A program made the translations under genes and the position numbers. From positions 800,001-864,000 of the forward strand of contig OY970342.1 of NCBI GenBank assembly GCA_963717505.1: a stretch of DNA of 64,000 nt. The letters run 5' to 3'. The DNA is from Candidatus Eiseniibacteriota bacterium. GTDB taxonomy: Bacteria > Eisenbacteria > RBG-16-71-46. Shown here piece after piece: positions 1 to 64,000 of this stretch; the stretch's first letter is position 1, and each line of letters begins with the position of its first letter. The notes beneath the pieces are model-generated. The model had not been told where the DNA came from and ran no database searches. It saw only the letters and a list, made by a program, of their open reading frames with translations.

Positions 1-236
1 GCAGCGTCGATCTCGGCTGGAGTGACCGGCCGGTCGAGCCCAAAGCCAAAGGCACGGTTGTAGAGCAACGTCGGCACCTCGCTCGCGATCAGCGCCACAC
101 CATCGGCAACGGGCTCGGCTCGTAGTCCCATTTCCGCGGACTTCTCGGGAGAGGTGGCAGCGATCGCGTCGCGCCACACCGCCTCCTCATTGCGTTCCGC
201 CCGGCGGATCAGTTGGCGGTCGTCGATCAGTGGCAT
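1..236 (-). CDS. Probable GNAT-family acetyltransferase, 5' part (runs off the window edge)
   Basis: Manual translation from ATG at 236: MPLIDDRQLIRRAERNEEAVWRDAIAA...LLYNRAFGFGLDRPVTPAEIDA. The NRAFGxGL segment resembles N-termini of a common GNAT subfamily. Not in the ORF track. Confidence 0.55.
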   Translation of the reverse strand, partial: MPLIDDRQLIRRAERNEEAVWRDAIAATSPEKSAEMGLRAEPVADGVALIASEVPTLLYNRAFGFGLDRPVTPAEIDA

Positions 237-317
237 TCGGCCGGAGAACCAAGCCGCCTCACGGTTATGGATCGTCTGGCGAGGTAGAAGGTTGCATCTT
301 CGACGCCAGTTCGAATG

Positions 318-1739
318 TCAGTGCAGCGTGAACTTCACCGGGATCACGACCCAGACCGCGATGGGTTCTCCCGCGGTCATCGCAGGCTTGAAAGTCCATA
401 GCCAGACGGCGTCCAACGCCGCGTCGTCGAGCTTGACGATCGAGTTGACCACGAACGCGTCCTGGACACTTCCGTCCCGGCCGACCAAGGCCTGGATCAC
501 AACGGTCCCTTGGACACCATCCTTTCTCGCGACCTCCGGATACGAGGGAGCTTGCCGGTGCTTGGGCTCGGGAAGTTCTTCGACCAGGACCGAGTCGATG
601 CCGAACAGTCGTCCCTCGAGATTCGTCCCGGAGCCCTCCGGCGGTAGCGCCAGGGCTTGGAGCACGGTATCGCTGGGCAAGGCCGCGCGGACCAAATCGA
701 ACAGCGAGTCGGCGCGTTCCCCGAAGTGGACGATTCCAAACGGCTGGTCCGGGCGGAAGACTTGCGCGCAACGCCATTCGAAGTCGAGCAGCGCATAGAT
801 AGGTCCGCCCGCCTGAAGCTCGACGACGAACAGAGGCACCTCCAGCCGCTCGTCGCATGGCTTGCGCGAGGTGCGGCAGCTCCCGGTCGAATCCCAGTCG
901 GACTCCCGCATCAGCAGACGGACGAAAGAGGCGGTCCACGTTCGATCGGCCTTCTCGATGACGTAGGAGCGAAGCGTGGACTTCCGGCCGTGCGTCCGTC
1001 CGCGGTAGGCCCAGGGAGCCACGCCGGATCCGCAAACCGTGCTGACCCTCGCCTGCTCGGCGGCCGCGAGTTTCTCGAACAAGGGCGCAAAGGGCTTCAT
1101 GACGGGGGCGGGCGGCTTGAATGTCGGGGCCGCAGACAATCCCGGAGGCGCGCAAATGAGGGCCGCCGCTAATGCGCCCAAGAGCGGCGCCTGGGGCATG
1201 TGTCGCCGGATGATCGCCGCCACGGCCAGGACCACCACTGCCACCATCATGATCGCGAAGCCGAGGAACTTGACCGCGGTCACCGGTGCCACTAGTGCAC
1301 TGACGGCACCGGGTCCTGGGAACGCCGCGAGCGCCTCGATCAGCACCAGATTCTCGGCGATATCGGCCGCGGCCACCGCCAGCGGCACCAACACCGCGTA
1401 TCGACTCCAATTTCGCTCCAGACGAGAGCGCTTGACGAGCCAACCGATCAACAGCGTGAACGCCGCGCCAAACAGAACCGGATTGAGCAAGTCCCAATAC
1501 TGAAACTCCAGGTAGAGGGGTCGGCCGTGCTCTCCCAGCTCTTCCAGAAACGAGACCAGGCCGCCCTCGTAGCTCGCGCCTTCCTCGGGAAGCGGGGCCC
1601 CTGCGACCGCACTCTTGATCTCCGGGTAAGGCGCGAACCGGAACAGCAGGAGGCTGCCGGCGATCAACAGCACGAACGCGATCAGCGCTCCGCGGCCGCT
1701 CGCCCAGGACAGGAGGAACGCGACGAATCGGCTCACCAT
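318..1739 (-). CDS. Membrane protein fused to a C-terminal TonB (TonB_C) domain
   Basis: About 4 hydrophobic helices in the first 180 aa. C-terminus PSYPEVARKDGVQGTVVIQALVGRDGSVQDA...LDDAALDAVWLWTFKPA...VWVVIPVKFTL is a typical TonB_C domain. Confidence 0.8.
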   Translation of the reverse strand: MVSRFVAFLLSWASGRGALIAFVLLIAGSLLLFRFAPYPEIKSAVAGAPLPEEGASYEGGLVSFLEELGEHGRPLYLEFQYWDLLNPVLFGAAFTLLIGWLVKRSRLERNWSRYAVLVPLAVAAADIAENLVLIEALAAFPGPGAVSALVAPVTAVKFLGFAIMMVAVVVLAVAAIIRRHMPQAPLLGALAAALICAPPGLSAAPTFKPPAPVMKPFAPLFEKLAAAEQARVSTVCGSGVAPWAYRGRTHGRKSTLRSYVIEKADRTWTASFVRLLMRESDWDSTGSCRTSRKPCDERLEVPLFVVELQAGGPIYALLDFEWRCAQVFRPDQPFGIVHFGERADSLFDLVRAALPSDTVLQALALPPEGSGTNLEGRLFGIDSVLVEELPEPKHRQAPSYPEVARKDGVQGTVVIQALVGRDGSVQDAFVVNSIVKLDDAALDAVWLWTFKPAMTAGEPIAVWVVIPVKFTLH

Positions 1740-1740
1740 G

Positions 1741-4335
1741 TCATTGCGTGCTCATCCCGCCCAGGTAGATGGCGTTGAACAGCAGCTTGTAGGTGCCCAC
1801 CGTTTGCCCGCGGTGCTGGACGCGCGGCCCGAACAGCACGACCCGACCCTTGCCGAGTTGCGCGGTGACGATCGCCGCGCGCCCCGTCATGTGCTCGGTG
1901 CCGTCGGCCCAGCCGCTGGCCACGATCTGGTCCGCGTACTGGGGAAAGCGAGCGACCACGGAGCGGCCGACGCCGGCGCCCGGGATCGAGGTCGCGAACA
2001 CCGGCCCATTGCTGTACCAGGCCACCGCCTCGGAGGGCATGCCGTAGCCGACCGGGTCGGTGGGGTCGACCACCAGGTTCACCAGCGTTCCCGGGAGCGA
2101 GTAGTCGTCGCGCCTGAGACGCGACACGGTGCTGCGCACCGGCAGATTGAAGTCCATGAGCGGCAGCTCGCACGACTCCGACAGGCAGATCAGAGTTCCG
2201 CCCTGCTCGACGAAGGCCTTCAAGTTCTCGACGCCGTCCTTGCCGATCCCGCCCGCGTACTTGGGCGGCAGCGGCTCGAAGTAGGTCGGGTCGCCCTCGG
2301 TCTTCGGTTTGCCGTCGACGATCTCGCTGCGGTCCTCGCTCGGCAGGATGATGACGTCGAACTTCGATCGCAGGTTCTTCTGCTTGATCGCTGCATTGTC
2401 GAGGCTCGTGTGCTTGAAGCCGTGGCGATCGAGCACCATGCGCGTCCAACCTTCGTCCATCGACGCCGCCCACGGCTTGTACATGGCGACGCGCGGCGCC
2501 TTGAGTGCGGCCCCGGCCGGCGGCGCTTCTCCGAGTCGGAAGACCGCGACCTGGTGGGTGTCGGCCAGCGCCGCTGTCTGACCGAGGGCACTGCCGGGCA
2601 CGATGTAGTCGCCGGCGGCGAACTCGCGTCCGCCGCCAGTGAACGCGGCGCGCGCGCGCTCGACGCGTACGCCCTTCTCGAGCAGCGCATTGACGACGCG
2701 CACGGCGCGATGCTCGGCGCCACGGATCACGACCGATGCCGCGTTGCCGCCGGTCGGGTTCTGCAGCTTCTCCGGGGCTTCGAGTTTGCGCATCGGGACA
2801 TCGAACCGATCGTCGACCCGCGCCCACTCGACGCCCATCAACAACGGCAGCGTCCACGCGGTGACGTCGTAGGGACGAAAGATCTCCTTGGTGTCCGGCC
2901 CCTGCCGCACTTCGGGGTAGCGCTGGCGTTCCAGCATTTCGACCAGGAATGGCCGATAGGGCTGAGCGGCCAGGAACACGGTGCTCCCTCCGGGGAACCG
3001 GCGGCCGTCGCTCGTGACAATGTCTCCCTGCGTCACGTGCGCCTCGAGTCCGTTCTCGCGCAGCACATCGACCATGGCCGCCGACGCTCCGGGGTCGAGC
3101 TGGTTGGGCGGGATCACGTAGGCGAACGGCGCCTGCCCGGTTCCGCGCGCGACCTCGTCCTTCGCCATCCGCAGGCACGCGCGCAACAGCTCCTCGCGAT
3201 AGCGGCTGCAGGTCTCGATCAGGCTGTTCGAAGCGATCAGCTCGTAGTCGACGATGTCGCGCAGGCGCCACCAGCCGCCGGGCCAGGGATTGGGGAAGTT
3301 CATTTGCGGCTTGTAGTCGGGCAGCCCCTTGCGTCCGCCCGACAGCTCGTTCGGATCCACGTACACCGGCGTGGCGATCCGGCACGACGAGACTTCGGTC
3401 AGGAGCCCGATCACGTTCTTGAGACACGCGGTGTTCTTGGTGCCGCCCGGCCAGTAAGCGTCGTACGCGTAGGAGTCGATCACGCCGCGCTTGTCGGCTT
3501 CTTCGAGCCGGAGCGCCATGTGAGTTCCGACCAGGTCGTTCAGTCGCCACTGGAGCGGATGCACCATCGTCGTGTGCGGATCGGCGTAGGGCGGCACGAA
3601 GATGCGCGGCGTGGTCGCGCCCATCTGGTGTTCGTCGAGGAACACTTGCGGGAACCACTCGTGATGGAGCACGTGATTCACGGCTCGGGTCTCGACCAGG
3701 TTGAGCATGTACCAGTCGCGGTTGTTGTCGTGGCCAGCGTAGTGGTGGTAGAGCCACGGCAGGCGGCCACCCTCCCACTCGGTGCCGAGATACTCCCGGT
3801 AGTAGTCGACGATCATGTCCTGGCCATCGGGATTGATCGACGGCATGAGCAGCAGGATGACGTCGTCCAGCCAGGCGCGGGTTTCGGCGTCCTCGGTGGT
3901 CGCCAGTTGCCACGCCCATTCCATCGCCATCTGGCTCGACCCGATCTCGCTCGCGTGGATGTTGCAGGTCACGAGCACGATCGACTTGCCCTCGGCGATC
4001 AACTGCTCGGCCTCGGCATCGGAGAGCCCGCGCGGGTCGGCGAGCTTGCGAGCGATCTCGCGGTAGCGTGGCAGCTCCCGCATGTTCGCTTCGCTCGAGA
4101 TGACCGCCATGATCATTGGGCGGTCGAGCGTCGAGCGGCCGACTTCCTGGACCTGAACCCGCTCCGACGATTGGTCGAGCGCCTGGAAATAGCCGGTGAT
4201 CTGCTTCCAGTCGGCGAGCTTGCGGTCGGCGCCGACCGGATGGCCGAGGAACGACTCCGGGGTCGGCGGCGCGGCGAGTGCACTGGACCAGGCCAGCGCG
4301 ATGGCAATCGGGACGAACGGGCGGGGCAGGCGCAT
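1741..4335 (-). CDS. Secreted M14-family zinc carboxypeptidase with C-terminal GATase-like domain
   Basis: Signal peptide; NIHASE zinc motif, NPDG, DNNRDW, DEHQMG; C-terminal DEGWTR and FVEQGGTLI segments. Confidence 0.9.
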   Translation of the reverse strand: MRLPRPFVPIAIALAWSSALAAPPTPESFLGHPVGADRKLADWKQITGYFQALDQSSERVQVQEVGRSTLDRPMIMAVISSEANMRELPRYREIARKLADPRGLSDAEAEQLIAEGKSIVLVTCNIHASEIGSSQMAMEWAWQLATTEDAETRAWLDDVILLLMPSINPDGQDMIVDYYREYLGTEWEGGRLPWLYHHYAGHDNNRDWYMLNLVETRAVNHVLHHEWFPQVFLDEHQMGATTPRIFVPPYADPHTTMVHPLQWRLNDLVGTHMALRLEEADKRGVIDSYAYDAYWPGGTKNTACLKNVIGLLTEVSSCRIATPVYVDPNELSGGRKGLPDYKPQMNFPNPWPGGWWRLRDIVDYELIASNSLIETCSRYREELLRACLRMAKDEVARGTGQAPFAYVIPPNQLDPGASAAMVDVLRENGLEAHVTQGDIVTSDGRRFPGGSTVFLAAQPYRPFLVEMLERQRYPEVRQGPDTKEIFRPYDVTAWTLPLLMGVEWARVDDRFDVPMRKLEAPEKLQNPTGGNAASVVIRGAEHRAVRVVNALLEKGVRVERARAAFTGGGREFAAGDYIVPGSALGQTAALADTHQVAVFRLGEAPPAGAALKAPRVAMYKPWAASMDEGWTRMVLDRHGFKHTSLDNAAIKQKNLRSKFDVIILPSEDRSEIVDGKPKTEGDPTYFEPLPPKYAGGIGKDGVENLKAFVEQGGTLICLSESCELPLMDFNLPVRSTVSRLRRDDYSLPGTLVNLVVDPTDPVGYGMPSEAVAWYSNGPVFATSIPGAGVGRSVVARFPQYADQIVASGWADGTEHMTGRAAIVTAQLGKGRVVLFGPRVQHRGQTVGTYKLLFNAIYLGGMSTQ

Positions 4336-4474
4336 GCGCGTAACACCTCCGACAATCGCGGTTGGAGGGGATCAGGGAGCGGCGTATCCTAACGAAGCTA
4401 GCGTACCCGATTTCGCAGAATCGCCCTCTGGAGCCGCGCCCGCGGTAGACGCTTCAGGAGAAGCCGCCCCCCCC

Positions 4475-6949
4475 ATGGATCCGGTCGCCTGGAGGCGCAT
4501 AGAAGAGGTCTTCTTCGGAGCCCTCGAGCGTCCCGTCGAGGAACGCGAAGCGTATTTGCGCGAGGCCTGCGGCGACGATCGAGCGTTGCGCGATGAGGTT
4601 GCCGGCTTGCTCCAGGTGCACGAGGAGGAGGGCGGAACCGGGACCTCCCATCCCCTGCTCCCCGCATTCGAGCGGCCCGACGCCGTCGGATCGTTGATCG
4701 GATCCCGCCTCGGGGCCTATTCCGTGGAAGCCCTGATCGGTCACGGCGGTATGGGCGAAGTTTATCGCGCATCCCGTGCGGACGATGAGTATCACCAGCA
4801 CGTGGCGATCAAGGTGATCCGATCGGGTCGTAGCACGCCGGATTCCGCACGGCGCTTCCGAGTCGAACGCCAGATCCTGGCGACCCTTCAACATCCGAAT
4901 ATTGCCACGTTGCTCGACGGCGGCGTGACGCCGACCGGGGAGCCCTTCCTCGTCATGCAGTACGTGGATGGCGCGCCGATCACGCGGTACGCCGACGAGA
5001 AGGGTCTGTCCGTCGCGGAGCGACTGCGTCTGTTCAACGTCGTCGCAAACGCTGTGCAATTCGCGCACGCCCATCTGATCGTCCATCGCGATCTCAAGCC
5101 GTCCAACATCCTGGTCACCGCGGACGGGCAGCCGCGACTCCTGGACTTCGGCATCGCCAAGCTGCTGGAAGCCGAGCGCCCAGACTCGACGACCGAGAGT
5201 CTCGTGCTCCTGACTCCGGAGCATGCGGCGCCCGAGCAGTTCCTCGGCACACCTGTAACCACCGCGACGGACGTCTACGCCCTCGGCGTTCTGCTGTACG
5301 AACTGCTTGCCGGCATGCGGCCATTCCACAAGCTAAGTGCGCTGGAACTGGCACGCGCCGTTTGTGACACCGATCCGCCGCCCCCGAGCTCTGTGGCCCC
5401 GCCTTCGATCGCGCGTCTCCTTCGCGGAGATCTCGATCAAGTCGTACTGATGGCACTCCGCAGGGACCCGGCGCGCCGATACGCCTCCGCCGGTCAGTTT
5501 GCCGAAGACATCACGCGGCACCTGGGCGGGCAGCCGGTGATCGCCAAGGCCGACACCTTGAGCTACCGACTGCGCAAGTTCGTCGGACGCAATCGCGTGG
5601 GAGTCGCCGCGGCAGCCGTGGTGATGGCGACCCTGATGGGCGCCGTGATCGTCACCTCTCGCGAGTCCGCACGACGCGCACAAGCGCTGCGCGTCGCCCA
5701 GGCCGAACGCGCGGCCGCCACGCGAATCTCCGATTTCCTCATGGGCGTGTTCACCGCGAACGATCCGTCGGAAGCCCGCGGACGCACCGTCACCGCCCGC
5801 GAGCTGCTCGATCGCGCGGCCGTCAGCGTGAAGGGCGATCTCGCGCAGGACCCGTCGACACGCATGGACCTCGAGCTGGCCATCGGAAGGGCGTATCAAT
5901 CATTGGGGCTCAGCACGCAGGCCGCACCTCTGATCGACGAGGTCGTCGCGTACCGGCGAGCCGAGAATCCGCGGGACCTGGTCAAACTTGCGGATGCCGT
6001 CGAGTGGCAGGGTCGATGCCTGCATGCGCGGGGACAGCCTGACGACGGCGTGGCCCTCGTTCGCGAAGCGCTCACGCTTCGCGAACAGGCCCTCGGCCCG
6101 AACGACTTGACGGTGGGACGAACGCTGACCTTGCTATCGAACTATCTATTCACGACCGATATGATGGATACATCCGGAGCGGTGGATCGTTCCGCCCGAC
6201 GCGCCATTGATATCTTTCGCACCGCCACTCCGCCTGCCCATCGTGATATCGCTTTGGCGCTGCGCTCCATCGGTTGGACTCAGCTCGACCAGAACAAGCC
6301 CGTCGAGGCCCTCGCGACTTTCCGGAGTTCGGTCGAGGAAGGTCGCAAAGCAGTCAGCGAAGACGATCCAATGATGTTCAATCTCTACGAGGGTCTGGCG
6401 GTTGCCTACCAGGTGAATGGCCAGTCGGACTCCGCGATCGCCATTCAGCGACGCCTGCTCGCCGCGCGCGAGCGGGTTTACGGCCCGGACCATCCCGACT
6501 ATGCGTTCAGCTTGTACAACCTGGCGCGGACGCTGACGCGGGCGGGCCAGTTCAAGGAAGGCCTGCCCCTCTTCCAGCGCTGCATCGAGGTTCGAGAAAA
6601 GTCGCTGGGCTCCGAGCACTACCTGGTCGGCTACGCCATGCATTCGTATGCGGTGGCCACCGCACAGTCGGGGGACCTTGCCGGCAGCATCCCTCGATTC
6701 GAGCGTGCGGCAGCCATCCTCGACGCGGCCCTCGGCCCCACGCACAGCATGCTGCAGGATGCGCTCGAAGGACTCGCGATCGTGCGAACCATGACGGGAC
6801 AAGTTGGACCTGCCCTAGACGCGCTGGAAGCCGCGGTGAAGGCCGGCTACAACCGGCCGGAGCGCATGCAGCAGCAGCCGTTCACGCGGCTGGCTCGCGA
6901 ACCCCGCTTCCAGTCGCTGGTCGCCGGAATGAAGAAGTCGGGCGGATAG
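4475..6949 (+). CDS. Membrane-anchored Hanks-type Ser/Thr kinase with TPR-like repeats
   Basis: Start reassigned to ATG 4475 (MDPVAWRRIEEVF, typical N-terminus). GHGGMGEVY, VAIK, HRDLKPSN, DFG, APEQ motifs; one TM segment; YGPDHP/LGSEH TPR-like repeats. Confidence 0.92.
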   Translation: MDPVAWRRIEEVFFGALERPVEEREAYLREACGDDRALRDEVAGLLQVHEEEGGTGTSHPLLPAFERPDAVGSLIGSRLGAYSVEALIGHGGMGEVYRASRADDEYHQHVAIKVIRSGRSTPDSARRFRVERQILATLQHPNIATLLDGGVTPTGEPFLVMQYVDGAPITRYADEKGLSVAERLRLFNVVANAVQFAHAHLIVHRDLKPSNILVTADGQPRLLDFGIAKLLEAERPDSTTESLVLLTPEHAAPEQFLGTPVTTATDVYALGVLLYELLAGMRPFHKLSALELARAVCDTDPPPPSSVAPPSIARLLRGDLDQVVLMALRRDPARRYASAGQFAEDITRHLGGQPVIAKADTLSYRLRKFVGRNRVGVAAAAVVMATLMGAVIVTSRESARRAQALRVAQAERAAATRISDFLMGVFTANDPSEARGRTVTARELLDRAAVSVKGDLAQDPSTRMDLELAIGRAYQSLGLSTQAAPLIDEVVAYRRAENPRDLVKLADAVEWQGRCLHARGQPDDGVALVREALTLREQALGPNDLTVGRTLTLLSNYLFTTDMMDTSGAVDRSARRAIDIFRTATPPAHRDIALALRSIGWTQLDQNKPVEALATFRSSVEEGRKAVSEDDPMMFNLYEGLAVAYQVNGQSDSAIAIQRRLLAARERVYGPDHPDYAFSLYNLARTLTRAGQFKEGLPLFQRCIEVREKSLGSEHYLVGYAMHSYAVATAQSGDLAGSIPRFERAAAILDAALGPTHSMLQDALEGLAIVRTMTGQVGPALDALEAAVKAGYNRPERMQQQPFTRLAREPRFQSLVAGMKKSGG

Positions 6950-6950
6950 C

Positions 6951-7526
6951 ATGTCCGAGGACCTCACCGCCTGGCTCTGTCGGATTCAAGAGGGCGATCC
7001 CGCGGCATGGGACCGCGTCATGCGTTTGCTCTACGCCGAGCTGCGTCAGATCGCTCATCACCGCCTGCGCGCGGAGCGAAGCCAGCACACGCTGGGGACG
7101 ACCGCGCTCGTGCACGAGGCGTTTCTTCGGCTTGCCCGGCAGCATGGGTTGCCCGCGGAGGGCCGCACACAATTCCTGGCGGCGGCATCGAACACCATGC
7201 GGCGGGTCCTGGTGGACTATGCGAGAGCGCGGAACCGGCTCAAACGAGGAGACGGCGTTGTTCCCCTACCTTTTGACGAGGCGGAATCGTTCCTGACCGA
7301 AGCGGCAGCCGACGAGATCCTCGCGCTCGAAGACGCTCTGGAGCGACTGGCTCGGGCCGAGCCCCGCGCGGCTCGAGTCGTGGAATGTCGATTCTTCTCG
7401 GGACTGACCGTTGAAGAGATCGCGGTGCATCTCGAGCTCTCGGAGAAGACGGTCCGGCGCGACTGGATTCTCGCGCGGGCGTGGCTCCGCCGCGAGGTGT
7501 CGCGCCAGCTCGCCCTCCCCGACTGA
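6951..7526 (+). CDS. ECF sigma factor, TIGR02999/ECF43-like
   Basis: LYAELRQIA, HTLGTTALVHEAFLRL, MRRVLVDYAR, RFFSGLT, TVRRDW motifs; starts 1 nt after the kinase stop. Confidence 0.9.
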   Translation: MSEDLTAWLCRIQEGDPAAWDRVMRLLYAELRQIAHHRLRAERSQHTLGTTALVHEAFLRLARQHGLPAEGRTQFLAAASNTMRRVLVDYARARNRLKRGDGVVPLPFDEAESFLTEAAADEILALEDALERLARAEPRAARVVECRFFSGLTVEEIAVHLELSEKTVRRDWILARAWLRREVSRQLALPD

Positions 7527-7540
7527 TCAAAGACTCCGCG

Positions 7541-10500
7541 TCATCGGATCTGCACGACTCGTGTCGTCCGAGCCGCGGAACGCCCGCCTTCGGTCACAAC
7601 GGCGCGGACGAAGAACACGCCGGCCCCACCCAGATCGCGCGACAACTCGAAACGATGGCTCCCCGCACCCAGCGCACCGTCGTGGATCTGGCTCACCTGA
7701 CGACCGTGGACGTCATAAACCCGCAACGCAACCGACGCGGCAGAAGGCAGCGCCAACACCACGCTGGGGTGGGCTCCCGGAGAACCGATCGGTGCGAGCT
7801 GTAGCGACTCCACGCCCGTCGCGACCGGTCGGTCGTCGCCGATGCCAACGGTGGACTGAAGGATCACGACCCACACACCGTCAGCCGCATAGTGGACTTC
7901 GAGCTCACCCGCCAATGGAGCGCCATCGAGCGTGACTTGATAGAAGGTTCCCGTCAGCCCGGAGCATTCGAGGATTCTGAAGCTGTCCCCGGCGGCCGCC
8001 GCGAAAGTGGGCAGGCGGCGCAGGTCGAGCTCGCCGTACACCGCGGCAGGACCATCGACCGCGAGCGTGTCGCCCTCGCCCGCAGCATGATTGCCCAGCT
8101 CGATTTCGAGGCTCGCGGCCCCCGTCAGAGTGAATTCACCGTTCACCTGCAACCGCCCGGTCGGGTTGCCCGGAGCGATCGCACTGTAGATCTTGAGCGA
8201 TGCGCCGACCGTGCCCGTACCCTGGACTCTCCCGACCGACTCCGGCACGAGGAGTTCCCCAACGTAGATCTCGGCGCCACCACCCTCCACGTCGATCTCG
8301 CCGCCGTCCAGCACCACTTGGCCTGTGATCCCCACCGGTGCGGAATTGCGCAAGACCACACGATGCTCGCCGGTCTCGATGCGGCCGAAGAGGCCCAGTG
8401 AATTGGGCAACGAGGCATCTCCTAGAAAGAGATCACCGGTCGCACGGATCAGCGAGCCGGAATCTGCCTGCACGAACGCGTCGATCGACCCGGATCCTTC
8501 GAATCCGCCGCCGGCGAGGAACGTGAACCGGCCCCCCCCGCTCGCGCCCTGACCGGTGCCATAGAGCGTACCGGCGAACTCGAGCCCGTTGAACGTCGCG
8601 CCCGATGAAATGAGGTACCCGCGCCCCACGAGTGGCCCGTAGATGGTGCCGTCACCGACCAGGCGTTTGTTGATCTCGATCACGCCTCCGCCCGGGGGCA
8701 AATGCAGTTCGCCGGTCGCGATCTCGACGTTGCCGACCACGGCCGAGTCGGGATCAACGACGGTGACCGATTCCTCGCCAACGTTCAGCGTGCCGCGCAA
8801 TAGCACGTTGCCGCCAGGCGTGTCGCGGCCGATCTCGAGTGGACCGCCGTCGGCGACGATTGACACGGTCGTGTCGGTGGCACCGAGGATCGAAGAGTTC
8901 ACGTTGCCGGTGCCGAAAATCCGGGCGCTACTCCTGGGGAGGACGCTTCCGCCTACGACGTCTCCTCCCTCGAGGTTGAGATCCCCGCGAAGCGTGAGTG
9001 CGCCGGTCAGGTCGATGCGACCGCCGCCCACGACGTTCAGGGACGAGGGCCCCCACACGGTCCCTCCGAGGAGCGGATGGGTCAGCGCGAGGACGCCGCC
9101 GTCGCTCACGGTGGCGCTGCCGCTGCCGCCCAAGCTCAGCGTCGATCCGCCGACGTTCAAGGGTCCACTGCTGGTGAGCAGGCTGCCCGAGCCATCTACG
9201 GAGAGGATGCTGAGGAGCTTGGCGGTCAGGCCGATGTTCACCCCGTCGAACGTCGCGAGCCCGCCGGACTCCACGATCAGGGAGCCGGTTCCTCCGTCAC
9301 CGACCACGGCGGCGCCATCGGACGTGACCTGCCCGCCGGCGACGACGTGCAGGTGTCCGCTCCCGCTGGGCTGCTGGCCCAGAACGACGTCTCCGCCAAC
9401 GGCGGTCACGTGTGAACCGCCCCCGACTTTGAGCTCGACGGATTTCGTCGTCCCCACGACCACGGGCGGATCCACCGACGTGCCCGTGAACGAGCCGGCG
9501 GCGGCGTTCAACAGTTCGAGCACCGGCCGCTCGTACACGGATGCCGATCCACCGGGCACCGTGAGCCGTCCGGTCTGGGTGGTGAGCGTGCCGCCGTTGA
9601 TCTGGAGCAACCCGCCCTGCAAGTCCATCGCGCCGCCGCCCGGCTGCTGGAGAATCAGGTGCTTGGTCATGAATCGTGCGTGCGGGCGAAGGGTGATCAG
9701 GGCGGAGCTGCCGTCCGCGTCGCCGACCACGGTGGAGTCGTTGACCACCAGCACGCCGAGCGAGTCCACCAGGATGGTCCCGGCGCCGCCGGCCTGCCCG
9801 GCGACCGTTGAAGGGTTCGCGCACAGCCGCAGGTCGTCGGTGACGCGTACCTCGGAGCTGTCGATTGTGTTCTCGCCGCCGATCGTGATGTCCCCTATGT
9901 CACCCGACTCCTCGGCCACCCGAAGGTCGCGCCCCACGCGGAACCAGCCACCTTCGGTGACCTCAAGAATCCCGTGCGCACCATTTCTTCCCATGCGGCA
10001 GTCGCCGGTCGGGCTGTCCGCGAAGAAGCGAGAGCGGCGCAGCCCGCTCCCAGTGCTGCCCAACCCCTTCACCCGTAGCGTGCCGAGGCTGCCGGCGTGC
10101 CGCCCGATGTGGATATCGTCGGCAAGCTCGAGGGCGCCACCGGCGAGAACCACCACCTCTCCCGTACCGGTCGCAGTCGAGCTGCCGCCGATGTTCATCT
10201 CGGGTGTGGTGCCGGAACCGTTCTGGAAGAGATTCGCGGTGCCGCCGCTCACCCTCAGCGTGCCGTTGGTGTTCGGGCCGCTACCGACGTTCGCGCTCGT
10301 GCCCATGCGCAGTGTGCCCGCCGTGAGGCGCGCCGTCGCTACTTGGTTGACCCCCGGCGCGATCGCGAAGCTCGACGCGATGCCGTGCGGAGTATTGAGA
10401 TTCAGAGTGACGTCGCCGCCATAGAACCCGTGTGCACTCACCGAATCCACTAGAGCCCCGAAGGTGACGGTGTAAGTCCCCGCGATGTTGAACTGGAGCA

Positions 10501-10678
10501 CATCGGCTTCCGCGGGAACCTGAGCGGGATTCCAGTTGCCCGCGATTCCCGCCATGCCGCCCGCGGCGTTCTGCCAGAGCAAATTGGCGGCCGCGGCCGG
10601 GCGGGCAATCGGGCCCGCGACGAGTGTCGCGAGTACGACCAATGCGGCGGGAACGGACCTGTGCAAGGGGGCGATCAT
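7541..10678 (-). CDS. Large secreted Gly-rich beta-strand repeat protein (autotransporter-passenger/PEP-CTERM-associated-repeat-like) with C-terminal FlgD/CTD-like domain
   Basis: AGGAG RBS before ATG 10678; signal peptide; repeats such as VGDGGTGSLIVESGG and GSGSATVSDGG; IAPGNPTGRLQVNG motif; tail LRVYDVHGRQV...GAGVFFVR. Confidence 0.8.
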   Translation of the reverse strand: MIAPLHRSVPAALVVLATLVAGPIARPAAAANLLWQNAAGGMAGIAGNWNPAQVPAEADVLQFNIAGTYTVTFGALVDSVSAHGFYGGDVTLNLNTPHGIASSFAIAPGVNQVATARLTAGTLRMGTSANVGSGPNTNGTLRVSGGTANLFQNGSGTTPEMNIGGSSTATGTGEVVVLAGGALELADDIHIGRHAGSLGTLRVKGLGSTGSGLRRSRFFADSPTGDCRMGRNGAHGILEVTEGGWFRVGRDLRVAEESGDIGDITIGGENTIDSSEVRVTDDLRLCANPSTVAGQAGGAGTILVDSLGVLVVNDSTVVGDADGSSALITLRPHARFMTKHLILQQPGGGAMDLQGGLLQINGGTLTTQTGRLTVPGGSASVYERPVLELLNAAAGSFTGTSVDPPVVVGTTKSVELKVGGGSHVTAVGGDVVLGQQPSGSGHLHVVAGGQVTSDGAAVVGDGGTGSLIVESGGLATFDGVNIGLTAKLLSILSVDGSGSLLTSSGPLNVGGSTLSLGGSGSATVSDGGVLALTHPLLGGTVWGPSSLNVVGGGRIDLTGALTLRGDLNLEGGDVVGGSVLPRSSARIFGTGNVNSSILGATDTTVSIVADGGPLEIGRDTPGGNVLLRGTLNVGEESVTVVDPDSAVVGNVEIATGELHLPPGGGVIEINKRLVGDGTIYGPLVGRGYLISSGATFNGLEFAGTLYGTGQGASGGGRFTFLAGGGFEGSGSIDAFVQADSGSLIRATGDLFLGDASLPNSLGLFGRIETGEHRVVLRNSAPVGITGQVVLDGGEIDVEGGGAEIYVGELLVPESVGRVQGTGTVGASLKIYSAIAPGNPTGRLQVNGEFTLTGAASLEIELGNHAAGEGDTLAVDGPAAVYGELDLRRLPTFAAAAGDSFRILECSGLTGTFYQVTLDGAPLAGELEVHYAADGVWVVILQSTVGIGDDRPVATGVESLQLAPIGSPGAHPSVVLALPSAASVALRVYDVHGRQVSQIHDGALGAGSHRFELSRDLGGAGVFFVRAVVTEGGRSAARTTRVVQIR

Positions 10679-10763
10679 GACTGGTTCTCCTATGAGGGTT
10701 GCGGGCAGTGAGCCCGTGCAATCGGGTGAGGTGACGATCGGAGGGGCTTTCGCCAACCGGGCC

Positions 10764-13232
10764 CTAGTCCAGCAACACCAGCCTTCGGACGGCATGGCTG
10801 GGGCCCTGTCGCAGGTCGAGTAAATAGACGCCGGCGCGCAGGGTTCCCCGGTCGAAGTGCAGCACGTGCGAGCCGGGCGGCAACGCCGCGCCGACCATCA
10901 GGTCGCGGGCGCGCCGGCCCGCGACGTCGAACAACACCAGGTCGACGTTCCCGGGGCGCGCGAGGCTGAAACGAATCGTGCTCTGCTCACGAACCGGCGC
11001 CGGCCACGGAGCTTCGAGGCGCAACGTCGTCGGCTGCTCTCCAATTTCGTCTACGCCGACCGTGAGTGCGGGATCGAGCACGCCGGCCAGGTTCTTTCGC
11101 CCCACGCCCCCGATGGCGGAGAAATCGCCTCCGACGTACACGGCGCTGGTTCCGAGCGCGAGCGAAATGACGCTGAGCCCGGACACTCCCGGATCCCAGG
11201 TGGTGGCGGTTGCACTCGGGACATCCAGGCTCGCGAGCATCGAGCGCGACACGCCGGCAATGGTCGTGAATCCTCCACCGACGTAGAGCGTCGATCCGCT
11301 CAGAGCCATCGTATTCACGCCGTTGTTGGCGCCGGGATTCCAGGCAGTCGCGACACCGGTCCCGGCATCGAGGGCCGCGAGCATCGAGCGCGGCTGGCCG
11401 CCCATGGTGGTGAAGAAGCCGCCGACGTAGATCACCGACGCGTCGGGCACGATTGCGTAGATGATGCCGCCGGAATTGGGATTGAATGCGGTCGCGAGTC
11501 CGGTGACGGCGTCGATTCCCGCGAGATAGTTGCGGGTCACGCCGCCCACGGTCCCGAAATTGCCGCCCGCGTAGACGACGCCGTTCTCGTAAGCCATCGA
11601 GTTCACGACGCCGCTCACGTTGGGATTCCACGCCAACAACGTTCCGGTGGTCGCGTCGAACGCGGCCAGTCGATTGCGCGTGACGCCACCCATCGACAGG
11701 AAGTTCCCGCCCGCCCAGATCGTCGAACCGTCCGTGACCAGCGCGTTCACGGTGCCGCCCCCGACCGGATTCCACGGCAGTGCTTTCCCCGAGTCCGGTG
11801 TGAACGCGGCGAGGTTTTGGCGAACGACCGAGGGGCTTCCGACTGAGAGGAACGATCCACCGGCGTAGACGCTGCCGTTGATCATGGCGAGCGCGTTCAC
11901 GCTGCTCTGGGCATTGGGATCGAAGGCCGTCGCCCGGCCAGTGGCGAGATCGAGCGCCGCGATGTTGTTTCGCCGAACACCGCCGGCGCTGACGAAGGCC
12001 CCGCCCGCATAAACGGTGGATCCCGAAGCGGCCAGGGTCAGTACCGCTCCGCCGGCGATCGGGTTCCAGGCGGCGAGGGCGGCGGTGTTGCGATCGAATG
12101 CGGCCAGGTACGGACGCGGGACGGAGGAGTACGAGGTGAACACCCCGCCGACATAGATCGTGTCGGCGATGCGGGCGATCGCGCTCACGTCGCCGTTGAG
12201 TCCAATGCTCGGGTTCCACGAGGTCGCGAGCCCGGTGGTCGCGTCCAGCGCGGCAAGGCGGCTCCGAACCTGACCGCCAATCGACGAGAAGTTGCCGCCG
12301 GCGAACACCGTGGCGCCGTCGACCAGCAGGCGCAGAACCGTGCTCGAGGCCGAGGGATTCCAGGCCAGCAGGGCCGCGGTCGTGGTTTGGAGCGCGGCCG
12401 CGCGATTGCGACTCACGGACGATACGGTGACGAACGTGCCGCCGAGGTACACGACCGAATCCCCGCAGGCAATCGTGTTCACGCTGGCGTTCAGCAACGG
12501 GTTCCAGGGCGTCGCGGCGCCGGTCGTGGTGTCGAGTGCCGCGACGTAGTTTCGCGTCTGACCTCCGGCCATGGTGAACAACCCGCCGGCGTAAACCCGG
12601 CCGTGGAGATAGGCGAGCGCCTGGACGTTGCTGTTCGCGCCCGGATTCCAGTTGGTCTTGAGACCACCGCTCGTGGCGACGAACGCGGCGAGCCGCGAGC
12701 GCGAACTGCCCCCGGCCGTGGTGAAGGTTCCGCCCGCGTAGAGGACGCCGTCGCCCAGGGCGAGCGCGTAGACCGGACCATTGGTGCCGGGATTCCACGA
12801 TGCATCCACGCTCAGATCCGAAAGGATGTGCGCGAGGCCCGAGCGCTGGAAGCTTCCGACCGAATCGAATGAGCCGCCGATGAACCAGCCGCCGCTGCCA
12901 TCGGCGATCATCGCGTTGACCTGGTTGTTCACCACGGGTGCCGCGAGCACTGCCCCGGTTGTGGCGTCGATCGGCACGCCGGCGCCGGTCTGCGGACCGA
13001 CGACGGTGAACGTCCCCCCCAGAAAGAGCGTGGAGCCTTCTCGGAGGGTCGTGGCCACCCGGCCGTTCGTGACCCAGAGGCGGGTGTCGACGCCGGTCGC
13101 GCGTGCCGGGGGCGTCATTCCGGCAAGGGCGAGGATGGCGGCGACCACGACCGCCACCGCCGCCGGCGACATCGACGCCCGAACCGAAATACCAAGCCCG
13201 AGCGGGCGGAAATTGCTGCCAGCGGGTGCCAT
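10764..13232 (-). CDS. Secreted 14-blade beta-propeller repeat protein with C-terminal FlgD/CTD-like domain
   Basis: AAGGAGG RBS; 14 repeats of about 48 aa (WNPxxxxxVxALAxxGxxVYAGGxF...RxxLAAxD); tail LFDVAGRRAR...LRAGVYLL. Confidence 0.85.
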   Translation of the reverse strand: MAPAGSNFRPLGLGISVRASMSPAAVAVVVAAILALAGMTPPARATGVDTRLWVTNGRVATTLREGSTLFLGGTFTVVGPQTGAGVPIDATTGAVLAAPVVNNQVNAMIADGSGGWFIGGSFDSVGSFQRSGLAHILSDLSVDASWNPGTNGPVYALALGDGVLYAGGTFTTAGGSSRSRLAAFVATSGGLKTNWNPGANSNVQALAYLHGRVYAGGLFTMAGGQTRNYVAALDTTTGAATPWNPLLNASVNTIACGDSVVYLGGTFVTVSSVSRNRAAALQTTTAALLAWNPSASSTVLRLLVDGATVFAGGNFSSIGGQVRSRLAALDATTGLATSWNPSIGLNGDVSAIARIADTIYVGGVFTSYSSVPRPYLAAFDRNTAALAAWNPIAGGAVLTLAASGSTVYAGGAFVSAGGVRRNNIAALDLATGRATAFDPNAQSSVNALAMINGSVYAGGSFLSVGSPSVVRQNLAAFTPDSGKALPWNPVGGGTVNALVTDGSTIWAGGNFLSMGGVTRNRLAAFDATTGTLLAWNPNVSGVVNSMAYENGVVYAGGNFGTVGGVTRNYLAGIDAVTGLATAFNPNSGGIIYAIVPDASVIYVGGFFTTMGGQPRSMLAALDAGTGVATAWNPGANNGVNTMALSGSTLYVGGGFTTIAGVSRSMLASLDVPSATATTWDPGVSGLSVISLALGTSAVYVGGDFSAIGGVGRKNLAGVLDPALTVGVDEIGEQPTTLRLEAPWPAPVREQSTIRFSLARPGNVDLVLFDVAGRRARDLMVGAALPPGSHVLHFDRGTLRAGVYLLDLRQGPSHAVRRLVLLD

Positions 13233-13415
13233 TCGAATGCCTCCTTCCGGCGCCTGTCGCGCGACGGTCGATCGTCACGGGGGGCTGCGCCGTAAGGGAT
13301 GGCGTCGAACGGATCAAGAAACGGTCATGAAATCCGCCTGGCCCCCGGAGAGGAGGGGTTGGTAGGGGTTTCGGGGCGGCGTATCCTGGGTATGGGCAAT
13401 CGACCCCGAGGTACC

Positions 13416-14411
13416 ATGACTTCCGCCACCCTGACCGACACCCAGGGCCGCATCGTCCGCGACCTGCGCATCTCGGTCACCGACCGCTGCAATCTCCGCT
13501 GCGTCTACTGCATGCCGGCCGAAGGCATGCCGTGGCTGCCCAAGGGCGACCTCCTCACCTACGAGGAGATCACCCGGTTCTCGCGCATCGCGATCGACCA
13601 TGGTGTCGAGGGTATTCGCCTGACCGGCGGCGAGCCGACCGTGCGCCAGGACCTGCCGACGCTGGTCGCGATGCTCAACGCGCTCAAGCCCAACCTCGAC
13701 CTGTCGCTGACCACCAACGGGCTCAAGCTGACCGAGATGGCGGATGCGCTGCGCGACGCCGGGCTCAAGCGGGTCAACGTCAGTCTCGACACGCTGGTGC
13801 CCGAGAGATTTCATCAGATCGCGCGCCGCGATCGCTTTCACGAAGTGATTTCAGGTTTGGAAGCCGCGCGCCGCGTCGGCTTCGCGCCGATCAAGACAAA
13901 CGCCGTGCTCATGCGCGGATTCAACGAAGACGAAGCCGTGCCGCTCGCGCGCTGGGGGCGTGAAGAGGGTTACGAAGTCCGCTTCATCGAGTGGATGCCC
14001 CTCGACTACCAGCACGCCTGGTCGCGCGAAAAACTGGTGCCGGCCGACGAGATCCTCGCCCAGATCGACGACGTGTTCCCGCTCGAGCCGGCACCGGGTC
14101 AGGATCCGAGTGCCCCGGCCACCGTCTATCGCTATCTGGATGGCGGCGGAACCGTGGGCGTGATCGCGTCGGTGACCCGGCCGTTCTGCGGGCACTGCGA
14201 CCGGATTCGCTTGACCGCTGACGGGCAGATCCGCACGTGCTTGTTTGCATTGAACGAGTACGACTTCCGTACGGCGTTGCGGAACGGCGCGAGTGATGAA
14301 GCCATCGCCGACCTGCTCAAGGCCGCGGTGTGGCGGAAGAAGCCGGGGCACCTGATCAACAGCCCGTACTTCGTGCAGCCCGAGCGCGGGATGAGCGCGA
14401 TCGGCGGCTGA
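13416..14411 (+). CDS. moaA: GTP 3',8-cyclase MoaA (radical SAM)
   Basis: LRISVTDRCNLRCVYCMP, LTGGEP, PFCGHCDRIRLTADG, C-terminal MSAIGG; start set at ATG 13416. Confidence 0.96.
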   Translation: MTSATLTDTQGRIVRDLRISVTDRCNLRCVYCMPAEGMPWLPKGDLLTYEEITRFSRIAIDHGVEGIRLTGGEPTVRQDLPTLVAMLNALKPNLDLSLTTNGLKLTEMADALRDAGLKRVNVSLDTLVPERFHQIARRDRFHEVISGLEAARRVGFAPIKTNAVLMRGFNEDEAVPLARWGREEGYEVRFIEWMPLDYQHAWSREKLVPADEILAQIDDVFPLEPAPGQDPSAPATVYRYLDGGGTVGVIASVTRPFCGHCDRIRLTADGQIRTCLFALNEYDFRTALRNGASDEAIADLLKAAVWRKKPGHLINSPYFVQPERGMSAIGG

Positions 14412-14493
14412 GAGCCGCCCCGGGCCGCCTGACCTACTGATTCCTCGACTTCGTGCTCAGTGCCGTCCGAATCTCCACCATATTCGACAAGGT

Positions 14494-15693
14494 TTGAGAT
14501 TGAAGACCACTAGGGTGGCAATCGCACTCACTCTCGTATCCAGTGTTGTTGTCGCAGGGACATGGCTCTGGCCTCGCATCGCCAACATGTCTGTCTTGGA
14601 TTTGGCCTCACAGGAGACTAGTGCGCGCACAGCGTCGCAGGTTGACTCGACGCATGGTGTCGTGCTCAAGCCAATCGACATTCTCGATACCGATGACGAT
14701 TCGGACTTGTTTGGCATCAGTGGCGTCCTGCGCCGCAACCAACGCCAGAGTCAGACATTCTTCCTACCGAAGGTCGCTGATGCCACCTTCGAGCTGATAG
14801 CCAACGGCTTGCGATTTGAATTTCGGGCGCCTAACGGTACGACCATCGTCCCAGGTGAGACCGGGGACCTCCCCGGCTACCAGTACTTTGCCGCGGGCCC
14901 AGGATTGTCCGCGTTCCAGCTCGCGAATCCCCCATCCGGTAATTGGGTCGTCACCGCCACGAGCCTCGGATCGGAGGACTCCATTCCCTATCTGATAACT
15001 GTTGGCTCCTTCGACCTCAGCCGCGAACGGGCCCACCTTGAACTCTTGGTCGGCTACTCGGGACCAGCAACTGTCGTTGACGCCCACCCAAACGAGAGGG
15101 TCTTCGTACGGGCTTTTCTCTCCCGCGCAGGCCAACTGGTGACCGGTGGGCAATGGACGCTCCAGATCGTACGACCAGATTACGCCTTTGAGCCTCTTCA
15201 AGTGTTCGACGACGGCCTGCATGCAGACGGAGAACCCCGTGATGGTGTTGCCGTGGGGTCCTTCGCTCTGAACCACGGCCCTGGCGTCTATGATGTCGTA
15301 GGCAAAGCGAAGGCTCAGTCCGGAACTTCCTACAGTGTCGGCGGAAGCATCTCCGTGGAGCATTATCACGATCTCGCAGTCCAGGGTGACATCCTCCTTG
15401 ACCCGCCGAAGCCGGTCGCGGGGAGCCCGGTCGAGCTGCTGGTCAACATTTCGAATGACGGAAGAGTAGACAGCGTAGCTGTTGGACTTCTCCTCTACGT
15501 CAATCGAACGAGAGTGGCCGAGCAGCGCCTTACTCTCAACGCCGGCGCAGCCCGTATGGTCTCCACGATATGGACCCCAGCAGCGCCAGGAACGTATGAA
15601 CTCCGGCTCGCGGTCGATCCGGCCGGGCTAATCGAGGAAATCACCTACGAGAACAACTCAAAGGTCGTAACCGTCACGGTGGCAGCTCAATAG
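14494..15693 (+). CDS. Exported protein with choice-of-anchor-X-like (DDGxHxD) and CARDB domains
   Basis: N-terminal hydrophobic segment; VFDDGLHADGEPRDGV; C-terminal NISNDG...GTYELRLAVDPAGLIEEITYENN (CARDB). TTG start is uncertain; codon usage is visibly more AT-rich than the flanks. Confidence 0.7.
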   Translation: MRLKTTRVAIALTLVSSVVVAGTWLWPRIANMSVLDLASQETSARTASQVDSTHGVVLKPIDILDTDDDSDLFGISGVLRRNQRQSQTFFLPKVADATFELIANGLRFEFRAPNGTTIVPGETGDLPGYQYFAAGPGLSAFQLANPPSGNWVVTATSLGSEDSIPYLITVGSFDLSRERAHLELLVGYSGPATVVDAHPNERVFVRAFLSRAGQLVTGGQWTLQIVRPDYAFEPLQVFDDGLHADGEPRDGVAVGSFALNHGPGVYDVVGKAKAQSGTSYSVGGSISVEHYHDLAVQGDILLDPPKPVAGSPVELLVNISNDGRVDSVAVGLLLYVNRTRVAEQRLTLNAGAARMVSTIWTPAAPGTYELRLAVDPAGLIEEITYENNSKVVTVTVAAQ

Positions 15694-15809
15694 TCCCAGA
15701 TAGCCTCACTGTCCTGGCGGTCGTTCTCAGAAGCCCAAGGCCTTTCTCCGAACCCGAGCTTCTGTCGCATCACAGGCTAACTACATTTGAGCATCGGGGG
15801 TCATTGACC

Positions 15810-16358
15810 TTAGGTTCTTTCGTTCGCGAGTCCGAGGATCCGGCGGAGCTGACGCAGATGCAGCAAGTCGTGCCCCGCGTAGAGCCGGATCATGTGCTCC
15901 ACCGACTCCTCGCCGCGTTCGCTATGGACTCCGAAGCGCTTGAGTTCCTCGGCCTCGAGGTCGCGCAGGAATCTCAGGTTGAGTCGGCGCAGGGCGCGCA
16001 GATCCGCGCGCACGTCCGCCGACGATTGACGGTCGTAGTGCAGTCGGTCGGCCCAGAGATCCTGGTCGTATCCATGAATGGCAGGGCGATCCTCGGCCAC
16101 TGCCTTGCGCAGCCGGATCGCCCACACCAACTCGCTGTCGACCAGGTGGCGAAGCACATGGAGCGCCGACCATTTGCCCGGCGTTTCGGGAGTGCGCAGC
16201 CGCTCTTCTGATATCCCGGCGACGGTCCGGTCGATCACCTCGGGAAGGGACTCGAGCACTTGGATCGGGTCCTGCTCGCCGAGCAGGCCGAGCACGGCGC
16301 GCGTGTAGGCGCCCGCTTCTTTCTTGGCGTCCGACATGCGATTGCTGAACACCGACAT
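15810..16358 (-). CDS. DinB/YfiT-family protein
   Basis: GAGGAGG RBS before ATG 16358; PGKWSALHVLRHLVDSE, YDQDLWA, AGHDLLHLRQL His motifs. Confidence 0.88.
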   Translation of the reverse strand: MSVFSNRMSDAKKEAGAYTRAVLGLLGEQDPIQVLESLPEVIDRTVAGISEERLRTPETPGKWSALHVLRHLVDSELVWAIRLRKAVAEDRPAIHGYDQDLWADRLHYDRQSSADVRADLRALRRLNLRFLRDLEAEELKRFGVHSERGEESVEHMIRLYAGHDLLHLRQLRRILGLANERT

Positions 16359-16435
16359 GGGTCCTCCTCGCCTGCGACCTCGGTGCAGAGGGAACGCGCG
16401 ACCGAGGGCGAGGATACCCCTCCGGGGGCTCGGCG

Positions 16436-17419
16436 TCAGCGCTTCGGGGGTGGCGGCTTCCGCCCGAGGAACATGACTTCTTCTTCGAGCTCGACCTGGA
16501 ACCGCTCGCGCACCCGGCGCTTCATTTCGGCGGCCAATACCAGCACGTCGCGCGCGGTCGCATGCCCGGCGTTGACGATGATGTTCGCGTGCCTGGCGAA
16601 CACCATGGCGTCGCCGATCCGCAGTCCGCGGCAATCGCACTCGTCGAGCAGCTGGCCGGCCGCGATCCGCCGGGTACCGGGCGAGTGCTTGGCGCCGGGC
16701 ATCTGCCAATCGGGCGGCAGGTTCTTGAAGTAGGACCCCGCGGTCGGCTCGATCCGCCACTGCGGGTGCTTCACCCGGCGAATCTCGAGCTTCTCGTCGA
16801 TCTCGGCCTGGATCGCCGCTCGCTCGCCGCGCTGGAGCTGGATCAGGCTTGTGAGCAGCACGCGCGGATCGCGCTTCAGGCGAGAATCGCGGTAGGCGAA
16901 CTCGAACCACGATGCCGGCCGTGTCTCGGTGCGAGCGCCGTCGGGCGTGGCGATCGTGCACTCGATGGTGAAGGAGCCGATGTCCTTGCCGTAGCAGCCG
17001 GCGTTGCCGTAGAGGGCACCACCGACCGAGCCGGGAATCCCGGCGGCGAACTCGAGACCGGCCAGCTCGCGGTCGCGGCACTGCAGGATGAACTCCAGGA
17101 AGTCCGCGCCGCATCCGACCTGGGCCGCGGTGCCGTCGAACTCGATCTGCTCGCAGGCGTTCCGCACCACGAGACCGGGGAAGCCTTCGTCTGAGACCAG
17201 CAGGTTGCTGCCGCCGCCCAGCAGGAACACCGGGACCTCGGTCTCCTGGGCCACGCGCAGCGCATCGACCAGACGTTCGGGCGTACGCGCGGCGTAGTAG
17301 AAGTCGGCCGGCCCGCCGATCCGGAACGTAGTGTGGTGGCGGAGCGGCTCTTCGGTCAGAAGCTCGTCGCCCAGCACTTTGCGCAGGCGGTCTTCCGTGG
17401 TCGTCAGGCGCGGGTTCAT
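16436..17419 (-). CDS. murB: UDP-N-acetylmuramate dehydrogenase
   Basis: HTTFRIGGPAD, LGGGSNLLVSD, GIPGSVGGA..GNAG, FAYRDS, PTAGSYFKN, HANIIVN, LEEEV. Confidence 0.95.
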   Translation of the reverse strand: MNPRLTTTEDRLRKVLGDELLTEEPLRHHTTFRIGGPADFYYAARTPERLVDALRVAQETEVPVFLLGGGSNLLVSDEGFPGLVVRNACEQIEFDGTAAQVGCGADFLEFILQCRDRELAGLEFAAGIPGSVGGALYGNAGCYGKDIGSFTIECTIATPDGARTETRPASWFEFAYRDSRLKRDPRVLLTSLIQLQRGERAAIQAEIDEKLEIRRVKHPQWRIEPTAGSYFKNLPPDWQMPGAKHSPGTRRIAAGQLLDECDCRGLRIGDAMVFARHANIIVNAGHATARDVLVLAAEMKRRVRERFQVELEEEVMFLGRKPPPPKR

Positions 17420-17507
17420 GAATGGCGCAGTGTAGTCGGGTGACGAGGACGAATGCGAAGGGGTGTCCCGGCAGCGGGACACCCCCGGTGGTTGCGCAGC
17501 GACGACT

Positions 17508-18254
17508 TCAGGCCGCAATCGCTCGCGGAATCTGGGTGCCCAGCTTCCAGGTCTGGTAGCGCTCGAGACTCTGCGGAGACAGCGATCCCTTGTGAGTCTT
17601 GCCCTTGATCGTGAAGGTCGAGTTGAGATTGTTGCCGATCATCACCTTCTTGCCGGGCTCGATGTCGAACTCATGGCGCAACGCCATGACCGCCTGGTTC
17701 TGGCCCATCTGGATCAGCAGTGCCCCCTGGTCGTCGAGGCGGCCGCGCCAGAGCTTGGCATGTAGCCCGGTGGTCGTGAACTCGATCATGTCCTGCGCTT
17801 CCTTGACCTTGGCCTTCTCGACCGACTGGATCATGTCGTCCAGGGCCTTGAGCTCGGTGTCCTGCGGCTGGAACCCGAGCGCGTTGCGGAATTCCTTGAA
17901 GCGCATGATGCCGACGCCGCCCCAGTAGAGCTGGAAGATGCCGAGCTTGACCCACAAGCTCGCGCCGCCGCCGTCCCCAATCGTCCCCAGGATGTTCGTG
18001 GCGCCGACCAGGATCAGCGTGAGGCCGTCGATGACGATGCCCGCCGGCTGCGGCCGCAGAAGGTTCCACAAGCCGGTTCCCAGCAGGGCCACGCCGATAC
18101 CGACCGTGATCAGACTCAGCGGGGGCATGGCTCCGATTCCCAGGGCCAGGGCACCCATGATGATGCTGCCGATGGCTCCGGTACGGAGCGTCTTACGCGC
18201 CATGCGGTGGTCGGCAACCTGCTGCAGGCGATTCCAGTCGTTTCCGAATCTCAT
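17508..18254 (-). CDS. Hypothetical membrane protein (about 4 TM helices plus a soluble C-terminal domain)
   Basis: GGAG RBS before ATG 18254; typical high-GC codon bias; four hydrophobic segments. Confidence 0.75.
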   Translation of the reverse strand: MRFGNDWNRLQQVADHRMARKTLRTGAIGSIIMGALALGIGAMPPLSLITVGIGVALLGTGLWNLLRPQPAGIVIDGLTLILVGATNILGTIGDGGGASLWVKLGIFQLYWGGVGIMRFKEFRNALGFQPQDTELKALDDMIQSVEKAKVKEAQDMIEFTTTGLHAKLWRGRLDDQGALLIQMGQNQAVMALRHEFDIEPGKKVMIGNNLNSTFTIKGKTHKGSLSPQSLERYQTWKLGTQIPRAIAA

Positions 18255-18465
18255 GGTCGTTCTCCGTGACACATGTTTTGCGGCACCGGACGACGTGGGA
18301 AACGCGCGTCGCAAGGCAGGGGTCTGCGGCTTTGGGGCGTATGGGTTTTCGGCAGCAGTGCGGTCGGACCTTAGGACTTGGCTGCCCCCCCCGCGACCGC
18401 ATACGATTGGCCGGTCGGTCCCAGTTTTCCTCACGCAACCTCGTTCCCACCCGGGAGGAACGGAA

Positions 18466-18687
18466 ATGCCCACGCTCGAGATCACCTACTGCGTCGCTTG
18501 AAACTACCTGCCCAGGGCCACCGGTCTGGCGGCCGAGGTCAAGAAACAGCGTTCCGTGGACGTGGTGTTGCACAAGGGGTCGGGGGGCCAGTTCGAGGTC
18601 GTGCTCGACGGCAAGCTCCTGTTCTCGAAGAAGCAGTCGGGACGCTTCCCCGAACCCGAAGAGATCCTGGATCTGGTCCCACGCTAA
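18466..18687 (+). CDS. Rdx/SelW-family selenoprotein (CxxU), 73 aa, UGA at 18499-18501 read as Sec
   Basis: GGAGG RBS; reading through TGA gives MPTLEITYCVA(U)NYLPRATGLAAEVKKQRSVDVVLHKGSGGQFEVVLDGKLLFSKKQSGRFPEPEEILDLVPR*, with the Rdx hallmarks YCxxU, GxFEV, LFSK and GRFP. Confidence 0.9.
18502..18540 (+). promoter_or_regulatory. Putative bacterial SECIS element
   Basis: Hairpin GCCA-CCGGTC-TGGC (18517-18530) about 16 nt after the UGA; contains GGTCTG as in the E. coli fdhF SECIS apical region. Confidence 0.6.
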
Positions 18688-18741
18688 CGGCGGCACCTTT
18701 GTGAACGGCATCGCGCGTCCCGCGCCGGCGGCCTCCCTCCC

Positions 18742-19158
18742 ATGAAGGCCGTCGCGCTGCGCGGACATCCATTGCACCCGGTGATCGCGATCGCGCCGCT
18801 CTCGCTCCTGACCGCGAGCTTGGCCACGGACATCGCGCGGCTTGCCACCGGCGACCTCGCCTACGCCGAGGCGGCGCGCTGGGCGCTCGGCGCGGCCGTG
18901 ATCAGCGGGCTGGTGGCAGCGGTGCCCGGCGTCATCGACACGTTCACCTACCCGCAGGCGGCGCGCGGCGTTCCTATACGCCACGCGCTGCTCAGCTCGC
19001 TCGGCCTCAGCCTGATGGCGCTGGGCTGGTGGCTGCGGCGCGACGATCCGGTCTCGGTCGTGGCGCTTTCGCTGTCGGCCGTGGCGGTGACGACCATGAT
19101 CGTCAGCCGGCGCGTGGGCATGCGGCTGACGCCGGCGCCGCCGCGGGTCAGGAGCTAG
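18742..19158 (+). CDS. DUF2231-like membrane protein
   Basis: GHPLHPVI, AAVPGVID and HAL motifs; 4 TM segments. Confidence 0.8.
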   Translation: MKAVALRGHPLHPVIAIAPLSLLTASLATDIARLATGDLAYAEAARWALGAAVISGLVAAVPGVIDTFTYPQAARGVPIRHALLSSLGLSLMALGWWLRRDDPVSVVALSLSAVAVTTMIVSRRVGMRLTPAPPRVRS

Positions 19159-19513
19159 ACGGGACCTTCTCGAGGCTCAGCCGGTAGCTCCGCTCTCCCA
19201 GTCGCTCGAAGACGATGGTGTCGCCGACCGCGAGCCCGCGCTCCCGGCACCACTTCATCATGCCGGGCACGCGCGGCGAGCGCGGGCGGAACATCCAGGT
19301 GCCGTACTGGATGTCGGTCTCGAAGGAAAACCCGAGATCGGTCTCGATGGTGATCGGCTTCACTTCGTACGGTCGCGGCGCATCACTTGGGCCGCGCGGA
19401 CCGACCGCGTCGGCGGGAAAGAAGTCGAGCAGGTCCCAGAGCGAGAGATTGCGCTCGGTCGCGGTCCACAGGTCGGCCGGAGTGGCCATTGGGATTCGGC
19501 GGACTTCACTCAT
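19148..19513 (-). CDS. Hypothetical protein (possible B3/pseudobarrel-like fold)
   Basis: 121-aa ORF with typical codon bias; FFPADAVG...FETDI...FRPRS...LAVGDTIVFER. Confidence 0.65.
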   Translation of the reverse strand: MSEVRRIPMATPADLWTATERNLSLWDLLDFFPADAVGPRGPSDAPRPYEVKPITIETDLGFSFETDIQYGTWMFRPRSPRVPGMMKWCRERGLAVGDTIVFERLGERSYRLSLEKVPSSS

Positions 19514-19570
19514 GGTCGTCCGCCCGCGCGGTCACCCCGGGTCAACGAACGGGCCATGTCGGCCGAGGGG

Positions 19571-20176
19571 TCATCCCTTTCGCTCGACGACCGGCCGCGG
19601 CATGTGCAGCACGTCGCGCACCCCGGCGTAGCCGTCGCCGCCGAGACGACCCAGCGGCCTGAGCTTGGCGACGTCGACCCGCCCGTCGGTCAGCACTTCG
19701 TCGGCGACGTGCGCGCGCAACATCTCGCCGACCACGAATGCCGCGTCGCCGAGTGCCACCTCCTGGAACAGCCGGCATTCGAGGCTGACCGGGGACTCGC
19801 CGACGCGCGGCGAGCGCACCAGGTCGGAAGCCACCGGCGTCAGCCCGGTGAGCTGGAATTCGTCGACCTCGGCCGGCCAATCGCCCGAGGTCCGAACCAT
19901 GCGCTCGCCCATTTCCTCGGTCACGGTATTGATGACGAAGTCGCCGGTCGCGCGAATGTTGTGCAGCGTGTCCTTGGGCTCGCCGCCGCGCAGGTTGATC
20001 GAAATGCCCAGCAACGGCGGACGGTTGGTGATGGCGTTGAAGTACGAGAACGGCGCGACGTTGAACTGCCCCGAGGGACCAATGGTCGAGACGAAGGCGA
20101 TCGGCCGCGGCACGACCACGCCGATCATGAACCGGTAGATGGCAGAAGGCGAGAGTGACTGCGGATCGAGAATCAT
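19571..20176 (-). CDS. Flavin reductase-like protein (DIM6/NTAB family)
   Basis: VVPRPIAFVST, NVAPFSYFN, KDTLHNI, LECRL, PLGRLGGDGY. Confidence 0.9.
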   Translation of the reverse strand: MILDPQSLSPSAIYRFMIGVVVPRPIAFVSTIGPSGQFNVAPFSYFNAITNRPPLLGISINLRGGEPKDTLHNIRATGDFVINTVTEEMGERMVRTSGDWPAEVDEFQLTGLTPVASDLVRSPRVGESPVSLECRLFQEVALGDAAFVVGEMLRAHVADEVLTDGRVDVAKLRPLGRLGGDGYAGVRDVLHMPRPVVERKG

Positions 20177-20248
20177 GGCCCGAGACTAGCACGGCCCCCG
20201 GCGTGCTATCGTTTCGGGCTCGTCGAGTTTCCTGCATCCGGAGGTGGA

Positions 20249-21004
20249 ATGATCCGTCCCCGACTCCTGCTTGCCGTGCTGGCGATCGCGATCGCGTCCA
20301 CTGCGCTCGCCCAGCCGGCCGACATGCCGCTGCCCATGTCCCGTTACATCTTCGGCCTGCTGCGCCGCGGTCCGGCCTGGACCGCCGAGCGCACCGCGCG
20401 CACCGACAGCATCCAGGCCGGACACATGGCGAACATCGGCCGTATGCACGGGGCGGGAGTCTTGCTCGCGGCGGGTCCGTTCGAAGACGGCGGCGACTGG
20501 CGCGGCATCTTCATCTTCCCCGCGGACTCGGCGGCGCGCATCCGCCAGATGGCAGCCGGCGACCCGGCGATCGCGAGCGGCCGGCTGGCGCTCGACTTGT
20601 ACCCTTGGTTCGCCCCGGCGGGGATCGGCGAACTGTATCGGCAGCGCGCCCAGCAACCCGGCCACCGCGACAGCATGTTCGCCACCCAGTTCGCGATGAT
20701 CCGGCGCGGGCCTCGCTGGAGCGCGACCCTCTCGCCCGAGGATCAGAAGATCCAGAGCGAGCACGTCGCGGGCATCTTCCGCATGCTGCTCGCCGGGCAG
20801 CTCGCAACCGGCGGACCTTTCCTCGACAACGCACCCGACTCGACGTTCGCCGGCATCTTCGTGTTCCGCGGCGACTCGGCCAGCGCCCGTTCGCTCGCGG
20901 CCGCCGACCCCGCGATCAAGGCCGGGCGGCTCGAGCTGGTCTGGAAGAAGTGGTGGGTCGGCTGGGGAACGTTCCCCGGCGACACGATGGCAGCCAGGCA
21001 GTAG
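20249..21004 (+). CDS. Exported tandem YciI-like domain protein
   Basis: Signal peptide; two repeats of H...(A/G)GPF...GIF(I/V)F...DPAI..GRL. Confidence 0.8.
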   Translation: MIRPRLLLAVLAIAIASTALAQPADMPLPMSRYIFGLLRRGPAWTAERTARTDSIQAGHMANIGRMHGAGVLLAAGPFEDGGDWRGIFIFPADSAARIRQMAAGDPAIASGRLALDLYPWFAPAGIGELYRQRAQQPGHRDSMFATQFAMIRRGPRWSATLSPEDQKIQSEHVAGIFRMLLAGQLATGGPFLDNAPDSTFAGIFVFRGDSASARSLAAADPAIKAGRLELVWKKWWVGWGTFPGDTMAARQ

Positions 21005-21018
21005 CGCGGGGGCCGAAC

Positions 21019-21558
21019 ATGCCGGGAACGCACGTGGCTCTACTGCGCGGCATCAACGTCGGGCGCGCCAAGCGGGTGGCAATGGCTGACCTGCGCGCTC
21101 TGGTCGAGGGCTTGGGCTTTGGCGACGTGCGCACGCTGCTCAACAGCGGCAACATCGCGTTCACCGTGCCGCGAGCCGCCAAGGGCGATCCCGCCCCCCG
21201 GATCGAGAAGGCGTTCGCCAAAGAGTTCGGCTTCTCCTCCCGGGTGACCGTGCTGACCGCCGCCGAGCTGGACGCGGTGGTCACCGGGAATCCGCTGGCC
21301 AAAGCCGGGCGGAACCCCTCGCGGCTCCTGGTCGCGGTGCTCACCGATCCCGCGGATCGCTCCAAACTCCAGCCCCTGTCGAAGAAGAACTGGACGCCCG
21401 AGGCGCTGGCGATCGGCAAGCGCGTCGCCTACCAGTGGTGCCCGGACGGCATGCTCGAGAGCCCGCTGACCGAGGAGGTGACCCGCGTCCTCGGCGATGG
21501 GCAGACCACGCGCAACTGGGCGACCCTGACCAAGCTCCACGCTCTGGTCGTGTCGTAG
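21019..21558 (+). CDS. DUF1697 family protein
   Basis: VALLRGINVG, DVRTLLNSGN, TTRNWATL; ATG at 21019. Confidence 0.9.
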   Translation: MPGTHVALLRGINVGRAKRVAMADLRALVEGLGFGDVRTLLNSGNIAFTVPRAAKGDPAPRIEKAFAKEFGFSSRVTVLTAAELDAVVTGNPLAKAGRNPSRLLVAVLTDPADRSKLQPLSKKNWTPEALAIGKRVAYQWCPDGMLESPLTEEVTRVLGDGQTTRNWATLTKLHALVVS

Positions 21559-21869
21559 GCCGAACTCTGCCTGCACCAGGAGTCCGCTGTCGCGGAAGAA
21601 GTGGGGCCGGCGACCAACTGTTCCGAGTCGGTCAGCACCCTGCCAGCGGATGGTGAAGCAACCGGGTGTGACTACCCACCGGCGTCGCCGGTCGCGGGGT
21701 TGTCCGCGCTCGGCCCGCTGAGCCTTTCCCGAGTGCAACCTCGGATAGGCTTCCACCGTCAAAGCGACAATCCGGGGTGTCCCGCAACGAGTAGCCCGTC
21801 CGGTTCATCCCGGCGTGCCGCCGGCGCATGACCCCCCGACGTTTCGCACCGGGGAGGAGGGTCGCCCCC

Positions 21870-23162
21870 ATGGAAGGTCTCAACGGCGAAGTCGGCGCAC
21901 TGCTCGAGGAACTCGCGGTGCTGCGCGCACGCGTCGCCGAGCTGGAGCAATGGAACGGGGCCGCCGAGCGCGCCGCCGAGGCGTTGAGCCGGAGCGACCA
22001 GAGCTTGAGGCGCGTGTTCGATCACTCGAACGACGGCATCTTCATCGTCGACCCCACAGCGGATCGCATCGTCGACGTCAACCAGCGTGCCTGCACGATG
22101 CTCGGCTACACACGCGAAGAGATACTGGCCCGGCCGATGTCGTGCGTGCACCCGGACGACTCGCCCAAGCTCGACGCGTTCACCGAGCAGGTCCTGGCCG
22201 AGGGCGCCGGCTGGACGCGCGAGTTGTCGTGCGTCACCAAATCCGGGGTTCGGATCCCCTCCGAAATCTCAGCGTCGGTGCTCGAGTCGGGCGCCAATCG
22301 GTACGTGATCGCCCTGGTGCGCGACATCAGCGAGCGCAAGCGCGCCGAGGAGGAGCTGCTGCGCGCCAATCGCCGAATGCGCGCCGACCTCGACGCCGCG
22401 GCCGAGGTCCAGGAGTCCCTTCTGCCGGCACCGACGATCGAGATTCCCGGACTCGAAGTCGGCTGGCAGGTACGACCGAGCGAGCGGCTCGGCGGCGATC
22501 TACTGGACCTCTACCGCGTCGACGACGAGCACGTCGGCATGTACGTGGTCGACGTCAGTGGCCACGGTGTCTCGGCCGCCATGCTGTCGATCGCGATCCA
22601 GCGCGTATTGTCGCAGTCCGCGGTCGAGGCGCCGATGTTCAACGGATACCGCGGGAGCAATCCCGACGCGGGCGGCGGGCTGACTCGGCCGTCCGAGGTC
22701 TGCCGGCGGTTGAACACCATGTTCCCGCGCAACCCGATCACCGGCCAGTACTGCACGCTGATCTACGGCGTCTACAACCTGCGCACGCACGTGTTCCGCT
22801 TCTCGAGCGCCGGGCACTCGCCGCCGATCCTGGTGACCCCCGACGGCAGGGCCCAGGAACTGGTATTGCCCGGCGCTCCGATCGGGCTGTGGCCCGATTC
22901 GGAATTCGAGGAGATGGAGGTCGCGGTGCCGCCCGGGAGCCGGATCTATCTCTACTCGGACGGAATCCTCGACGTGTTCGGCCCGGAAGGCGATCCCTAT
23001 GGCGTCGAGCGTCTGTTGGGCGAGGCCACCGAGCTGCGCGGCCACGACGTGCGCACCTGTGTCACCCGGCTGATCGAGGGGGCACTGGCGTGGAACGCGG
23101 GGCTGGTGCCGCTCGACGATATCTCGCTCCTGGCGTTCGAAGCGGGCATCCGCGTGGACTGA
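21870..23162 (+). CDS. PAS-domain SpoIIE/PP2C-family serine phosphatase (RsbU-like)
   Basis: GGAGGAGG RBS; PAS (DVNQRAC..LGYTREE, VRDISERK); GGDL, DVSGHG, AGH, YSDG and DDIS motifs. Confidence 0.92.
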   Translation: MEGLNGEVGALLEELAVLRARVAELEQWNGAAERAAEALSRSDQSLRRVFDHSNDGIFIVDPTADRIVDVNQRACTMLGYTREEILARPMSCVHPDDSPKLDAFTEQVLAEGAGWTRELSCVTKSGVRIPSEISASVLESGANRYVIALVRDISERKRAEEELLRANRRMRADLDAAAEVQESLLPAPTIEIPGLEVGWQVRPSERLGGDLLDLYRVDDEHVGMYVVDVSGHGVSAAMLSIAIQRVLSQSAVEAPMFNGYRGSNPDAGGGLTRPSEVCRRLNTMFPRNPITGQYCTLIYGVYNLRTHVFRFSSAGHSPPILVTPDGRAQELVLPGAPIGLWPDSEFEEMEVAVPPGSRIYLYSDGILDVFGPEGDPYGVERLLGEATELRGHDVRTCVTRLIEGALAWNAGLVPLDDISLLAFEAGIRVD

Positions 23163-23208
23163 AGCCGGTTCCCGGCCGGCGGGGCGGGGTCTGCTAGCAT
23201 CGCCGGCC

Positions 23209-26200
23209 GTGCTCTCCGCTCCTACATTCGAGTTCCACGTCACCCGCGAGGCCCGTGTCCGCTACGGCCTCGACCAACCCTGGTTCGCGCTGAGCGGCAA
23301 CGTCCTGCTCGGCGACCTCGCCGCATCGCGCCAGCTCGCCCACCGGATGACGCAGGAGCGCGCGGCCGCCGGCGGCGACCCGACTCCCGCGGGCGACCTG
23401 CACGCGATGGGGCTCATCGACGAGGTCCTCCACTTCGTCTGCGGGCTCTATCGCACCCAGGTCGCAGGCGACGCATTCAGCCGCGCGTTGGCATTCGTCG
23501 AGCAGAGCGTCGGACGCGAGGCGGTGGCCACGCTGCTGGCGCGGTTCGTCGAGCGATTCCCGCCGCTCGCGGTTCATCGCGGCGAGGTCGACGGGTCGGC
23601 GTGGCTGGCCGGCCGCTCGGGCACTGTCGGCCACCGCGAGGTGGCTCTCGAAGAGCTGTTGATGCTGTGGCTGGCGAACGCTAATCCTGCGTTCGCGCCG
23701 TTTCTCGAGCTGTTCGACGACGAAGCGCTCGCGGGCGCCGGCTATCCGGAAGCGATCGCGGCACTGCGAGATCACTTCGCGAATCAGCCTGGGTTTGGAC
23801 CCGACGATCAGCCCCTGCCCGACATGCTGCAGGCCCCGGCTCTCGCGTCTCCCCACTCGCTCGCCGGCCAGCTCGAGTTCATCCGCACGCATTGGGGGCA
23901 TCTGCTCGGCGACCTTCTCGACAAGCTGCTCCTGGCACTCGACGTCATTCAGGAGGAGGAGCGCGCGCGCCAGCTGCGGCTCGCGGGCGACGCGGCGCTC
24001 AAGGGACGCGCTCCGGTCGTGGACTTTCGCGGCGATGCCGCCGAGCCCGAGCGCTTCAGTCCCGATCGCGACTGGATGCCGCGGGTCGTGCTCATGGCCA
24101 AGAGTACCCACGTGTGGATGGATCAGCTCTCGCGTGCGTACGGACGCACCATCAACCGAATCGATCAGATCCCCGACGAAGAGCTGGATCGCCTCGCGCG
24201 CTGGGGGATTTCCGGACTGTGGCTCATTGGACTCTGGGAACGCAGCCCGGCGTCGCAGCGCATCAAGCAGCTGTGCGGCAATCCCGATGCCGCTGCCTCG
24301 GCCTACTCTCTGCGCGACTACACGATCGCCGACGACGTCGGCGGCGACGCCGCGTGGGCGAACCTCAAGGACCGCGCGTGGCAGCGTGGTATTCGCCTGG
24401 CGAGCGACATGGTCCCCAACCACATGGGGATCGACTCACGCTGGGTGATCGAGCACCCGCACTGGTTCCTGTCGGCGCCGCATCCGCCCTACCCGTCGTA
24501 CACGTTCCACGGGCCCGACCTGTCGCCGGACTCGCGCGTCGGGATTCACCTGGAAGACCACTACTACGATCGCTCCGATGCCGCGGTGGTGTTCATGCGC
24601 GTCGACCGTGGATCGGGTGAGACGCGCTTTATCTACCACGGCAACGACGGCACGCAGATGCCGTGGAACGACACGGCACAGCTCGACTACCTGAATCCCG
24701 AAGTGCGCGAGGGCGTGATCCAGACCATCCTGCACGTCGCGCGCAAGTTCCCGATCATCCGCTTCGATGCCGCCATGACCCTCGCCCGCAAGCATTTCCA
24801 GCGGCTGTGGTTCCCCGAGCCCGGGACTGGCGGCGGCATTCCGTCGCGCGCCGAGCGCGGCATGAGTCGCGCCGAGTTCGAGGCGGCGATGCCGGTTGAG
24901 TTCTGGCGTGAGGTGGTCGATCGGGTCGCCGTCGAGGTGCCCGACACGCTGCTGCTGGCCGAGGCGTTCTGGCTGATGGAAGGCTACTTCGTGCGCACGC
25001 TGGGAATGCACCGCGTTTACAACAGCGCGTTCATGAACATGCTGCGCGACGAGGACAACGCCAACTACCGGAGCGTGATCCGCAACACCATCGAGTTCGA
25101 CCCGCAGGTGCTCAAGCGCTACGTCAACTTCATGAACAACCCCGACGAGCGCACGGCGGTCGATCAGTTCGGCAAGGGCGACAAGTACCTGGGCGTGTGC
25201 ACGCTGATGGCGACGCTGCCCGGCCTGCCGATGTTCGGCCACGGCCAGGTCGAAGGGTTCACGGAGAAGTACGGCATGGAGTTCCGCCGCGCCTCGCGCG
25301 ACGAAGAGCCAGACCGCGGACTGGTCGAGCGCCATGAGCGCGAGATCTTCCCCCTCCTCCACCGCCGGCACGTGTTCGCCGACGCCGGCGAATTTCGACT
25401 CTACGATCTGTTTGCGGACGGCGGCCACGTGAACGAGGACGTATTCGCGTACTCGAATCGCAGCGGCGATGAGCGGGCACTGGTCGTATACAACAATCGG
25501 TACGCCGAGGCGTCGGGGTGGATCCGCGAGTCGGCGGCGTTCGCGGTCAAGGCCGGCGACGGCAAGGAGCTGCGCCGGTCGACGCTGGCGGCTTCGCTCG
25601 GATTGGGCCGTGATGCCGATCTCTACTGCGTGTTCCGCGACCTGAGATCCGGTCAGGAGTTCGTCCGCGGCTCGCGCGAGCTGCACGACCGCGGACTGCA
25701 CGTCCAGCTCGGAGCCTACGGCTGTCGCGTGTATCTGGACTTCCGCGAGGTGCGGGATTCCGAGGCCGAACCGTGGGCCGAGGTTGCGCGCGAGCTATCG
25801 GGCGCCGGCACGCTGAGCACCGCCGCGATGCTGCGCGACATTCGTCTGCGACCGATCACGTTCGCGTTGGCGGCGCTCCTCGAGCCGGTAATGCTGGAGC
25901 GGCTCTTGGCAGGCACCGGGAAGCGCGCACCCGACCTGGATGAAGCAACCCGGCGATTCGCCCGGTTGGTGTCGGCTTCCCGGCACGAGGCCGGCGTATC
26001 CGGCGACGACGCTGAGGCTGCGGACCGGTTCCGTCGCACGATCGAGCGTCTTCTGGGTCCGTCGCGTTCACCCATCCCGAGGGTTCCTCGGGGTAGGGCG
26101 GCCGGCAAGACACCGGCGGCAGCAGCTCCTCGACCCGTTGCTGATGATTCCAAGAACGCAAATCAGGCGCTGTTGCTCGCGTGCGTGGCCCTCATCGAAC

Positions 26201-26661
26201 TCGAGCGGTCGCTCCCCCGCGACACGGCGTGGGCGGCTGACTGGAGTCTGAGCCGTGTGATCGAGACGGCGCTGACCCGCCTCGGGGTCGAGCCCTGGCG
26301 GGCGGCGCGTTCTGCGCGCAACGCCGTGGTCATCGCGTCCGAGGCACCGGCCTTTCTGAACGTCGCGCGCCAGCCGGCGGACGCGGGCGCTCTCGTCGCG
26401 CGTTGGCGGGAATCCGACGTCATTCGCGACGCCCTAGGGGTGAACCACCACGAGGGCACCTGGTGGTTCGGCAAGGAGGCGAGCGAGGAACTCCTGGAGA
26501 CGCTCGTTGCGGTCATCGCCCTTGGCGCCGACTCCGCGGACACTCAGGCCGCACGACGGCTGGCGTCCGGTTTGGCGGCCGCTGCAGAGAAAGCGGGCTA
26601 CCGCTTTGACGACTGGAGCGTGTTAGACCCGCCTAACACAACTCGCTCCGGAGCGAGTTGA
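23209..26661 (+). CDS. Large GH13 alpha-amylase-family glycoside hydrolase
   Basis: DMVPNH, WNDTAQL, IRFDAAM (nucleophile), LAEAFW (acid/base), FMNNPDE. Confidence 0.9.
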   Translation: MLSAPTFEFHVTREARVRYGLDQPWFALSGNVLLGDLAASRQLAHRMTQERAAAGGDPTPAGDLHAMGLIDEVLHFVCGLYRTQVAGDAFSRALAFVEQSVGREAVATLLARFVERFPPLAVHRGEVDGSAWLAGRSGTVGHREVALEELLMLWLANANPAFAPFLELFDDEALAGAGYPEAIAALRDHFANQPGFGPDDQPLPDMLQAPALASPHSLAGQLEFIRTHWGHLLGDLLDKLLLALDVIQEEERARQLRLAGDAALKGRAPVVDFRGDAAEPERFSPDRDWMPRVVLMAKSTHVWMDQLSRAYGRTINRIDQIPDEELDRLARWGISGLWLIGLWERSPASQRIKQLCGNPDAAASAYSLRDYTIADDVGGDAAWANLKDRAWQRGIRLASDMVPNHMGIDSRWVIEHPHWFLSAPHPPYPSYTFHGPDLSPDSRVGIHLEDHYYDRSDAAVVFMRVDRGSGETRFIYHGNDGTQMPWNDTAQLDYLNPEVREGVIQTILHVARKFPIIRFDAAMTLARKHFQRLWFPEPGTGGGIPSRAERGMSRAEFEAAMPVEFWREVVDRVAVEVPDTLLLAEAFWLMEGYFVRTLGMHRVYNSAFMNMLRDEDNANYRSVIRNTIEFDPQVLKRYVNFMNNPDERTAVDQFGKGDKYLGVCTLMATLPGLPMFGHGQVEGFTEKYGMEFRRASRDEEPDRGLVERHEREIFPLLHRRHVFADAGEFRLYDLFADGGHVNEDVFAYSNRSGDERALVVYNNRYAEASGWIRESAAFAVKAGDGKELRRSTLAASLGLGRDADLYCVFRDLRSGQEFVRGSRELHDRGLHVQLGAYGCRVYLDFREVRDSEAEPWAEVARELSGAGTLSTAAMLRDIRLRPITFALAALLEPVMLERLLAGTGKRAPDLDEATRRFARLVSASRHEAGVSGDDAEAADRFRRTIERLLGPSRSPIPRVPRGRAAGKTPAAAAPRPVADDSKNANQALLLACVALIELERSLPRDTAWAADWSLSRVIETALTRLGVEPWRAARSARNAVVIASEAPAFLNVARQPADAGALVARWRESDVIRDALGVNHHEGTWWFGKEASEELLETLVAVIALGADSADTQAARRLASGLAAAAEKAGYRFDDWSVLDPPNTTRSGAS

Positions 26662-26732
26662 TGTGGATAACTTTGGCACCGGCGAGCATGGTGGCCTGAT
26701 CGGCTTCGGCGAGCAGCCGGCGCGATCCGCGG

Positions 26733-27650
26733 TCAACGCAGGTAGTGCTTGTCCTTCTCCCCCGCCTTGATCGCGACCTTGAGCTGGTTGGCCTTCGGCG
26801 GAATCGGGCAGTTGTAGTGGTCCGAGTAGGCGCACGCCGGGTTGTAGGCCATATTGAAATCAATCACGAAATCGCCGCCAGGCAGCGCCACCGGATCGAT
26901 GTAGCGACCGACCCCGTAGGACTCCTTTCCACTCGTCTTGTCGCGGAAGAACACGCTGAAGTTCTTCTCGCCGACTCCCGGCTCCAGCAAACGAGAAGCT
27001 TCGAGACGGCACGACTTGCCCTCGACTTTGAAGTCGAACCACCCGACGCGCACCGCGCGGCGCAGGTTGCCGCGGGTCGACTGAATGATCACGGTGTCGG
27101 GGCTCGGGTTCGGAGTCAGTGGCAGCTCGAAGCGATACTCGAGGTCGGCTGGGAACCAATCCATGCCCTTGAAGTCGGCGTAGCGCGGACTCTTGGGGTC
27201 GAACACGATGATCCCGGGGAAGCGCTGGTGCGAGAGCCGCAGCGCATAGCGCCCGACGCTGATCCGGCTTGGCTCCACCATCCCCGAGCGCAGCGTGTCC
27301 TTGCCGGACACGAACGTCGCGCCTTCGTCGATCCCCTCGACACGGAACGAATCTCCGACCACGGTGACCCGCAGGTGCTGCGGCGCGATCGCCGGATCGT
27401 CGAGTTGCAGGTCGCTGCCCTTGGCGCTGCCAATGGTCAGCGACGTCTTGTTCTCGAAGTCGCGGCGGTCCACGGTCGCGAGGTACGAGGTCGGAGAAGT
27501 CTTGAGCCACTCGACTGTGTCGGTGCGGTCTTTCGCTATTGCCGCAAGGATCGAGTCCTGTTCAGCCTTGGATGGTTTCGCTTCGGCCGCGGCCGCAGGC
27601 AGCGCGATCGCGGCCAGCAGCAGTGTCGTCATGAGCCGGGTCGTGCGCAT
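26733..27650 (-). CDS. DUF1684 family exported protein
   Basis: Signal peptide from ATG 27650; FFRDKTSGKESYGVGRY, IDFNMAYNPACAYSDHYNCPIPP..N.L...IKAGEK. Confidence 0.9.
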   Translation of the reverse strand: MRTTRLMTTLLLAAIALPAAAAEAKPSKAEQDSILAAIAKDRTDTVEWLKTSPTSYLATVDRRDFENKTSLTIGSAKGSDLQLDDPAIAPQHLRVTVVGDSFRVEGIDEGATFVSGKDTLRSGMVEPSRISVGRYALRLSHQRFPGIIVFDPKSPRYADFKGMDWFPADLEYRFELPLTPNPSPDTVIIQSTRGNLRRAVRVGWFDFKVEGKSCRLEASRLLEPGVGEKNFSVFFRDKTSGKESYGVGRYIDPVALPGGDFVIDFNMAYNPACAYSDHYNCPIPPKANQLKVAIKAGEKDKHYLR

Positions 27651-27682
27651 ACTTTGTTCTCCTGGGGTCCGGCCGGTCATCT

Positions 27683-29644
<1,962 letters not shown>

Positions 29645-29768
29645 GGCGAGTCTCCTGGGCGGATGCGCGACAAAGAGCCCGCAGTCTAGCAGGGCCCATG
29701 TCGAGTCGACCACGCCGGAGGCATGACCAAGACTCGTGGTCATATGACCACCGCCTTGGGTCGAAGTG

Positions 29769-30263
29769 CTAGGGCATGCTGACGGCCGGCTTCACGGCCC
29801 CGCGATGACAGGTCGTGCAGTTGATCCCCGGTTTCTCGCTGTCGAGATTCGGAATCTTCGTAAGGCTGTCGTTGATCGCGTGCATGAACTTCCACATGTC
29901 GCGCGCCACCTGCTTCGGCCGCCGGTCTTCCTTCTCCCACTCACCGACCACGTGGCAGTGCTTGCAGCCGACGCCGAGGCTGCCGCCGAAGGCGATGTTC
30001 ATGATGCGCAGCATGCGCCCGGCGGGCATGCCTTTGAACACCCGGATGTCCTTGAACACGCTCTCGGCCGGCGCATTCTCGCGCCCGGCGATCTTCGCCA
30101 GCACGACCTTCATCAGGCTGTCGCGCTCGGCGGCGGCGGTGTCGCGGGGCGCCGCCGGCAGAGCGGGGTTGGCTGGGCTTTGTTGCGAGATGGTTTCGTC
30201 AGCGCTCAGCGCGAAGAGCGCGGCGAGCCCGACGGCGGCAACAGCGATGACCGGGCGGTTCAT
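29769..30263 (-). CDS. Exported diheme c-type cytochrome (reaction-centre cytochrome c subunit-like)
   Basis: Signal peptide; [20 protein letters not shown] and CTTCHRG heme motifs. Confidence 0.85.
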
Positions 30264-30288
30264 GACTCGACGGGCGAGCCCGGGCGGC

Positions 30289-31545
30289 CTACGCCCGCTC
30301 CTCCCACACCTTCGCGATCGCCACGATCACCTCGGCCGCCTTCTCCATGTCCTGCGCCGAAACCCATTCGAGGCGCGAGTGGAAGTTCTGCTCGCCGGCG
30401 AACACGTTCGGCGTCGGCAGGCCCATGAAACTCAGGCGCGACCCGTCGGTGCCGCCGCGGATCGGCTTCTCGCGCACTTCCAGGCCAATCCGGCGAATTG
30501 CCTCGCGGGCATTCTCCGCAATGTGCGGATCCCGATCGAGCACTTCCTTCATGTTGCGGTACGACTCCTTGACCTCGGTCTTCACCGTCACGCCCGCCCA
30601 CGCCGCCGCGGTCTCCTTTGCCAGCTTCTCGAGGAACGCTTCCTTCTCGTGCAACCCCGGGGTCGTGAAGTCACGGATCAGGAACTTGACCGAGGTCCGG
30701 TCGACAGCAGCCTCGACCACGTATGGGTGCACGAAGCCTTCGCGATCGCTCGTCCGCTCGGGCGACAGCCGATCCTTGGGCAGCCGGTTCACGAAGTCGG
30801 CGGCAACCTTGATCGAGTTGACCATCGTGTCCTTTGCGTAGCCCGGATGGGTGTTGCGGCCCTGAAAGGTCACGGTCATCGAGTCCGCCGAGAAGGTCTC
30901 GACTTCCAGCTCGCCGCGCTCACCGCCGTCCATGGTGTAGGCAGCCACGGCGCCGAACTTCTTGACGTCGAAGTAGGTGGGGCCGCCGCCGACTTCCTCG
31001 TCGGGTGTGAAGCCGATGCGAATCGCGCCGTGCGGAATCTCCGGGTGCTGCACGAGATACTCGGCGGCCGCGACGATCGCCGCTACACCCGACTTGTTGT
31101 CAGCGCCGAGCAGCGTGGTTCCCGACGCGGTCACGATGTCGTCGCCGATCCGCTCGCGCAGGTACGGATTCTCCGATACGCGCAGCACTGCGGTCGGATC
31201 ATCGGGCAGGACGATGTCGCCACCCTGCCAGTTGCGATGGACTATCGGCTTGACCCCGGCCCCGCTCATCTCGGGCGAGGTGTCGACGTGGGCGGCGAAG
31301 CCAATCACCGGCACGTTCTTCTTCTTGCTGGTCGCCGGGATGGTGGCCATGACGTAGCCATGTTCGTCGCGCACGACATCGGCCAGGCCAACTTCCTTGA
31401 GCTCAGCCGCGAGCTGGTCCAGCAGGACGAGTTGCTTGAGCGTGCTGGGGTAAGTCTTGGAGCCCTCGGCGGACTGGGTGTCGACGGTGACGTAGCGAAG
31501 GAAGCGCTCGAGCACGGAGGTCTTGAGCGATGTGGTGGTGGTCAT
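30289..31545 (-). CDS. pepT: Peptidase T (M20B tripeptidase)
   Basis: ERFLRYV..DTQS, HVDTS, LLGADNK, FTPDEE, HPGYAK, PIRGGTDG, NFHS. Confidence 0.95.
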   Translation of the reverse strand: MTTTTSLKTSVLERFLRYVTVDTQSAEGSKTYPSTLKQLVLLDQLAAELKEVGLADVVRDEHGYVMATIPATSKKKNVPVIGFAAHVDTSPEMSGAGVKPIVHRNWQGGDIVLPDDPTAVLRVSENPYLRERIGDDIVTASGTTLLGADNKSGVAAIVAAAEYLVQHPEIPHGAIRIGFTPDEEVGGGPTYFDVKKFGAVAAYTMDGGERGELEVETFSADSMTVTFQGRNTHPGYAKDTMVNSIKVAADFVNRLPKDRLSPERTSDREGFVHPYVVEAAVDRTSVKFLIRDFTTPGLHEKEAFLEKLAKETAAAWAGVTVKTEVKESYRNMKEVLDRDPHIAENAREAIRRIGLEVREKPIRGGTDGSRLSFMGLPTPNVFAGEQNFHSRLEWVSAQDMEKAAEVIVAIAKVWEERA

Positions 31546-31656
31546 GGCGAAGGCTCCTGGCAAGGGTCGCGTGGGTCGGAATCGACCCCGAACGATATCC
31601 GCGCGCCCTGTCGCCGGGCAACGTGGAGCGCCCCCCCAAGACCGGCGCCGGAAACC

Positions 31657-31688
31657 AAAAACCGCGCGCCCGTGAATCGGGCGCGCGG
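31657..31688 (-). terminator. Rho-independent terminator downstream of the anti-sigma-like gene
   Basis: 11-bp stem CCGCGCGCCCG/CGGGCGCGCGG with a 5-nt loop, followed by a T-tract on the minus strand. Confidence 0.8.
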
Positions 31689-31710
31689 CTCGGCCGAAAC
31701 TTGCTGGGAA

Positions 31711-32739
31711 CTAGCGCTTTTTCACTGTGAACTCGTTCCCCGAAACCTCGACCATGTAGTCCCTGATCCCGGCCTGCATCATCTTGGCGTTGATCTCCGC
31801 AGACAGCGCCGCGTCGGTCATCGCCCCAGGATTCGGGATCTCGACCTGGGTCTTGCGTCCGCCGGCGCTGATATCGAGCACCAGCTTTTCGGCGCCCGAG
31901 GGGTCCTTCATGCGCCGGACCTGCACGGTCTGGCCATCGCCACCCAGAGCCTTCCCGTCTTTGGTGAGCTGAAGTTCGATCGGCTCGGGCGCCGAATCCC
32001 CGGCCTTCACCTGGTGGTCGGCGGTGACCTTGACCTCGCGACCGCCTCCGGCCAGATCGGTCACCGACACCTGGGTGTTGGTGATGCCGGCTGCGGCGAG
32101 CTTCTGCTGGATCTCCTGCTGCAACTGCTGAGCCGACTTGCCGTCGACGCTGACCTGGATCACGCGATCGCGGGCGTAGGCGTACATCGAACCCCACACG
32201 CGCTCGGTCTTCGGCGTCGCAGTCCAGGTCGCTTCATATCCACGCTCGCGCAGCGCCTGGCCGAACGCCTCCGCGCGCAACGCTCCCGACTTGCCGGGCG
32301 CGTTGGCCTCGAGAACGAACCGCGGTGCGCCATTTTCGACCTCCGCCCGAACCCGCACGCCCTGGACCCCCAGGGCCGATTCGAACTCGCCGGCGATGCT
32401 CTTCACCTGCGTCAGGTCATTCAGCCCGGTCAGGGTCAGCGCGACCTCATGACTCGAAGTCTTCTCGTACGAAAAAGGCACCACCATCAGGGCCACGACG
32501 ATCACCGCTGCGGCAGCGGCCGTCGCCAGCCATGGATTTCGTTTGATTGGATTCATCATGGACAACCAGCGCTCCTTCCTGGGCTCGGCCGCATCGACGC
32601 GGCGCGAGCGCGCCAGAGACAGGCTGTGCTCCAGACGGGGCAAGTCGCGAAGGGTTTCGGTCCGCAATGCCTCGAGATCGCCCGCCGCCTCACGCGGCAA
32701 CCCGGCGTCACGAAGGTCCTCGGGCCTCGACTCAGTCAT
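31711..32739 (-). CDS. Single-pass membrane protein, putative anti-sigma factor
   Basis: Overlaps the ECF gene stop; short N-terminus, one TM (WLATAAAAAVIVVALMVVPF), large extracytoplasmic part. Confidence 0.7.
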   Translation of the reverse strand: MTESRPEDLRDAGLPREAAGDLEALRTETLRDLPRLEHSLSLARSRRVDAAEPRKERWLSMMNPIKRNPWLATAAAAAVIVVALMVVPFSYEKTSSHEVALTLTGLNDLTQVKSIAGEFESALGVQGVRVRAEVENGAPRFVLEANAPGKSGALRAEAFGQALRERGYEATWTATPKTERVWGSMYAYARDRVIQVSVDGKSAQQLQQEIQQKLAAAGITNTQVSVTDLAGGGREVKVTADHQVKAGDSAPEPIELQLTKDGKALGGDGQTVQVRRMKDPSGAEKLVLDISAGGRKTQVEIPNPGAMTDAALSAEINAKMMQAGIRDYMVEVSGNEFTVKKR

Positions 32740-33367
32740 GGCTTCGCTCCTTTCCCACTGCGGCGGTCGGAACCAACCGGGGAATCGAGTTCACGCGTCC
32801 CACGACCTGCGCGTCGCGATGAGGCGACGTCGCCGCCGAGGCCAGCCCCAGGCGTTCGTAGTGGCGGCGCAACCGCTCCCGGCCGCGGACCAGGCGCGAC
32901 TTGATCGCCGACAACGACACCTGCTGCATGGTTGCGATCTCCTCGATCGAGAAGCCGTCCAGCTCGAAGAGGACGATGGCCTCCCGTTGCACGGGCGGCA
33001 GCGTCGCGAGGGCGGCAGACATCCGCCGCGTCTCGATCGTCTGCTCGCCCCACCGGCTGCCGTCCTCGCTTGCCGGCTCGGCGCCGCTCGGGAACGCGGC
33101 CTCCCAGGGGAGCATCCGCTTCCAGAACGACCGCCGCGCCCGGCTCCGATGCCTGGACAACAGCGTGACGAAGAACCAGGACCGGAACTTCGATTCGTCG
33201 CGAAGCGTGTCGAGCTTGTCGAACGCCCGGAGCACGGCCTCTTGATAGAGATCGTCCCCGTCGGCCGTCGAGCGGCACAGGCGACGTGCGGTCGCCACCG
33301 CCTGCTCGTGAAACGGTGCGAGCAGGGCGGCCAATCGGCGCCAGCGGGCTTCGGTCAAGTCGGTCAT
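32732..33367 (-). CDS. ECF RNA polymerase sigma factor
   Basis: DGDDLYQEA, FRSWFF, LPPVQREAIVL..LDGFS.EEIA, IKSRLVRGR. Confidence 0.9.
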   Translation of the reverse strand: MTDLTEARWRRLAALLAPFHEQAVATARRLCRSTADGDDLYQEAVLRAFDKLDTLRDESKFRSWFFVTLLSRHRSRARRSFWKRMLPWEAAFPSGAEPASEDGSRWGEQTIETRRMSAALATLPPVQREAIVLFELDGFSIEEIATMQQVSLSAIKSRLVRGRERLRRHYERLGLASAATSPHRDAQVVGRVNSIPRLVPTAAVGKERSHD

Positions 33368-33456
33368 CCTCGCGTCGCGTTCAGTCCTCTGGAGCGGAGA
33401 CGCCTGGAGGGGGTGAAAAAGTCGCAGGGAGTCGACCTCAACCCACGAGTCCGCCG

Positions 33457-34746
33457 TCAGGATGGCACGCTGCTCTTCAACTCCTCGAGGTCGTGCACCA
33501 GCGTGGACGGATCAGGGTAGCGGTCTTCGAGGCGCTTGCACATCATCCGCCGGATCACGCGGGCCAGCCCGCCGTGGACCTCGGGGTTCCGCGCCTCCAG
33601 AGGCTGGGGCTCGACATTGAGGACGTCCTCCAGCACCTGCGTGAGCGTCGTCGGCGCGAAAGGGGGCTCGCCGCACAAAGCGTAGTAATAGGTGGCGCCA
33701 AGCGAATAAACGTCGGAACGCAGGTCGGCGCGCGACCCGTCGAGCACCACTTCGGGGGCCATGTACATCGGGGTCCCGCGCATGTCGCCGGTTCGCGTGA
33801 ACCGCGCGTGCTCGGCGCTCGAGACCATCTTGGCGAGGCCCCAGTCGGCGAGCTTGGGAACGCCGTCGGCAGTCAACAGGATGTTCGCCGGCTTGATATC
33901 GCGGTGCACGAATCTCTGGCGTCCGGCGTGCTCCAGCGCGCCGGCGATTCGGATCAGGTGATTCATCGCGTCGTGGCTGGTTAGAGGTCCAGCGCGCTCG
34001 ATGCGCTCGCGCAGCGAGCCCCCTTCCATGTACTCCATCGCGAGAAACAGCAGCCCGCCGGCCTCACCGAAGTCCAGCACGCGAACGATGCTCGGATGGT
34101 TCATCCGGAGGCCCGTCTGGGCTTCGCGGATGAAGAAAAGCGCCGTCTGCGAGCTTCCCTGGAAATCGATCGTCTTGATGACGCAAGGCTCCTCGACTCC
34201 GACCGGTCGCGCGAGGAAGGCGACACCGGTCGAGCCGTTTCCGAGCTGGCGGAGAAGTGTGTACCCCTCGATCGAGGGCAGGGTCGATCCGGTCCTCTGG
34301 CCGCCGTCCTCCCGTCGCGGCTCCTCCGCGGTCGTCGCAGCCGGCGGCACGTGGGGCACAGCGTGCGGCGTGGGGGCGACATCGGTCACCCGCTGGAGCG
34401 TCGCGTGGAGGATCGCGGTCCGGTTCGGCGTTCCCGCAGGCGGAGAATCGCGTCCGAGGAGGAAGGTGATGCGCGCCTCCCCGACGAAAAACTCCTCGCC
34501 GGGATCGAGTGCCAACCGCTCGATGCGGCGGCCCCGGGCGTAGACGCCGCCCGGCGCGCCTAGATCGGTGACGAGTAGCTGGTGGCCGACCACTTCGACC
34601 CGACAGGGACCGTGATCGGGTTGCCGTGCGCCGGGAACGCCCGCCGTATCGGCGTCCAGAATCATCGACCGGTTCTCGATCTCCACGCTCTGAGCGGGAG
34701 CACCGTTCCGCTCGATGCGCAACGTCGCGAGCATGCAGGTACCCAT
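33457..34746 (-). CDS. Cytoplasmic Ser/Thr kinase with degenerate N-terminal FHA-like domain
   Basis: LLVTDLGAPGGVY FHA-like strand; GNGSTG, VIK, HRDIKPAN, DWG, GTPMYMAPE, SDVYSLG. Start uncertain (34746 or 34734). Confidence 0.85.
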   Translation of the reverse strand: MGTCMLATLRIERNGAPAQSVEIENRSMILDADTAGVPGARQPDHGPCRVEVVGHQLLVTDLGAPGGVYARGRRIERLALDPGEEFFVGEARITFLLGRDSPPAGTPNRTAILHATLQRVTDVAPTPHAVPHVPPAATTAEEPRREDGGQRTGSTLPSIEGYTLLRQLGNGSTGVAFLARPVGVEEPCVIKTIDFQGSSQTALFFIREAQTGLRMNHPSIVRVLDFGEAGGLLFLAMEYMEGGSLRERIERAGPLTSHDAMNHLIRIAGALEHAGRQRFVHRDIKPANILLTADGVPKLADWGLAKMVSSAEHARFTRTGDMRGTPMYMAPEVVLDGSRADLRSDVYSLGATYYYALCGEPPFAPTTLTQVLEDVLNVEPQPLEARNPEVHGGLARVIRRMMCKRLEDRYPDPSTLVHDLEELKSSVPS

Positions 34747-34906
34747 CGGGTCTGTGTCTTCCGGGAGCAGCTGGAACGATACACCCGTGCTCCACCCTCC
34801 GGCCACCCAAGCCTCGGCCGGCGCGGCCGGGCGGAGGACAGAGGCGTGGATGACGGCTCCTTCATGAGGTATCTTCTCCTCCCTTCCTCTCGACTCAGGA
34901 GGTGCC

Positions 34907-35311
34907 ATGGCCGTAGCAGATCAGCCGCCGGACGCTGGCAGTGCCTTGGAGGCTACCGTCGCATCGCCGCAGACGCGACCCCGCCCGGATCGCACGATGG
35001 GCGCGGACCCGCTGGCCGCGATTCGACTCGAAGTCGTCGGGGGACCGATGGACGGCATCACGGTCCAGAGCGACGCCGAAACCGTGACGATTGGCCGGGA
35101 TCCGGACTGTAACGTCTCGCTGCCGCTGGACCTCCTAGTGTCGAGTCATCACGCCCGCATCGTGCGCGAGGGCGGAGCATTCTGGCTCGAGGATCTCGGC
35201 AGCCGCAACGGCAGCTACGTGGGCGAGCGCAAGGTGGACGGCCGAGTTCAGATCACCCCGGGAACGCTTTTCGTTCTCGGGAGTACCTGCCTCGAGTTCG
35301 TGCCCGCCTGA
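34907..35311 (+). CDS. Stand-alone FHA domain protein
   Basis: AGGAGGT RBS; IGRDPDC, VSSHHA and DLGSRNGSY retain the GR, SxxH and NG pThr-binding motifs. Confidence 0.9.
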   Translation: MAVADQPPDAGSALEATVASPQTRPRPDRTMGADPLAAIRLEVVGGPMDGITVQSDAETVTIGRDPDCNVSLPLDLLVSSHHARIVREGGAFWLEDLGSRNGSYVGERKVDGRVQITPGTLFVLGSTCLEFVPA

Positions 35312-35324
35312 CGAGCACAGCGCT

Positions 35325-37571
<2,247 letters not shown>

Positions 37572-37578
37572 TCCTTCG

Positions 37579-38373
37579 TCAGCGAGCGTCCCGCCGGGAT
37601 CGGCCAGATGGCAGCTTCTCGTTGTTCCGCGCGCCGCCTCGCGGCTCGACCGGAGCGAGCCGCGCATCGCCCGAGGCATCGAGCATCGGGCTCGAGCGGT
37701 CTTCGGCGTGAGGTCCGTCCGAGTAAAGGAGCTTGAGCATCCCCCAGCTGACCTTGGGAACGTAGTCGGCGTCCATGCCATCCCAGGTCTGCGCCGGACC
37801 CGGCGCCGCAGACACCGGTGCGACGAAGTGAAAACGAGAGGCCGTGCGCTCGGGCTCACGCCGGCGCCGGCTGGCCGTGCGGACCCGGCGTCCGTCGAAG
37901 ATCAGGATTGAGAACCGCAGCGGCCGATCCGGAGCCAGGGCGACGCCGGCCACAACCGCCGTCACCGTGTCCCGCGCGGGATGGCGGCGAATACCGATGT
38001 GCCTCCACCCCGGATCGCGGAGCCGCTCGCCCCCATCGATTGACACCAGGAACCGGTACCAGACGACGACGGTCGAATCGCTGTTCGACCCGCGCTCTGG
38101 ATTCCACAGCTCGCACGACAGGGTGAGCGTGTCCTGGCTCACCGACGTCACGCGCAGATGGCCGGCCTTGACCGCCGCCGCGGCGTTACCCGTTCCGCCC
38201 GCGACCGCAGACCACAGGAGTCCCGACAAGATACCGATCCAGGTGGCGATGCGGCCGAATCGAACCGTAACCACAGCCGGACGGCGAGGGATGCAATCCA
38301 TCCCTCGCCGCGGCGTGACGTCACGATCGCCGGTCCTGACCCGATTGAGGACGATCATGACTCCGGTCCTCAC
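37579..38373 (-). CDS. Hypothetical exported protein
   Basis: Candidate GTG start overlaps the TGA of the upstream small gene (alternative ATG at 38301); hydrophobic signal-like segment; contains VSWGMLKLLY. Confidence 0.6.
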   Translation of the reverse strand: MRTGVMIVLNRVRTGDRDVTPRRGMDCIPRRPAVVTVRFGRIATWIGILSGLLWSAVAGGTGNAAAAVKAGHLRVTSVSQDTLTLSCELWNPERGSNSDSTVVVWYRFLVSIDGGERLRDPGWRHIGIRRHPARDTVTAVVAGVALAPDRPLRFSILIFDGRRVRTASRRRREPERTASRFHFVAPVSAAPGPAQTWDGMDADYVPKVSWGMLKLLYSDGPHAEDRSSPMLDASGDARLAPVEPRGGARNNEKLPSGRSRRDAR

Positions 38374-38762
38374 CAGCAGAAGTTGGGGTAGGAGACCGCC
38401 CGTTGCTGCTGATTGACCACGGTACCGGGGACGGTCTCGACCTCGATGCTGAGCTTGAGGCCGTGGGCGTCGCGCGGTGCGTAGAGCCGGAACACCTGAC
38501 CGGGCGCCAGGGGCATCAGCACCAGCTGCCAGGTGTGCAGCGGCGGCATGAACTCGCTGGCGCGAGCGATCAGGCGATAACGCATGGTCGAGGAGGTGGT
38601 GGTGCCGGCGTTGCGGATGTTGAAGATGTTGGAGCCCCGGCCGCAGACAGATTCGACGTTGAGGGTGACCTGGGCGTTGCTGCCATCGGCATGGGCGAAC
38701 GGAATCGAGAGGCAGAGGGCGGCGACCAGGGTCAGCATGAGCGACTTGCGATTGCGGTACAT
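38370..38762 (-). CDS. Small secreted protein, copy 1 (130 aa, Ig/CARDB-like)
   Basis: TAAGGAG RBS; MYRNRKSLMLTLVAALCLSIPFAHA signal peptide; identical to copy 2. Confidence 0.88.
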   Translation of the reverse strand: MYRNRKSLMLTLVAALCLSIPFAHADGSNAQVTLNVESVCGRGSNIFNIRNAGTTTSSTMRYRLIARASEFMPPLHTWQLVLMPLAPGQVFRLYAPRDAHGLKLSIEVETVPGTVVNQQQRAVSYPNFCW

Positions 38763-39097
38763 GGTGGTGATCTCCTTAGAGTTGGTTGAGAGTGAGTGGT
38801 TGAAGTGAGTGAAGGGTTTTTGGTGGAGCGATCGAGCGAACTGGGATCCTCGGGGTAGAGCCGGTGGTGTTCGGGTGGTGCCGTCCTCCTTTCGCGAGAG
38901 CCATCGAGTGGTGAGTTGCTTCGCGGGGGAGGTAGAGCAGCGCACGTGCCGGTCGTGCGGCGGAGCGGGGCAAGGGCGCGAGGTGGCTCGGGGAGAGCGA
39001 GTTAGCGGGATGGGGGACGCGGGGCGGCGGCGCGGGCGGACTCCGCGCGCGGAGAGAAACTCTACGTCCGGCGAGGATTCCTCTCAGGACGTGAAGA
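38372..39097 (-). repeat. Inverted repeat, left arm (726 bp)
   Basis: Reverse complement of 42988-43713; only one mismatch seen (38987 vs 43098). Confidence 0.95.
38936..38952 (-). promoter_or_regulatory. Putative sigma54 -24/-12 promoter (left arm)
   Basis: CCGGCACGTGCGCTGCT on the minus strand: GGCACG core with exact GG-N10-GC spacing. Confidence 0.7.
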
Positions 39098-39260
39098 GGG
39101 ACACGGGTGGGCGGCTTCGGGTGCGGGGGCCTTGTGACCCCATGAAGGCTCGCCTACATTTGCCCTGCTTGGAGAATTCTCGAGTGAGACAAGCGGCTCG
39201 ACCGCCATCAGGGATGCTCGAGGCGCAGCACGATCACCCGATCGACCGGAGGCAATCATC

Positions 39261-41204
39261 ATGATCGGCAGCGTGATCGACCGAACCTATCGCGTTGTCC
39301 GTCTGGTCGGCGACGGCGGGTTCGGAGTGGTTTACGAGTGCCAGGAACTGGAGCTCCATCGCTCGGTCGCCCTCAAGATGCTGAAGCCGGAGGTGACCGG
39401 AGAGAGTGAGATGCGGCGGTTCCTGGCGGAAGCGAAGAACATGGCCAGCTTGAACCACGCCAACGTGGTTCACATCTACCGTTTCGGCGTCTTCGAGGAC
39501 CGACCCTACATCGTCATGGAGTTCGTGCGCGGGCAAACACTCGATGAGCACGCGAAGCGGCAGCCTTCGATCCGGAACGTCCTCCAAGTGATGACCCAGG
39601 TGGCATCCGGCCTCTCCGCCATACACGGGATGACGATCGTGCACCGCGACCTGTCGCCAACGAACATCATGATCACCGAGGACGGCACGGCGAAGATCCT
39701 GGACCTCGGTCTGTCGCGGGACATGAGCAGCATGTCGGGCATGAACTCGAACCATCAGCTTCGAGGGACGCTCCCGTATGTCTCACCCGAGCAAATCGAG
39801 GAGCGGGGGGCCACGACTCTCTCGGAAATCTTCTCGTTCGGCGTGATCCTGTACGAGCAACTGACCGGGCAGCACCCGTTCCACGCCGAGCACCCGGTCT
39901 CGCTGATCTACAACATTGCCCAACGGGATCCGGACCCGGTCGGCGATCACCTGGAGAACTGCCCGCCGGAGCTGGCGGACCTTGTGCACGAATGCCTGCA
40001 CAAGAAGCCTGAGGATCGGCCGGCCAACATGGCGACGGTGAAGGAACGGCTCGACCGCATCTTGTCACGCCCGAGCCTCACCGCAGCCTCGCGCCCCGTC
40101 GTGGTAACCGCTGTCGAACCGCGGGCGACGCCACGCAATCCATACTTGAACCGCGTCATGATCAAGCACCGCGCCGACTTCTTCGGCCGCTCGCAGGACG
40201 TCAAGCGAATCTTTGCGCGGCTCAACGCTACGCCTCCCGGATCGATCTCCATCGTCGGGGAGCGCAAGATCGGGAAATCCTCGCTGCTGAACCACGTGTA
40301 CGCGCGCCAAACCCGGCAGACGTTCCTCGAGAATCCCGACGCGATGGTCATGGTGTTCCTGGACCTCCAAGAGGAGAAGGGAATGTCCATGCAAAGCTTC
40401 GTCAAGACCCTGCTCGGCATCGCCAACTATGAATTGCGCGGACGGCTGGACGTCTCCAGCTGCGCCCACAACCTCGACGGCGTGAAGGACTTGGTGCAGC
40501 GCCTGGACGCTGCGAACTACCGGCTGGCGATCCTGCTCGACGAGTTCGAGGGAGTGACGACGAACCCGAATTTCACGCTCGAGTTCTTCTCGTTCCTGCG
40601 CTACCTGGCCAATCACTACAACGTGGCCTACCTGACGTCTTCGGCATGCGACCTCCAGGTTCTCTGCCACACGAAGGAAATCTCGGACTCGCCATTTTTC
40701 AACATTTTTTCGACGATGCGTCTGGGGGTCTTCGAGCGATCGGAAGCCGATGAGCTCATTCGCGTTCCTTCGGAGCGTGTCGGCAAGCCGCTCGCCACCC
40801 ATACGGATCGGATCCTCGAGATGACGGGGCTGTTCCCGTTCTTCATCCAGATGGCGTGTTCACACGCCATCGAGCACCTGGACGAACACCCCGAGGCGAA
40901 GGCGCCGGATTTCGACGCGATCCGCCGCCGCTTCTACGAGGAGGCACGGCTCCACTTCCGCTATGTGTGGGATGGACTGGACGCGCACGAGCGGAGCACT
41001 CTGGTTCGGGTGGCTCAGGGCCGAGGCATTCCGGACTCGCTGAAGCACGTCCTGTCGGAGCTCGAGGTCCGGCACTACGTCGATGAAACACAGCGAGGCC
41101 CGCGGCTCTTTGCCGGTACGTTCGGACAGTACGTCCGCGAGGAAGCGAAGCGGATGCGGAAGCCTTCGCTCCTCGAGCGCATGTTCCAGGGCGCGGGGGG
41201 GTGA
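39261..41204 (+). CDS. Ser/Thr kinase fused to a STAND-type (AAA_35/nSTAND-like) NTPase
   Basis: GDGGFGVVY, VALK, HRDLSPTN, DLG, GTLPYVSPEQ; then NPY...FFGR, GERKIGKSS (Walker A), ILLDEFE (Walker B), GLFPFFIQ (GxP). Confidence 0.9.
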   Translation: MIGSVIDRTYRVVRLVGDGGFGVVYECQELELHRSVALKMLKPEVTGESEMRRFLAEAKNMASLNHANVVHIYRFGVFEDRPYIVMEFVRGQTLDEHAKRQPSIRNVLQVMTQVASGLSAIHGMTIVHRDLSPTNIMITEDGTAKILDLGLSRDMSSMSGMNSNHQLRGTLPYVSPEQIEERGATTLSEIFSFGVILYEQLTGQHPFHAEHPVSLIYNIAQRDPDPVGDHLENCPPELADLVHECLHKKPEDRPANMATVKERLDRILSRPSLTAASRPVVVTAVEPRATPRNPYLNRVMIKHRADFFGRSQDVKRIFARLNATPPGSISIVGERKIGKSSLLNHVYARQTRQTFLENPDAMVMVFLDLQEEKGMSMQSFVKTLLGIANYELRGRLDVSSCAHNLDGVKDLVQRLDAANYRLAILLDEFEGVTTNPNFTLEFFSFLRYLANHYNVAYLTSSACDLQVLCHTKEISDSPFFNIFSTMRLGVFERSEADELIRVPSERVGKPLATHTDRILEMTGLFPFFIQMACSHAIEHLDEHPEAKAPDFDAIRRRFYEEARLHFRYVWDGLDAHERSTLVRVAQGRGIPDSLKHVLSELEVRHYVDETQRGPRLFAGTFGQYVREEAKRMRKPSLLERMFQGAGG

Positions 41205-41263
41205 CGCTCGGCGGCGCCGCCGCCCCCGGCGACCGCGGCGCACGAGTCACCGAGCCCGGAGCA

Positions 41264-42868
41264 TCATCCCCCGAGGCCGTACTCCTTGAGCTTCTTGTAG
41301 AGGTAGGACTCGCTGATTTTGAGTCGCGCCGCGAGCTTGGCCCGCGTCATCCGCGGATAGCGGCGGAGGGCTTCCTCGAGCAACGCCTTCTCCTGCTGAG
41401 CCAGACTTGCGGTCAGCCCCTCGTCGATGTCGGCGACCTCGCCGCCGAGAGCGACTCCCGGCGTTGCACCCCGTTCAGGGGGGGCCTGGTCGGCGGCCGC
41501 GGCCCCTGAGCCACGCGTCGGGCCCAGCAGCCGTAGAACCATCCCCTTCCCGACCCGGCCGTCGGGCTTCTCCAGGACGAGGCGCGCCGCGAGTTGTTCG
41601 AGAGAGCGAACGTTGCCCGGCCAGGCGAAGTCCAGAGTCCTCAGGAACTCCTCTGCCTCGGGCTCGAGCTCGACCCAGCGCCCCTCTTCGCTCTGATCCA
41701 GGCAATGGCGTAGGACCAGGGGAATGTCCTCGACACGTTCGCGGAGCGGCGGGATGCGCACGGGAACGAAGTTGAGCCGCTCGAAGAGATCCCGGCGGAA
41801 CCGGCCCTGCATCACCTCTTCCTCCAGGTCGCGATTCGTGGCGGCAATCACCCGGACGTCGGACTTCAGTTCCTTTGGATCTCCGACACGCTCGTATGTC
41901 CGCTCCTGCAGCAGCCTCAGCAGCTTTGGCTGGATCTCGAGAGGAAGGTCCCCGATCTCGTCCAGGAACAACGTCCCCCCGTCTGCCGCCGGGACCTTCC
42001 CCAGACGATCGCTGACCGCACCGGTGAACGCTCCCTTGCGGTGGCCGAACAGCTCTGCTTCGACCATGCCACGTTCGAGGGAGGGGCAGAAGACCGTGAT
42101 CAACGGCTGCCGTGCGCGGTGGCCACCGTAGTGAATGATGCGCGCCAGGATGCTCTTGCCGGTACCCGTCTCACCCAGGATGAGAACGGGGAAGGTGGCC
42201 GAGGCGATCTTGTGCACTTGAGTCCCCAGTTGCTGAACCACCGGGGATTTTCCGATGAAGCGGCCGAAGGACCAGTCGCGGGACTGCGCGTCGCGGCTGG
42301 CTTCGGCTTCTTCGCGGAACTTCGACTCCGAAATCACGAGCTGATCCCGCTCGTGCAGGACGCTCCGGCTGGCCCTCAGCGCCTCGAGGACGGGGCCGGC
42401 CAGGTCGAGCAGGCCCCGCAGCAGTTCCTGGTGTTCGCGGGTGAAGTGTCCGGCCCGCCCGTTCTCGAGATGGACCAGGGCGGCAATCCCGTCGCTGGTC
42501 TTGATCGGCATGCACAGCACCGCCGCCATATGCACCGCCATGACCGAGCGCTGATGCTTGAAGCGCGGATCCAGAACCGCGCTGTAGAGGGTGATGCCCT
42601 CGCCGGTCTTCAGGACCTGTTCGAAGATGCCCTGGCTGAACGACGCGGACTCCCCATCGAGTCGTTCGGGCGAGAAGTTGTGGAGCACCTGGAAACTCAG
42701 CGTCCCACCACTCGACACCTCCACGAACACGCCGCGATCGGCCTGGGTCCGTGCGACCGCCTCGTCCAGAATCGTCCGCAGGACCGTGATGGGTTCGGCG
42801 ATCTGACACAGAACGGCCCGCAGAGCGTCCAGTAGAGGTTTCGAAGGAAGTGCTTCGGCAGCCGGCAT
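41264..42868 (-). CDS. GAF-domain sigma54-dependent Fis-family activator (bEBP)
   Basis: N-terminal GAF (DPRF..QRSV...VLCMPI); GETGTGKS, ELFGH.KGAFTGA, LFLDEIG, AATNRDL, WPGNVR; C-terminal HTH. Confidence 0.94.
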   Translation of the reverse strand: MPAAEALPSKPLLDALRAVLCQIAEPITVLRTILDEAVARTQADRGVFVEVSSGGTLSFQVLHNFSPERLDGESASFSQGIFEQVLKTGEGITLYSAVLDPRFKHQRSVMAVHMAAVLCMPIKTSDGIAALVHLENGRAGHFTREHQELLRGLLDLAGPVLEALRASRSVLHERDQLVISESKFREEAEASRDAQSRDWSFGRFIGKSPVVQQLGTQVHKIASATFPVLILGETGTGKSILARIIHYGGHRARQPLITVFCPSLERGMVEAELFGHRKGAFTGAVSDRLGKVPAADGGTLFLDEIGDLPLEIQPKLLRLLQERTYERVGDPKELKSDVRVIAATNRDLEEEVMQGRFRRDLFERLNFVPVRIPPLRERVEDIPLVLRHCLDQSEEGRWVELEPEAEEFLRTLDFAWPGNVRSLEQLAARLVLEKPDGRVGKGMVLRLLGPTRGSGAAAADQAPPERGATPGVALGGEVADIDEGLTASLAQQEKALLEEALRRYPRMTRAKLAARLKISESYLYKKLKEYGLGG

Positions 42869-42987
42869 CGAACGAAGCTCCTGCGGATCGACAGAAACGC
42901 AATCGATAGAAAAGCGCTCGGATTATAGGACGGCTGGGGTCTCCGGAGCACTCCGGAGGGATGCAAAGCCTCTCGCGCCGCGCACGG

Positions 42988-43713
42988 TCTTCACGTCCTG
43001 AGAGGAATCCTCGCCGGACGTAGAGTTTCTCTCCGCGCGCGGAGTCCGCCCGCGCCGCCGCCCCGCGTCCCCCATCCCGCTAACTCGCTCTCCCCGAACC
43101 ACCTCGCGCCCTTGCCCCGCTCCGCCGCACGACCGGCACGTGCGCTGCTCTACCTCCCCCGCGAAGCAACTCACCACTCGATGGCTCTCGCGAAAGGAGG
43201 ACGGCACCACCCGAACACCACCGGCTCTACCCCGAGGATCCCAGTTCGCTCGATCGCTCCACCAAAAACCCTTCACTCACTTCAACCACTCACTCTCAAC
43301 CAACTCTAAGGAGATCACCACCATGTACCGCAATCGCAAGTCGCTCATGCTGACCCTGGTCGCCGCCCTCTGCCTCTCGATTCCGTTCGCCCATGCCGAT
43401 GGCAGCAACGCCCAGGTCACCCTCAACGTCGAATCTGTCTGCGGCCGGGGCTCCAACATCTTCAACATCCGCAACGCCGGCACCACCACCTCCTCGACCA
43501 TGCGTTATCGCCTGATCGCTCGCGCCAGCGAGTTCATGCCGCCGCTGCACACCTGGCAGCTGGTGCTGATGCCCCTGGCGCCCGGTCAGGTGTTCCGGCT
43601 CTACGCACCGCGCGACGCCCACGGCCTCAAGCTCAGCATCGAGGTCGAGACCGTCCCCGGTACCGTGGTCAATCAGCAGCAACGGGCGGTCTCCTACCCC
43701 AACTTCTGCTGGT
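42988..43713 (+). repeat. Inverted repeat, right arm (726 bp)
   Basis: Reverse complement of 38372-39097. Confidence 0.95.
43133..43149 (+). promoter_or_regulatory. Putative sigma54 -24/-12 promoter (right arm)
   Basis: CCGGCACGTGCGCTGCT, with GG at 43135-43136 and GC at 43147-43148. Confidence 0.7.
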
Positions 43714-43715
43714 AA
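43323..43715 (+). CDS. Small secreted protein, copy 2 (130 aa)
   Basis: TAAGGAG RBS, ATG 43323, TAA stop; identical protein to copy 1. Confidence 0.88.
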   Translation: MYRNRKSLMLTLVAALCLSIPFAHADGSNAQVTLNVESVCGRGSNIFNIRNAGTTTSSTMRYRLIARASEFMPPLHTWQLVLMPLAPGQVFRLYAPRDAHGLKLSIEVETVPGTVVNQQQRAVSYPNFCW

Positions 43716-43742
43716 CGCCGGTTCGACAGGCGGCAATGAATG

Positions 43743-43774
43743 CGAGGGGTGGCGAAAGCCACCCCTCGTTGTTT
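43743..43774 (+). terminator. Rho-independent terminator
   Basis: CGAGGGGTGGC-GAAA-GCCACCCCTCG followed by TTGTTT. Confidence 0.85.
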
Positions 43775-43801
43775 CGTGCGCGCCGCACCGCCTGGGCACC
43801 G

Positions 43802-45630
43802 TCATCGGATGAGCACCATGCGGGCGCGCAGCACCTGACCACCGTGCATCAGTCGAATGAAATAGAGCCCCGCCCGCAGACGCGGAGAGTCGAGCGTCAC
43901 CACGTGGCTCCCCGGGCCGAGCCCGCCGACATCGCGGCGCAGCACCCGGCGCCCGGCGAGGTCGATCACCTCGAGCACCCCCGGGTCGCGGCTCGGCAGG
44001 GTGAATGCGATCCGTGCCGTTCCTATCGCGGGGTTGGGACGCGCTCCGGCCAGCGCCAGCTTCGGCGGTCCTTCAATCTCGACATCAGTGGTCGAGGTGA
44101 TCTGGACGTCAAATCCGGGCGGACCCGGCGGGTCCTCGCGATTGTCCACGTGGTCACGGGCACGGCTGTAGAACGCGTACGTGTGGGGCTGGAGGTCACC
44201 GGGGCGCCGCTCGAAGATGGCGGAGGTGAGCGGGGTGGTGAGCCACTCATCTTTGAAGGCACCGTCCTCGAAGTAGTAGACCGTGTAGTTCAGGACGTCG
44301 GCGGGGTCGCCCTCCGGTGCCCAGCTCACCGTGAAGCTGCGCTCCATCTGGGGATTGCCCAACGTCAGCACGTGGCTGGCCGGCGGCGTGTCGTCCACGT
44401 AGTTGGTCCACGCCGGGATCGGGACGGTCATCGGCGGGTTGGTGTCGAATCGGATGGTCGCCGAGTTGGTGATCTCGGTGTGCTGGGGCAGGCCGCTGCG
44501 CGGTCGCACGGTGAACAGGACGCTGCCCTCGCCCTCGGGTGAGTTGTTGTTGGCGGGCAGGAACCCGGCGCCGGGCGGCAGCGGACCATTGGGGTTCACC
44601 GAGTTGAAGTACCAGGTCAGCGTCCTGCCGATCAGGGTCACGTTCACGTCGACTCTCAGGTTCGGGTTCAGGAGCTTCGATTCCGTCCGATCGAATTGCG
44701 GGTAGCAATGGTAGGGAGTGCCGGTCGGGTCCTTGCCGAAGGTGACGGTGCCGAGCCTGAGGGTGGCCGGGTCGAGATCGGCGTCGAGCACGTCGGTCAC
44801 CTGCGCGTGCTGGGCGGGGAACATCGCGCCGGCCAGGTTCTCGAAGTGGATCGTGTAGGTGAGGTCATCCCGACTGGTGATGGTGCCGCCGATGCCCCGG
44901 TTGCCGAACTTGTCGCTGGGGTCGACCGCCCCCCCGGCCTCGACCAGCAGCACCTCGCGCCAGGTGGTCGACAGCGACTGGCCGCAGCCCGTCGGAACCG
45001 AGTCCTGCTCGACCGACTGGAGCATGAAGCCCAGCGCCTGGCGGGCTTCGGCCAGCGCGGCGGCCAGGCTGGCGGCGCCCTCGCACTGCCAGCCGATCTT
45101 GGCCCACACCCCGATCCCATTCATCGCCTGGACTTGCGGCTGGCCGGCGAGACTGTCGTTGAGTGCCGTGAGCTGGCTCCCCATGCAGGCGGTGTTGGTG
45201 ATCACGGCGCTCATGCAGTTGCGAAACGCGGTGTTGTTCACCCACGGCGGCGTCAACGCCACGGTGAGCGGGAACGTCGTGGGAGCGGGGACCGTCAGGT
45301 ACACCCTGCGGACCGAGGTCCCCGGCGGCACGCGCGGGATGATCATCGCCAGGTAGCGGCCGCCGGCACTGGCCAAAGTGTCCGGGAGCAGGCTCCAGAT
45401 GGGTTCGCCACCGCTCTGCGGCGGATCGGCGAGCGGGAAGTCGAGCGCGACGGTGGCACTGTCGGGTATGCCAGCGATCCACAGCGGCACGGTCAGCGCA
45501 TCGATATTGCCGGGGTTCTGGAGAACGAGGTCGAAGGCGGTTGGATAGCCGGTGCGGATGACGTCCGGGCCAATGATGTCGACGCGCAACGGGGCCGCCG
45601 CCCCGCTGTCGATGGTGAAGCCGTTGGGCA
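43802..45630. repeat. Direct repeat of about 1.8 kb shared by the 3' halves of the tandem paralogs (other copy about 48181-50000)
   Basis: Long runs of identical DNA; the last ~80 aa of the two proteins are nearly identical. Confidence 0.9.
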
Positions 45631-47989
45631 GGGACGCAGTCTGGAGGTCGGGGTTGACGACCACCACGTCCCACAGGCCCTGCGCCTGGCCGGCTAGGTC
45701 GAAGGTCGCGGTGAGGCTGAGACCATCGTCCGCCACTAGCACCCCGCTGCCCGGAATGTCCGGTTGTCCCGAGCGCGAGAGCCTGACCGTGGCGCCGTTC
45801 AGCAGGTTGTGTCCCGCGACCGTAACCGTCACGACGCCAGTGTTACCGCCGCTCGCTGGCTGCACCGCCTGGACGTCCGGCATGGCTGCGATGGCAGCGA
45901 TGCCGCTCTGTGGCAACCCGCCGATGCTGGTGAAGGACCCGCCTGCGTAGATCGTAGAGCCGCTCACCGTGAGGGCCAACACGAGGCTGGCGGCGTCCGG
46001 ATTCCAGGCGGTGGCGGCACCGGCCGTGGCATCGAGGGCGGCGACGTAGTTACGCGCTTGCGCGCCGATGCTGGTGAAGTCCCCGCCCGCGTAGACCGTG
46101 GAGCCGCTCACCGCCAGGGCGCGGACCCCGGCGTTGGCGCTCGGGCTCCATGCGGAGGCCACTCCGGTGATGGTATCAAGGGCGGCGACGTAGCTGCGCG
46201 CTTGTGCGCCGATGCTGCTGAAGGCCCCGCCCGCGTACACCGTTGAGCCGTTCACCGCCAGGGCGAGGACGAAGCTGTTGGCGTTTGGGTTCCAGGCAGT
46301 GGCGAGCCCGGTGGTGGCATTGAGCGCCGCGATGCGGTTGCGCGCCTGCCCGCCGATGCTGGTGAAGTCCCCGCCCGCATAGACCGTGGAGCCGCTCACC
46401 GCCAGGGCGGAGACGTAGCCGTTCGCGTTCGGGTTCCAGGCGGTGGCCATGCCGGTCGTGGCATCGAGGGCGGCGATGTAATTGCGCGCTTGCCCGCCGA
46501 TACTGGTGAAGTCGCCGCCCGCGTAGACCGTGGAGCCGCTCACCGCGAGGGCCCGGACACTCTGGTCGGCGTTCGGGCTCCAGGCAGTGGCGAGCCCGGT
46601 GGTGGCATCGAGCGACGCGATCCGGTTGCGCGCCTGCCCGCCGATGCTGGTGAAGCCCCCCACCGCGTAGACGGTGGAACCGCTCACCCCCAGGGCCAAG
46701 ACGGGCCCATCGGCGTTCGGGTTCCAGGCGGTGGCGGCCCCGGTTGTGGCGTCCAGGGCGGCGATGTTGTTGCGCGTCTGCCCACCGAGGCTGGTGAATT
46801 CTCCCCCTGCATAAATGGTGGAGCCACTCACGGCGAGGACCCACACCCCGTTGTTGGCGTTGGGGTCCCAGGCGGTGGCCATACCGGTCGTGGCATCGAG
46901 AGCGGCGATGAAGTTGCGCGCTTGCCCACCGATGCTGGTGAAGTATCCGCCCGCATAAACGGTAAGACCGCTCACCGCGAGGGTGTAGACCTCGCCGTCG
47001 GTGCTCGGGTTCCAGGCAGTGGCGGCACCGGTCCCGGTGTCGAGGGCGGCAATGGTGTTGCGTGTCGAATCGCCGATGCTGGTGAAGGGCCCGCACGCGT
47101 AGACGATGTTGTCGCTTACCGCGATCCCCCAGACGTTGGAGTTCGCGTTCGGGTTCCAGGCGGTGGCCGCGCCGGTCGTGGCGTCGAGGGCGGCGATGTG
47201 GTTGCGAGTCGAATCGCCGATGATCGTGAAGTTCCCTCCCGCGTAGATGGTGGAGTTTCTCACCGCGATCACGTAGAGGTAAGAGTTCGCGTTCGGGTTC
47301 CAGGCGGTGGCCGCGCCGCTCGTAGCATCGAGGGCGGCGATGTAGTTGCGAGTCGAATCGCCGATGCTGGTGAAGGCCCCGCACGCATAGACTGTGGAGC
47401 TGCTCACCGCGAGGCTGCGGACCTCGCCGTCGGCGCTAGGGTTCCAGGCAGTGGCCTCACCGGTCGCGGCATCGAGGGCGGCGATGTAGTTGCGCGCCTG
47501 CCCGCCGATGGTGGTGAAGATCCCGCCCGCGTAGACGGTGGTGCCGCTCACCGCGAGGCAATTAATCAGCGCGTCCGCGTTCGGATTCCAGGTGGATACC
47601 GACATGTCCGAAGCCACGTGGGCAACGTTTGACCGTGGAATGCCTCCCACGGCGGTGAACCATCCTCCCACGTACCAGCCACCTGCTCCGTCGGGGACCG
47701 CCGCATACACGATGCCGGTGATTCTTGGGAACGACGACGGCAGCCCGCCGCTCGCGACATCGATGGGAACGCCACCGCCGGTGGCGGGCCCCACCTGGCT
47801 GAAGGATCCGCCAATGTAAACCGTCCCTCCCTCGCGGACGACGCCATTCACCTGGCCATTCGTGACCCAAAGGTTCTCGTCGATCGCCTGTGCGATCCCC
47901 TCGCCGGCCGTCAACGGCACGAACGCGATGGCTAGGCCGAGGGTGACCAGGTCACGGAAGCGCCGCAAAAAGCCCCGTCGACGCGCCAG
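43802..47989 (-). CDS. Giant secreted protein: 14-blade beta-propeller, IPT/TIG, DPNDK-type (DUF7619-like), FN3-like and FlgD/CTD-like domains (paralog B)
   Basis: 14 propeller repeats; QPASGGNTG IPT-like start; DPSDK...LTYTIHFEN; tail VIDLAGRRV...LRAGLYFIRL. Start uncertain (CTG at 47989 after GAGGAGG proposed). Confidence 0.85.
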   Translation of the reverse strand: MARRRGFLRRFRDLVTLGLAIAFVPLTAGEGIAQAIDENLWVTNGQVNGVVREGGTVYIGGSFSQVGPATGGGVPIDVASGGLPSSFPRITGIVYAAVPDGAGGWYVGGWFTAVGGIPRSNVAHVASDMSVSTWNPNADALINCLAVSGTTVYAGGIFTTIGGQARNYIAALDAATGEATAWNPSADGEVRSLAVSSSTVYACGAFTSIGDSTRNYIAALDATSGAATAWNPNANSYLYVIAVRNSTIYAGGNFTIIGDSTRNHIAALDATTGAATAWNPNANSNVWGIAVSDNIVYACGPFTSIGDSTRNTIAALDTGTGAATAWNPSTDGEVYTLAVSGLTVYAGGYFTSIGGQARNFIAALDATTGMATAWDPNANNGVWVLAVSGSTIYAGGEFTSLGGQTRNNIAALDATTGAATAWNPNADGPVLALGVSGSTVYAVGGFTSIGGQARNRIASLDATTGLATAWSPNADQSVRALAVSGSTVYAGGDFTSIGGQARNYIAALDATTGMATAWNPNANGYVSALAVSGSTVYAGGDFTSIGGQARNRIAALNATTGLATAWNPNANSFVLALAVNGSTVYAGGAFSSIGAQARSYVAALDTITGVASAWSPSANAGVRALAVSGSTVYAGGDFTSIGAQARNYVAALDATAGAATAWNPDAASLVLALTVSGSTIYAGGSFTSIGGLPQSGIAAIAAMPDVQAVQPASGGNTGVVTVTVAGHNLLNGATVRLSRSGQPDIPGSGVLVADDGLSLTATFDLAGQAQGLWDVVVVNPDLQTASLPNGFTIDSGAAAPLRVDIIGPDVIRTGYPTAFDLVLQNPGNIDALTVPLWIAGIPDSATVALDFPLADPPQSGGEPIWSLLPDTLASAGGRYLAMIIPRVPPGTSVRRVYLTVPAPTTFPLTVALTPPWVNNTAFRNCMSAVITNTACMGSQLTALNDSLAGQPQVQAMNGIGVWAKIGWQCEGAASLAAALAEARQALGFMLQSVEQDSVPTGCGQSLSTTWREVLLVEAGGAVDPSDKFGNRGIGGTITSRDDLTYTIHFENLAGAMFPAQHAQVTDVLDADLDPATLRLGTVTFGKDPTGTPYHCYPQFDRTESKLLNPNLRVDVNVTLIGRTLTWYFNSVNPNGPLPPGAGFLPANNNSPEGEGSVLFTVRPRSGLPQHTEITNSATIRFDTNPPMTVPIPAWTNYVDDTPPASHVLTLGNPQMERSFTVSWAPEGDPADVLNYTVYYFEDGAFKDEWLTTPLTSAIFERRPGDLQPHTYAFYSRARDHVDNREDPPGPPGFDVQITSTTDVEIEGPPKLALAGARPNPAIGTARIAFTLPSRDPGVLEVIDLAGRRVLRRDVGGLGPGSHVVTLDSPRLRAGLYFIRLMHGGQVLRARMVLIR

Positions 47990-48180
47990 GAGATGACCCT
48001 CCTCGCGATGCCCAGCACCGCCATGCTCTCCTTGGACCTCAACGGATGTACACGGCGACGACGCGAAGGTTGGCAGTCGCCCCGGTTGCGAGCGGTCGCC
48101 GAATTCATCCGAACACCCCAATCGCGCCGGCACCGACTGCCACGCGGCGCATAGCTCGGGCTTCGGCCCAACCTGAGCGG

Positions 48181-51100
48181 TCATCGGATGAGCACCATGC
48201 GGGCGCGCAGCACCTGCCCACCGTGCATCAGTCGAATGAAATAGAGCCCCGCCCGCAGACGCGGGGAGTCGAGCGTCACCACGTGGCTCCCTGGGCCGAG
48301 CGCGCCGACGTCGCGGCGCAGCACCCGGCGCCCGGCGACGTCGATCACCTCGAGCACCGCCGGGTCGCGGCTCGGTAGGGTGAACGCGATCCGTGCCGAA
48401 CCAATCGCGGGGTTGGGACGCGCTCCGGCCAGCGCCAGCTTTGGCGGTCCTTCAATCTCGACGTCGGTGGTCGAGGTGGTCTGGACGTCGAATCCCGGCG
48501 GATCCGGCGGGTCCTCGCGATTGTCCACGTGGTCACGGGCCTGGCTGTAGAAGCGGTAGACGTGGGGTTGGTGGTCATCGCTGCGCGGCTCGAACACCCC
48601 AAAGGTGAGCGGTGTGCTGAGCCGCGGCAGGAAGGGACCGCCGTCCTCTGAGGCGTAGAGGGTGTAGTTCAGGACGTCGGCGGGGTCGCTATCCGGGGCC
48701 CAGCTCACCGTGAAGCTGCGGCCGATTTGGGGACTGCCCAACGTCAGCACGTGGCTCGCCGGCGGCGTGACGTCCACGAAGTTAGTCCACGCCGGGGTGG
48801 TCATCGTCGGGTTGGTGTCGAATCGGATGGTCGCCGAGTTGGAGATCTCGGTGTGCTGGGGTAGACCGTTGCGCGGTTTCACCGTGAACAGCACGCTGCC
48901 CTCGCCCTCGCCGTGGTCGCCATTCGGAGGCAGGAACCCGGCGTCGGGCGGCAGCGGACCATTGGGGTTCACGGAGTTGAAGTACCAGGTCAGCGTCCTG
49001 CCGATCAGGGTCACGTTCACGTCGACTCTCAGGTTCGAGTTCAGGAGCCTCGATTCCGTCCGATCGAATTCCGGGTAGCAATGGTGGGGAGTGCCGGTCG
49101 GGTCCTTGCCGAAGGTGACGGTGCCGAGCCTGAGGGTGGTCAGGTCGAGATCGGCGTCGAGCACGTCGGTCACCTGCGCGTGCTGGGCGGGGAACAAGGC
49201 GCCGGCCAGGTTCTCGAAGCGGATCGTGTAGGTGAGGTCATCCTGGCCGGTGATGGTGCTGTCCAAGCCGCGGTTGCCAAACTTGTCGTTGGGGTCGATC
49301 GAACCGCCGGCCTCGACCAGCAGCACCTCGCGCCAGGTGGTCGACAGCGACTGGCCGCAGCCCGTCGGGACCGAGTCCTGCTCGACCGACTGGAGCATGA
49401 AACCCAACGCCTGACGCGCCTCGGCCAGCGCGGGAGCCAGACCGAAGGCGCCCTCGCACTGCCAGCCGATCTTCGCCCACACCCCGATCCCATTCATCGC
49501 TTGAATCCCGAGATGGCTCACGAGGTCGTTGAGTTCCGTGAGATGGCTCCCCATGCAATTGGTGTTGGTGATCACGGCGCTCATGCAGTTGCGGAACACC
49601 GTGTTGTTCACCCACGGTGGCGTCAACGCCACGGTGAGCGGGAACGTCGTGGGTGCGGGGACCGTCAGGTACACCCTGCGGACTGAGGTCCCGGGCGGCA
49701 CGCGCGGGATGATCATCGCCAGGTAGCGGCCGCCGGCACTGGTCAAAGTGTCGGGAAGCATGCTCCAGACTGGCTCGCCTGCGTCTTGGGGCGGATCGGC
49801 AAGCGGGAAGTCGAGCGTGACGGTGGCGCTGGTGGGTATACCGGCGATCCACAGCGGCACGGTCAGCGCATCGATGTTGCCGGGGTTCTGGAGGACGAGG
49901 TCGAAGGCGGTTGGATACCCGGTGCGGATGACGTCGGGGCCAATGATGTCCACGCGCAGCGGGACCCCTTCCACGCTGTCGATGGTGAAGCCACCGGCGA
50001 GCGTGGCTGTCTGAAGATCGGGGGTGGTGACCACAACGTCCCATGCACCGACCGCTGCATCCTGCAGATCGAATCTCGCGCCCAGGCTCATTCCGTCTGA
50101 CGCCACCGGGAAGGTGGTGGCGATGATGTCCGGCTCGCCCGAACGGGAGAGTTTCGCCTCCGCGCCGGCCACCAGCCCGCTCCCCGACAACGTCACCGTC
50201 ACCTCGCCGCCGTTGCCGCCGCTCGCCGGCTGCGAGGAAACGAGCGACGGGGCGGCGGCGATCGCGGCGGCGTAGGCCTGGGGCCGACCCCCGACACCGA
50301 GAAAGTCTCCGCCCACGTACAAGGTGACGCCGCTGACCGCGAGCGCTGAAATGCTGAAAGGCTGGGTGGGCCCCTTGGTAAACACCCTGGCGTTGGGATC
50401 GAAGGGGCTGACCCGGGGATTCCACGCGCCGACGGCCGTGCTAGCCGCATCGAACGCGGCGATGAACTTGCGCGGCTGACCGCCGATCGTCGTGAAGTCT
50501 CCTGATGCATAGAGCGTAGTGCCGCTCACTGTCAGTCCGAGGACGTCGAGATCGGCGCCCGGGTCCCAGAGGGTGGCGTGTCCACTCGTGGTGTCGAGGG
50601 CGGCAATGTGGCTACGCAGCTTGCCATCCACGCTGGTGAAACCTCCGCCGATGTAAACCGTCGAGCCGCTCACAGCGATCGCCGACACGTTGTCGTTTGC
50701 GTTCGGATCCCAGGCAGTGGCGGCCCCGGTCGTGGCGTCGAGAGCGGCAATGCGATTGCGGGTCTGGCCGCCGATGCCGGTGAAATACCCACCGGCGTAG
50801 ACCGTCGAGCCGACCACCGCGAGCGCGTCCACCTCGCTGTTGGCGTTCGGGTTGAATGCCGTGGCCGCTCCGCTCGTGCCGTCCAGGGCCGCGATCCAGT
50901 TGCGCGTCTGACCTCCGATCTGACTGAAATTGCCGGCGACATAGATGGTCGAGCCGCTTGGTGCGATGGCGTAGACCGGTCCGATGGCATTGGGATTCCA
51001 CGCGGTCGCGAGGCCGGTCGTGACATCGAGCGCGGCGATTCGATTGCGCGGTTGACCACCGATGCCGGTGAAGTCCCCGCCGGCGTAGAGCGTGGAGCCG

Positions 51101-52407
51101 CTCACGGCCAATGTGCGGACCGGCGCAGTCGCGTTCGGGTTCCAGCTCGTGGCGGAGCCGGTCGAGGCGTCGAGCGCGGCGATGTTGTTGCGTACCAGTC
51201 CGCCGAAGCTGGTGAACACGCCGCCCGCATAGACCACGGAGCCGTTCATCTCCAGGCACTGGACCTCGTGGTTCGGGTTGGGATTCCATGCGCTGGCAAA
51301 CCCGGTTGCTGTGTCGAGGGCCGCAATGAAGTTACGCGACTGGCCGCCGACGCTGGTGAAGCCGCCACCCGCATACAGTGTCGACCCGCTCAGGCGGAGG
51401 GCGTACGTCCTGCCGTTCGGATTTGGGTTCCAGGCGGTCGCGAGCCCGCTGGTCGCGGAGAGGGCGGCGATGGCGCGCCGGGGTTGACCGCCGATACTAA
51501 GGAAGTCGCCGGCCACGTAGATTGTCGAGCCGGCGACCACGATATCGAGAACCGGATGGGTCGAGTTCGGGTCCCAGCTCGTGGGCGTATTGCTCCCGGT
51601 GTTGATCGCCGCGATCCGATTCCGTGGCTGGCCGGCGACGTGCTCGAAATAGCCGCCGATGTAGACCGTCGAGTCGCTGAGCGCGAGTGCATAGACATCG
51701 GCGTCCGGCTGTGGATCCCAACTCGTGGCCAGCCCGGTCATGGCATCGAGGGCCGCGACGTGCCTGCGAGTCTGCCCGCCGATGCTGGTGAATTCGCCGG
51801 CGACATAGACCGTAGAGCCGCTGACGGCGATCCGCCTGATAAAGAACCCGTTCGAGCCGGGGCTCCAGGCGGTGGCGGCGCCGGTCGTGGCGTCGAGTGC
51901 GGCCAGATTGTGGCGGGCCTGACCGCCGATGCTGTCGAAGCTGCCCGCGACGTAGACCACGGAACCGCTCACAGCGAACGCGCAGACGTACCCGTACATC
52001 CCGGCGCCGGTTGACGCGCCGCCAAACATGCGCGGATTCCAGGACGTCACCGACAGGTCCGCGGCGAGATGGGCGACACCGGAACGCGGCACGCCACCCA
52101 CGCTGGTGAACGATCCGCCGAGATACCACCCACCCGCTCCGTCCGGGACGATCGTCCGCACGATGCCGGCGACCTTCGGGAACCCGGCGATTGGTGCTCC
52201 GCTCGTCGCATGCAGCGGCACCCCGCTGCCGGTCGCCGGCCCGACCCGCGAGAACTGACCCCCGATGTAGATCGTACCCGCATCGCTCACGATGGCGTTC
52301 ACCGCGCCGTTCGTCACCCAGAGAGTCGAATCGACGGATTGGGCGGAGGCCATGCGGGCCGCGCCGAGGAGCGCGAGCAGGACCAGTCCGAGCGGTCGGA
52401 GAGCCAT
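48181..52407 (-). CDS. Giant secreted protein with the same architecture (paralog A)
   Basis: Sec signal MALRPLGLVLLALLGAARMASA; 14 propeller repeats; DPNDK...LTYTIRFEN; same C-terminal tail. Confidence 0.9.
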   Translation of the reverse strand: MALRPLGLVLLALLGAARMASAQSVDSTLWVTNGAVNAIVSDAGTIYIGGQFSRVGPATGSGVPLHATSGAPIAGFPKVAGIVRTIVPDGAGGWYLGGSFTSVGGVPRSGVAHLAADLSVTSWNPRMFGGASTGAGMYGYVCAFAVSGSVVYVAGSFDSIGGQARHNLAALDATTGAATAWSPGSNGFFIRRIAVSGSTVYVAGEFTSIGGQTRRHVAALDAMTGLATSWDPQPDADVYALALSDSTVYIGGYFEHVAGQPRNRIAAINTGSNTPTSWDPNSTHPVLDIVVAGSTIYVAGDFLSIGGQPRRAIAALSATSGLATAWNPNPNGRTYALRLSGSTLYAGGGFTSVGGQSRNFIAALDTATGFASAWNPNPNHEVQCLEMNGSVVYAGGVFTSFGGLVRNNIAALDASTGSATSWNPNATAPVRTLAVSGSTLYAGGDFTGIGGQPRNRIAALDVTTGLATAWNPNAIGPVYAIAPSGSTIYVAGNFSQIGGQTRNWIAALDGTSGAATAFNPNANSEVDALAVVGSTVYAGGYFTGIGGQTRNRIAALDATTGAATAWDPNANDNVSAIAVSGSTVYIGGGFTSVDGKLRSHIAALDTTSGHATLWDPGADLDVLGLTVSGTTLYASGDFTTIGGQPRKFIAAFDAASTAVGAWNPRVSPFDPNARVFTKGPTQPFSISALAVSGVTLYVGGDFLGVGGRPQAYAAAIAAAPSLVSSQPASGGNGGEVTVTLSGSGLVAGAEAKLSRSGEPDIIATTFPVASDGMSLGARFDLQDAAVGAWDVVVTTPDLQTATLAGGFTIDSVEGVPLRVDIIGPDVIRTGYPTAFDLVLQNPGNIDALTVPLWIAGIPTSATVTLDFPLADPPQDAGEPVWSMLPDTLTSAGGRYLAMIIPRVPPGTSVRRVYLTVPAPTTFPLTVALTPPWVNNTVFRNCMSAVITNTNCMGSHLTELNDLVSHLGIQAMNGIGVWAKIGWQCEGAFGLAPALAEARQALGFMLQSVEQDSVPTGCGQSLSTTWREVLLVEAGGSIDPNDKFGNRGLDSTITGQDDLTYTIRFENLAGALFPAQHAQVTDVLDADLDLTTLRLGTVTFGKDPTGTPHHCYPEFDRTESRLLNSNLRVDVNVTLIGRTLTWYFNSVNPNGPLPPDAGFLPPNGDHGEGEGSVLFTVKPRNGLPQHTEISNSATIRFDTNPTMTTPAWTNFVDVTPPASHVLTLGSPQIGRSFTVSWAPDSDPADVLNYTLYASEDGGPFLPRLSTPLTFGVFEPRSDDHQPHVYRFYSQARDHVDNREDPPDPPGFDVQTTSTTDVEIEGPPKLALAGARPNPAIGSARIAFTLPSRDPAVLEVIDVAGRRVLRRDVGALGPGSHVVTLDSPRLRAGLYFIRLMHGGQVLRARMVLIR

Positions 52408-52608
52408 TGTCCTAGCTCCCGGACCTACGATGCGGGGTGAGTGAGTGTGCGGCCTTCATTACTCCACCTTGGGTGCAACCGCGGCGCCTCGTGGGGGGCC
52501 GGACGAGCGCCAGTCGGGGGATCATACTGTCCGTCTTGAGCCTTGAATAGACCCCTTCTCACCCCCACTACTCCGGTTCCCCGGAATGGTTGAAGCCGCC
52601 AGCCCAGA

Positions 52609-55600
52609 TCAGCGAATGAGAAGGGCCCGCCCCACCCTCGATTCACCGCCAGCCCGAACCCTCACGATGTAGAACCCCGCCGGCGCCGGGCCCCCCTCGT
52701 CGGTCCTGCCGTCCCACACGACACTATGTGGGCCGGCTTCGAACGGGGCGTGACGAAGGGGCGTGGCCACCCGCTGGCCTTGCACATTGAACACTTCGAC
52801 GTCCACCCGCCCGGCGCGGGGTAGCCCGAATCGAACTAGCGACGCCCACTGGAACGGGTTGGGCGTGGGTGGATCCAGGACGAGCCGGGCCGGGATCTCC
52901 GCCGCGGAGGCGGTGTGCGTCTCGACGTACTCGGGTGTGCCCGCGACGATGTCGAGGCGGTAGGGACGACTGCCGGAGGAAACGATCACATGCCGCAAGA
53001 CGATTCCACCGTTCTCTGATGTGAGTGGGTCGATCGGAATATTTCGTTCCCGATCGTGAAGGCGGATCGTGAACACGGGTGAGGGCTGAAGGCCCGAGAT
53101 CTCGAGCGTGACGGGTTCTCCAGCCGTACTGCTGCGCACCTCGATCTCCCACGTCTGGCCTTCCGCTCCTTGGCTACGTAGGTCGCGCCGGTACGGACCC
53201 GACCATTCGCCCCAATCGGCGTGAACGAACGCCGCCTGGACCCACGATCCGGGTGGCGGTGGGGGCTCGGGCTGGTCGAGCAGGTCGAAGCCATCGACGG
53301 CATCGGTGTGGAGCCCGAGGACGTTGGACCCGTCCACAGCGACGGGGGTCAATGCCCGGAGCTGAAGGCTCCACGTTCCTTCCGGCACCTGGGTCGCTGG
53401 GGTGCTTGTGCCCGCTGCGGCCGTCCCCCGAGTAGGAAGTCGAGACGCCTCGCGCGGCGGTACCCACAGGGTCGCGGGTCCGGCCGCTTTGACGAAGTAG
53501 CCTTCGAAGGGTTCGAGGATCAAAACGCTGTCCCTATAGTCACCGAGTGAGGGATCGAACGCGACCGGGTCGCCGACCATGAGGGAATCCCTGCGCACGT
53601 CCGCCCAGGCCACCGGAAAGTCGAACGGATTTCCGAATTGATTCCATCCCGGAGCCAGGGGAATCGCGCGCTCGCGCCTGGTCGTCGTGGAATACCCGGA
53701 GAGGGGTTTCGTGTCGATGCGATGGGGCTCACGGCTGATGAGCCAGAACGCGCGCCCGGGCTCGGGCCGGAAGCGACTTGCCTCGGCGGCCGAGAACTCG
53801 ATGTTGCTTTCGCTGACTGGGTCGTACACAAACGAGCGCCAGCGCACGGGGTCGTAGGTGCCCAACTGGTCCGTCAGGAGCGCATCCAAACTGCCTGCGA
53901 AGTCGGAGCCAAAATCGAGGGGCACGCTGAGGATGCGGTACCGGCCGCCCGAGCGTGTGTGTTCTTCCGCCAGGTCCTGCACCTTCGTTCGCACGGTGTC
54001 GAATCCGCCCGCATCATCGGGATAGTGCAGCGTGTCCCTGAGGGTCATCACCTCGATGCGGTACTCGACTCCGCGTGGACCCACCGCCCGTGCGGGGATG
54101 AAGCCGACCGGGCGGCCCAGGAAGCCATGAGGCGCCAGCGAGTCGGATTCGAACCCCGACTCGCCGCCACGGCGGAAGTGGATCATCCCGGATTCAAAGA
54201 TCGCGCCTTCAGGCAACACGATCTCGACCTCGATATCGCGATTGGCCAGGAAATCCGATCCTGGCGTCGGACGTGGCACCGCATACATCGTGTCGGGCGG
54301 AGCAACCGCCTGCGTGAAAACAGAGTCCGGCGCGGTCGGTGGTGGTTGCCTTGCCGTGGAGTCGCTGTTCTCGACCCAGACGTAGTACTCGATACCGTAC
54401 TCGGTCACCTTCTGCGCAGGGATCGCCGCAATGAGGTCCTGCGCGAGCACGGTGAGCATCTCCGCATCGAACGCACCCCCGCCGCGCGCAGCTCTGAAGA
54501 ACAAGGTGCCACGCTCGACATGAACATCCCGCCTAGGCGTGACGACCACCACGATCGGCTTGCCAAGGGGAACTTCACGGGGCTCGCCCAGCACTCGGAC
54601 GTCGAATTCGAGCTTGAGCACGTTGGACTTGAGAATCACCTGCCGGCGCGGTTCCAATCGATCATTGCAGAGGATCACGATACTGTCCTGCGCTTGCAGA
54701 GGCGCCCTCGCCGCCAGGACCAGGGTTTCCACGACCGACTCGTTCCACGCCAGCTCGAAGGGCGCAGGCGGCCCGACTCGCAGCCCGGCCGAATCTCCGG
54801 TCGACGTCTTCGGCAGGAGAAAGCCCGTGACCTGAAGGGGCTCGAGCCCGCCGTTGGAGATCTGGAGCAGCGCCGAGACGGTGTCCCCCACGGTGACCGT
54901 CTTCAGCTCGATCTCGCCGGAAACCCGAATCACCGGGCGCAATGGACTCCACTCCATGGCCGAACGCAGGGAGAACGCCCAGGTCTGGAGGGAGTCGTCG
55001 CGGTTGCCGCCAAAGATCACCGCCCGGTCGTACGCAATATCGAGAACCGCGGTCAGGAATCTTCGTCGGCTGCCTGAGTTACCCATGTTGAGAATGGGAG
55101 ACCACGACGTGTCCGCAAACGTGAGCTCCCAAACGTCACTCCGGTATGGGTCGGAGGAGTAGCCGCCGCAAACGATCATTCGATCCCGAAGCGAATCGTA
55201 GAGGGCGGCGTGACCGTAGCGAACAAGTTGAGTGGGCCACGGCGGGACCAGCTCCCTCCATACCGATGTGTCCCCGAATGACAGCGCCCAGGTATCGTTG
55301 GGGGTCCAAGAGGTACCACCGAACACGATCATGCGGTCGCGGACGGGGTCGTAGATCGCGGAATGGCCGAGCCGCGGGGGGGGCAGTGGCCTCGAGATCG
55401 GGGGCTGCTCCCACTGCGGCGTCGGGGGAGCGAGACTAAGGCACCAAACATCCTCGAGCCCTGAGTTGGGATCGCCGCCACCGTAGATCACCACACGATC
55501 ACGGAGCGGGTCGTAGATTGCCGTGTGATAGACGCGCGCCTGCGGCTTGGGACCGGACGTGACTAGGCTGTCCCACGTGGGCGGATCCGACAGCGACAGG

Positions 55601-55956
55601 GTCCAGACATCGTCGAGTGCCTGCTTACCGACCTGACCACCGAAGATGATCATGCGATGGCGGACGGGATCGTACACGGCCGAGTGGCCGAAACGCGCGG
55701 ACGGAAGGGGTCCAGCCGTCACCAGCGTGCTCCAGGCTGGAGAGCGCCCGAGCGTCAGCTGCCATGTGCTGTCCGTGGGCTGGCCCTCGGCCAATCCCCC
55801 GAAAACGATCATGCGCTTACTCACGGGGTCGTAGATGGCCGCGTGGCTTTCGAGCGTCACGGGCTGGCACCAGGCCACGCCTTGCCAGACCATGGCGAGG
55901 ATCGCGGCAAGCTCCAACGCCCGGGGGCGGCGCGGCGATGCGAGTAACGCACACAT
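52609..55956 (-). CDS. Secreted Kelch-repeat (6 blades) and Ig-like protein with C-terminal FlgD-Ig domain
   Basis: Six H(S/T/A)A(V/I)YDP.R.RM(I/V).FGG-type repeats; LAPGWNQFGNPF; tail PNPF...VFNVQGQRV...WDGRTDEG..APAGFY. Confidence 0.88.
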   Translation of the reverse strand: MCALLASPRRPRALELAAILAMVWQGVAWCQPVTLESHAAIYDPVSKRMIVFGGLAEGQPTDSTWQLTLGRSPAWSTLVTAGPLPSARFGHSAVYDPVRHRMIIFGGQVGKQALDDVWTLSLSDPPTWDSLVTSGPKPQARVYHTAIYDPLRDRVVIYGGGDPNSGLEDVWCLSLAPPTPQWEQPPISRPLPPPRLGHSAIYDPVRDRMIVFGGTSWTPNDTWALSFGDTSVWRELVPPWPTQLVRYGHAALYDSLRDRMIVCGGYSSDPYRSDVWELTFADTSWSPILNMGNSGSRRRFLTAVLDIAYDRAVIFGGNRDDSLQTWAFSLRSAMEWSPLRPVIRVSGEIELKTVTVGDTVSALLQISNGGLEPLQVTGFLLPKTSTGDSAGLRVGPPAPFELAWNESVVETLVLAARAPLQAQDSIVILCNDRLEPRRQVILKSNVLKLEFDVRVLGEPREVPLGKPIVVVVTPRRDVHVERGTLFFRAARGGGAFDAEMLTVLAQDLIAAIPAQKVTEYGIEYYVWVENSDSTARQPPPTAPDSVFTQAVAPPDTMYAVPRPTPGSDFLANRDIEVEIVLPEGAIFESGMIHFRRGGESGFESDSLAPHGFLGRPVGFIPARAVGPRGVEYRIEVMTLRDTLHYPDDAGGFDTVRTKVQDLAEEHTRSGGRYRILSVPLDFGSDFAGSLDALLTDQLGTYDPVRWRSFVYDPVSESNIEFSAAEASRFRPEPGRAFWLISREPHRIDTKPLSGYSTTTRRERAIPLAPGWNQFGNPFDFPVAWADVRRDSLMVGDPVAFDPSLGDYRDSVLILEPFEGYFVKAAGPATLWVPPREASRLPTRGTAAAGTSTPATQVPEGTWSLQLRALTPVAVDGSNVLGLHTDAVDGFDLLDQPEPPPPPGSWVQAAFVHADWGEWSGPYRRDLRSQGAEGQTWEIEVRSSTAGEPVTLEISGLQPSPVFTIRLHDRERNIPIDPLTSENGGIVLRHVIVSSGSRPYRLDIVAGTPEYVETHTASAAEIPARLVLDPPTPNPFQWASLVRFGLPRAGRVDVEVFNVQGQRVATPLRHAPFEAGPHSVVWDGRTDEGGPAPAGFYIVRVRAGGESRVGRALLIR

Positions 55957-56030
55957 GGCGCGAGCCTAGCCCTCGGACAAAGGCGCGGGCAACCACCAGG
56001 CCGGGTTGTGTCGAGGGCGACGCGGTTACA

Positions 56031-57122
56031 CTAGTGCAGCCGCTTCCGGCGGTTCCTGACGAAATCCCGGAACACGTAGGCGCCCAGATTGTTGGGGTCG
56101 GTCTCGTAGATGCGCCCGTGGTTGAGCGCGGTCAGGCGCCGCACGAAGTCGAGCAGGGTCGGGTCGGTGGCCAGCATGAACGTGGTGATCGTGATCCGCT
56201 TGCGCCGGCACTGCGAGGCCTCGTCGAGCGTCTTGTTGACGATCTTGGGGTCGAGACCGAACGGGTTCTTGTAGAGCTTCCCGAACTCGCGGATCGCCGA
56301 GGGCTTGCCGTCGGTGATCATGAAGATCTGCTTGTTGACCCCCTTGCGCGCCTCGAGGATCCGGCGCGCGAGCTGGATGCCGGCGCGCGTGTTGGTGTGG
56401 TAGGGCCCAGCCTGGATCTTGAGCAGGTCCTTGAGCGGCACCTGCGCGGCGTCGTCGCCGAACAGCACGACGTCGAGCGAGTCCTTGGGGTAGCGGCTCT
56501 GGATGAGCTGAACCAGGGCGAGCGCGATCTTCTTGGCCGGCGTGATGCGATCCTCGCCGTAGAGGATCATGCTGTGGCTGATGTCGACCATGAGCACGGT
56601 GGCGCAGGCCGAGAGGTTCTCCTGCTCGAACACCGACAGGTCCTCTTCGGTCACCGACAGGTCGTCGACTCCGGAACGCTTGACCGCATTGCTGATGGTG
56701 CCCAGTGGATCGAGATCCGACAGGTTGTCACCGAACTGATAGGCGCGAGTCTCCGACAGGCGTTCGCCACCCTTGCCCGCGTTCGGCGTTCGATGGTCCC
56801 CGGATTGCCCTGCTTCGAGCGTGCTGAAGATCTCGTTCAACGAATCCTGGCGGATGCGCTTCTCGCCTTTGGGCGTCATCTGATACCCACCCGGCGTGCG
56901 CTCAGCTTCACCCGTTTGCTCGAGCAACTTCTTGAAGTCCTCGATCCCGAACTTCTCGTTGAAGAACCCGTACTGCTCGCCGAAGTGCTCCATCCAGCGC
57001 AGCGCTTCGTCGACGTCGCCGCCGGTCTGGAGCAGGATCTGCCGGTACATGTCCATCAACTGCTTGATGAACTCGATGTCTTCGGGCCGGGGGCCGCGCC
57101 ATTTGGTGTAGTCGAAGCGCAT
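56031..57122 (-). CDS. vWA domain protein (partner of the ChlI-like ATPase)
   Basis: MIDAS motif DISHSM, TNT, ITDGKP. Confidence 0.9.
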   Translation of the reverse strand: MRFDYTKWRGPRPEDIEFIKQLMDMYRQILLQTGGDVDEALRWMEHFGEQYGFFNEKFGIEDFKKLLEQTGEAERTPGGYQMTPKGEKRIRQDSLNEIFSTLEAGQSGDHRTPNAGKGGERLSETRAYQFGDNLSDLDPLGTISNAVKRSGVDDLSVTEEDLSVFEQENLSACATVLMVDISHSMILYGEDRITPAKKIALALVQLIQSRYPKDSLDVVLFGDDAAQVPLKDLLKIQAGPYHTNTRAGIQLARRILEARKGVNKQIFMITDGKPSAIREFGKLYKNPFGLDPKIVNKTLDEASQCRRKRITITTFMLATDPTLLDFVRRLTALNHGRIYETDPNNLGAYVFRDFVRNRRKRLH

Positions 57123-57124
57123 GC

Positions 57125-58741
57125 CTAGCTCCTGCGACCCACGGTGGTTTCGGGCGCGCGCGGCGGCGATGCCGGGCGCGTCTGCTCCACGGCCAGCGCC
57201 ACGCGCAGCGCCGTGTTCTCGTCCCAGGGGCGCGCAACCACCTGCACCGCGAGCGGCAGGCTCGACGCGGTCTCGCCGGCCGGAACCACCACGGCGGGCC
57301 AGCCGAGCGCGTTGAACGGCGACGTGAAGCGCACCGACGACGGTACGCCGAGCACCGGCGCCGGCTCCGGCATCGCGGGCAATACCAGCGCGTCCACGCC
57401 GTCGAACACCGAAAGCGCGCGACGCGAGAGACCGGCGCGCGCCTGCCGGGCACGCGCGTAGGACTGCGGCCCGTACGCGAATCCGGCGAGCAGGCGCTGG
57501 CGGCAGAAGTCACCGTAGAGTTCGGGTCGCGAGCGCAGATCGGCCTCGTGGTAGGCCCCGGCCTCGGCGGCGAGGATCGCGTAGTTGACCACGCGCAGCG
57601 CGTCGAATTCGCGCAGCGTGACGTCGCGCAGTGCCGCGCCCGAACGCTCGAGGCTCGCGAGGGTGCGGCGCCAGACCGCAACTGCCTCGCTGCCGGCGAT
57701 CGACTCCACGGCGGGATTCACCAGCACACCCACCTTGAACACGCGCACGCCGCCGGCCAGGTCAGACTGCCAGGTCCTGGGTGCGCGCTGCGTCCGCGGG
57801 TCGCGCGGGTCGGGACCGGCGATCGCTTCGAGCACCAGTGCTGCGTCGGCGACCGTCGTGGTGATCGGTCCGGCGTGATCCAGCGACCAGGCGAGGGGGA
57901 TTGCGCCGTGCAGGCTCACGCGGCCGAAGGTCGGCTTGAGGCCGACCGCGCCGCAGTTCGCCGCCGGAATGCGGATCGAGCCGCCGGTGTCGCTGCCGAT
58001 CGCCGCGAGCGCCATGCCGTCGGCGACCGCAGCACCGGAGCCACTGCTCGAGCCACCCGCGTCGCGCGAGAGATCGTGCGGGTTCGAGGTCGGGCCGAAG
58101 TGCGGGTTGTTCGAGCCGGGCGAATACGCGAACTCGGGCATGCGCGTCTTTCCGACGATCACGGCACCCGCCTGCTGCAGGCGCTCGACCACCGCGGCGT
58201 CGAAGTCGTCCGGACGATCCCGCAGCAGGGAACCGGCGGTGGCCACGGTGCCCGCCATCGCGTACAGGTCCTTGACCGCGATCGGAATGCCGTGCAGCGG
58301 CCCGCGCCAGTCCCGGGAATGGATGGCCAGCTCGGCCCGCTTGGCCGCCAATCGGGCGCGATCGACCAGCACCGTCTGAAACGCGTTCAGCTCGATCTCG
58401 CGAGCCGCGATGCGCGCGAGGCATTGCTCGAGCAGCTCGACCGGAGAGACCGCACCCGAGCGGAGCCGCGGCGCCAGGTCGGCAATCGAGTTGCCGCTCG
58501 TGCCGGCCTCAGCGTCGCGCGCCGGCGGCGCGGCCGGCGGATCCGGCGGGTTCGTGTCGGCCATTTCGGGCACGGTGTCGACCGGCACGCCGGCCACCGC
58601 GGCTTCGAACTCGACCACGTTCGCGAGCATTCCCGATGCCAGGATGCCATCGAGGTCGCTGGCGGACAGCGTGATCCCCACCGCCTGCAGGTTCGCATGC
58701 AGCCGGTCGAGGACGACTCTGGGTGGCCGGTGGTCCTTCAT
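57125..58741 (-). CDS. Amidase signature family enzyme (GatA/AtzE-like)
   Basis: GPLHGIPIAVKD, GKT, GGSSSGSGAAV, GSDTGGSIRIPA. Start 58741 or 58771. Confidence 0.92.
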   Translation of the reverse strand: MKDHRPPRVVLDRLHANLQAVGITLSASDLDGILASGMLANVVEFEAAVAGVPVDTVPEMADTNPPDPPAAPPARDAEAGTSGNSIADLAPRLRSGAVSPVELLEQCLARIAAREIELNAFQTVLVDRARLAAKRAELAIHSRDWRGPLHGIPIAVKDLYAMAGTVATAGSLLRDRPDDFDAAVVERLQQAGAVIVGKTRMPEFAYSPGSNNPHFGPTSNPHDLSRDAGGSSSGSGAAVADGMALAAIGSDTGGSIRIPAANCGAVGLKPTFGRVSLHGAIPLAWSLDHAGPITTTVADAALVLEAIAGPDPRDPRTQRAPRTWQSDLAGGVRVFKVGVLVNPAVESIAGSEAVAVWRRTLASLERSGAALRDVTLREFDALRVVNYAILAAEAGAYHEADLRSRPELYGDFCRQRLLAGFAYGPQSYARARQARAGLSRRALSVFDGVDALVLPAMPEPAPVLGVPSSVRFTSPFNALGWPAVVVPAGETASSLPLAVQVVARPWDENTALRVALAVEQTRPASPPRAPETTVGRRS

Positions 58742-58792
58742 TGGCTCTGGAGCCTCATCTCTGGGCGGCAATCCGTTTGCGCCGGCCCGGGC

Positions 58793-60301
58793 TCAGTCGT
58801 CGCCGAGCCCCGACAACATGCTCTTGAGCATGTCCTTGAAGCTGGTCGCCGCACCATCACTCCGGTCGCGCGACAACATCGAGTGCTGATGCAGGCCTTC
58901 GAGCACCAGCTCCATGGCCACGGCGCGCTCGGCGTCGTGGACCTTCATGTGCCGGCCGACCAGCTCCGGCAGGCCTTTGACCTCGCCCAGCGCATGCGCG
59001 TACTCGTCCTGCGGCATGTCGTCGGTGATCTCGACGTGGTTGCCCGAGGCGAACCACTCGAGGATCGGCCGATACTCCGAGGTCGCCAGCTCGCTCTCGG
59101 CTCCGCCGGCCAGCTCCCCGGCGGCGGCACGCTTCGAGCGGCGCGGCTTGTAGGCGTCCGGGAAGCGCTGGGCGAACAGCGACTTGATGCCGCGGCCCAG
59201 CAGTGCCCGCGCCACGTTGATCGCGCCCTCCTGCTCGCCCTCGAGCACCAGCTCGACCTTGCCGCTGACCGCCGAGACCGCCTGCTGCAGGTCGCATATC
59301 CGCGCCACCACCTGTTTTTCGCCGGTCACCAGCCCGCGGCGTTCGGCGTTCGACACCACGTTCTCGATCAGCGCGATCGGCAAACGCGCCGACACGCCGG
59401 AATTCTGGTCGACGTACTCGCTCTTGCGCGCCTGGATCGCGACCTCCTCGATCAGCTCGCGCAGAAACGCCGGGAGGGTCACGCCGATGCCGCCCCGGTC
59501 GGTCCACGACTCCTGCGCGGTGATCGCCATGCCGTCTTCGCGGCGCTGCGGATAGTGGGTGATGATCTGCGAATTGATGCGGTCGCGCAGCGGCGTGATG
59601 ATGTTGCCGCGGTTCGTGTAGTCCTCGGGGTTCGCCGAGAACACCATCAGCAGATCGAGCGGCATGCGCACCGGGAAACCGCGGATCTGGAAATCCTTCT
59701 CCTCGAGAATGTTGAGCAGGCCGACCTGGATGCGCGGCTGGAGGTCGGGCAGCTCGTTGATCGCGAAGATGCCGCGATTGGTGTGCGGGATGATGCCGTA
59801 GTGGATGACCCGCTCGTCCGAGTAGTCGAGGCGCAGCGTTGCGGCCTTGATCGGATCGATGTCGCCGATCAGGTCGGCGATCGTGACATCGGGGGTCGCC
59901 AGCTTCTCCTGGTAGCGCTGGTCGCGGTGGATCCACACGATCGGGGTCGCCTCGCCGCGGGTCTCGAGCAGGGTTCTCGCGTGATGCGACTGGGGCTGGA
60001 ACGGATCGCTGTTGAGCGGACAGCCGTCGATCGCCGGAATCCACTCGTCGAGGAACTGGACCAGCGAGCGCAACAGACGGGTCTTGGCCTGCCCGCGCAG
60101 GCCGAGCAGGATGAAGTCATGACGCGACAGCAGCGCGTTGACGATCTGCGGCTCGACGGTGTGCTCGTAGCCGACGATGCCCGGGAACAACGGCTGCCGC
60201 GCGCGCAGGCGCGCGATGACGTTGGCGCGCAGCTCGTCGCGCACGGTGCGCGAGTGGTATCCGGCGGCCTTGAGCTCCCCGAGAGTGCCGGGTCGTGACA
60301 T
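58793..60301 (-). CDS. Mg-chelatase ChlI-like AAA+ ATPase
   Basis: GLRGQAKT, EKLATPD..IADLIGDIDP, NELPDL, ANPEDYTNRG. Confidence 0.9.
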   Translation of the reverse strand: MSRPGTLGELKAAGYHSRTVRDELRANVIARLRARQPLFPGIVGYEHTVEPQIVNALLSRHDFILLGLRGQAKTRLLRSLVQFLDEWIPAIDGCPLNSDPFQPQSHHARTLLETRGEATPIVWIHRDQRYQEKLATPDVTIADLIGDIDPIKAATLRLDYSDERVIHYGIIPHTNRGIFAINELPDLQPRIQVGLLNILEEKDFQIRGFPVRMPLDLLMVFSANPEDYTNRGNIITPLRDRINSQIITHYPQRREDGMAITAQESWTDRGGIGVTLPAFLRELIEEVAIQARKSEYVDQNSGVSARLPIALIENVVSNAERRGLVTGEKQVVARICDLQQAVSAVSGKVELVLEGEQEGAINVARALLGRGIKSLFAQRFPDAYKPRRSKRAAAGELAGGAESELATSEYRPILEWFASGNHVEITDDMPQDEYAHALGEVKGLPELVGRHMKVHDAERAVAMELVLEGLHQHSMLSRDRSDGAATSFKDMLKSMLSGLGDD

Positions 60302-60430
60302 GAGTGGGTCTCCAGAGGCGTCGGCGTGGCAGGTGGCGCGGCCGGGCCCTCAGTTTAGGTCGGGTGGGCGGGCCGGGCAACGTCCCCACCGAGTTCAGGA
60401 CTGTCATCGGCACCTGCTAGGTTGCCCAAC

Positions 60431-61579
60431 ATGACTCGCGACCCCGCGTTCGAGGCCGAATGCCGGTCCCTGGTCGACGCGGTCCGCCGGTTCCCCACGC
60501 TCGTGGCACTGCGCGAAAGCCCGGAGTGGCGGGATCTCGGCCCGCGGCTGACGCGCGTCCTCGGCACGGTGCGCCGGACGCCGCCTCCGGCGACGTCCAC
60601 CCCGACGCCGCACCGCGACCACGTCCGCGCCGTCCACTGGAACATCGAGCACGGCAACTGGTACCCGCAGGTCGAACAGGCGCTGCGCGAGAACCCGGCG
60701 CTCGCGGACGCCGATCTGGTGAGCCTGAACGAGATCGATCTCGGCATGGCACGCGCCGGCAATCGTGACGTCGCCGCCGATCTCGCTGCTGCGCTCGGCA
60801 TGTACGGCGCATGGGCGCCGCTGTTCCTCGAGACCACGGTCGGCCGCGACGACGATGCGACCACCGCCGCCGGCCTCGAGAATCACGAGTCGTTGTTCGG
60901 GGTCGCGATCCTGTCGCGCTGGCCGATCGGTGAGGCGCGCATCATCGATCTGCCGAGCCCCGAGCGCTATCAGTTCGACCTCGAGCGCATGTACGGCCGG
61001 CACATCGCGCTGGTCGTGGTCATCGAGCGGCCGGGCGCGCCGTTCGTGGCGGTGACCGTCCACCTCGAGGTGCACCGGACGCGCCGCCACCGGGCCGATC
61101 AGGTGCGCGTGATCACCGAGACACTGGCCGGCGAGAAGCGACCCATCATTCTCGCCGGCGACTTCAACTCGCACACCTTCGATCGCGGACGTCCGTGGGA
61201 CGTCGCCGCCGGTGCGGCGGCACTGCTCCTGAGCCCGGGTGAAACGCTGCGCAACCGCCTGCTCATGCCCGACCGGGGCCCGGCGCGCGAGCCGCTGTTC
61301 GACGAGCTGCGCGCGGCCGGCTTCGAATGGCAGGCCTACGCCGACTACGAATCGACGCTCCAGCTCCGGTTCGACCGCATCGACGAAGTCCGTTTGTTGC
61401 CGGGATTCGTCAGGGGCATGGCCGATCGCGTGCTGGCGTGGGCCGAGCGGCGCGCATCGCTCCGGCTCGATTGGTTCGCCGGGCGCGGCTGGTCGGGCGG
61501 CCGAGGGTTCACCGTCCCGGGAATCCACGGGCCGGGTAAGGCGTCCGACCACGCGCCGATCGTGGCGGAGTTTCGCTGA
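60431..61579 (+). CDS. Endonuclease/exonuclease/phosphatase (EEP) family protein
   Basis: HWNIE, LNEID, AILSRWP, VHL, LAGDFN, LDW, ASDHAPI. Confidence 0.9.
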   Translation: MTRDPAFEAECRSLVDAVRRFPTLVALRESPEWRDLGPRLTRVLGTVRRTPPPATSTPTPHRDHVRAVHWNIEHGNWYPQVEQALRENPALADADLVSLNEIDLGMARAGNRDVAADLAAALGMYGAWAPLFLETTVGRDDDATTAAGLENHESLFGVAILSRWPIGEARIIDLPSPERYQFDLERMYGRHIALVVVIERPGAPFVAVTVHLEVHRTRRHRADQVRVITETLAGEKRPIILAGDFNSHTFDRGRPWDVAAGAAALLLSPGETLRNRLLMPDRGPAREPLFDELRAAGFEWQAYADYESTLQLRFDRIDEVRLLPGFVRGMADRVLAWAERRASLRLDWFAGRGWSGGRGFTVPGIHGPGKASDHAPIVAEFR

Positions 61580-61588
61580 TTGCGGACG

Positions 61589-63385
61589 CTACGAGGCCCG
61601 CGGGCGCAATCGCTCGAGAAACGGCGCCTCGCGTGCCGGGTCGGCGAATCCGTCGAAGTAGAAGCGACGACTCTTCCCGTACATGTCCGCGACCGCCGAA
61701 TCGGGAAGGCTCGGCATGTCGGCGATGAACCGGTCGAGGATCGCCGTGAAGTCCTCGACCCGCGCTCCGCGCCGCCGCAACTCGGTCATGATCGGCGGAT
61801 CCCAGGTCAGCACCGTCGCTTTGGCGGACCGGTAGTGAAGCGGCAGCGCCGGCACCTGCCGACTGAGCGAGTCGAACGAGACCGGATCCCACCCGAGAAA
61901 GAAGTGGGCGCGCCGTTGATCGATCAGGTAGGAACTCGACGCCTGCTTCTCGTGCCCGACGCGGCCCCGGCGCTCGAGCCTCTGGCGCGCAACCGTGGCG
62001 TCGGTCAGGCCCGCTCCGGCTTCGATCGCGACCGGAACCGCCGAGTAGTAGGCGACGATCGCCTGAGTACCGTTCACCACGCCGCGGATCGGCAGACCGC
62101 GGGTCAGCTCCTCCAATTCGAGGCCGCGCCGGCGGGCCCCCGCGCGATCGACCCCCAGGTAGTAGTCGCGCTCGCTCACGATGCCATGCACGAACGCATT
62201 GCGGTCGAACGGCTCGATCGCCAGGCCAATGCTGGCGACGACGGCGGCGGCCGCGAATGCCGGGAAGGTCGCTGCGAGCCGCGGGCGGAGCGCCCAGCGC
62301 GCGGCCAGGTCGCCGAGGGCGCGCTCCACGGCGATCGCGTAGAACGGGGTCGCGGGGATCAGAAGACGCGCGAACATGAAGTCCCCGCCGACGCGGATCA
62401 CGTAGGCGGTGTAGGCCAGAGCAAAGAGCGAGGCGAGTGTCGCGGGAGCGAGCGATGTCGCATGAGCGGAACGCCCCGGCACCGGCCACAGGCAGTGAGC
62501 CGCCCACGAGACCATCGTGAGCAACGGACCGGCGAGGAGCATCGGGTACTTCTGGAAATAGAGTTGGGCATACAACCAACCCTGGCCATACCAGGCCGTG
62601 GCCGCCGACTTGGCGTAGAACGTGTTCGGCAGGAGATCGCCGTAGTAGGCGAGCTTCCATAGAGCATAGGGACCGCCCACCGCGACCAGCACGGCCGAGT
62701 AGGCGAGCGCGGTCGCGAGCCGTCTGCCGGCAAACGCGGCCAGGTAAGCGCCGCCGAGTACACAGAAGAGGACGCCATCGGGGCGCGTCAGTGCGGCGGC
62801 CGCCAGGAGGAATCCCGCGAGAGCCGACCGGCGAATCGCGACCGACCTCTCCTGCGATTCGGGTACTGAGCCGGCCGACACCAGAGCCACGTATCCCGCG
62901 ACCACGAGGAGCGTGAAGAGTGCGGTCTCGAGCCCGCTGGTCGCGAACACTGCCGCGTCCTCGTGAAACGCGAGCATCAGCGCCGCGAGCGGCACCAGGA
63001 GCGGACCCCGGCGGCGAAACGCGGGCGACGAGATCGCTACCAACGCGATGGTCGCGAGGTAGCATGCGATGCTGGCGGCATTCGCCCACGCTTCGGCGGT
63101 AGCGCCCAGGCGCAAGCCGAGTGCGCACCACAGGGTCCAGAGGAAGTTCGTGTAGCCCTCGACCCGCTCGCCGGCGTTGAAGACGAGACCGAGGCCCTCC
63201 ACCAGGTTGCGCGCATAGCGGAACGAGATGTAGGCGTCGTCGCTGATCCACGCGAGCCGCACCGCTTGAAAGGCGCCGGCGACCATCGCGACCGCGGAAA
63301 GCAGGAGGGCGACCCGTCGCGAGGGCGACAGGCCTTCCGAAGACGATCGAGTCTCAGTGGAAGCCGTGCGGATCGGATCGATCAC
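61589..63385 (-). CDS. GT-C fold membrane glycosyltransferase (AftB-like)
   Basis: SDDAYISFRYARNL, GERVEGYTNFLW, TSGLET, LTRPDG, YYGDLLPNTFYAK, GGDFM, GRVGHEK. Start uncertain (GTG 63385). Confidence 0.85.
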   Translation of the reverse strand: MIDPIRTASTETRSSSEGLSPSRRVALLLSAVAMVAGAFQAVRLAWISDDAYISFRYARNLVEGLGLVFNAGERVEGYTNFLWTLWCALGLRLGATAEAWANAASIACYLATIALVAISSPAFRRRGPLLVPLAALMLAFHEDAAVFATSGLETALFTLLVVAGYVALVSAGSVPESQERSVAIRRSALAGFLLAAAALTRPDGVLFCVLGGAYLAAFAGRRLATALAYSAVLVAVGGPYALWKLAYYGDLLPNTFYAKSAATAWYGQGWLYAQLYFQKYPMLLAGPLLTMVSWAAHCLWPVPGRSAHATSLAPATLASLFALAYTAYVIRVGGDFMFARLLIPATPFYAIAVERALGDLAARWALRPRLAATFPAFAAAAVVASIGLAIEPFDRNAFVHGIVSERDYYLGVDRAGARRRGLELEELTRGLPIRGVVNGTQAIVAYYSAVPVAIEAGAGLTDATVARQRLERRGRVGHEKQASSSYLIDQRRAHFFLGWDPVSFDSLSRQVPALPLHYRSAKATVLTWDPPIMTELRRRGARVEDFTAILDRFIADMPSLPDSAVADMYGKSRRFYFDGFADPAREAPFLERLRPRAS

Positions 63386-63476
63386 CGCCAATGCCCTCGG
63401 GGTCCCACGCGAGCGGGGGGTAGCGTATGATGTTGCACCGCCTCGGTAGCTTTCGGCCTGTGGAGACCCCTCCTTG

Positions 63477-64000
63477 ATGCACATGCCCGCCCGCAATTCG
63501 CTTGCCGTGATCGGCGCCGGACCGATCGGCCTCGAGGCTGCCGTTGCCGGCCTCGACGCCGGCCTCGACGTCCATGTGTTCGAGCGCGGCGACGTCGCCG
63601 ACCACATGCGCGCCTGGGGCCACGTGCAGATGTTCACGCCCTGGCGGATGAACGTCGGACGGGCTTCGGCGGCGCGCCTCGCGGGCTCGGGCTGGAAGCG
63701 ACCCGATCCGGAAAGTTGCCCGACCGGCGCTGATCTCGTGAGCGAGTATTTGGAGCCGCTCGGCAAGCTCGCGGAGCTGAAGGATCGCTTGCACACGCAC
63801 GCGCAGGTGGCGCACATCAGTCGCTCGGGTGCTCTCAAGGGCGACTCGGGCGCCGCGCGCGCCGCGCATCCCTTTCGGCTCCTGGTGCGCGATCAGGGCG
63901 GGCGCGAGAACTTCCTCCACACCTTCGCGGTGATCGACGCTTCCGGCACCTACGGGCAACCGGCGTGGGCGGGCGATGGCGGCATCCCGGCGCGCAACGA
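63477..64000 (+). CDS. FAD/NAD(P)-dependent oxidoreductase, 5' part (runs off the window edge)
   Basis: Manual translation: AVIGAGPIGLEAA...VFERG..A.HMRAWGHVQMFTPW...PTG...YLEPL...VIDASGTY. Not in the ORF track. Confidence 0.85.
   Translation, partial: MHMPARNSLAVIGAGPIGLEAAVAGLDAGLDVHVFERGDVADHMRAWGHVQMFTPWRMNVGRASAARLAGSGWKRPDPESCPTGADLVSEYLEPLGKLAELKDRLHTHAQVAHISRSGALKGDSGAARAAHPFRLLVRDQGGRENFLHTFAVIDASGTYGQPAWAGDGGIPARN

Follow-up and report, generated by a model that had tools for sequence, protein, structure and literature searches.

Why does a complete expression unit for a small secreted protein stand twice in one genome, as near-perfect mirror images on either side of a kinase gene and a sigma-54 activator gene? 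The locus lies in a 64,000-nt stretch of DNA from an uncultured soil bacterium, and this whole stretch is called the window here.

Architecture of the inverted repeat

Direct comparison of the two 726-nt arms, the left at 38372–39097 and the right at 42988–43713, showed that they are reverse complements alike at 725 of 726 bases, with the sole mismatch at 38987/43098 and a spacer of 3890 nt between them. Each arm carries a complete small-gene expression unit, pointing leftward on the (−) strand in the left arm and rightward on the (+) strand in the right arm. The outer edge of the repeat falls inside the stop codon of the small gene (TGG-TGA on the left, TGG-TAA on the right), and the 40 nt past each repeat end match at chance level only. 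In the 4.16-Mb single-contig genome the repeat occurs exactly twice and represents one of about five distinct repeat families (at least 300 bp, at least 95% identity). The core between the arms encompasses two convergent genes, a Pkinase+nSTAND2 gene (39261–41204, +) and a GAF+Sigma54_activat gene (41264–42868, −), whose starts lie 164 and 120 nt from the arms, respectively. An earlier note on this DNA had described the repeat with its one mismatch, the contents of the arms (dyads, GG-N10-GC promoter, C/A-rich leader, RBS and a 130-aa secreted protein gene), the breakpoint within the two different stop codons and the convergent kinase and activator (bEBP) pair; the recomputed repeat, the re-found elements and the domain searches agree with that description. 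The note had also asked for reads across both junctions. The left arm/core junction is bridged by two public contigs, X2 (38988–39281, no differences) and X3 (38934–39164, two differences), which belong to a set from four sequencing runs with lengths of 151–506 nt and 2–5x depth, none of which spans an arm.

The quality of the assembly bears on how these details are read. The single mismatch between the arms may itself be a sequencing error, because the assembly contains many indel errors. A single copy of rpoN was found, at 3872.7–3874.2 kb of the genome; its locus sums to 283 bits against a cut-off of 277, and compared with the RpoN of genome G011 its coding sequence is spread over at least three frames. 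In a frameshift survey based on a random 90 of 115 collected ORFs, after a 300–900 aa filter, 5 of the 25 orthologs tested were also split (four distinct genes), so the rpoN frameshifts are likely sequencing errors; if they were real, the sigma-54 promoters would be dead.

The predicted sigma-54 transcription unit and its products

Sigma-54 promoters are marked by a GG and a GC doublet with 10 nt between them, set in a sequence resembling TGGCAC-N5-TTGCW. A −24/−12 promoter of this type (CGGCACGTGCGCTGCT, CGGCAC-N5-CTGCT with GG-N10-GC spacing) was identified at 43134–43149 (+), with its mirror copy at 38936–38951 (−); both match 9 of 11 consensus positions, and transcription is predicted to start near 43160 and 38925. 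Such sites occur genome-wide at a background of 0.053 per strand-kb, and a profile of the promoter region run over the genome matched the two arms only. The promoter is kept as TGGCAC-N5-CTGCT in the homologs L012 and L013. Furthermore, a sigma-54 promoter was observed ahead of the small gene in all five visible upstream regions, representing four species (the window, with its arm counted once, L012, L013 copy B, G011 and G112), in keeping with the proposal that the arms are full sigma-54-type expression units. A scan for sigma-70 promoters returned no sites.

Two dyads are located about 90–140 nt upstream of the promoter, at 42993–43044 (+; mirror 39041–39092), and represent putative activator-binding sites. 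Dyad 1 (42993–43021) has 14-nt arms, and dyad 2 (43029–43044) is the palindrome CTCTCCGCGCGCGGAG; a palindrome with the same CTCCGCG core occupies the equivalent site in L012, and a similar one was found in G011.

Downstream of the promoter, a 5' leader of about 163 nt (43160–43322, +; mirror 38763–38925, −) is C/A-rich and ends in AAGGAG, an RBS placed 8 nt ahead of the ATG at 43323. The C-richness of the coding strand appears as a GC skew of −0.36 at 43000–43499 and of +0.33 on the mirror arm. In the alignment, the first 60 nt or so are common to both genera compared below, and the remainder is C/A-rich and unstructured. A riboswitch or another kind of structured leader was considered and dropped because the predicted fold is no better than that of shuffled sequences (z = 0.81), and an Rfam search of 37000–45000 gave a chance-level match only (E = 0.91), with no family for the leader. 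Short upstream ORFs were likewise set aside, as they are not kept between species in alignments judged by eye.

The right copy of the small gene occupies 43323–43715 (+), comprising a 130-aa ORF at 43323–43712 plus the stop codon, and the left copy at 38370–38762 (−) encodes an identical protein. The product features a signal peptide (AHA/DG), two conserved cysteines (Cys40 and Cys129) and a C-terminus reading PNFCW, and it is predicted to be Sec-exported. Its structural model is a seven-strand beta-sandwich with pLDDT values of 88–94 over residues 31–130. Against Pfam, the window protein gave no match even at E ≤ 1 and thus fails the gathering threshold for CARDB (PF07705), which is matched by 3 of the 18 family members; the threshold is reached by P0016 (24.7 bits) and by the G011 homolog (36.8 bits), the latter also matching the family profile at E = 3e-10. 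Because of this lack of a Pfam match and the small share of matching members, the window protein is classed as a diverged relative of CARDB and not as a member by the Pfam rule. A structure search aligned it with the CARDB structure 3idu_A (Z 6.7, rmsd 2.9 over 89 residues), tied with many generic Ig-like/FN3 domains (Z 5.6–7.6), and as a lead only, the ESM Atlas placed it, at 0.81, in a cluster 40% of whose members carry CARDB.

The family and CARDB appear to share a seven-strand beta-sandwich, and some family members reach the CARDB threshold, but several differences were observed. CARDB is usually a module in large proteins, whereas the protein here is a stand-alone product of 105 aa. The acidic ESNExxN-like end of the distant homologs (G011, G112) is lost in the window subfamily, which instead has the conserved cysteine pair and the PNFCW C-terminus. 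Many members of the small-protein family are found on contigs of 584–1547 bp; these short contigs were considered as a sign of collapsed repeats and set aside, since most metagenome contigs are short anyway.

The two copies differ in what follows them. Downstream of the left copy lies the gene for a 259-aa protein, p259 (37579–38358, −), whose ATG is found 12 nt (four codons) past the left-copy stop; p259 is predicted to be co-transcribed with the left copy in one operon. The protein consists of a short cytoplasmic N-terminus, one TM helix (37–53), a beta-sandwich (61–167) and a disordered tail, and its model is usable for residues 61–167 only, with pLDDT values of 70–79 in the sandwich. The ESM Atlas describes it as FN3-like at 0.78, again as a lead only; PDB sequence profiles returned nothing for p259 or the small protein, and when the small protein was modelled together with the p259 ectodomain, the predicted complex scored 0.00, a value that counts neither for nor against an interaction. 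After the right copy, an intrinsic terminator with a 12-pair hairpin is located at 43742–43769 (+), and this hairpin occurs only once in the 4.16-Mb genome. Both outer flanks had been anticipated: the suggested read-through from the left arm into 37579–38373 corresponds to a small gene–p259 operon (37579–38358) that is kept in another genus, and the terminator had been assigned to the right arm.

The activator and the kinase between the arms

The activator gene (41264–42868, −), divergent from the right arm, encodes 534 aa with a GAF–sigma-54 AAA+–HTH layout. Its AAA+ domain (PF00158) scores 209 bits against a cut-off of 20.2, and the Walker A, Walker B and GAFTGA-loop motifs (GETGTGKS, LFLDEIGD and KGAFTGA) are all present, so that the gene appears intact; the C-terminal HTH_8 (residues 489–530) reaches 18.8 bits, under its 22-bit cut-off. 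The same GAF, AAA+ with GAFTGA and HTH layout is found in NorR and NifA, and like them the window gene adjoins a sigma-54 target. However, it falls far below every named equivalog cut-off (310 against 529 bits for NifA, 299 against 476 for NorR), and its clade is a family-specific one whose members almost always have a Ser/Thr kinase as partner. A Ser/Thr kinase gene was observed within 1 kb in 12 of the 13 fetched loci of this clade, often in the same operon, the partial G012 locus being excluded from both the tree and the adjacency count. The tree (14 rows) is poorly resolved and places the window protein on a long branch, with no clade starred. Other members of the clade have sigma-54-type sites within 1–3 kb. 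The closest activator homolog, with 66% identity, was identified in G112 on a different contig from the small-gene homolog of that genome; the adjacency of activator and small gene is therefore not conserved, and their proposed pairing in the window is drawn from proximity. PADLOC returned generic kinase and RtcR-like AAA+ matches only.

The second core gene (39261–41204, +) encodes a Ser/Thr kinase–nSTAND2 NTPase of 647 aa, in which nSTAND2 (PF20702) covers residues 326–589 with 146 bits against a cut-off of 24. The catalytic loop of such kinases usually has a lysine, and here it reads HRDLSPTN, without it. Among 60 relatives, 3 were found to have an ortholog. In two of these, G047 and G053, the gene forms an operon with a STAND-PEGA gene, and no activator gene was observed within the fetched loci of 19–20 kb. 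The partner scores on nSTAND1, ATPase_2 or AAA_22 plus PEGA, and not on nSTAND2. In the window, no second STAND NTPase gene was found, the nearest look-alike being at 1.76 Mb (G000:1763727), and the kinases of G024, a MAG introduced below, show no match to the window kinase beyond the kinase domain. We read the gene as having arrived in this lineage specifically, parted from the STAND-PEGA gene that usually accompanies it. In the available excerpt of Kaur et al. 2021 (PMC8195603), two-gene nSTAND2 systems are predicted to act against invaders; the nSTAND2 kinase and the second STAND NTPase beside the G047 and G053 orthologs resemble the systems described there, but the window lacks the second gene and the partner in the relatives is not nSTAND2.

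These observations bear on the reading given in the earlier note, a self-contained phosphorylation-to-sigma54 switch. The STAND-kinase would sense a signal and phosphorylate the GAF activator, both promoters would fire, and the trio of small gene, kinase and activator would have evolved and moved as a unit. A stretch of 5.4 kb holds every part in intact form, and the kinase neighbours of the activator clade agree with such a scheme. However, the neighbour kinases elsewhere are of another type, with 750–890 aa and TPR repeats in 5 of the 8 scanned, and the G047 and G053 orthologs pair with a STAND-PEGA gene in a way that matches the two-gene nSTAND2 arrangement in the part of PMC8195603 available to us. 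The lost lysine also speaks against the scheme, as does the G+C content of the kinase gene (0.61–0.63), which is below that of its flanks. Additionally, the small-gene homologs were found apart from both partners: no kinase or activator gene was observed near the G011 homolog (8 kb upstream and 9 kb downstream visible) or near the G112 homolog (1 kb upstream and 11 kb downstream visible). The earlier note had named small genes never found beside kinase and activator as the outcome that would count against it; the G011 and G112 loci come near to this outcome, which is not fully reached because the upstream side of the closest homologs, those of species B described below, is not assembled. Across the genomes compared, the trio is thus not a conserved module, and both the term self-contained and the switch are unsupported as stated. 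We regard this reading as unlikely.

Relatives and the age of the duplication

The closest homologs belong to species B, which falls in a different genus of the Candidatus Eisenbacteria family that includes the window organism and is represented by the MAG G024. Both settings of the small gene were recognised there. In the operon-linked setting, a p259 homolog with 37% identity starts about 15 nt past the small-gene stop, and a ClpA-like neighbour is 80–84% identical. In the terminator-linked setting, L013 carries the same 10-bp stem (CGAGGGGTGG / CCACCCCTCG) after its stop codon; the orthology of the right copy is drawn from this short hairpin and from loose synteny, with one ortholog 51 kb away here and 7 kb away in species B. 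Both settings occur within the one MAG (G024:C182 and G024:C128, 99–100% match). At least three copies of the small unit were counted in species B, whose contigs end in or near the repeat, and no further contig with the repeat was found in G024. Judged by this comparison, the duplication appears to predate the split of the window genus and its sister genus.

The two window copies are 99.86% identical, and between the genera identity is 69–72% for DNA and 55% for protein. Paralogs are therefore closer within the genome than orthologs between genera, and both settings are orthologous, as expected under gene conversion. The species B copies are mosaic, being alike at 186 of 200 positions (93%), then at about 55–65% and then at 98–100%, and in the window the conversion tract would span the whole unit. 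Given the shared settings and the mosaic copies of species B, gene conversion is a better account of the near-identity than a recent copying event, and the copies appear to have been kept alike in this way. We therefore favour, with a probability of about 60%, an old gene duplication held uniform by gene conversion; under this reading the locus is neither a mobile cassette nor an on/off switch. It is an unusual arrangement of known mechanisms and not a new kind of switch; what is newly recognised here is that the duplication is old and apparently homogenised.

If the 726-bp unit had instead been copied once, lately, in the window lineage, there would have been no time to diverge, and the one mismatch, the sharp repeat ends and the mere two copies would follow. 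This is improbable, since the operon-linked and terminator-linked settings both exist with homologous flanks in another genus, the diverged middle of the species B copies (about 55–65% identical) indicates age, and the same unique terminator would have to be recreated after the stop codon.

Recombination between the arms could also flip the 3.9-kb core and change expression, and 726 bp of inverted near-identity is an adequate substrate for homologous recombination; inversions between tufA and tufB reportedly occur in Salmonella. However, a flip would leave every promoter–gene link unchanged, since each small-gene promoter is contained in its arm and faces outward, and each core gene would retain its upstream region. 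Furthermore, as the earlier note had remarked, no recombinase is nearby: no transposase or recombinase domain, site-specific recombinases included, turned up when the core genes, the flanking genes and 14 further ORFs (at least 100 aa, 21.8–63.8 kb) were scanned. An invertible switch is accordingly highly improbable, and inversion may occur as a by-product of conversion with no evident regulatory effect. That one copy was falsely doubled during assembly is scarcely credible: the many indel errors, and public contigs too short to span an arm, are outweighed by a single 4.16-Mb contig and a repeat length, 726 bp, that one long read easily covers, by outer flanks that differ, make biological sense and are each kept in a relative, by the bridged left arm/core junction and by relatives that are also multi-copy.

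Under the favoured reading, an old duplication kept uniform by conversion, the repeated unit would be a full sigma-54-dependent transcription unit for a small two-cysteine beta-sandwich protein. One copy would head an operon with the membrane-anchored p259 and the other would stand alone, ended by a terminator. Both settings probably arose before the split of the window genus and the sister genus, and recombination between the copies would since have erased their divergence, throughout the unit in the window genome and in some stretches of it in the sister genus. The likely benefit is one of dosage: with two units in the window and three or more in the sister genus, a burst of small protein in excess over its operon partner p259 would result. 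Most likely, the dyads in the two arms are the binding sites from which the GAF activator, together with sigma-54, drives both promoters. In the available part of PMC2941729, the GAF domain of NorR is described as repressing the AAA+ ATPase until a signal arrives, and the GAF domain here would hold the ATPase off in the same manner, as in NorR or NifA. The kinase may feed into the activator, which is conceivable because the activator clade almost always has a kinase neighbour.

A broader and decidedly speculative proposal is that NLR-like STAND/TPR Ser/Thr kinases provide a general route to GAF sigma-54 activators in the Eisenbacteria family. In the window genome, a kinase derived from a STAND pair directed against invaders would then set off a dosage-amplified burst of a secreted, CARDB-like protein serving as coat or shield, made from promoter–gene units that selection keeps identical through conversion. 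If true, an immune-type sensor would be linked to sigma-54 transcription.

No current view is overturned by these results, and their value lies in offering handles through which gene regulation can be tested in an uncultured group. In a phylum known from metagenomes only, they define a rare beta-sandwich protein family, small and secreted, whose genes share a conserved sigma-54 promoter and leader, along with a recurrent pairing of sigma-54 activators and Ser/Thr kinases and a STAND-kinase parted from its usual partner. They also offer a checkable case of long-lasting concerted evolution of a whole regulatory unit with a non-essential, lineage-restricted gene. In the part of PMC6053082 available to us, long-lasting concerted evolution is described as rare in prokaryotes and as concerning mostly core genes. 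The tufA/tufB type resembles the present case in that paralogs are closer within a genome than orthologs between genera and the copies lie kilobases apart. It differs in that tuf is a core translation gene, whereas here a whole regulatory unit and a lineage-restricted secreted-protein gene are involved, and in that the window copies, unlike the tuf type, bracket their probable regulator. In the window genome, tuf itself is likewise duplicated, with an identity of 1200/1200.

The inverted repeat and its duplication

Direct comparison showed that positions 38372-39097 and 42988-43713 of the window are reverse complements along 726 nt, with a single mismatch at 38987/43098, and comparison of the sequence outside the arms detected no similarity past either repeat end. 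The genome (G000) consists of one contig of 4,162,540 bases, in which the window occupies 800001-864000, and searching the whole contig returned exactly two copies of the small gene, which encodes a 130-aa secreted protein, with its upstream region; a profile of the promoter region likewise matched the two arms only. The near-perfect inverted repeat described in an earlier note is a correct observation. G000 is repeat-poor, with just 13 pairs of at least 300 bp and at least 95% identity in about five families: two tandem arrays, a 1360-nt pair, a tuf pair and the 726-nt arm repeat. The arrays lie at G000:C1:592851-595020 and 646331-649236, the first with a period of 306 nt at 97-98% identity, and the 1360-nt pair is inverted (98.5% identity, 1.5 Mb apart; G000:C1:447689-449027 and 1940663-1942022), with no open reading frame across its whole length.

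Read outward, the right arm carries a dyad with 14-nt arms (42993-43021), the palindrome CTCTCCGCGCGCGGAG (43029-43044), a sigma-54-type -24/-12 element, CGGCAC-N5-CTGCT (43134-43149), and AAGGAG followed by the small-gene ATG at 43323. Between promoter and ATG lies a C/A-rich leader of about 163 nt, the fold of which was no better than that of shuffles (z = 0.81). The ORF has 130 codons, and the end of the repeat falls within its stop codon. The unequal read-through previously proposed for the two copies is supported by their surroundings: the left copy is followed, 12 nt past its stop, by the ATG (38358) of p259, a 259-aa membrane-anchored protein gene (37579-38358, minus strand), and the right copy by a 12-pair terminator (43742-43769).

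Relatives indicate that these two settings are old. Species B, of another genus in the same family, is represented by G024, a MAG, together with metagenome loci L012-L015. One of its small-gene copies precedes a p259 homolog (37% identity), and beside that homolog are a ClpA-like gene in convergent orientation (80-84% identity) and the same neighbouring Ser/Thr kinase (69%); this copy has the left-arm setting. L013 holds two tandem small-gene copies, each with a terminator sharing the stem of the window's right-copy terminator, a hairpin found at a single place in the 4.16-Mb genome, also when its stem is cut to 7 bp. Both settings belong to one MAG, with matches at 99-100% for G024:C182 and G024:C128. 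Identity is 99.86% between the two window arms and falls to 69-72% between these arms and the species B copies. The latter are mosaic: among themselves they match at 186/200 over the first 200 nt, at about 55-65% over the ~230 nt that follow, which cover the late leader, signal peptide and N-terminus, and at 98-100% over the last ~290 nt. Such mosaicism, together with near-identity within a genome, is the pattern that would be expected of gene conversion. The relatives' contigs all break within or near the repeat, which fits multi-copy status and hides the stretch that separates the species B copies. An ancient duplication under concerted evolution is the best reading of the structure; gene conversion would keep it uniform, and it is probably maintained for dosage.

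A second case of homogenised duplicates in G000 is the tuf pair (C1, 402015-403214 and 418530-419729), EF-Tu genes identical at 1200/1200 positions, in direct orientation and 17.7 kb apart.

Inversion of the core, the 3890 nt between the arms, is possible and would alter no promoter-gene link. Two short contigs from four public runs cross the junction of left arm and core, one with 0 differences and the other with 2; no contig of these runs spans an arm, so the core orientation is not readable from them. As stated earlier for recombinases and transposases nearby, a scan of 14 further ORFs across 21.8-63.8 kb of the window yielded no such domain.

To the right of the right arm, positions 43802-52407 encode two proteins of very large size, 1460 and 1408 aa, that carry DUF5122 beta-propeller repeats, DUF7619 and T9SS sorting tails; such tails fit the superphylum of Candidatus Eisenbacteria. 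Species B has a Sortilin/BNR protein in place of the two. To the left of the operon, positions 32732-37571 encode an ECF sigma factor, a protein of 342 aa that lacks any known domain, a Ser/Thr kinase (483 aa) and a ClpA/ClpB-like ATPase (748 aa). This kinase and the Clp-like gene also adjoin the small gene in species B.

The sigma-54 promoter and rpoN

Alignment of the window with L012 and L013 shows three conserved stretches upstream of the small gene. One is the -24/-12 element itself, the second is the roughly 60 nt of leader that follow the element, and the third consists of blocks lying about 90-140 nt to its upstream side. The small-gene homolog of G011 has TGGCACGGCCGCTGCA 74 nt ahead of its ATG, and that of G112 has TGGCATGCCGAGTGCT about 196 nt ahead, with a GAAAGGAGG box and a C/A-rich leader 3' of the promoter resembling the window leader. 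Altogether, a sigma-54-type promoter is present in 5 of 5 visible small-gene upstream regions; since sites of this quality occur at only 0.053 per strand-kb genome-wide in G000, this is not chance. The sigma-54-type promoter is a trait of the small-gene family, and the earlier description of each arm as a sigma54 expression unit is supported. An early-leader box, (A/G)AAGGAGG or ATGGAGG, lies about 35-45 nt past the promoter, well ahead of the real RBS (window 43160-43220; L069 of G112, 834-880), within the ~60 nt leader stretch conserved between genera.

Compared with RpoN of G011, the sole rpoN locus (G000:C1:3872749-3874143) is broken into at least three frames, each fragment being highly similar to that intact protein. 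A clear G000 ortholog exists for 25 of 90 ORFs drawn at random from the relatives, and for 5 of the 25, which represent 4 distinct genes, the match is spread over two or more frames. Together with a marker completeness of 86.7% despite the one-contig genome, this argues for an indel-rich long-read assembly rather than a dead rpoN. Indel errors may also explain the completeness value, and in such an assembly the one mismatch between the arms may itself be erroneous.

Core genes and the question of a module

The two core genes are convergent, with stop codons 59 nt apart. One (39261-41204, plus strand) encodes a 647-aa Pkinase-nSTAND2 protein with HRD, DLG and SPE motifs, although its catalytic loop reads HRDLSPTN; the other (41264-42868, minus strand) encodes a 534-aa activator (bEBP) with GAF, Sigma54_activat and AAA_lid domains, a weak HTH_8, Walker A and B motifs and a GAFTGA loop, which reached no named NCBIfam equivalog. 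This neighbouring activator is the natural candidate driver of both arms, where it would drive the sigma-54 units.

The earlier note took the small gene, kinase and activator to be one self-contained phosphorylation-to-sigma54 switch. Neighbourhoods in this bEBP clade speak for a kinase-activator link in general: in 12 of the 13 loci counted, out of 14 with full-length bEBP homologs (55-66% identity), a Ser/Thr kinase gene lies within 1 kb of the bEBP, often with a 4-nt overlap (L049-L060 among relatives), although 12/13 overstates the support because related genomes are not independent samples. These kinases have 750-890 aa, with TPR repeats in 5 of 8 scanned. Other findings speak against the trio as a module. 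Kinase-nSTAND2 orthologs occur in just 3 of 60 relatives; those of G047 and G053 form two-gene operons (L032 10245-14363 and L033 8492-12576) with an overlapping or abutting STAND NTPase gene (724-728 aa; PEGA and carboxypeptidase-regulatory-like domains), and the 19-20 kb loci examined contain no bEBP. The G000 look-alike of this STAND-PEGA gene sits alone at 1.76 Mb, about 0.9 Mb from the kinase gene, whose G+C is below that of its flanks, and the kinase looks like a later arrival. Moreover, the flanks of the G011 and G112 small-gene homologs contain neither bEBP nor kinase, and the closest bEBP homolog (G112, 66%, 746 bits) is on another contig than the G112 small-gene homolog, where its neighbours are a second, different promoter of sigma-54 type and the gene for a 43-aa peptide. 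What stands of the switch is the sigma-54 arms and their candidate driver; the doubling itself is best explained by the ancient duplication under concerted evolution. The mechanisms are all known and their combination is unusual, in that an entire promoter-gene unit, whose product is a new small-protein family, is homogenised across genera and stands in mirror image on both sides of its likely regulator.

The promoter beside this bEBP homolog is of sequence TGGCATACCTGCTGCT and lies about 1 kb from it in L084 (G112:C110, ~11075-11270, minus strand), and the downstream gene encodes a basic peptide, MKTQTHLKAG...

The small protein and p259

The small protein is close to an orphan in sequence searches. 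A word-indexed search of 5.8 billion clusters gave 18 scored candidates, 4 at E <= 0.1 including the query, and searching 1.84 billion representatives in full with an HMM gave 14 at E <= 0.001, three of which, long repetitive proteins, were regarded as spurious. Across 102 genomes of the order, the family profile detected it in 4, namely G000, G024, G011 and G112. The protein has a signal peptide with a predicted AHA/DG cleavage site (by eye), a PNFCW C-terminus, and Cys40 and Cys129 conserved in its closer subfamily. The model is a seven-strand sandwich (pLDDT 88-94 for residues 31-130) whose structural matches are generic Ig-like domains (Z 5.6-7.6), the CARDB domain 3idu_A among them (Z 6.7). 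CARDB was reached by sequence in 3 of 18 family members, the G011 homolog scored 36.8 bits on it, and the window protein itself had no Pfam match; we therefore call it a diverged CARDB relative. For p259, which has only two known homologs, the model comprises one TM helix (37-53), a sandwich (61-167) at pLDDT 70-79 and an unmodelled tail.
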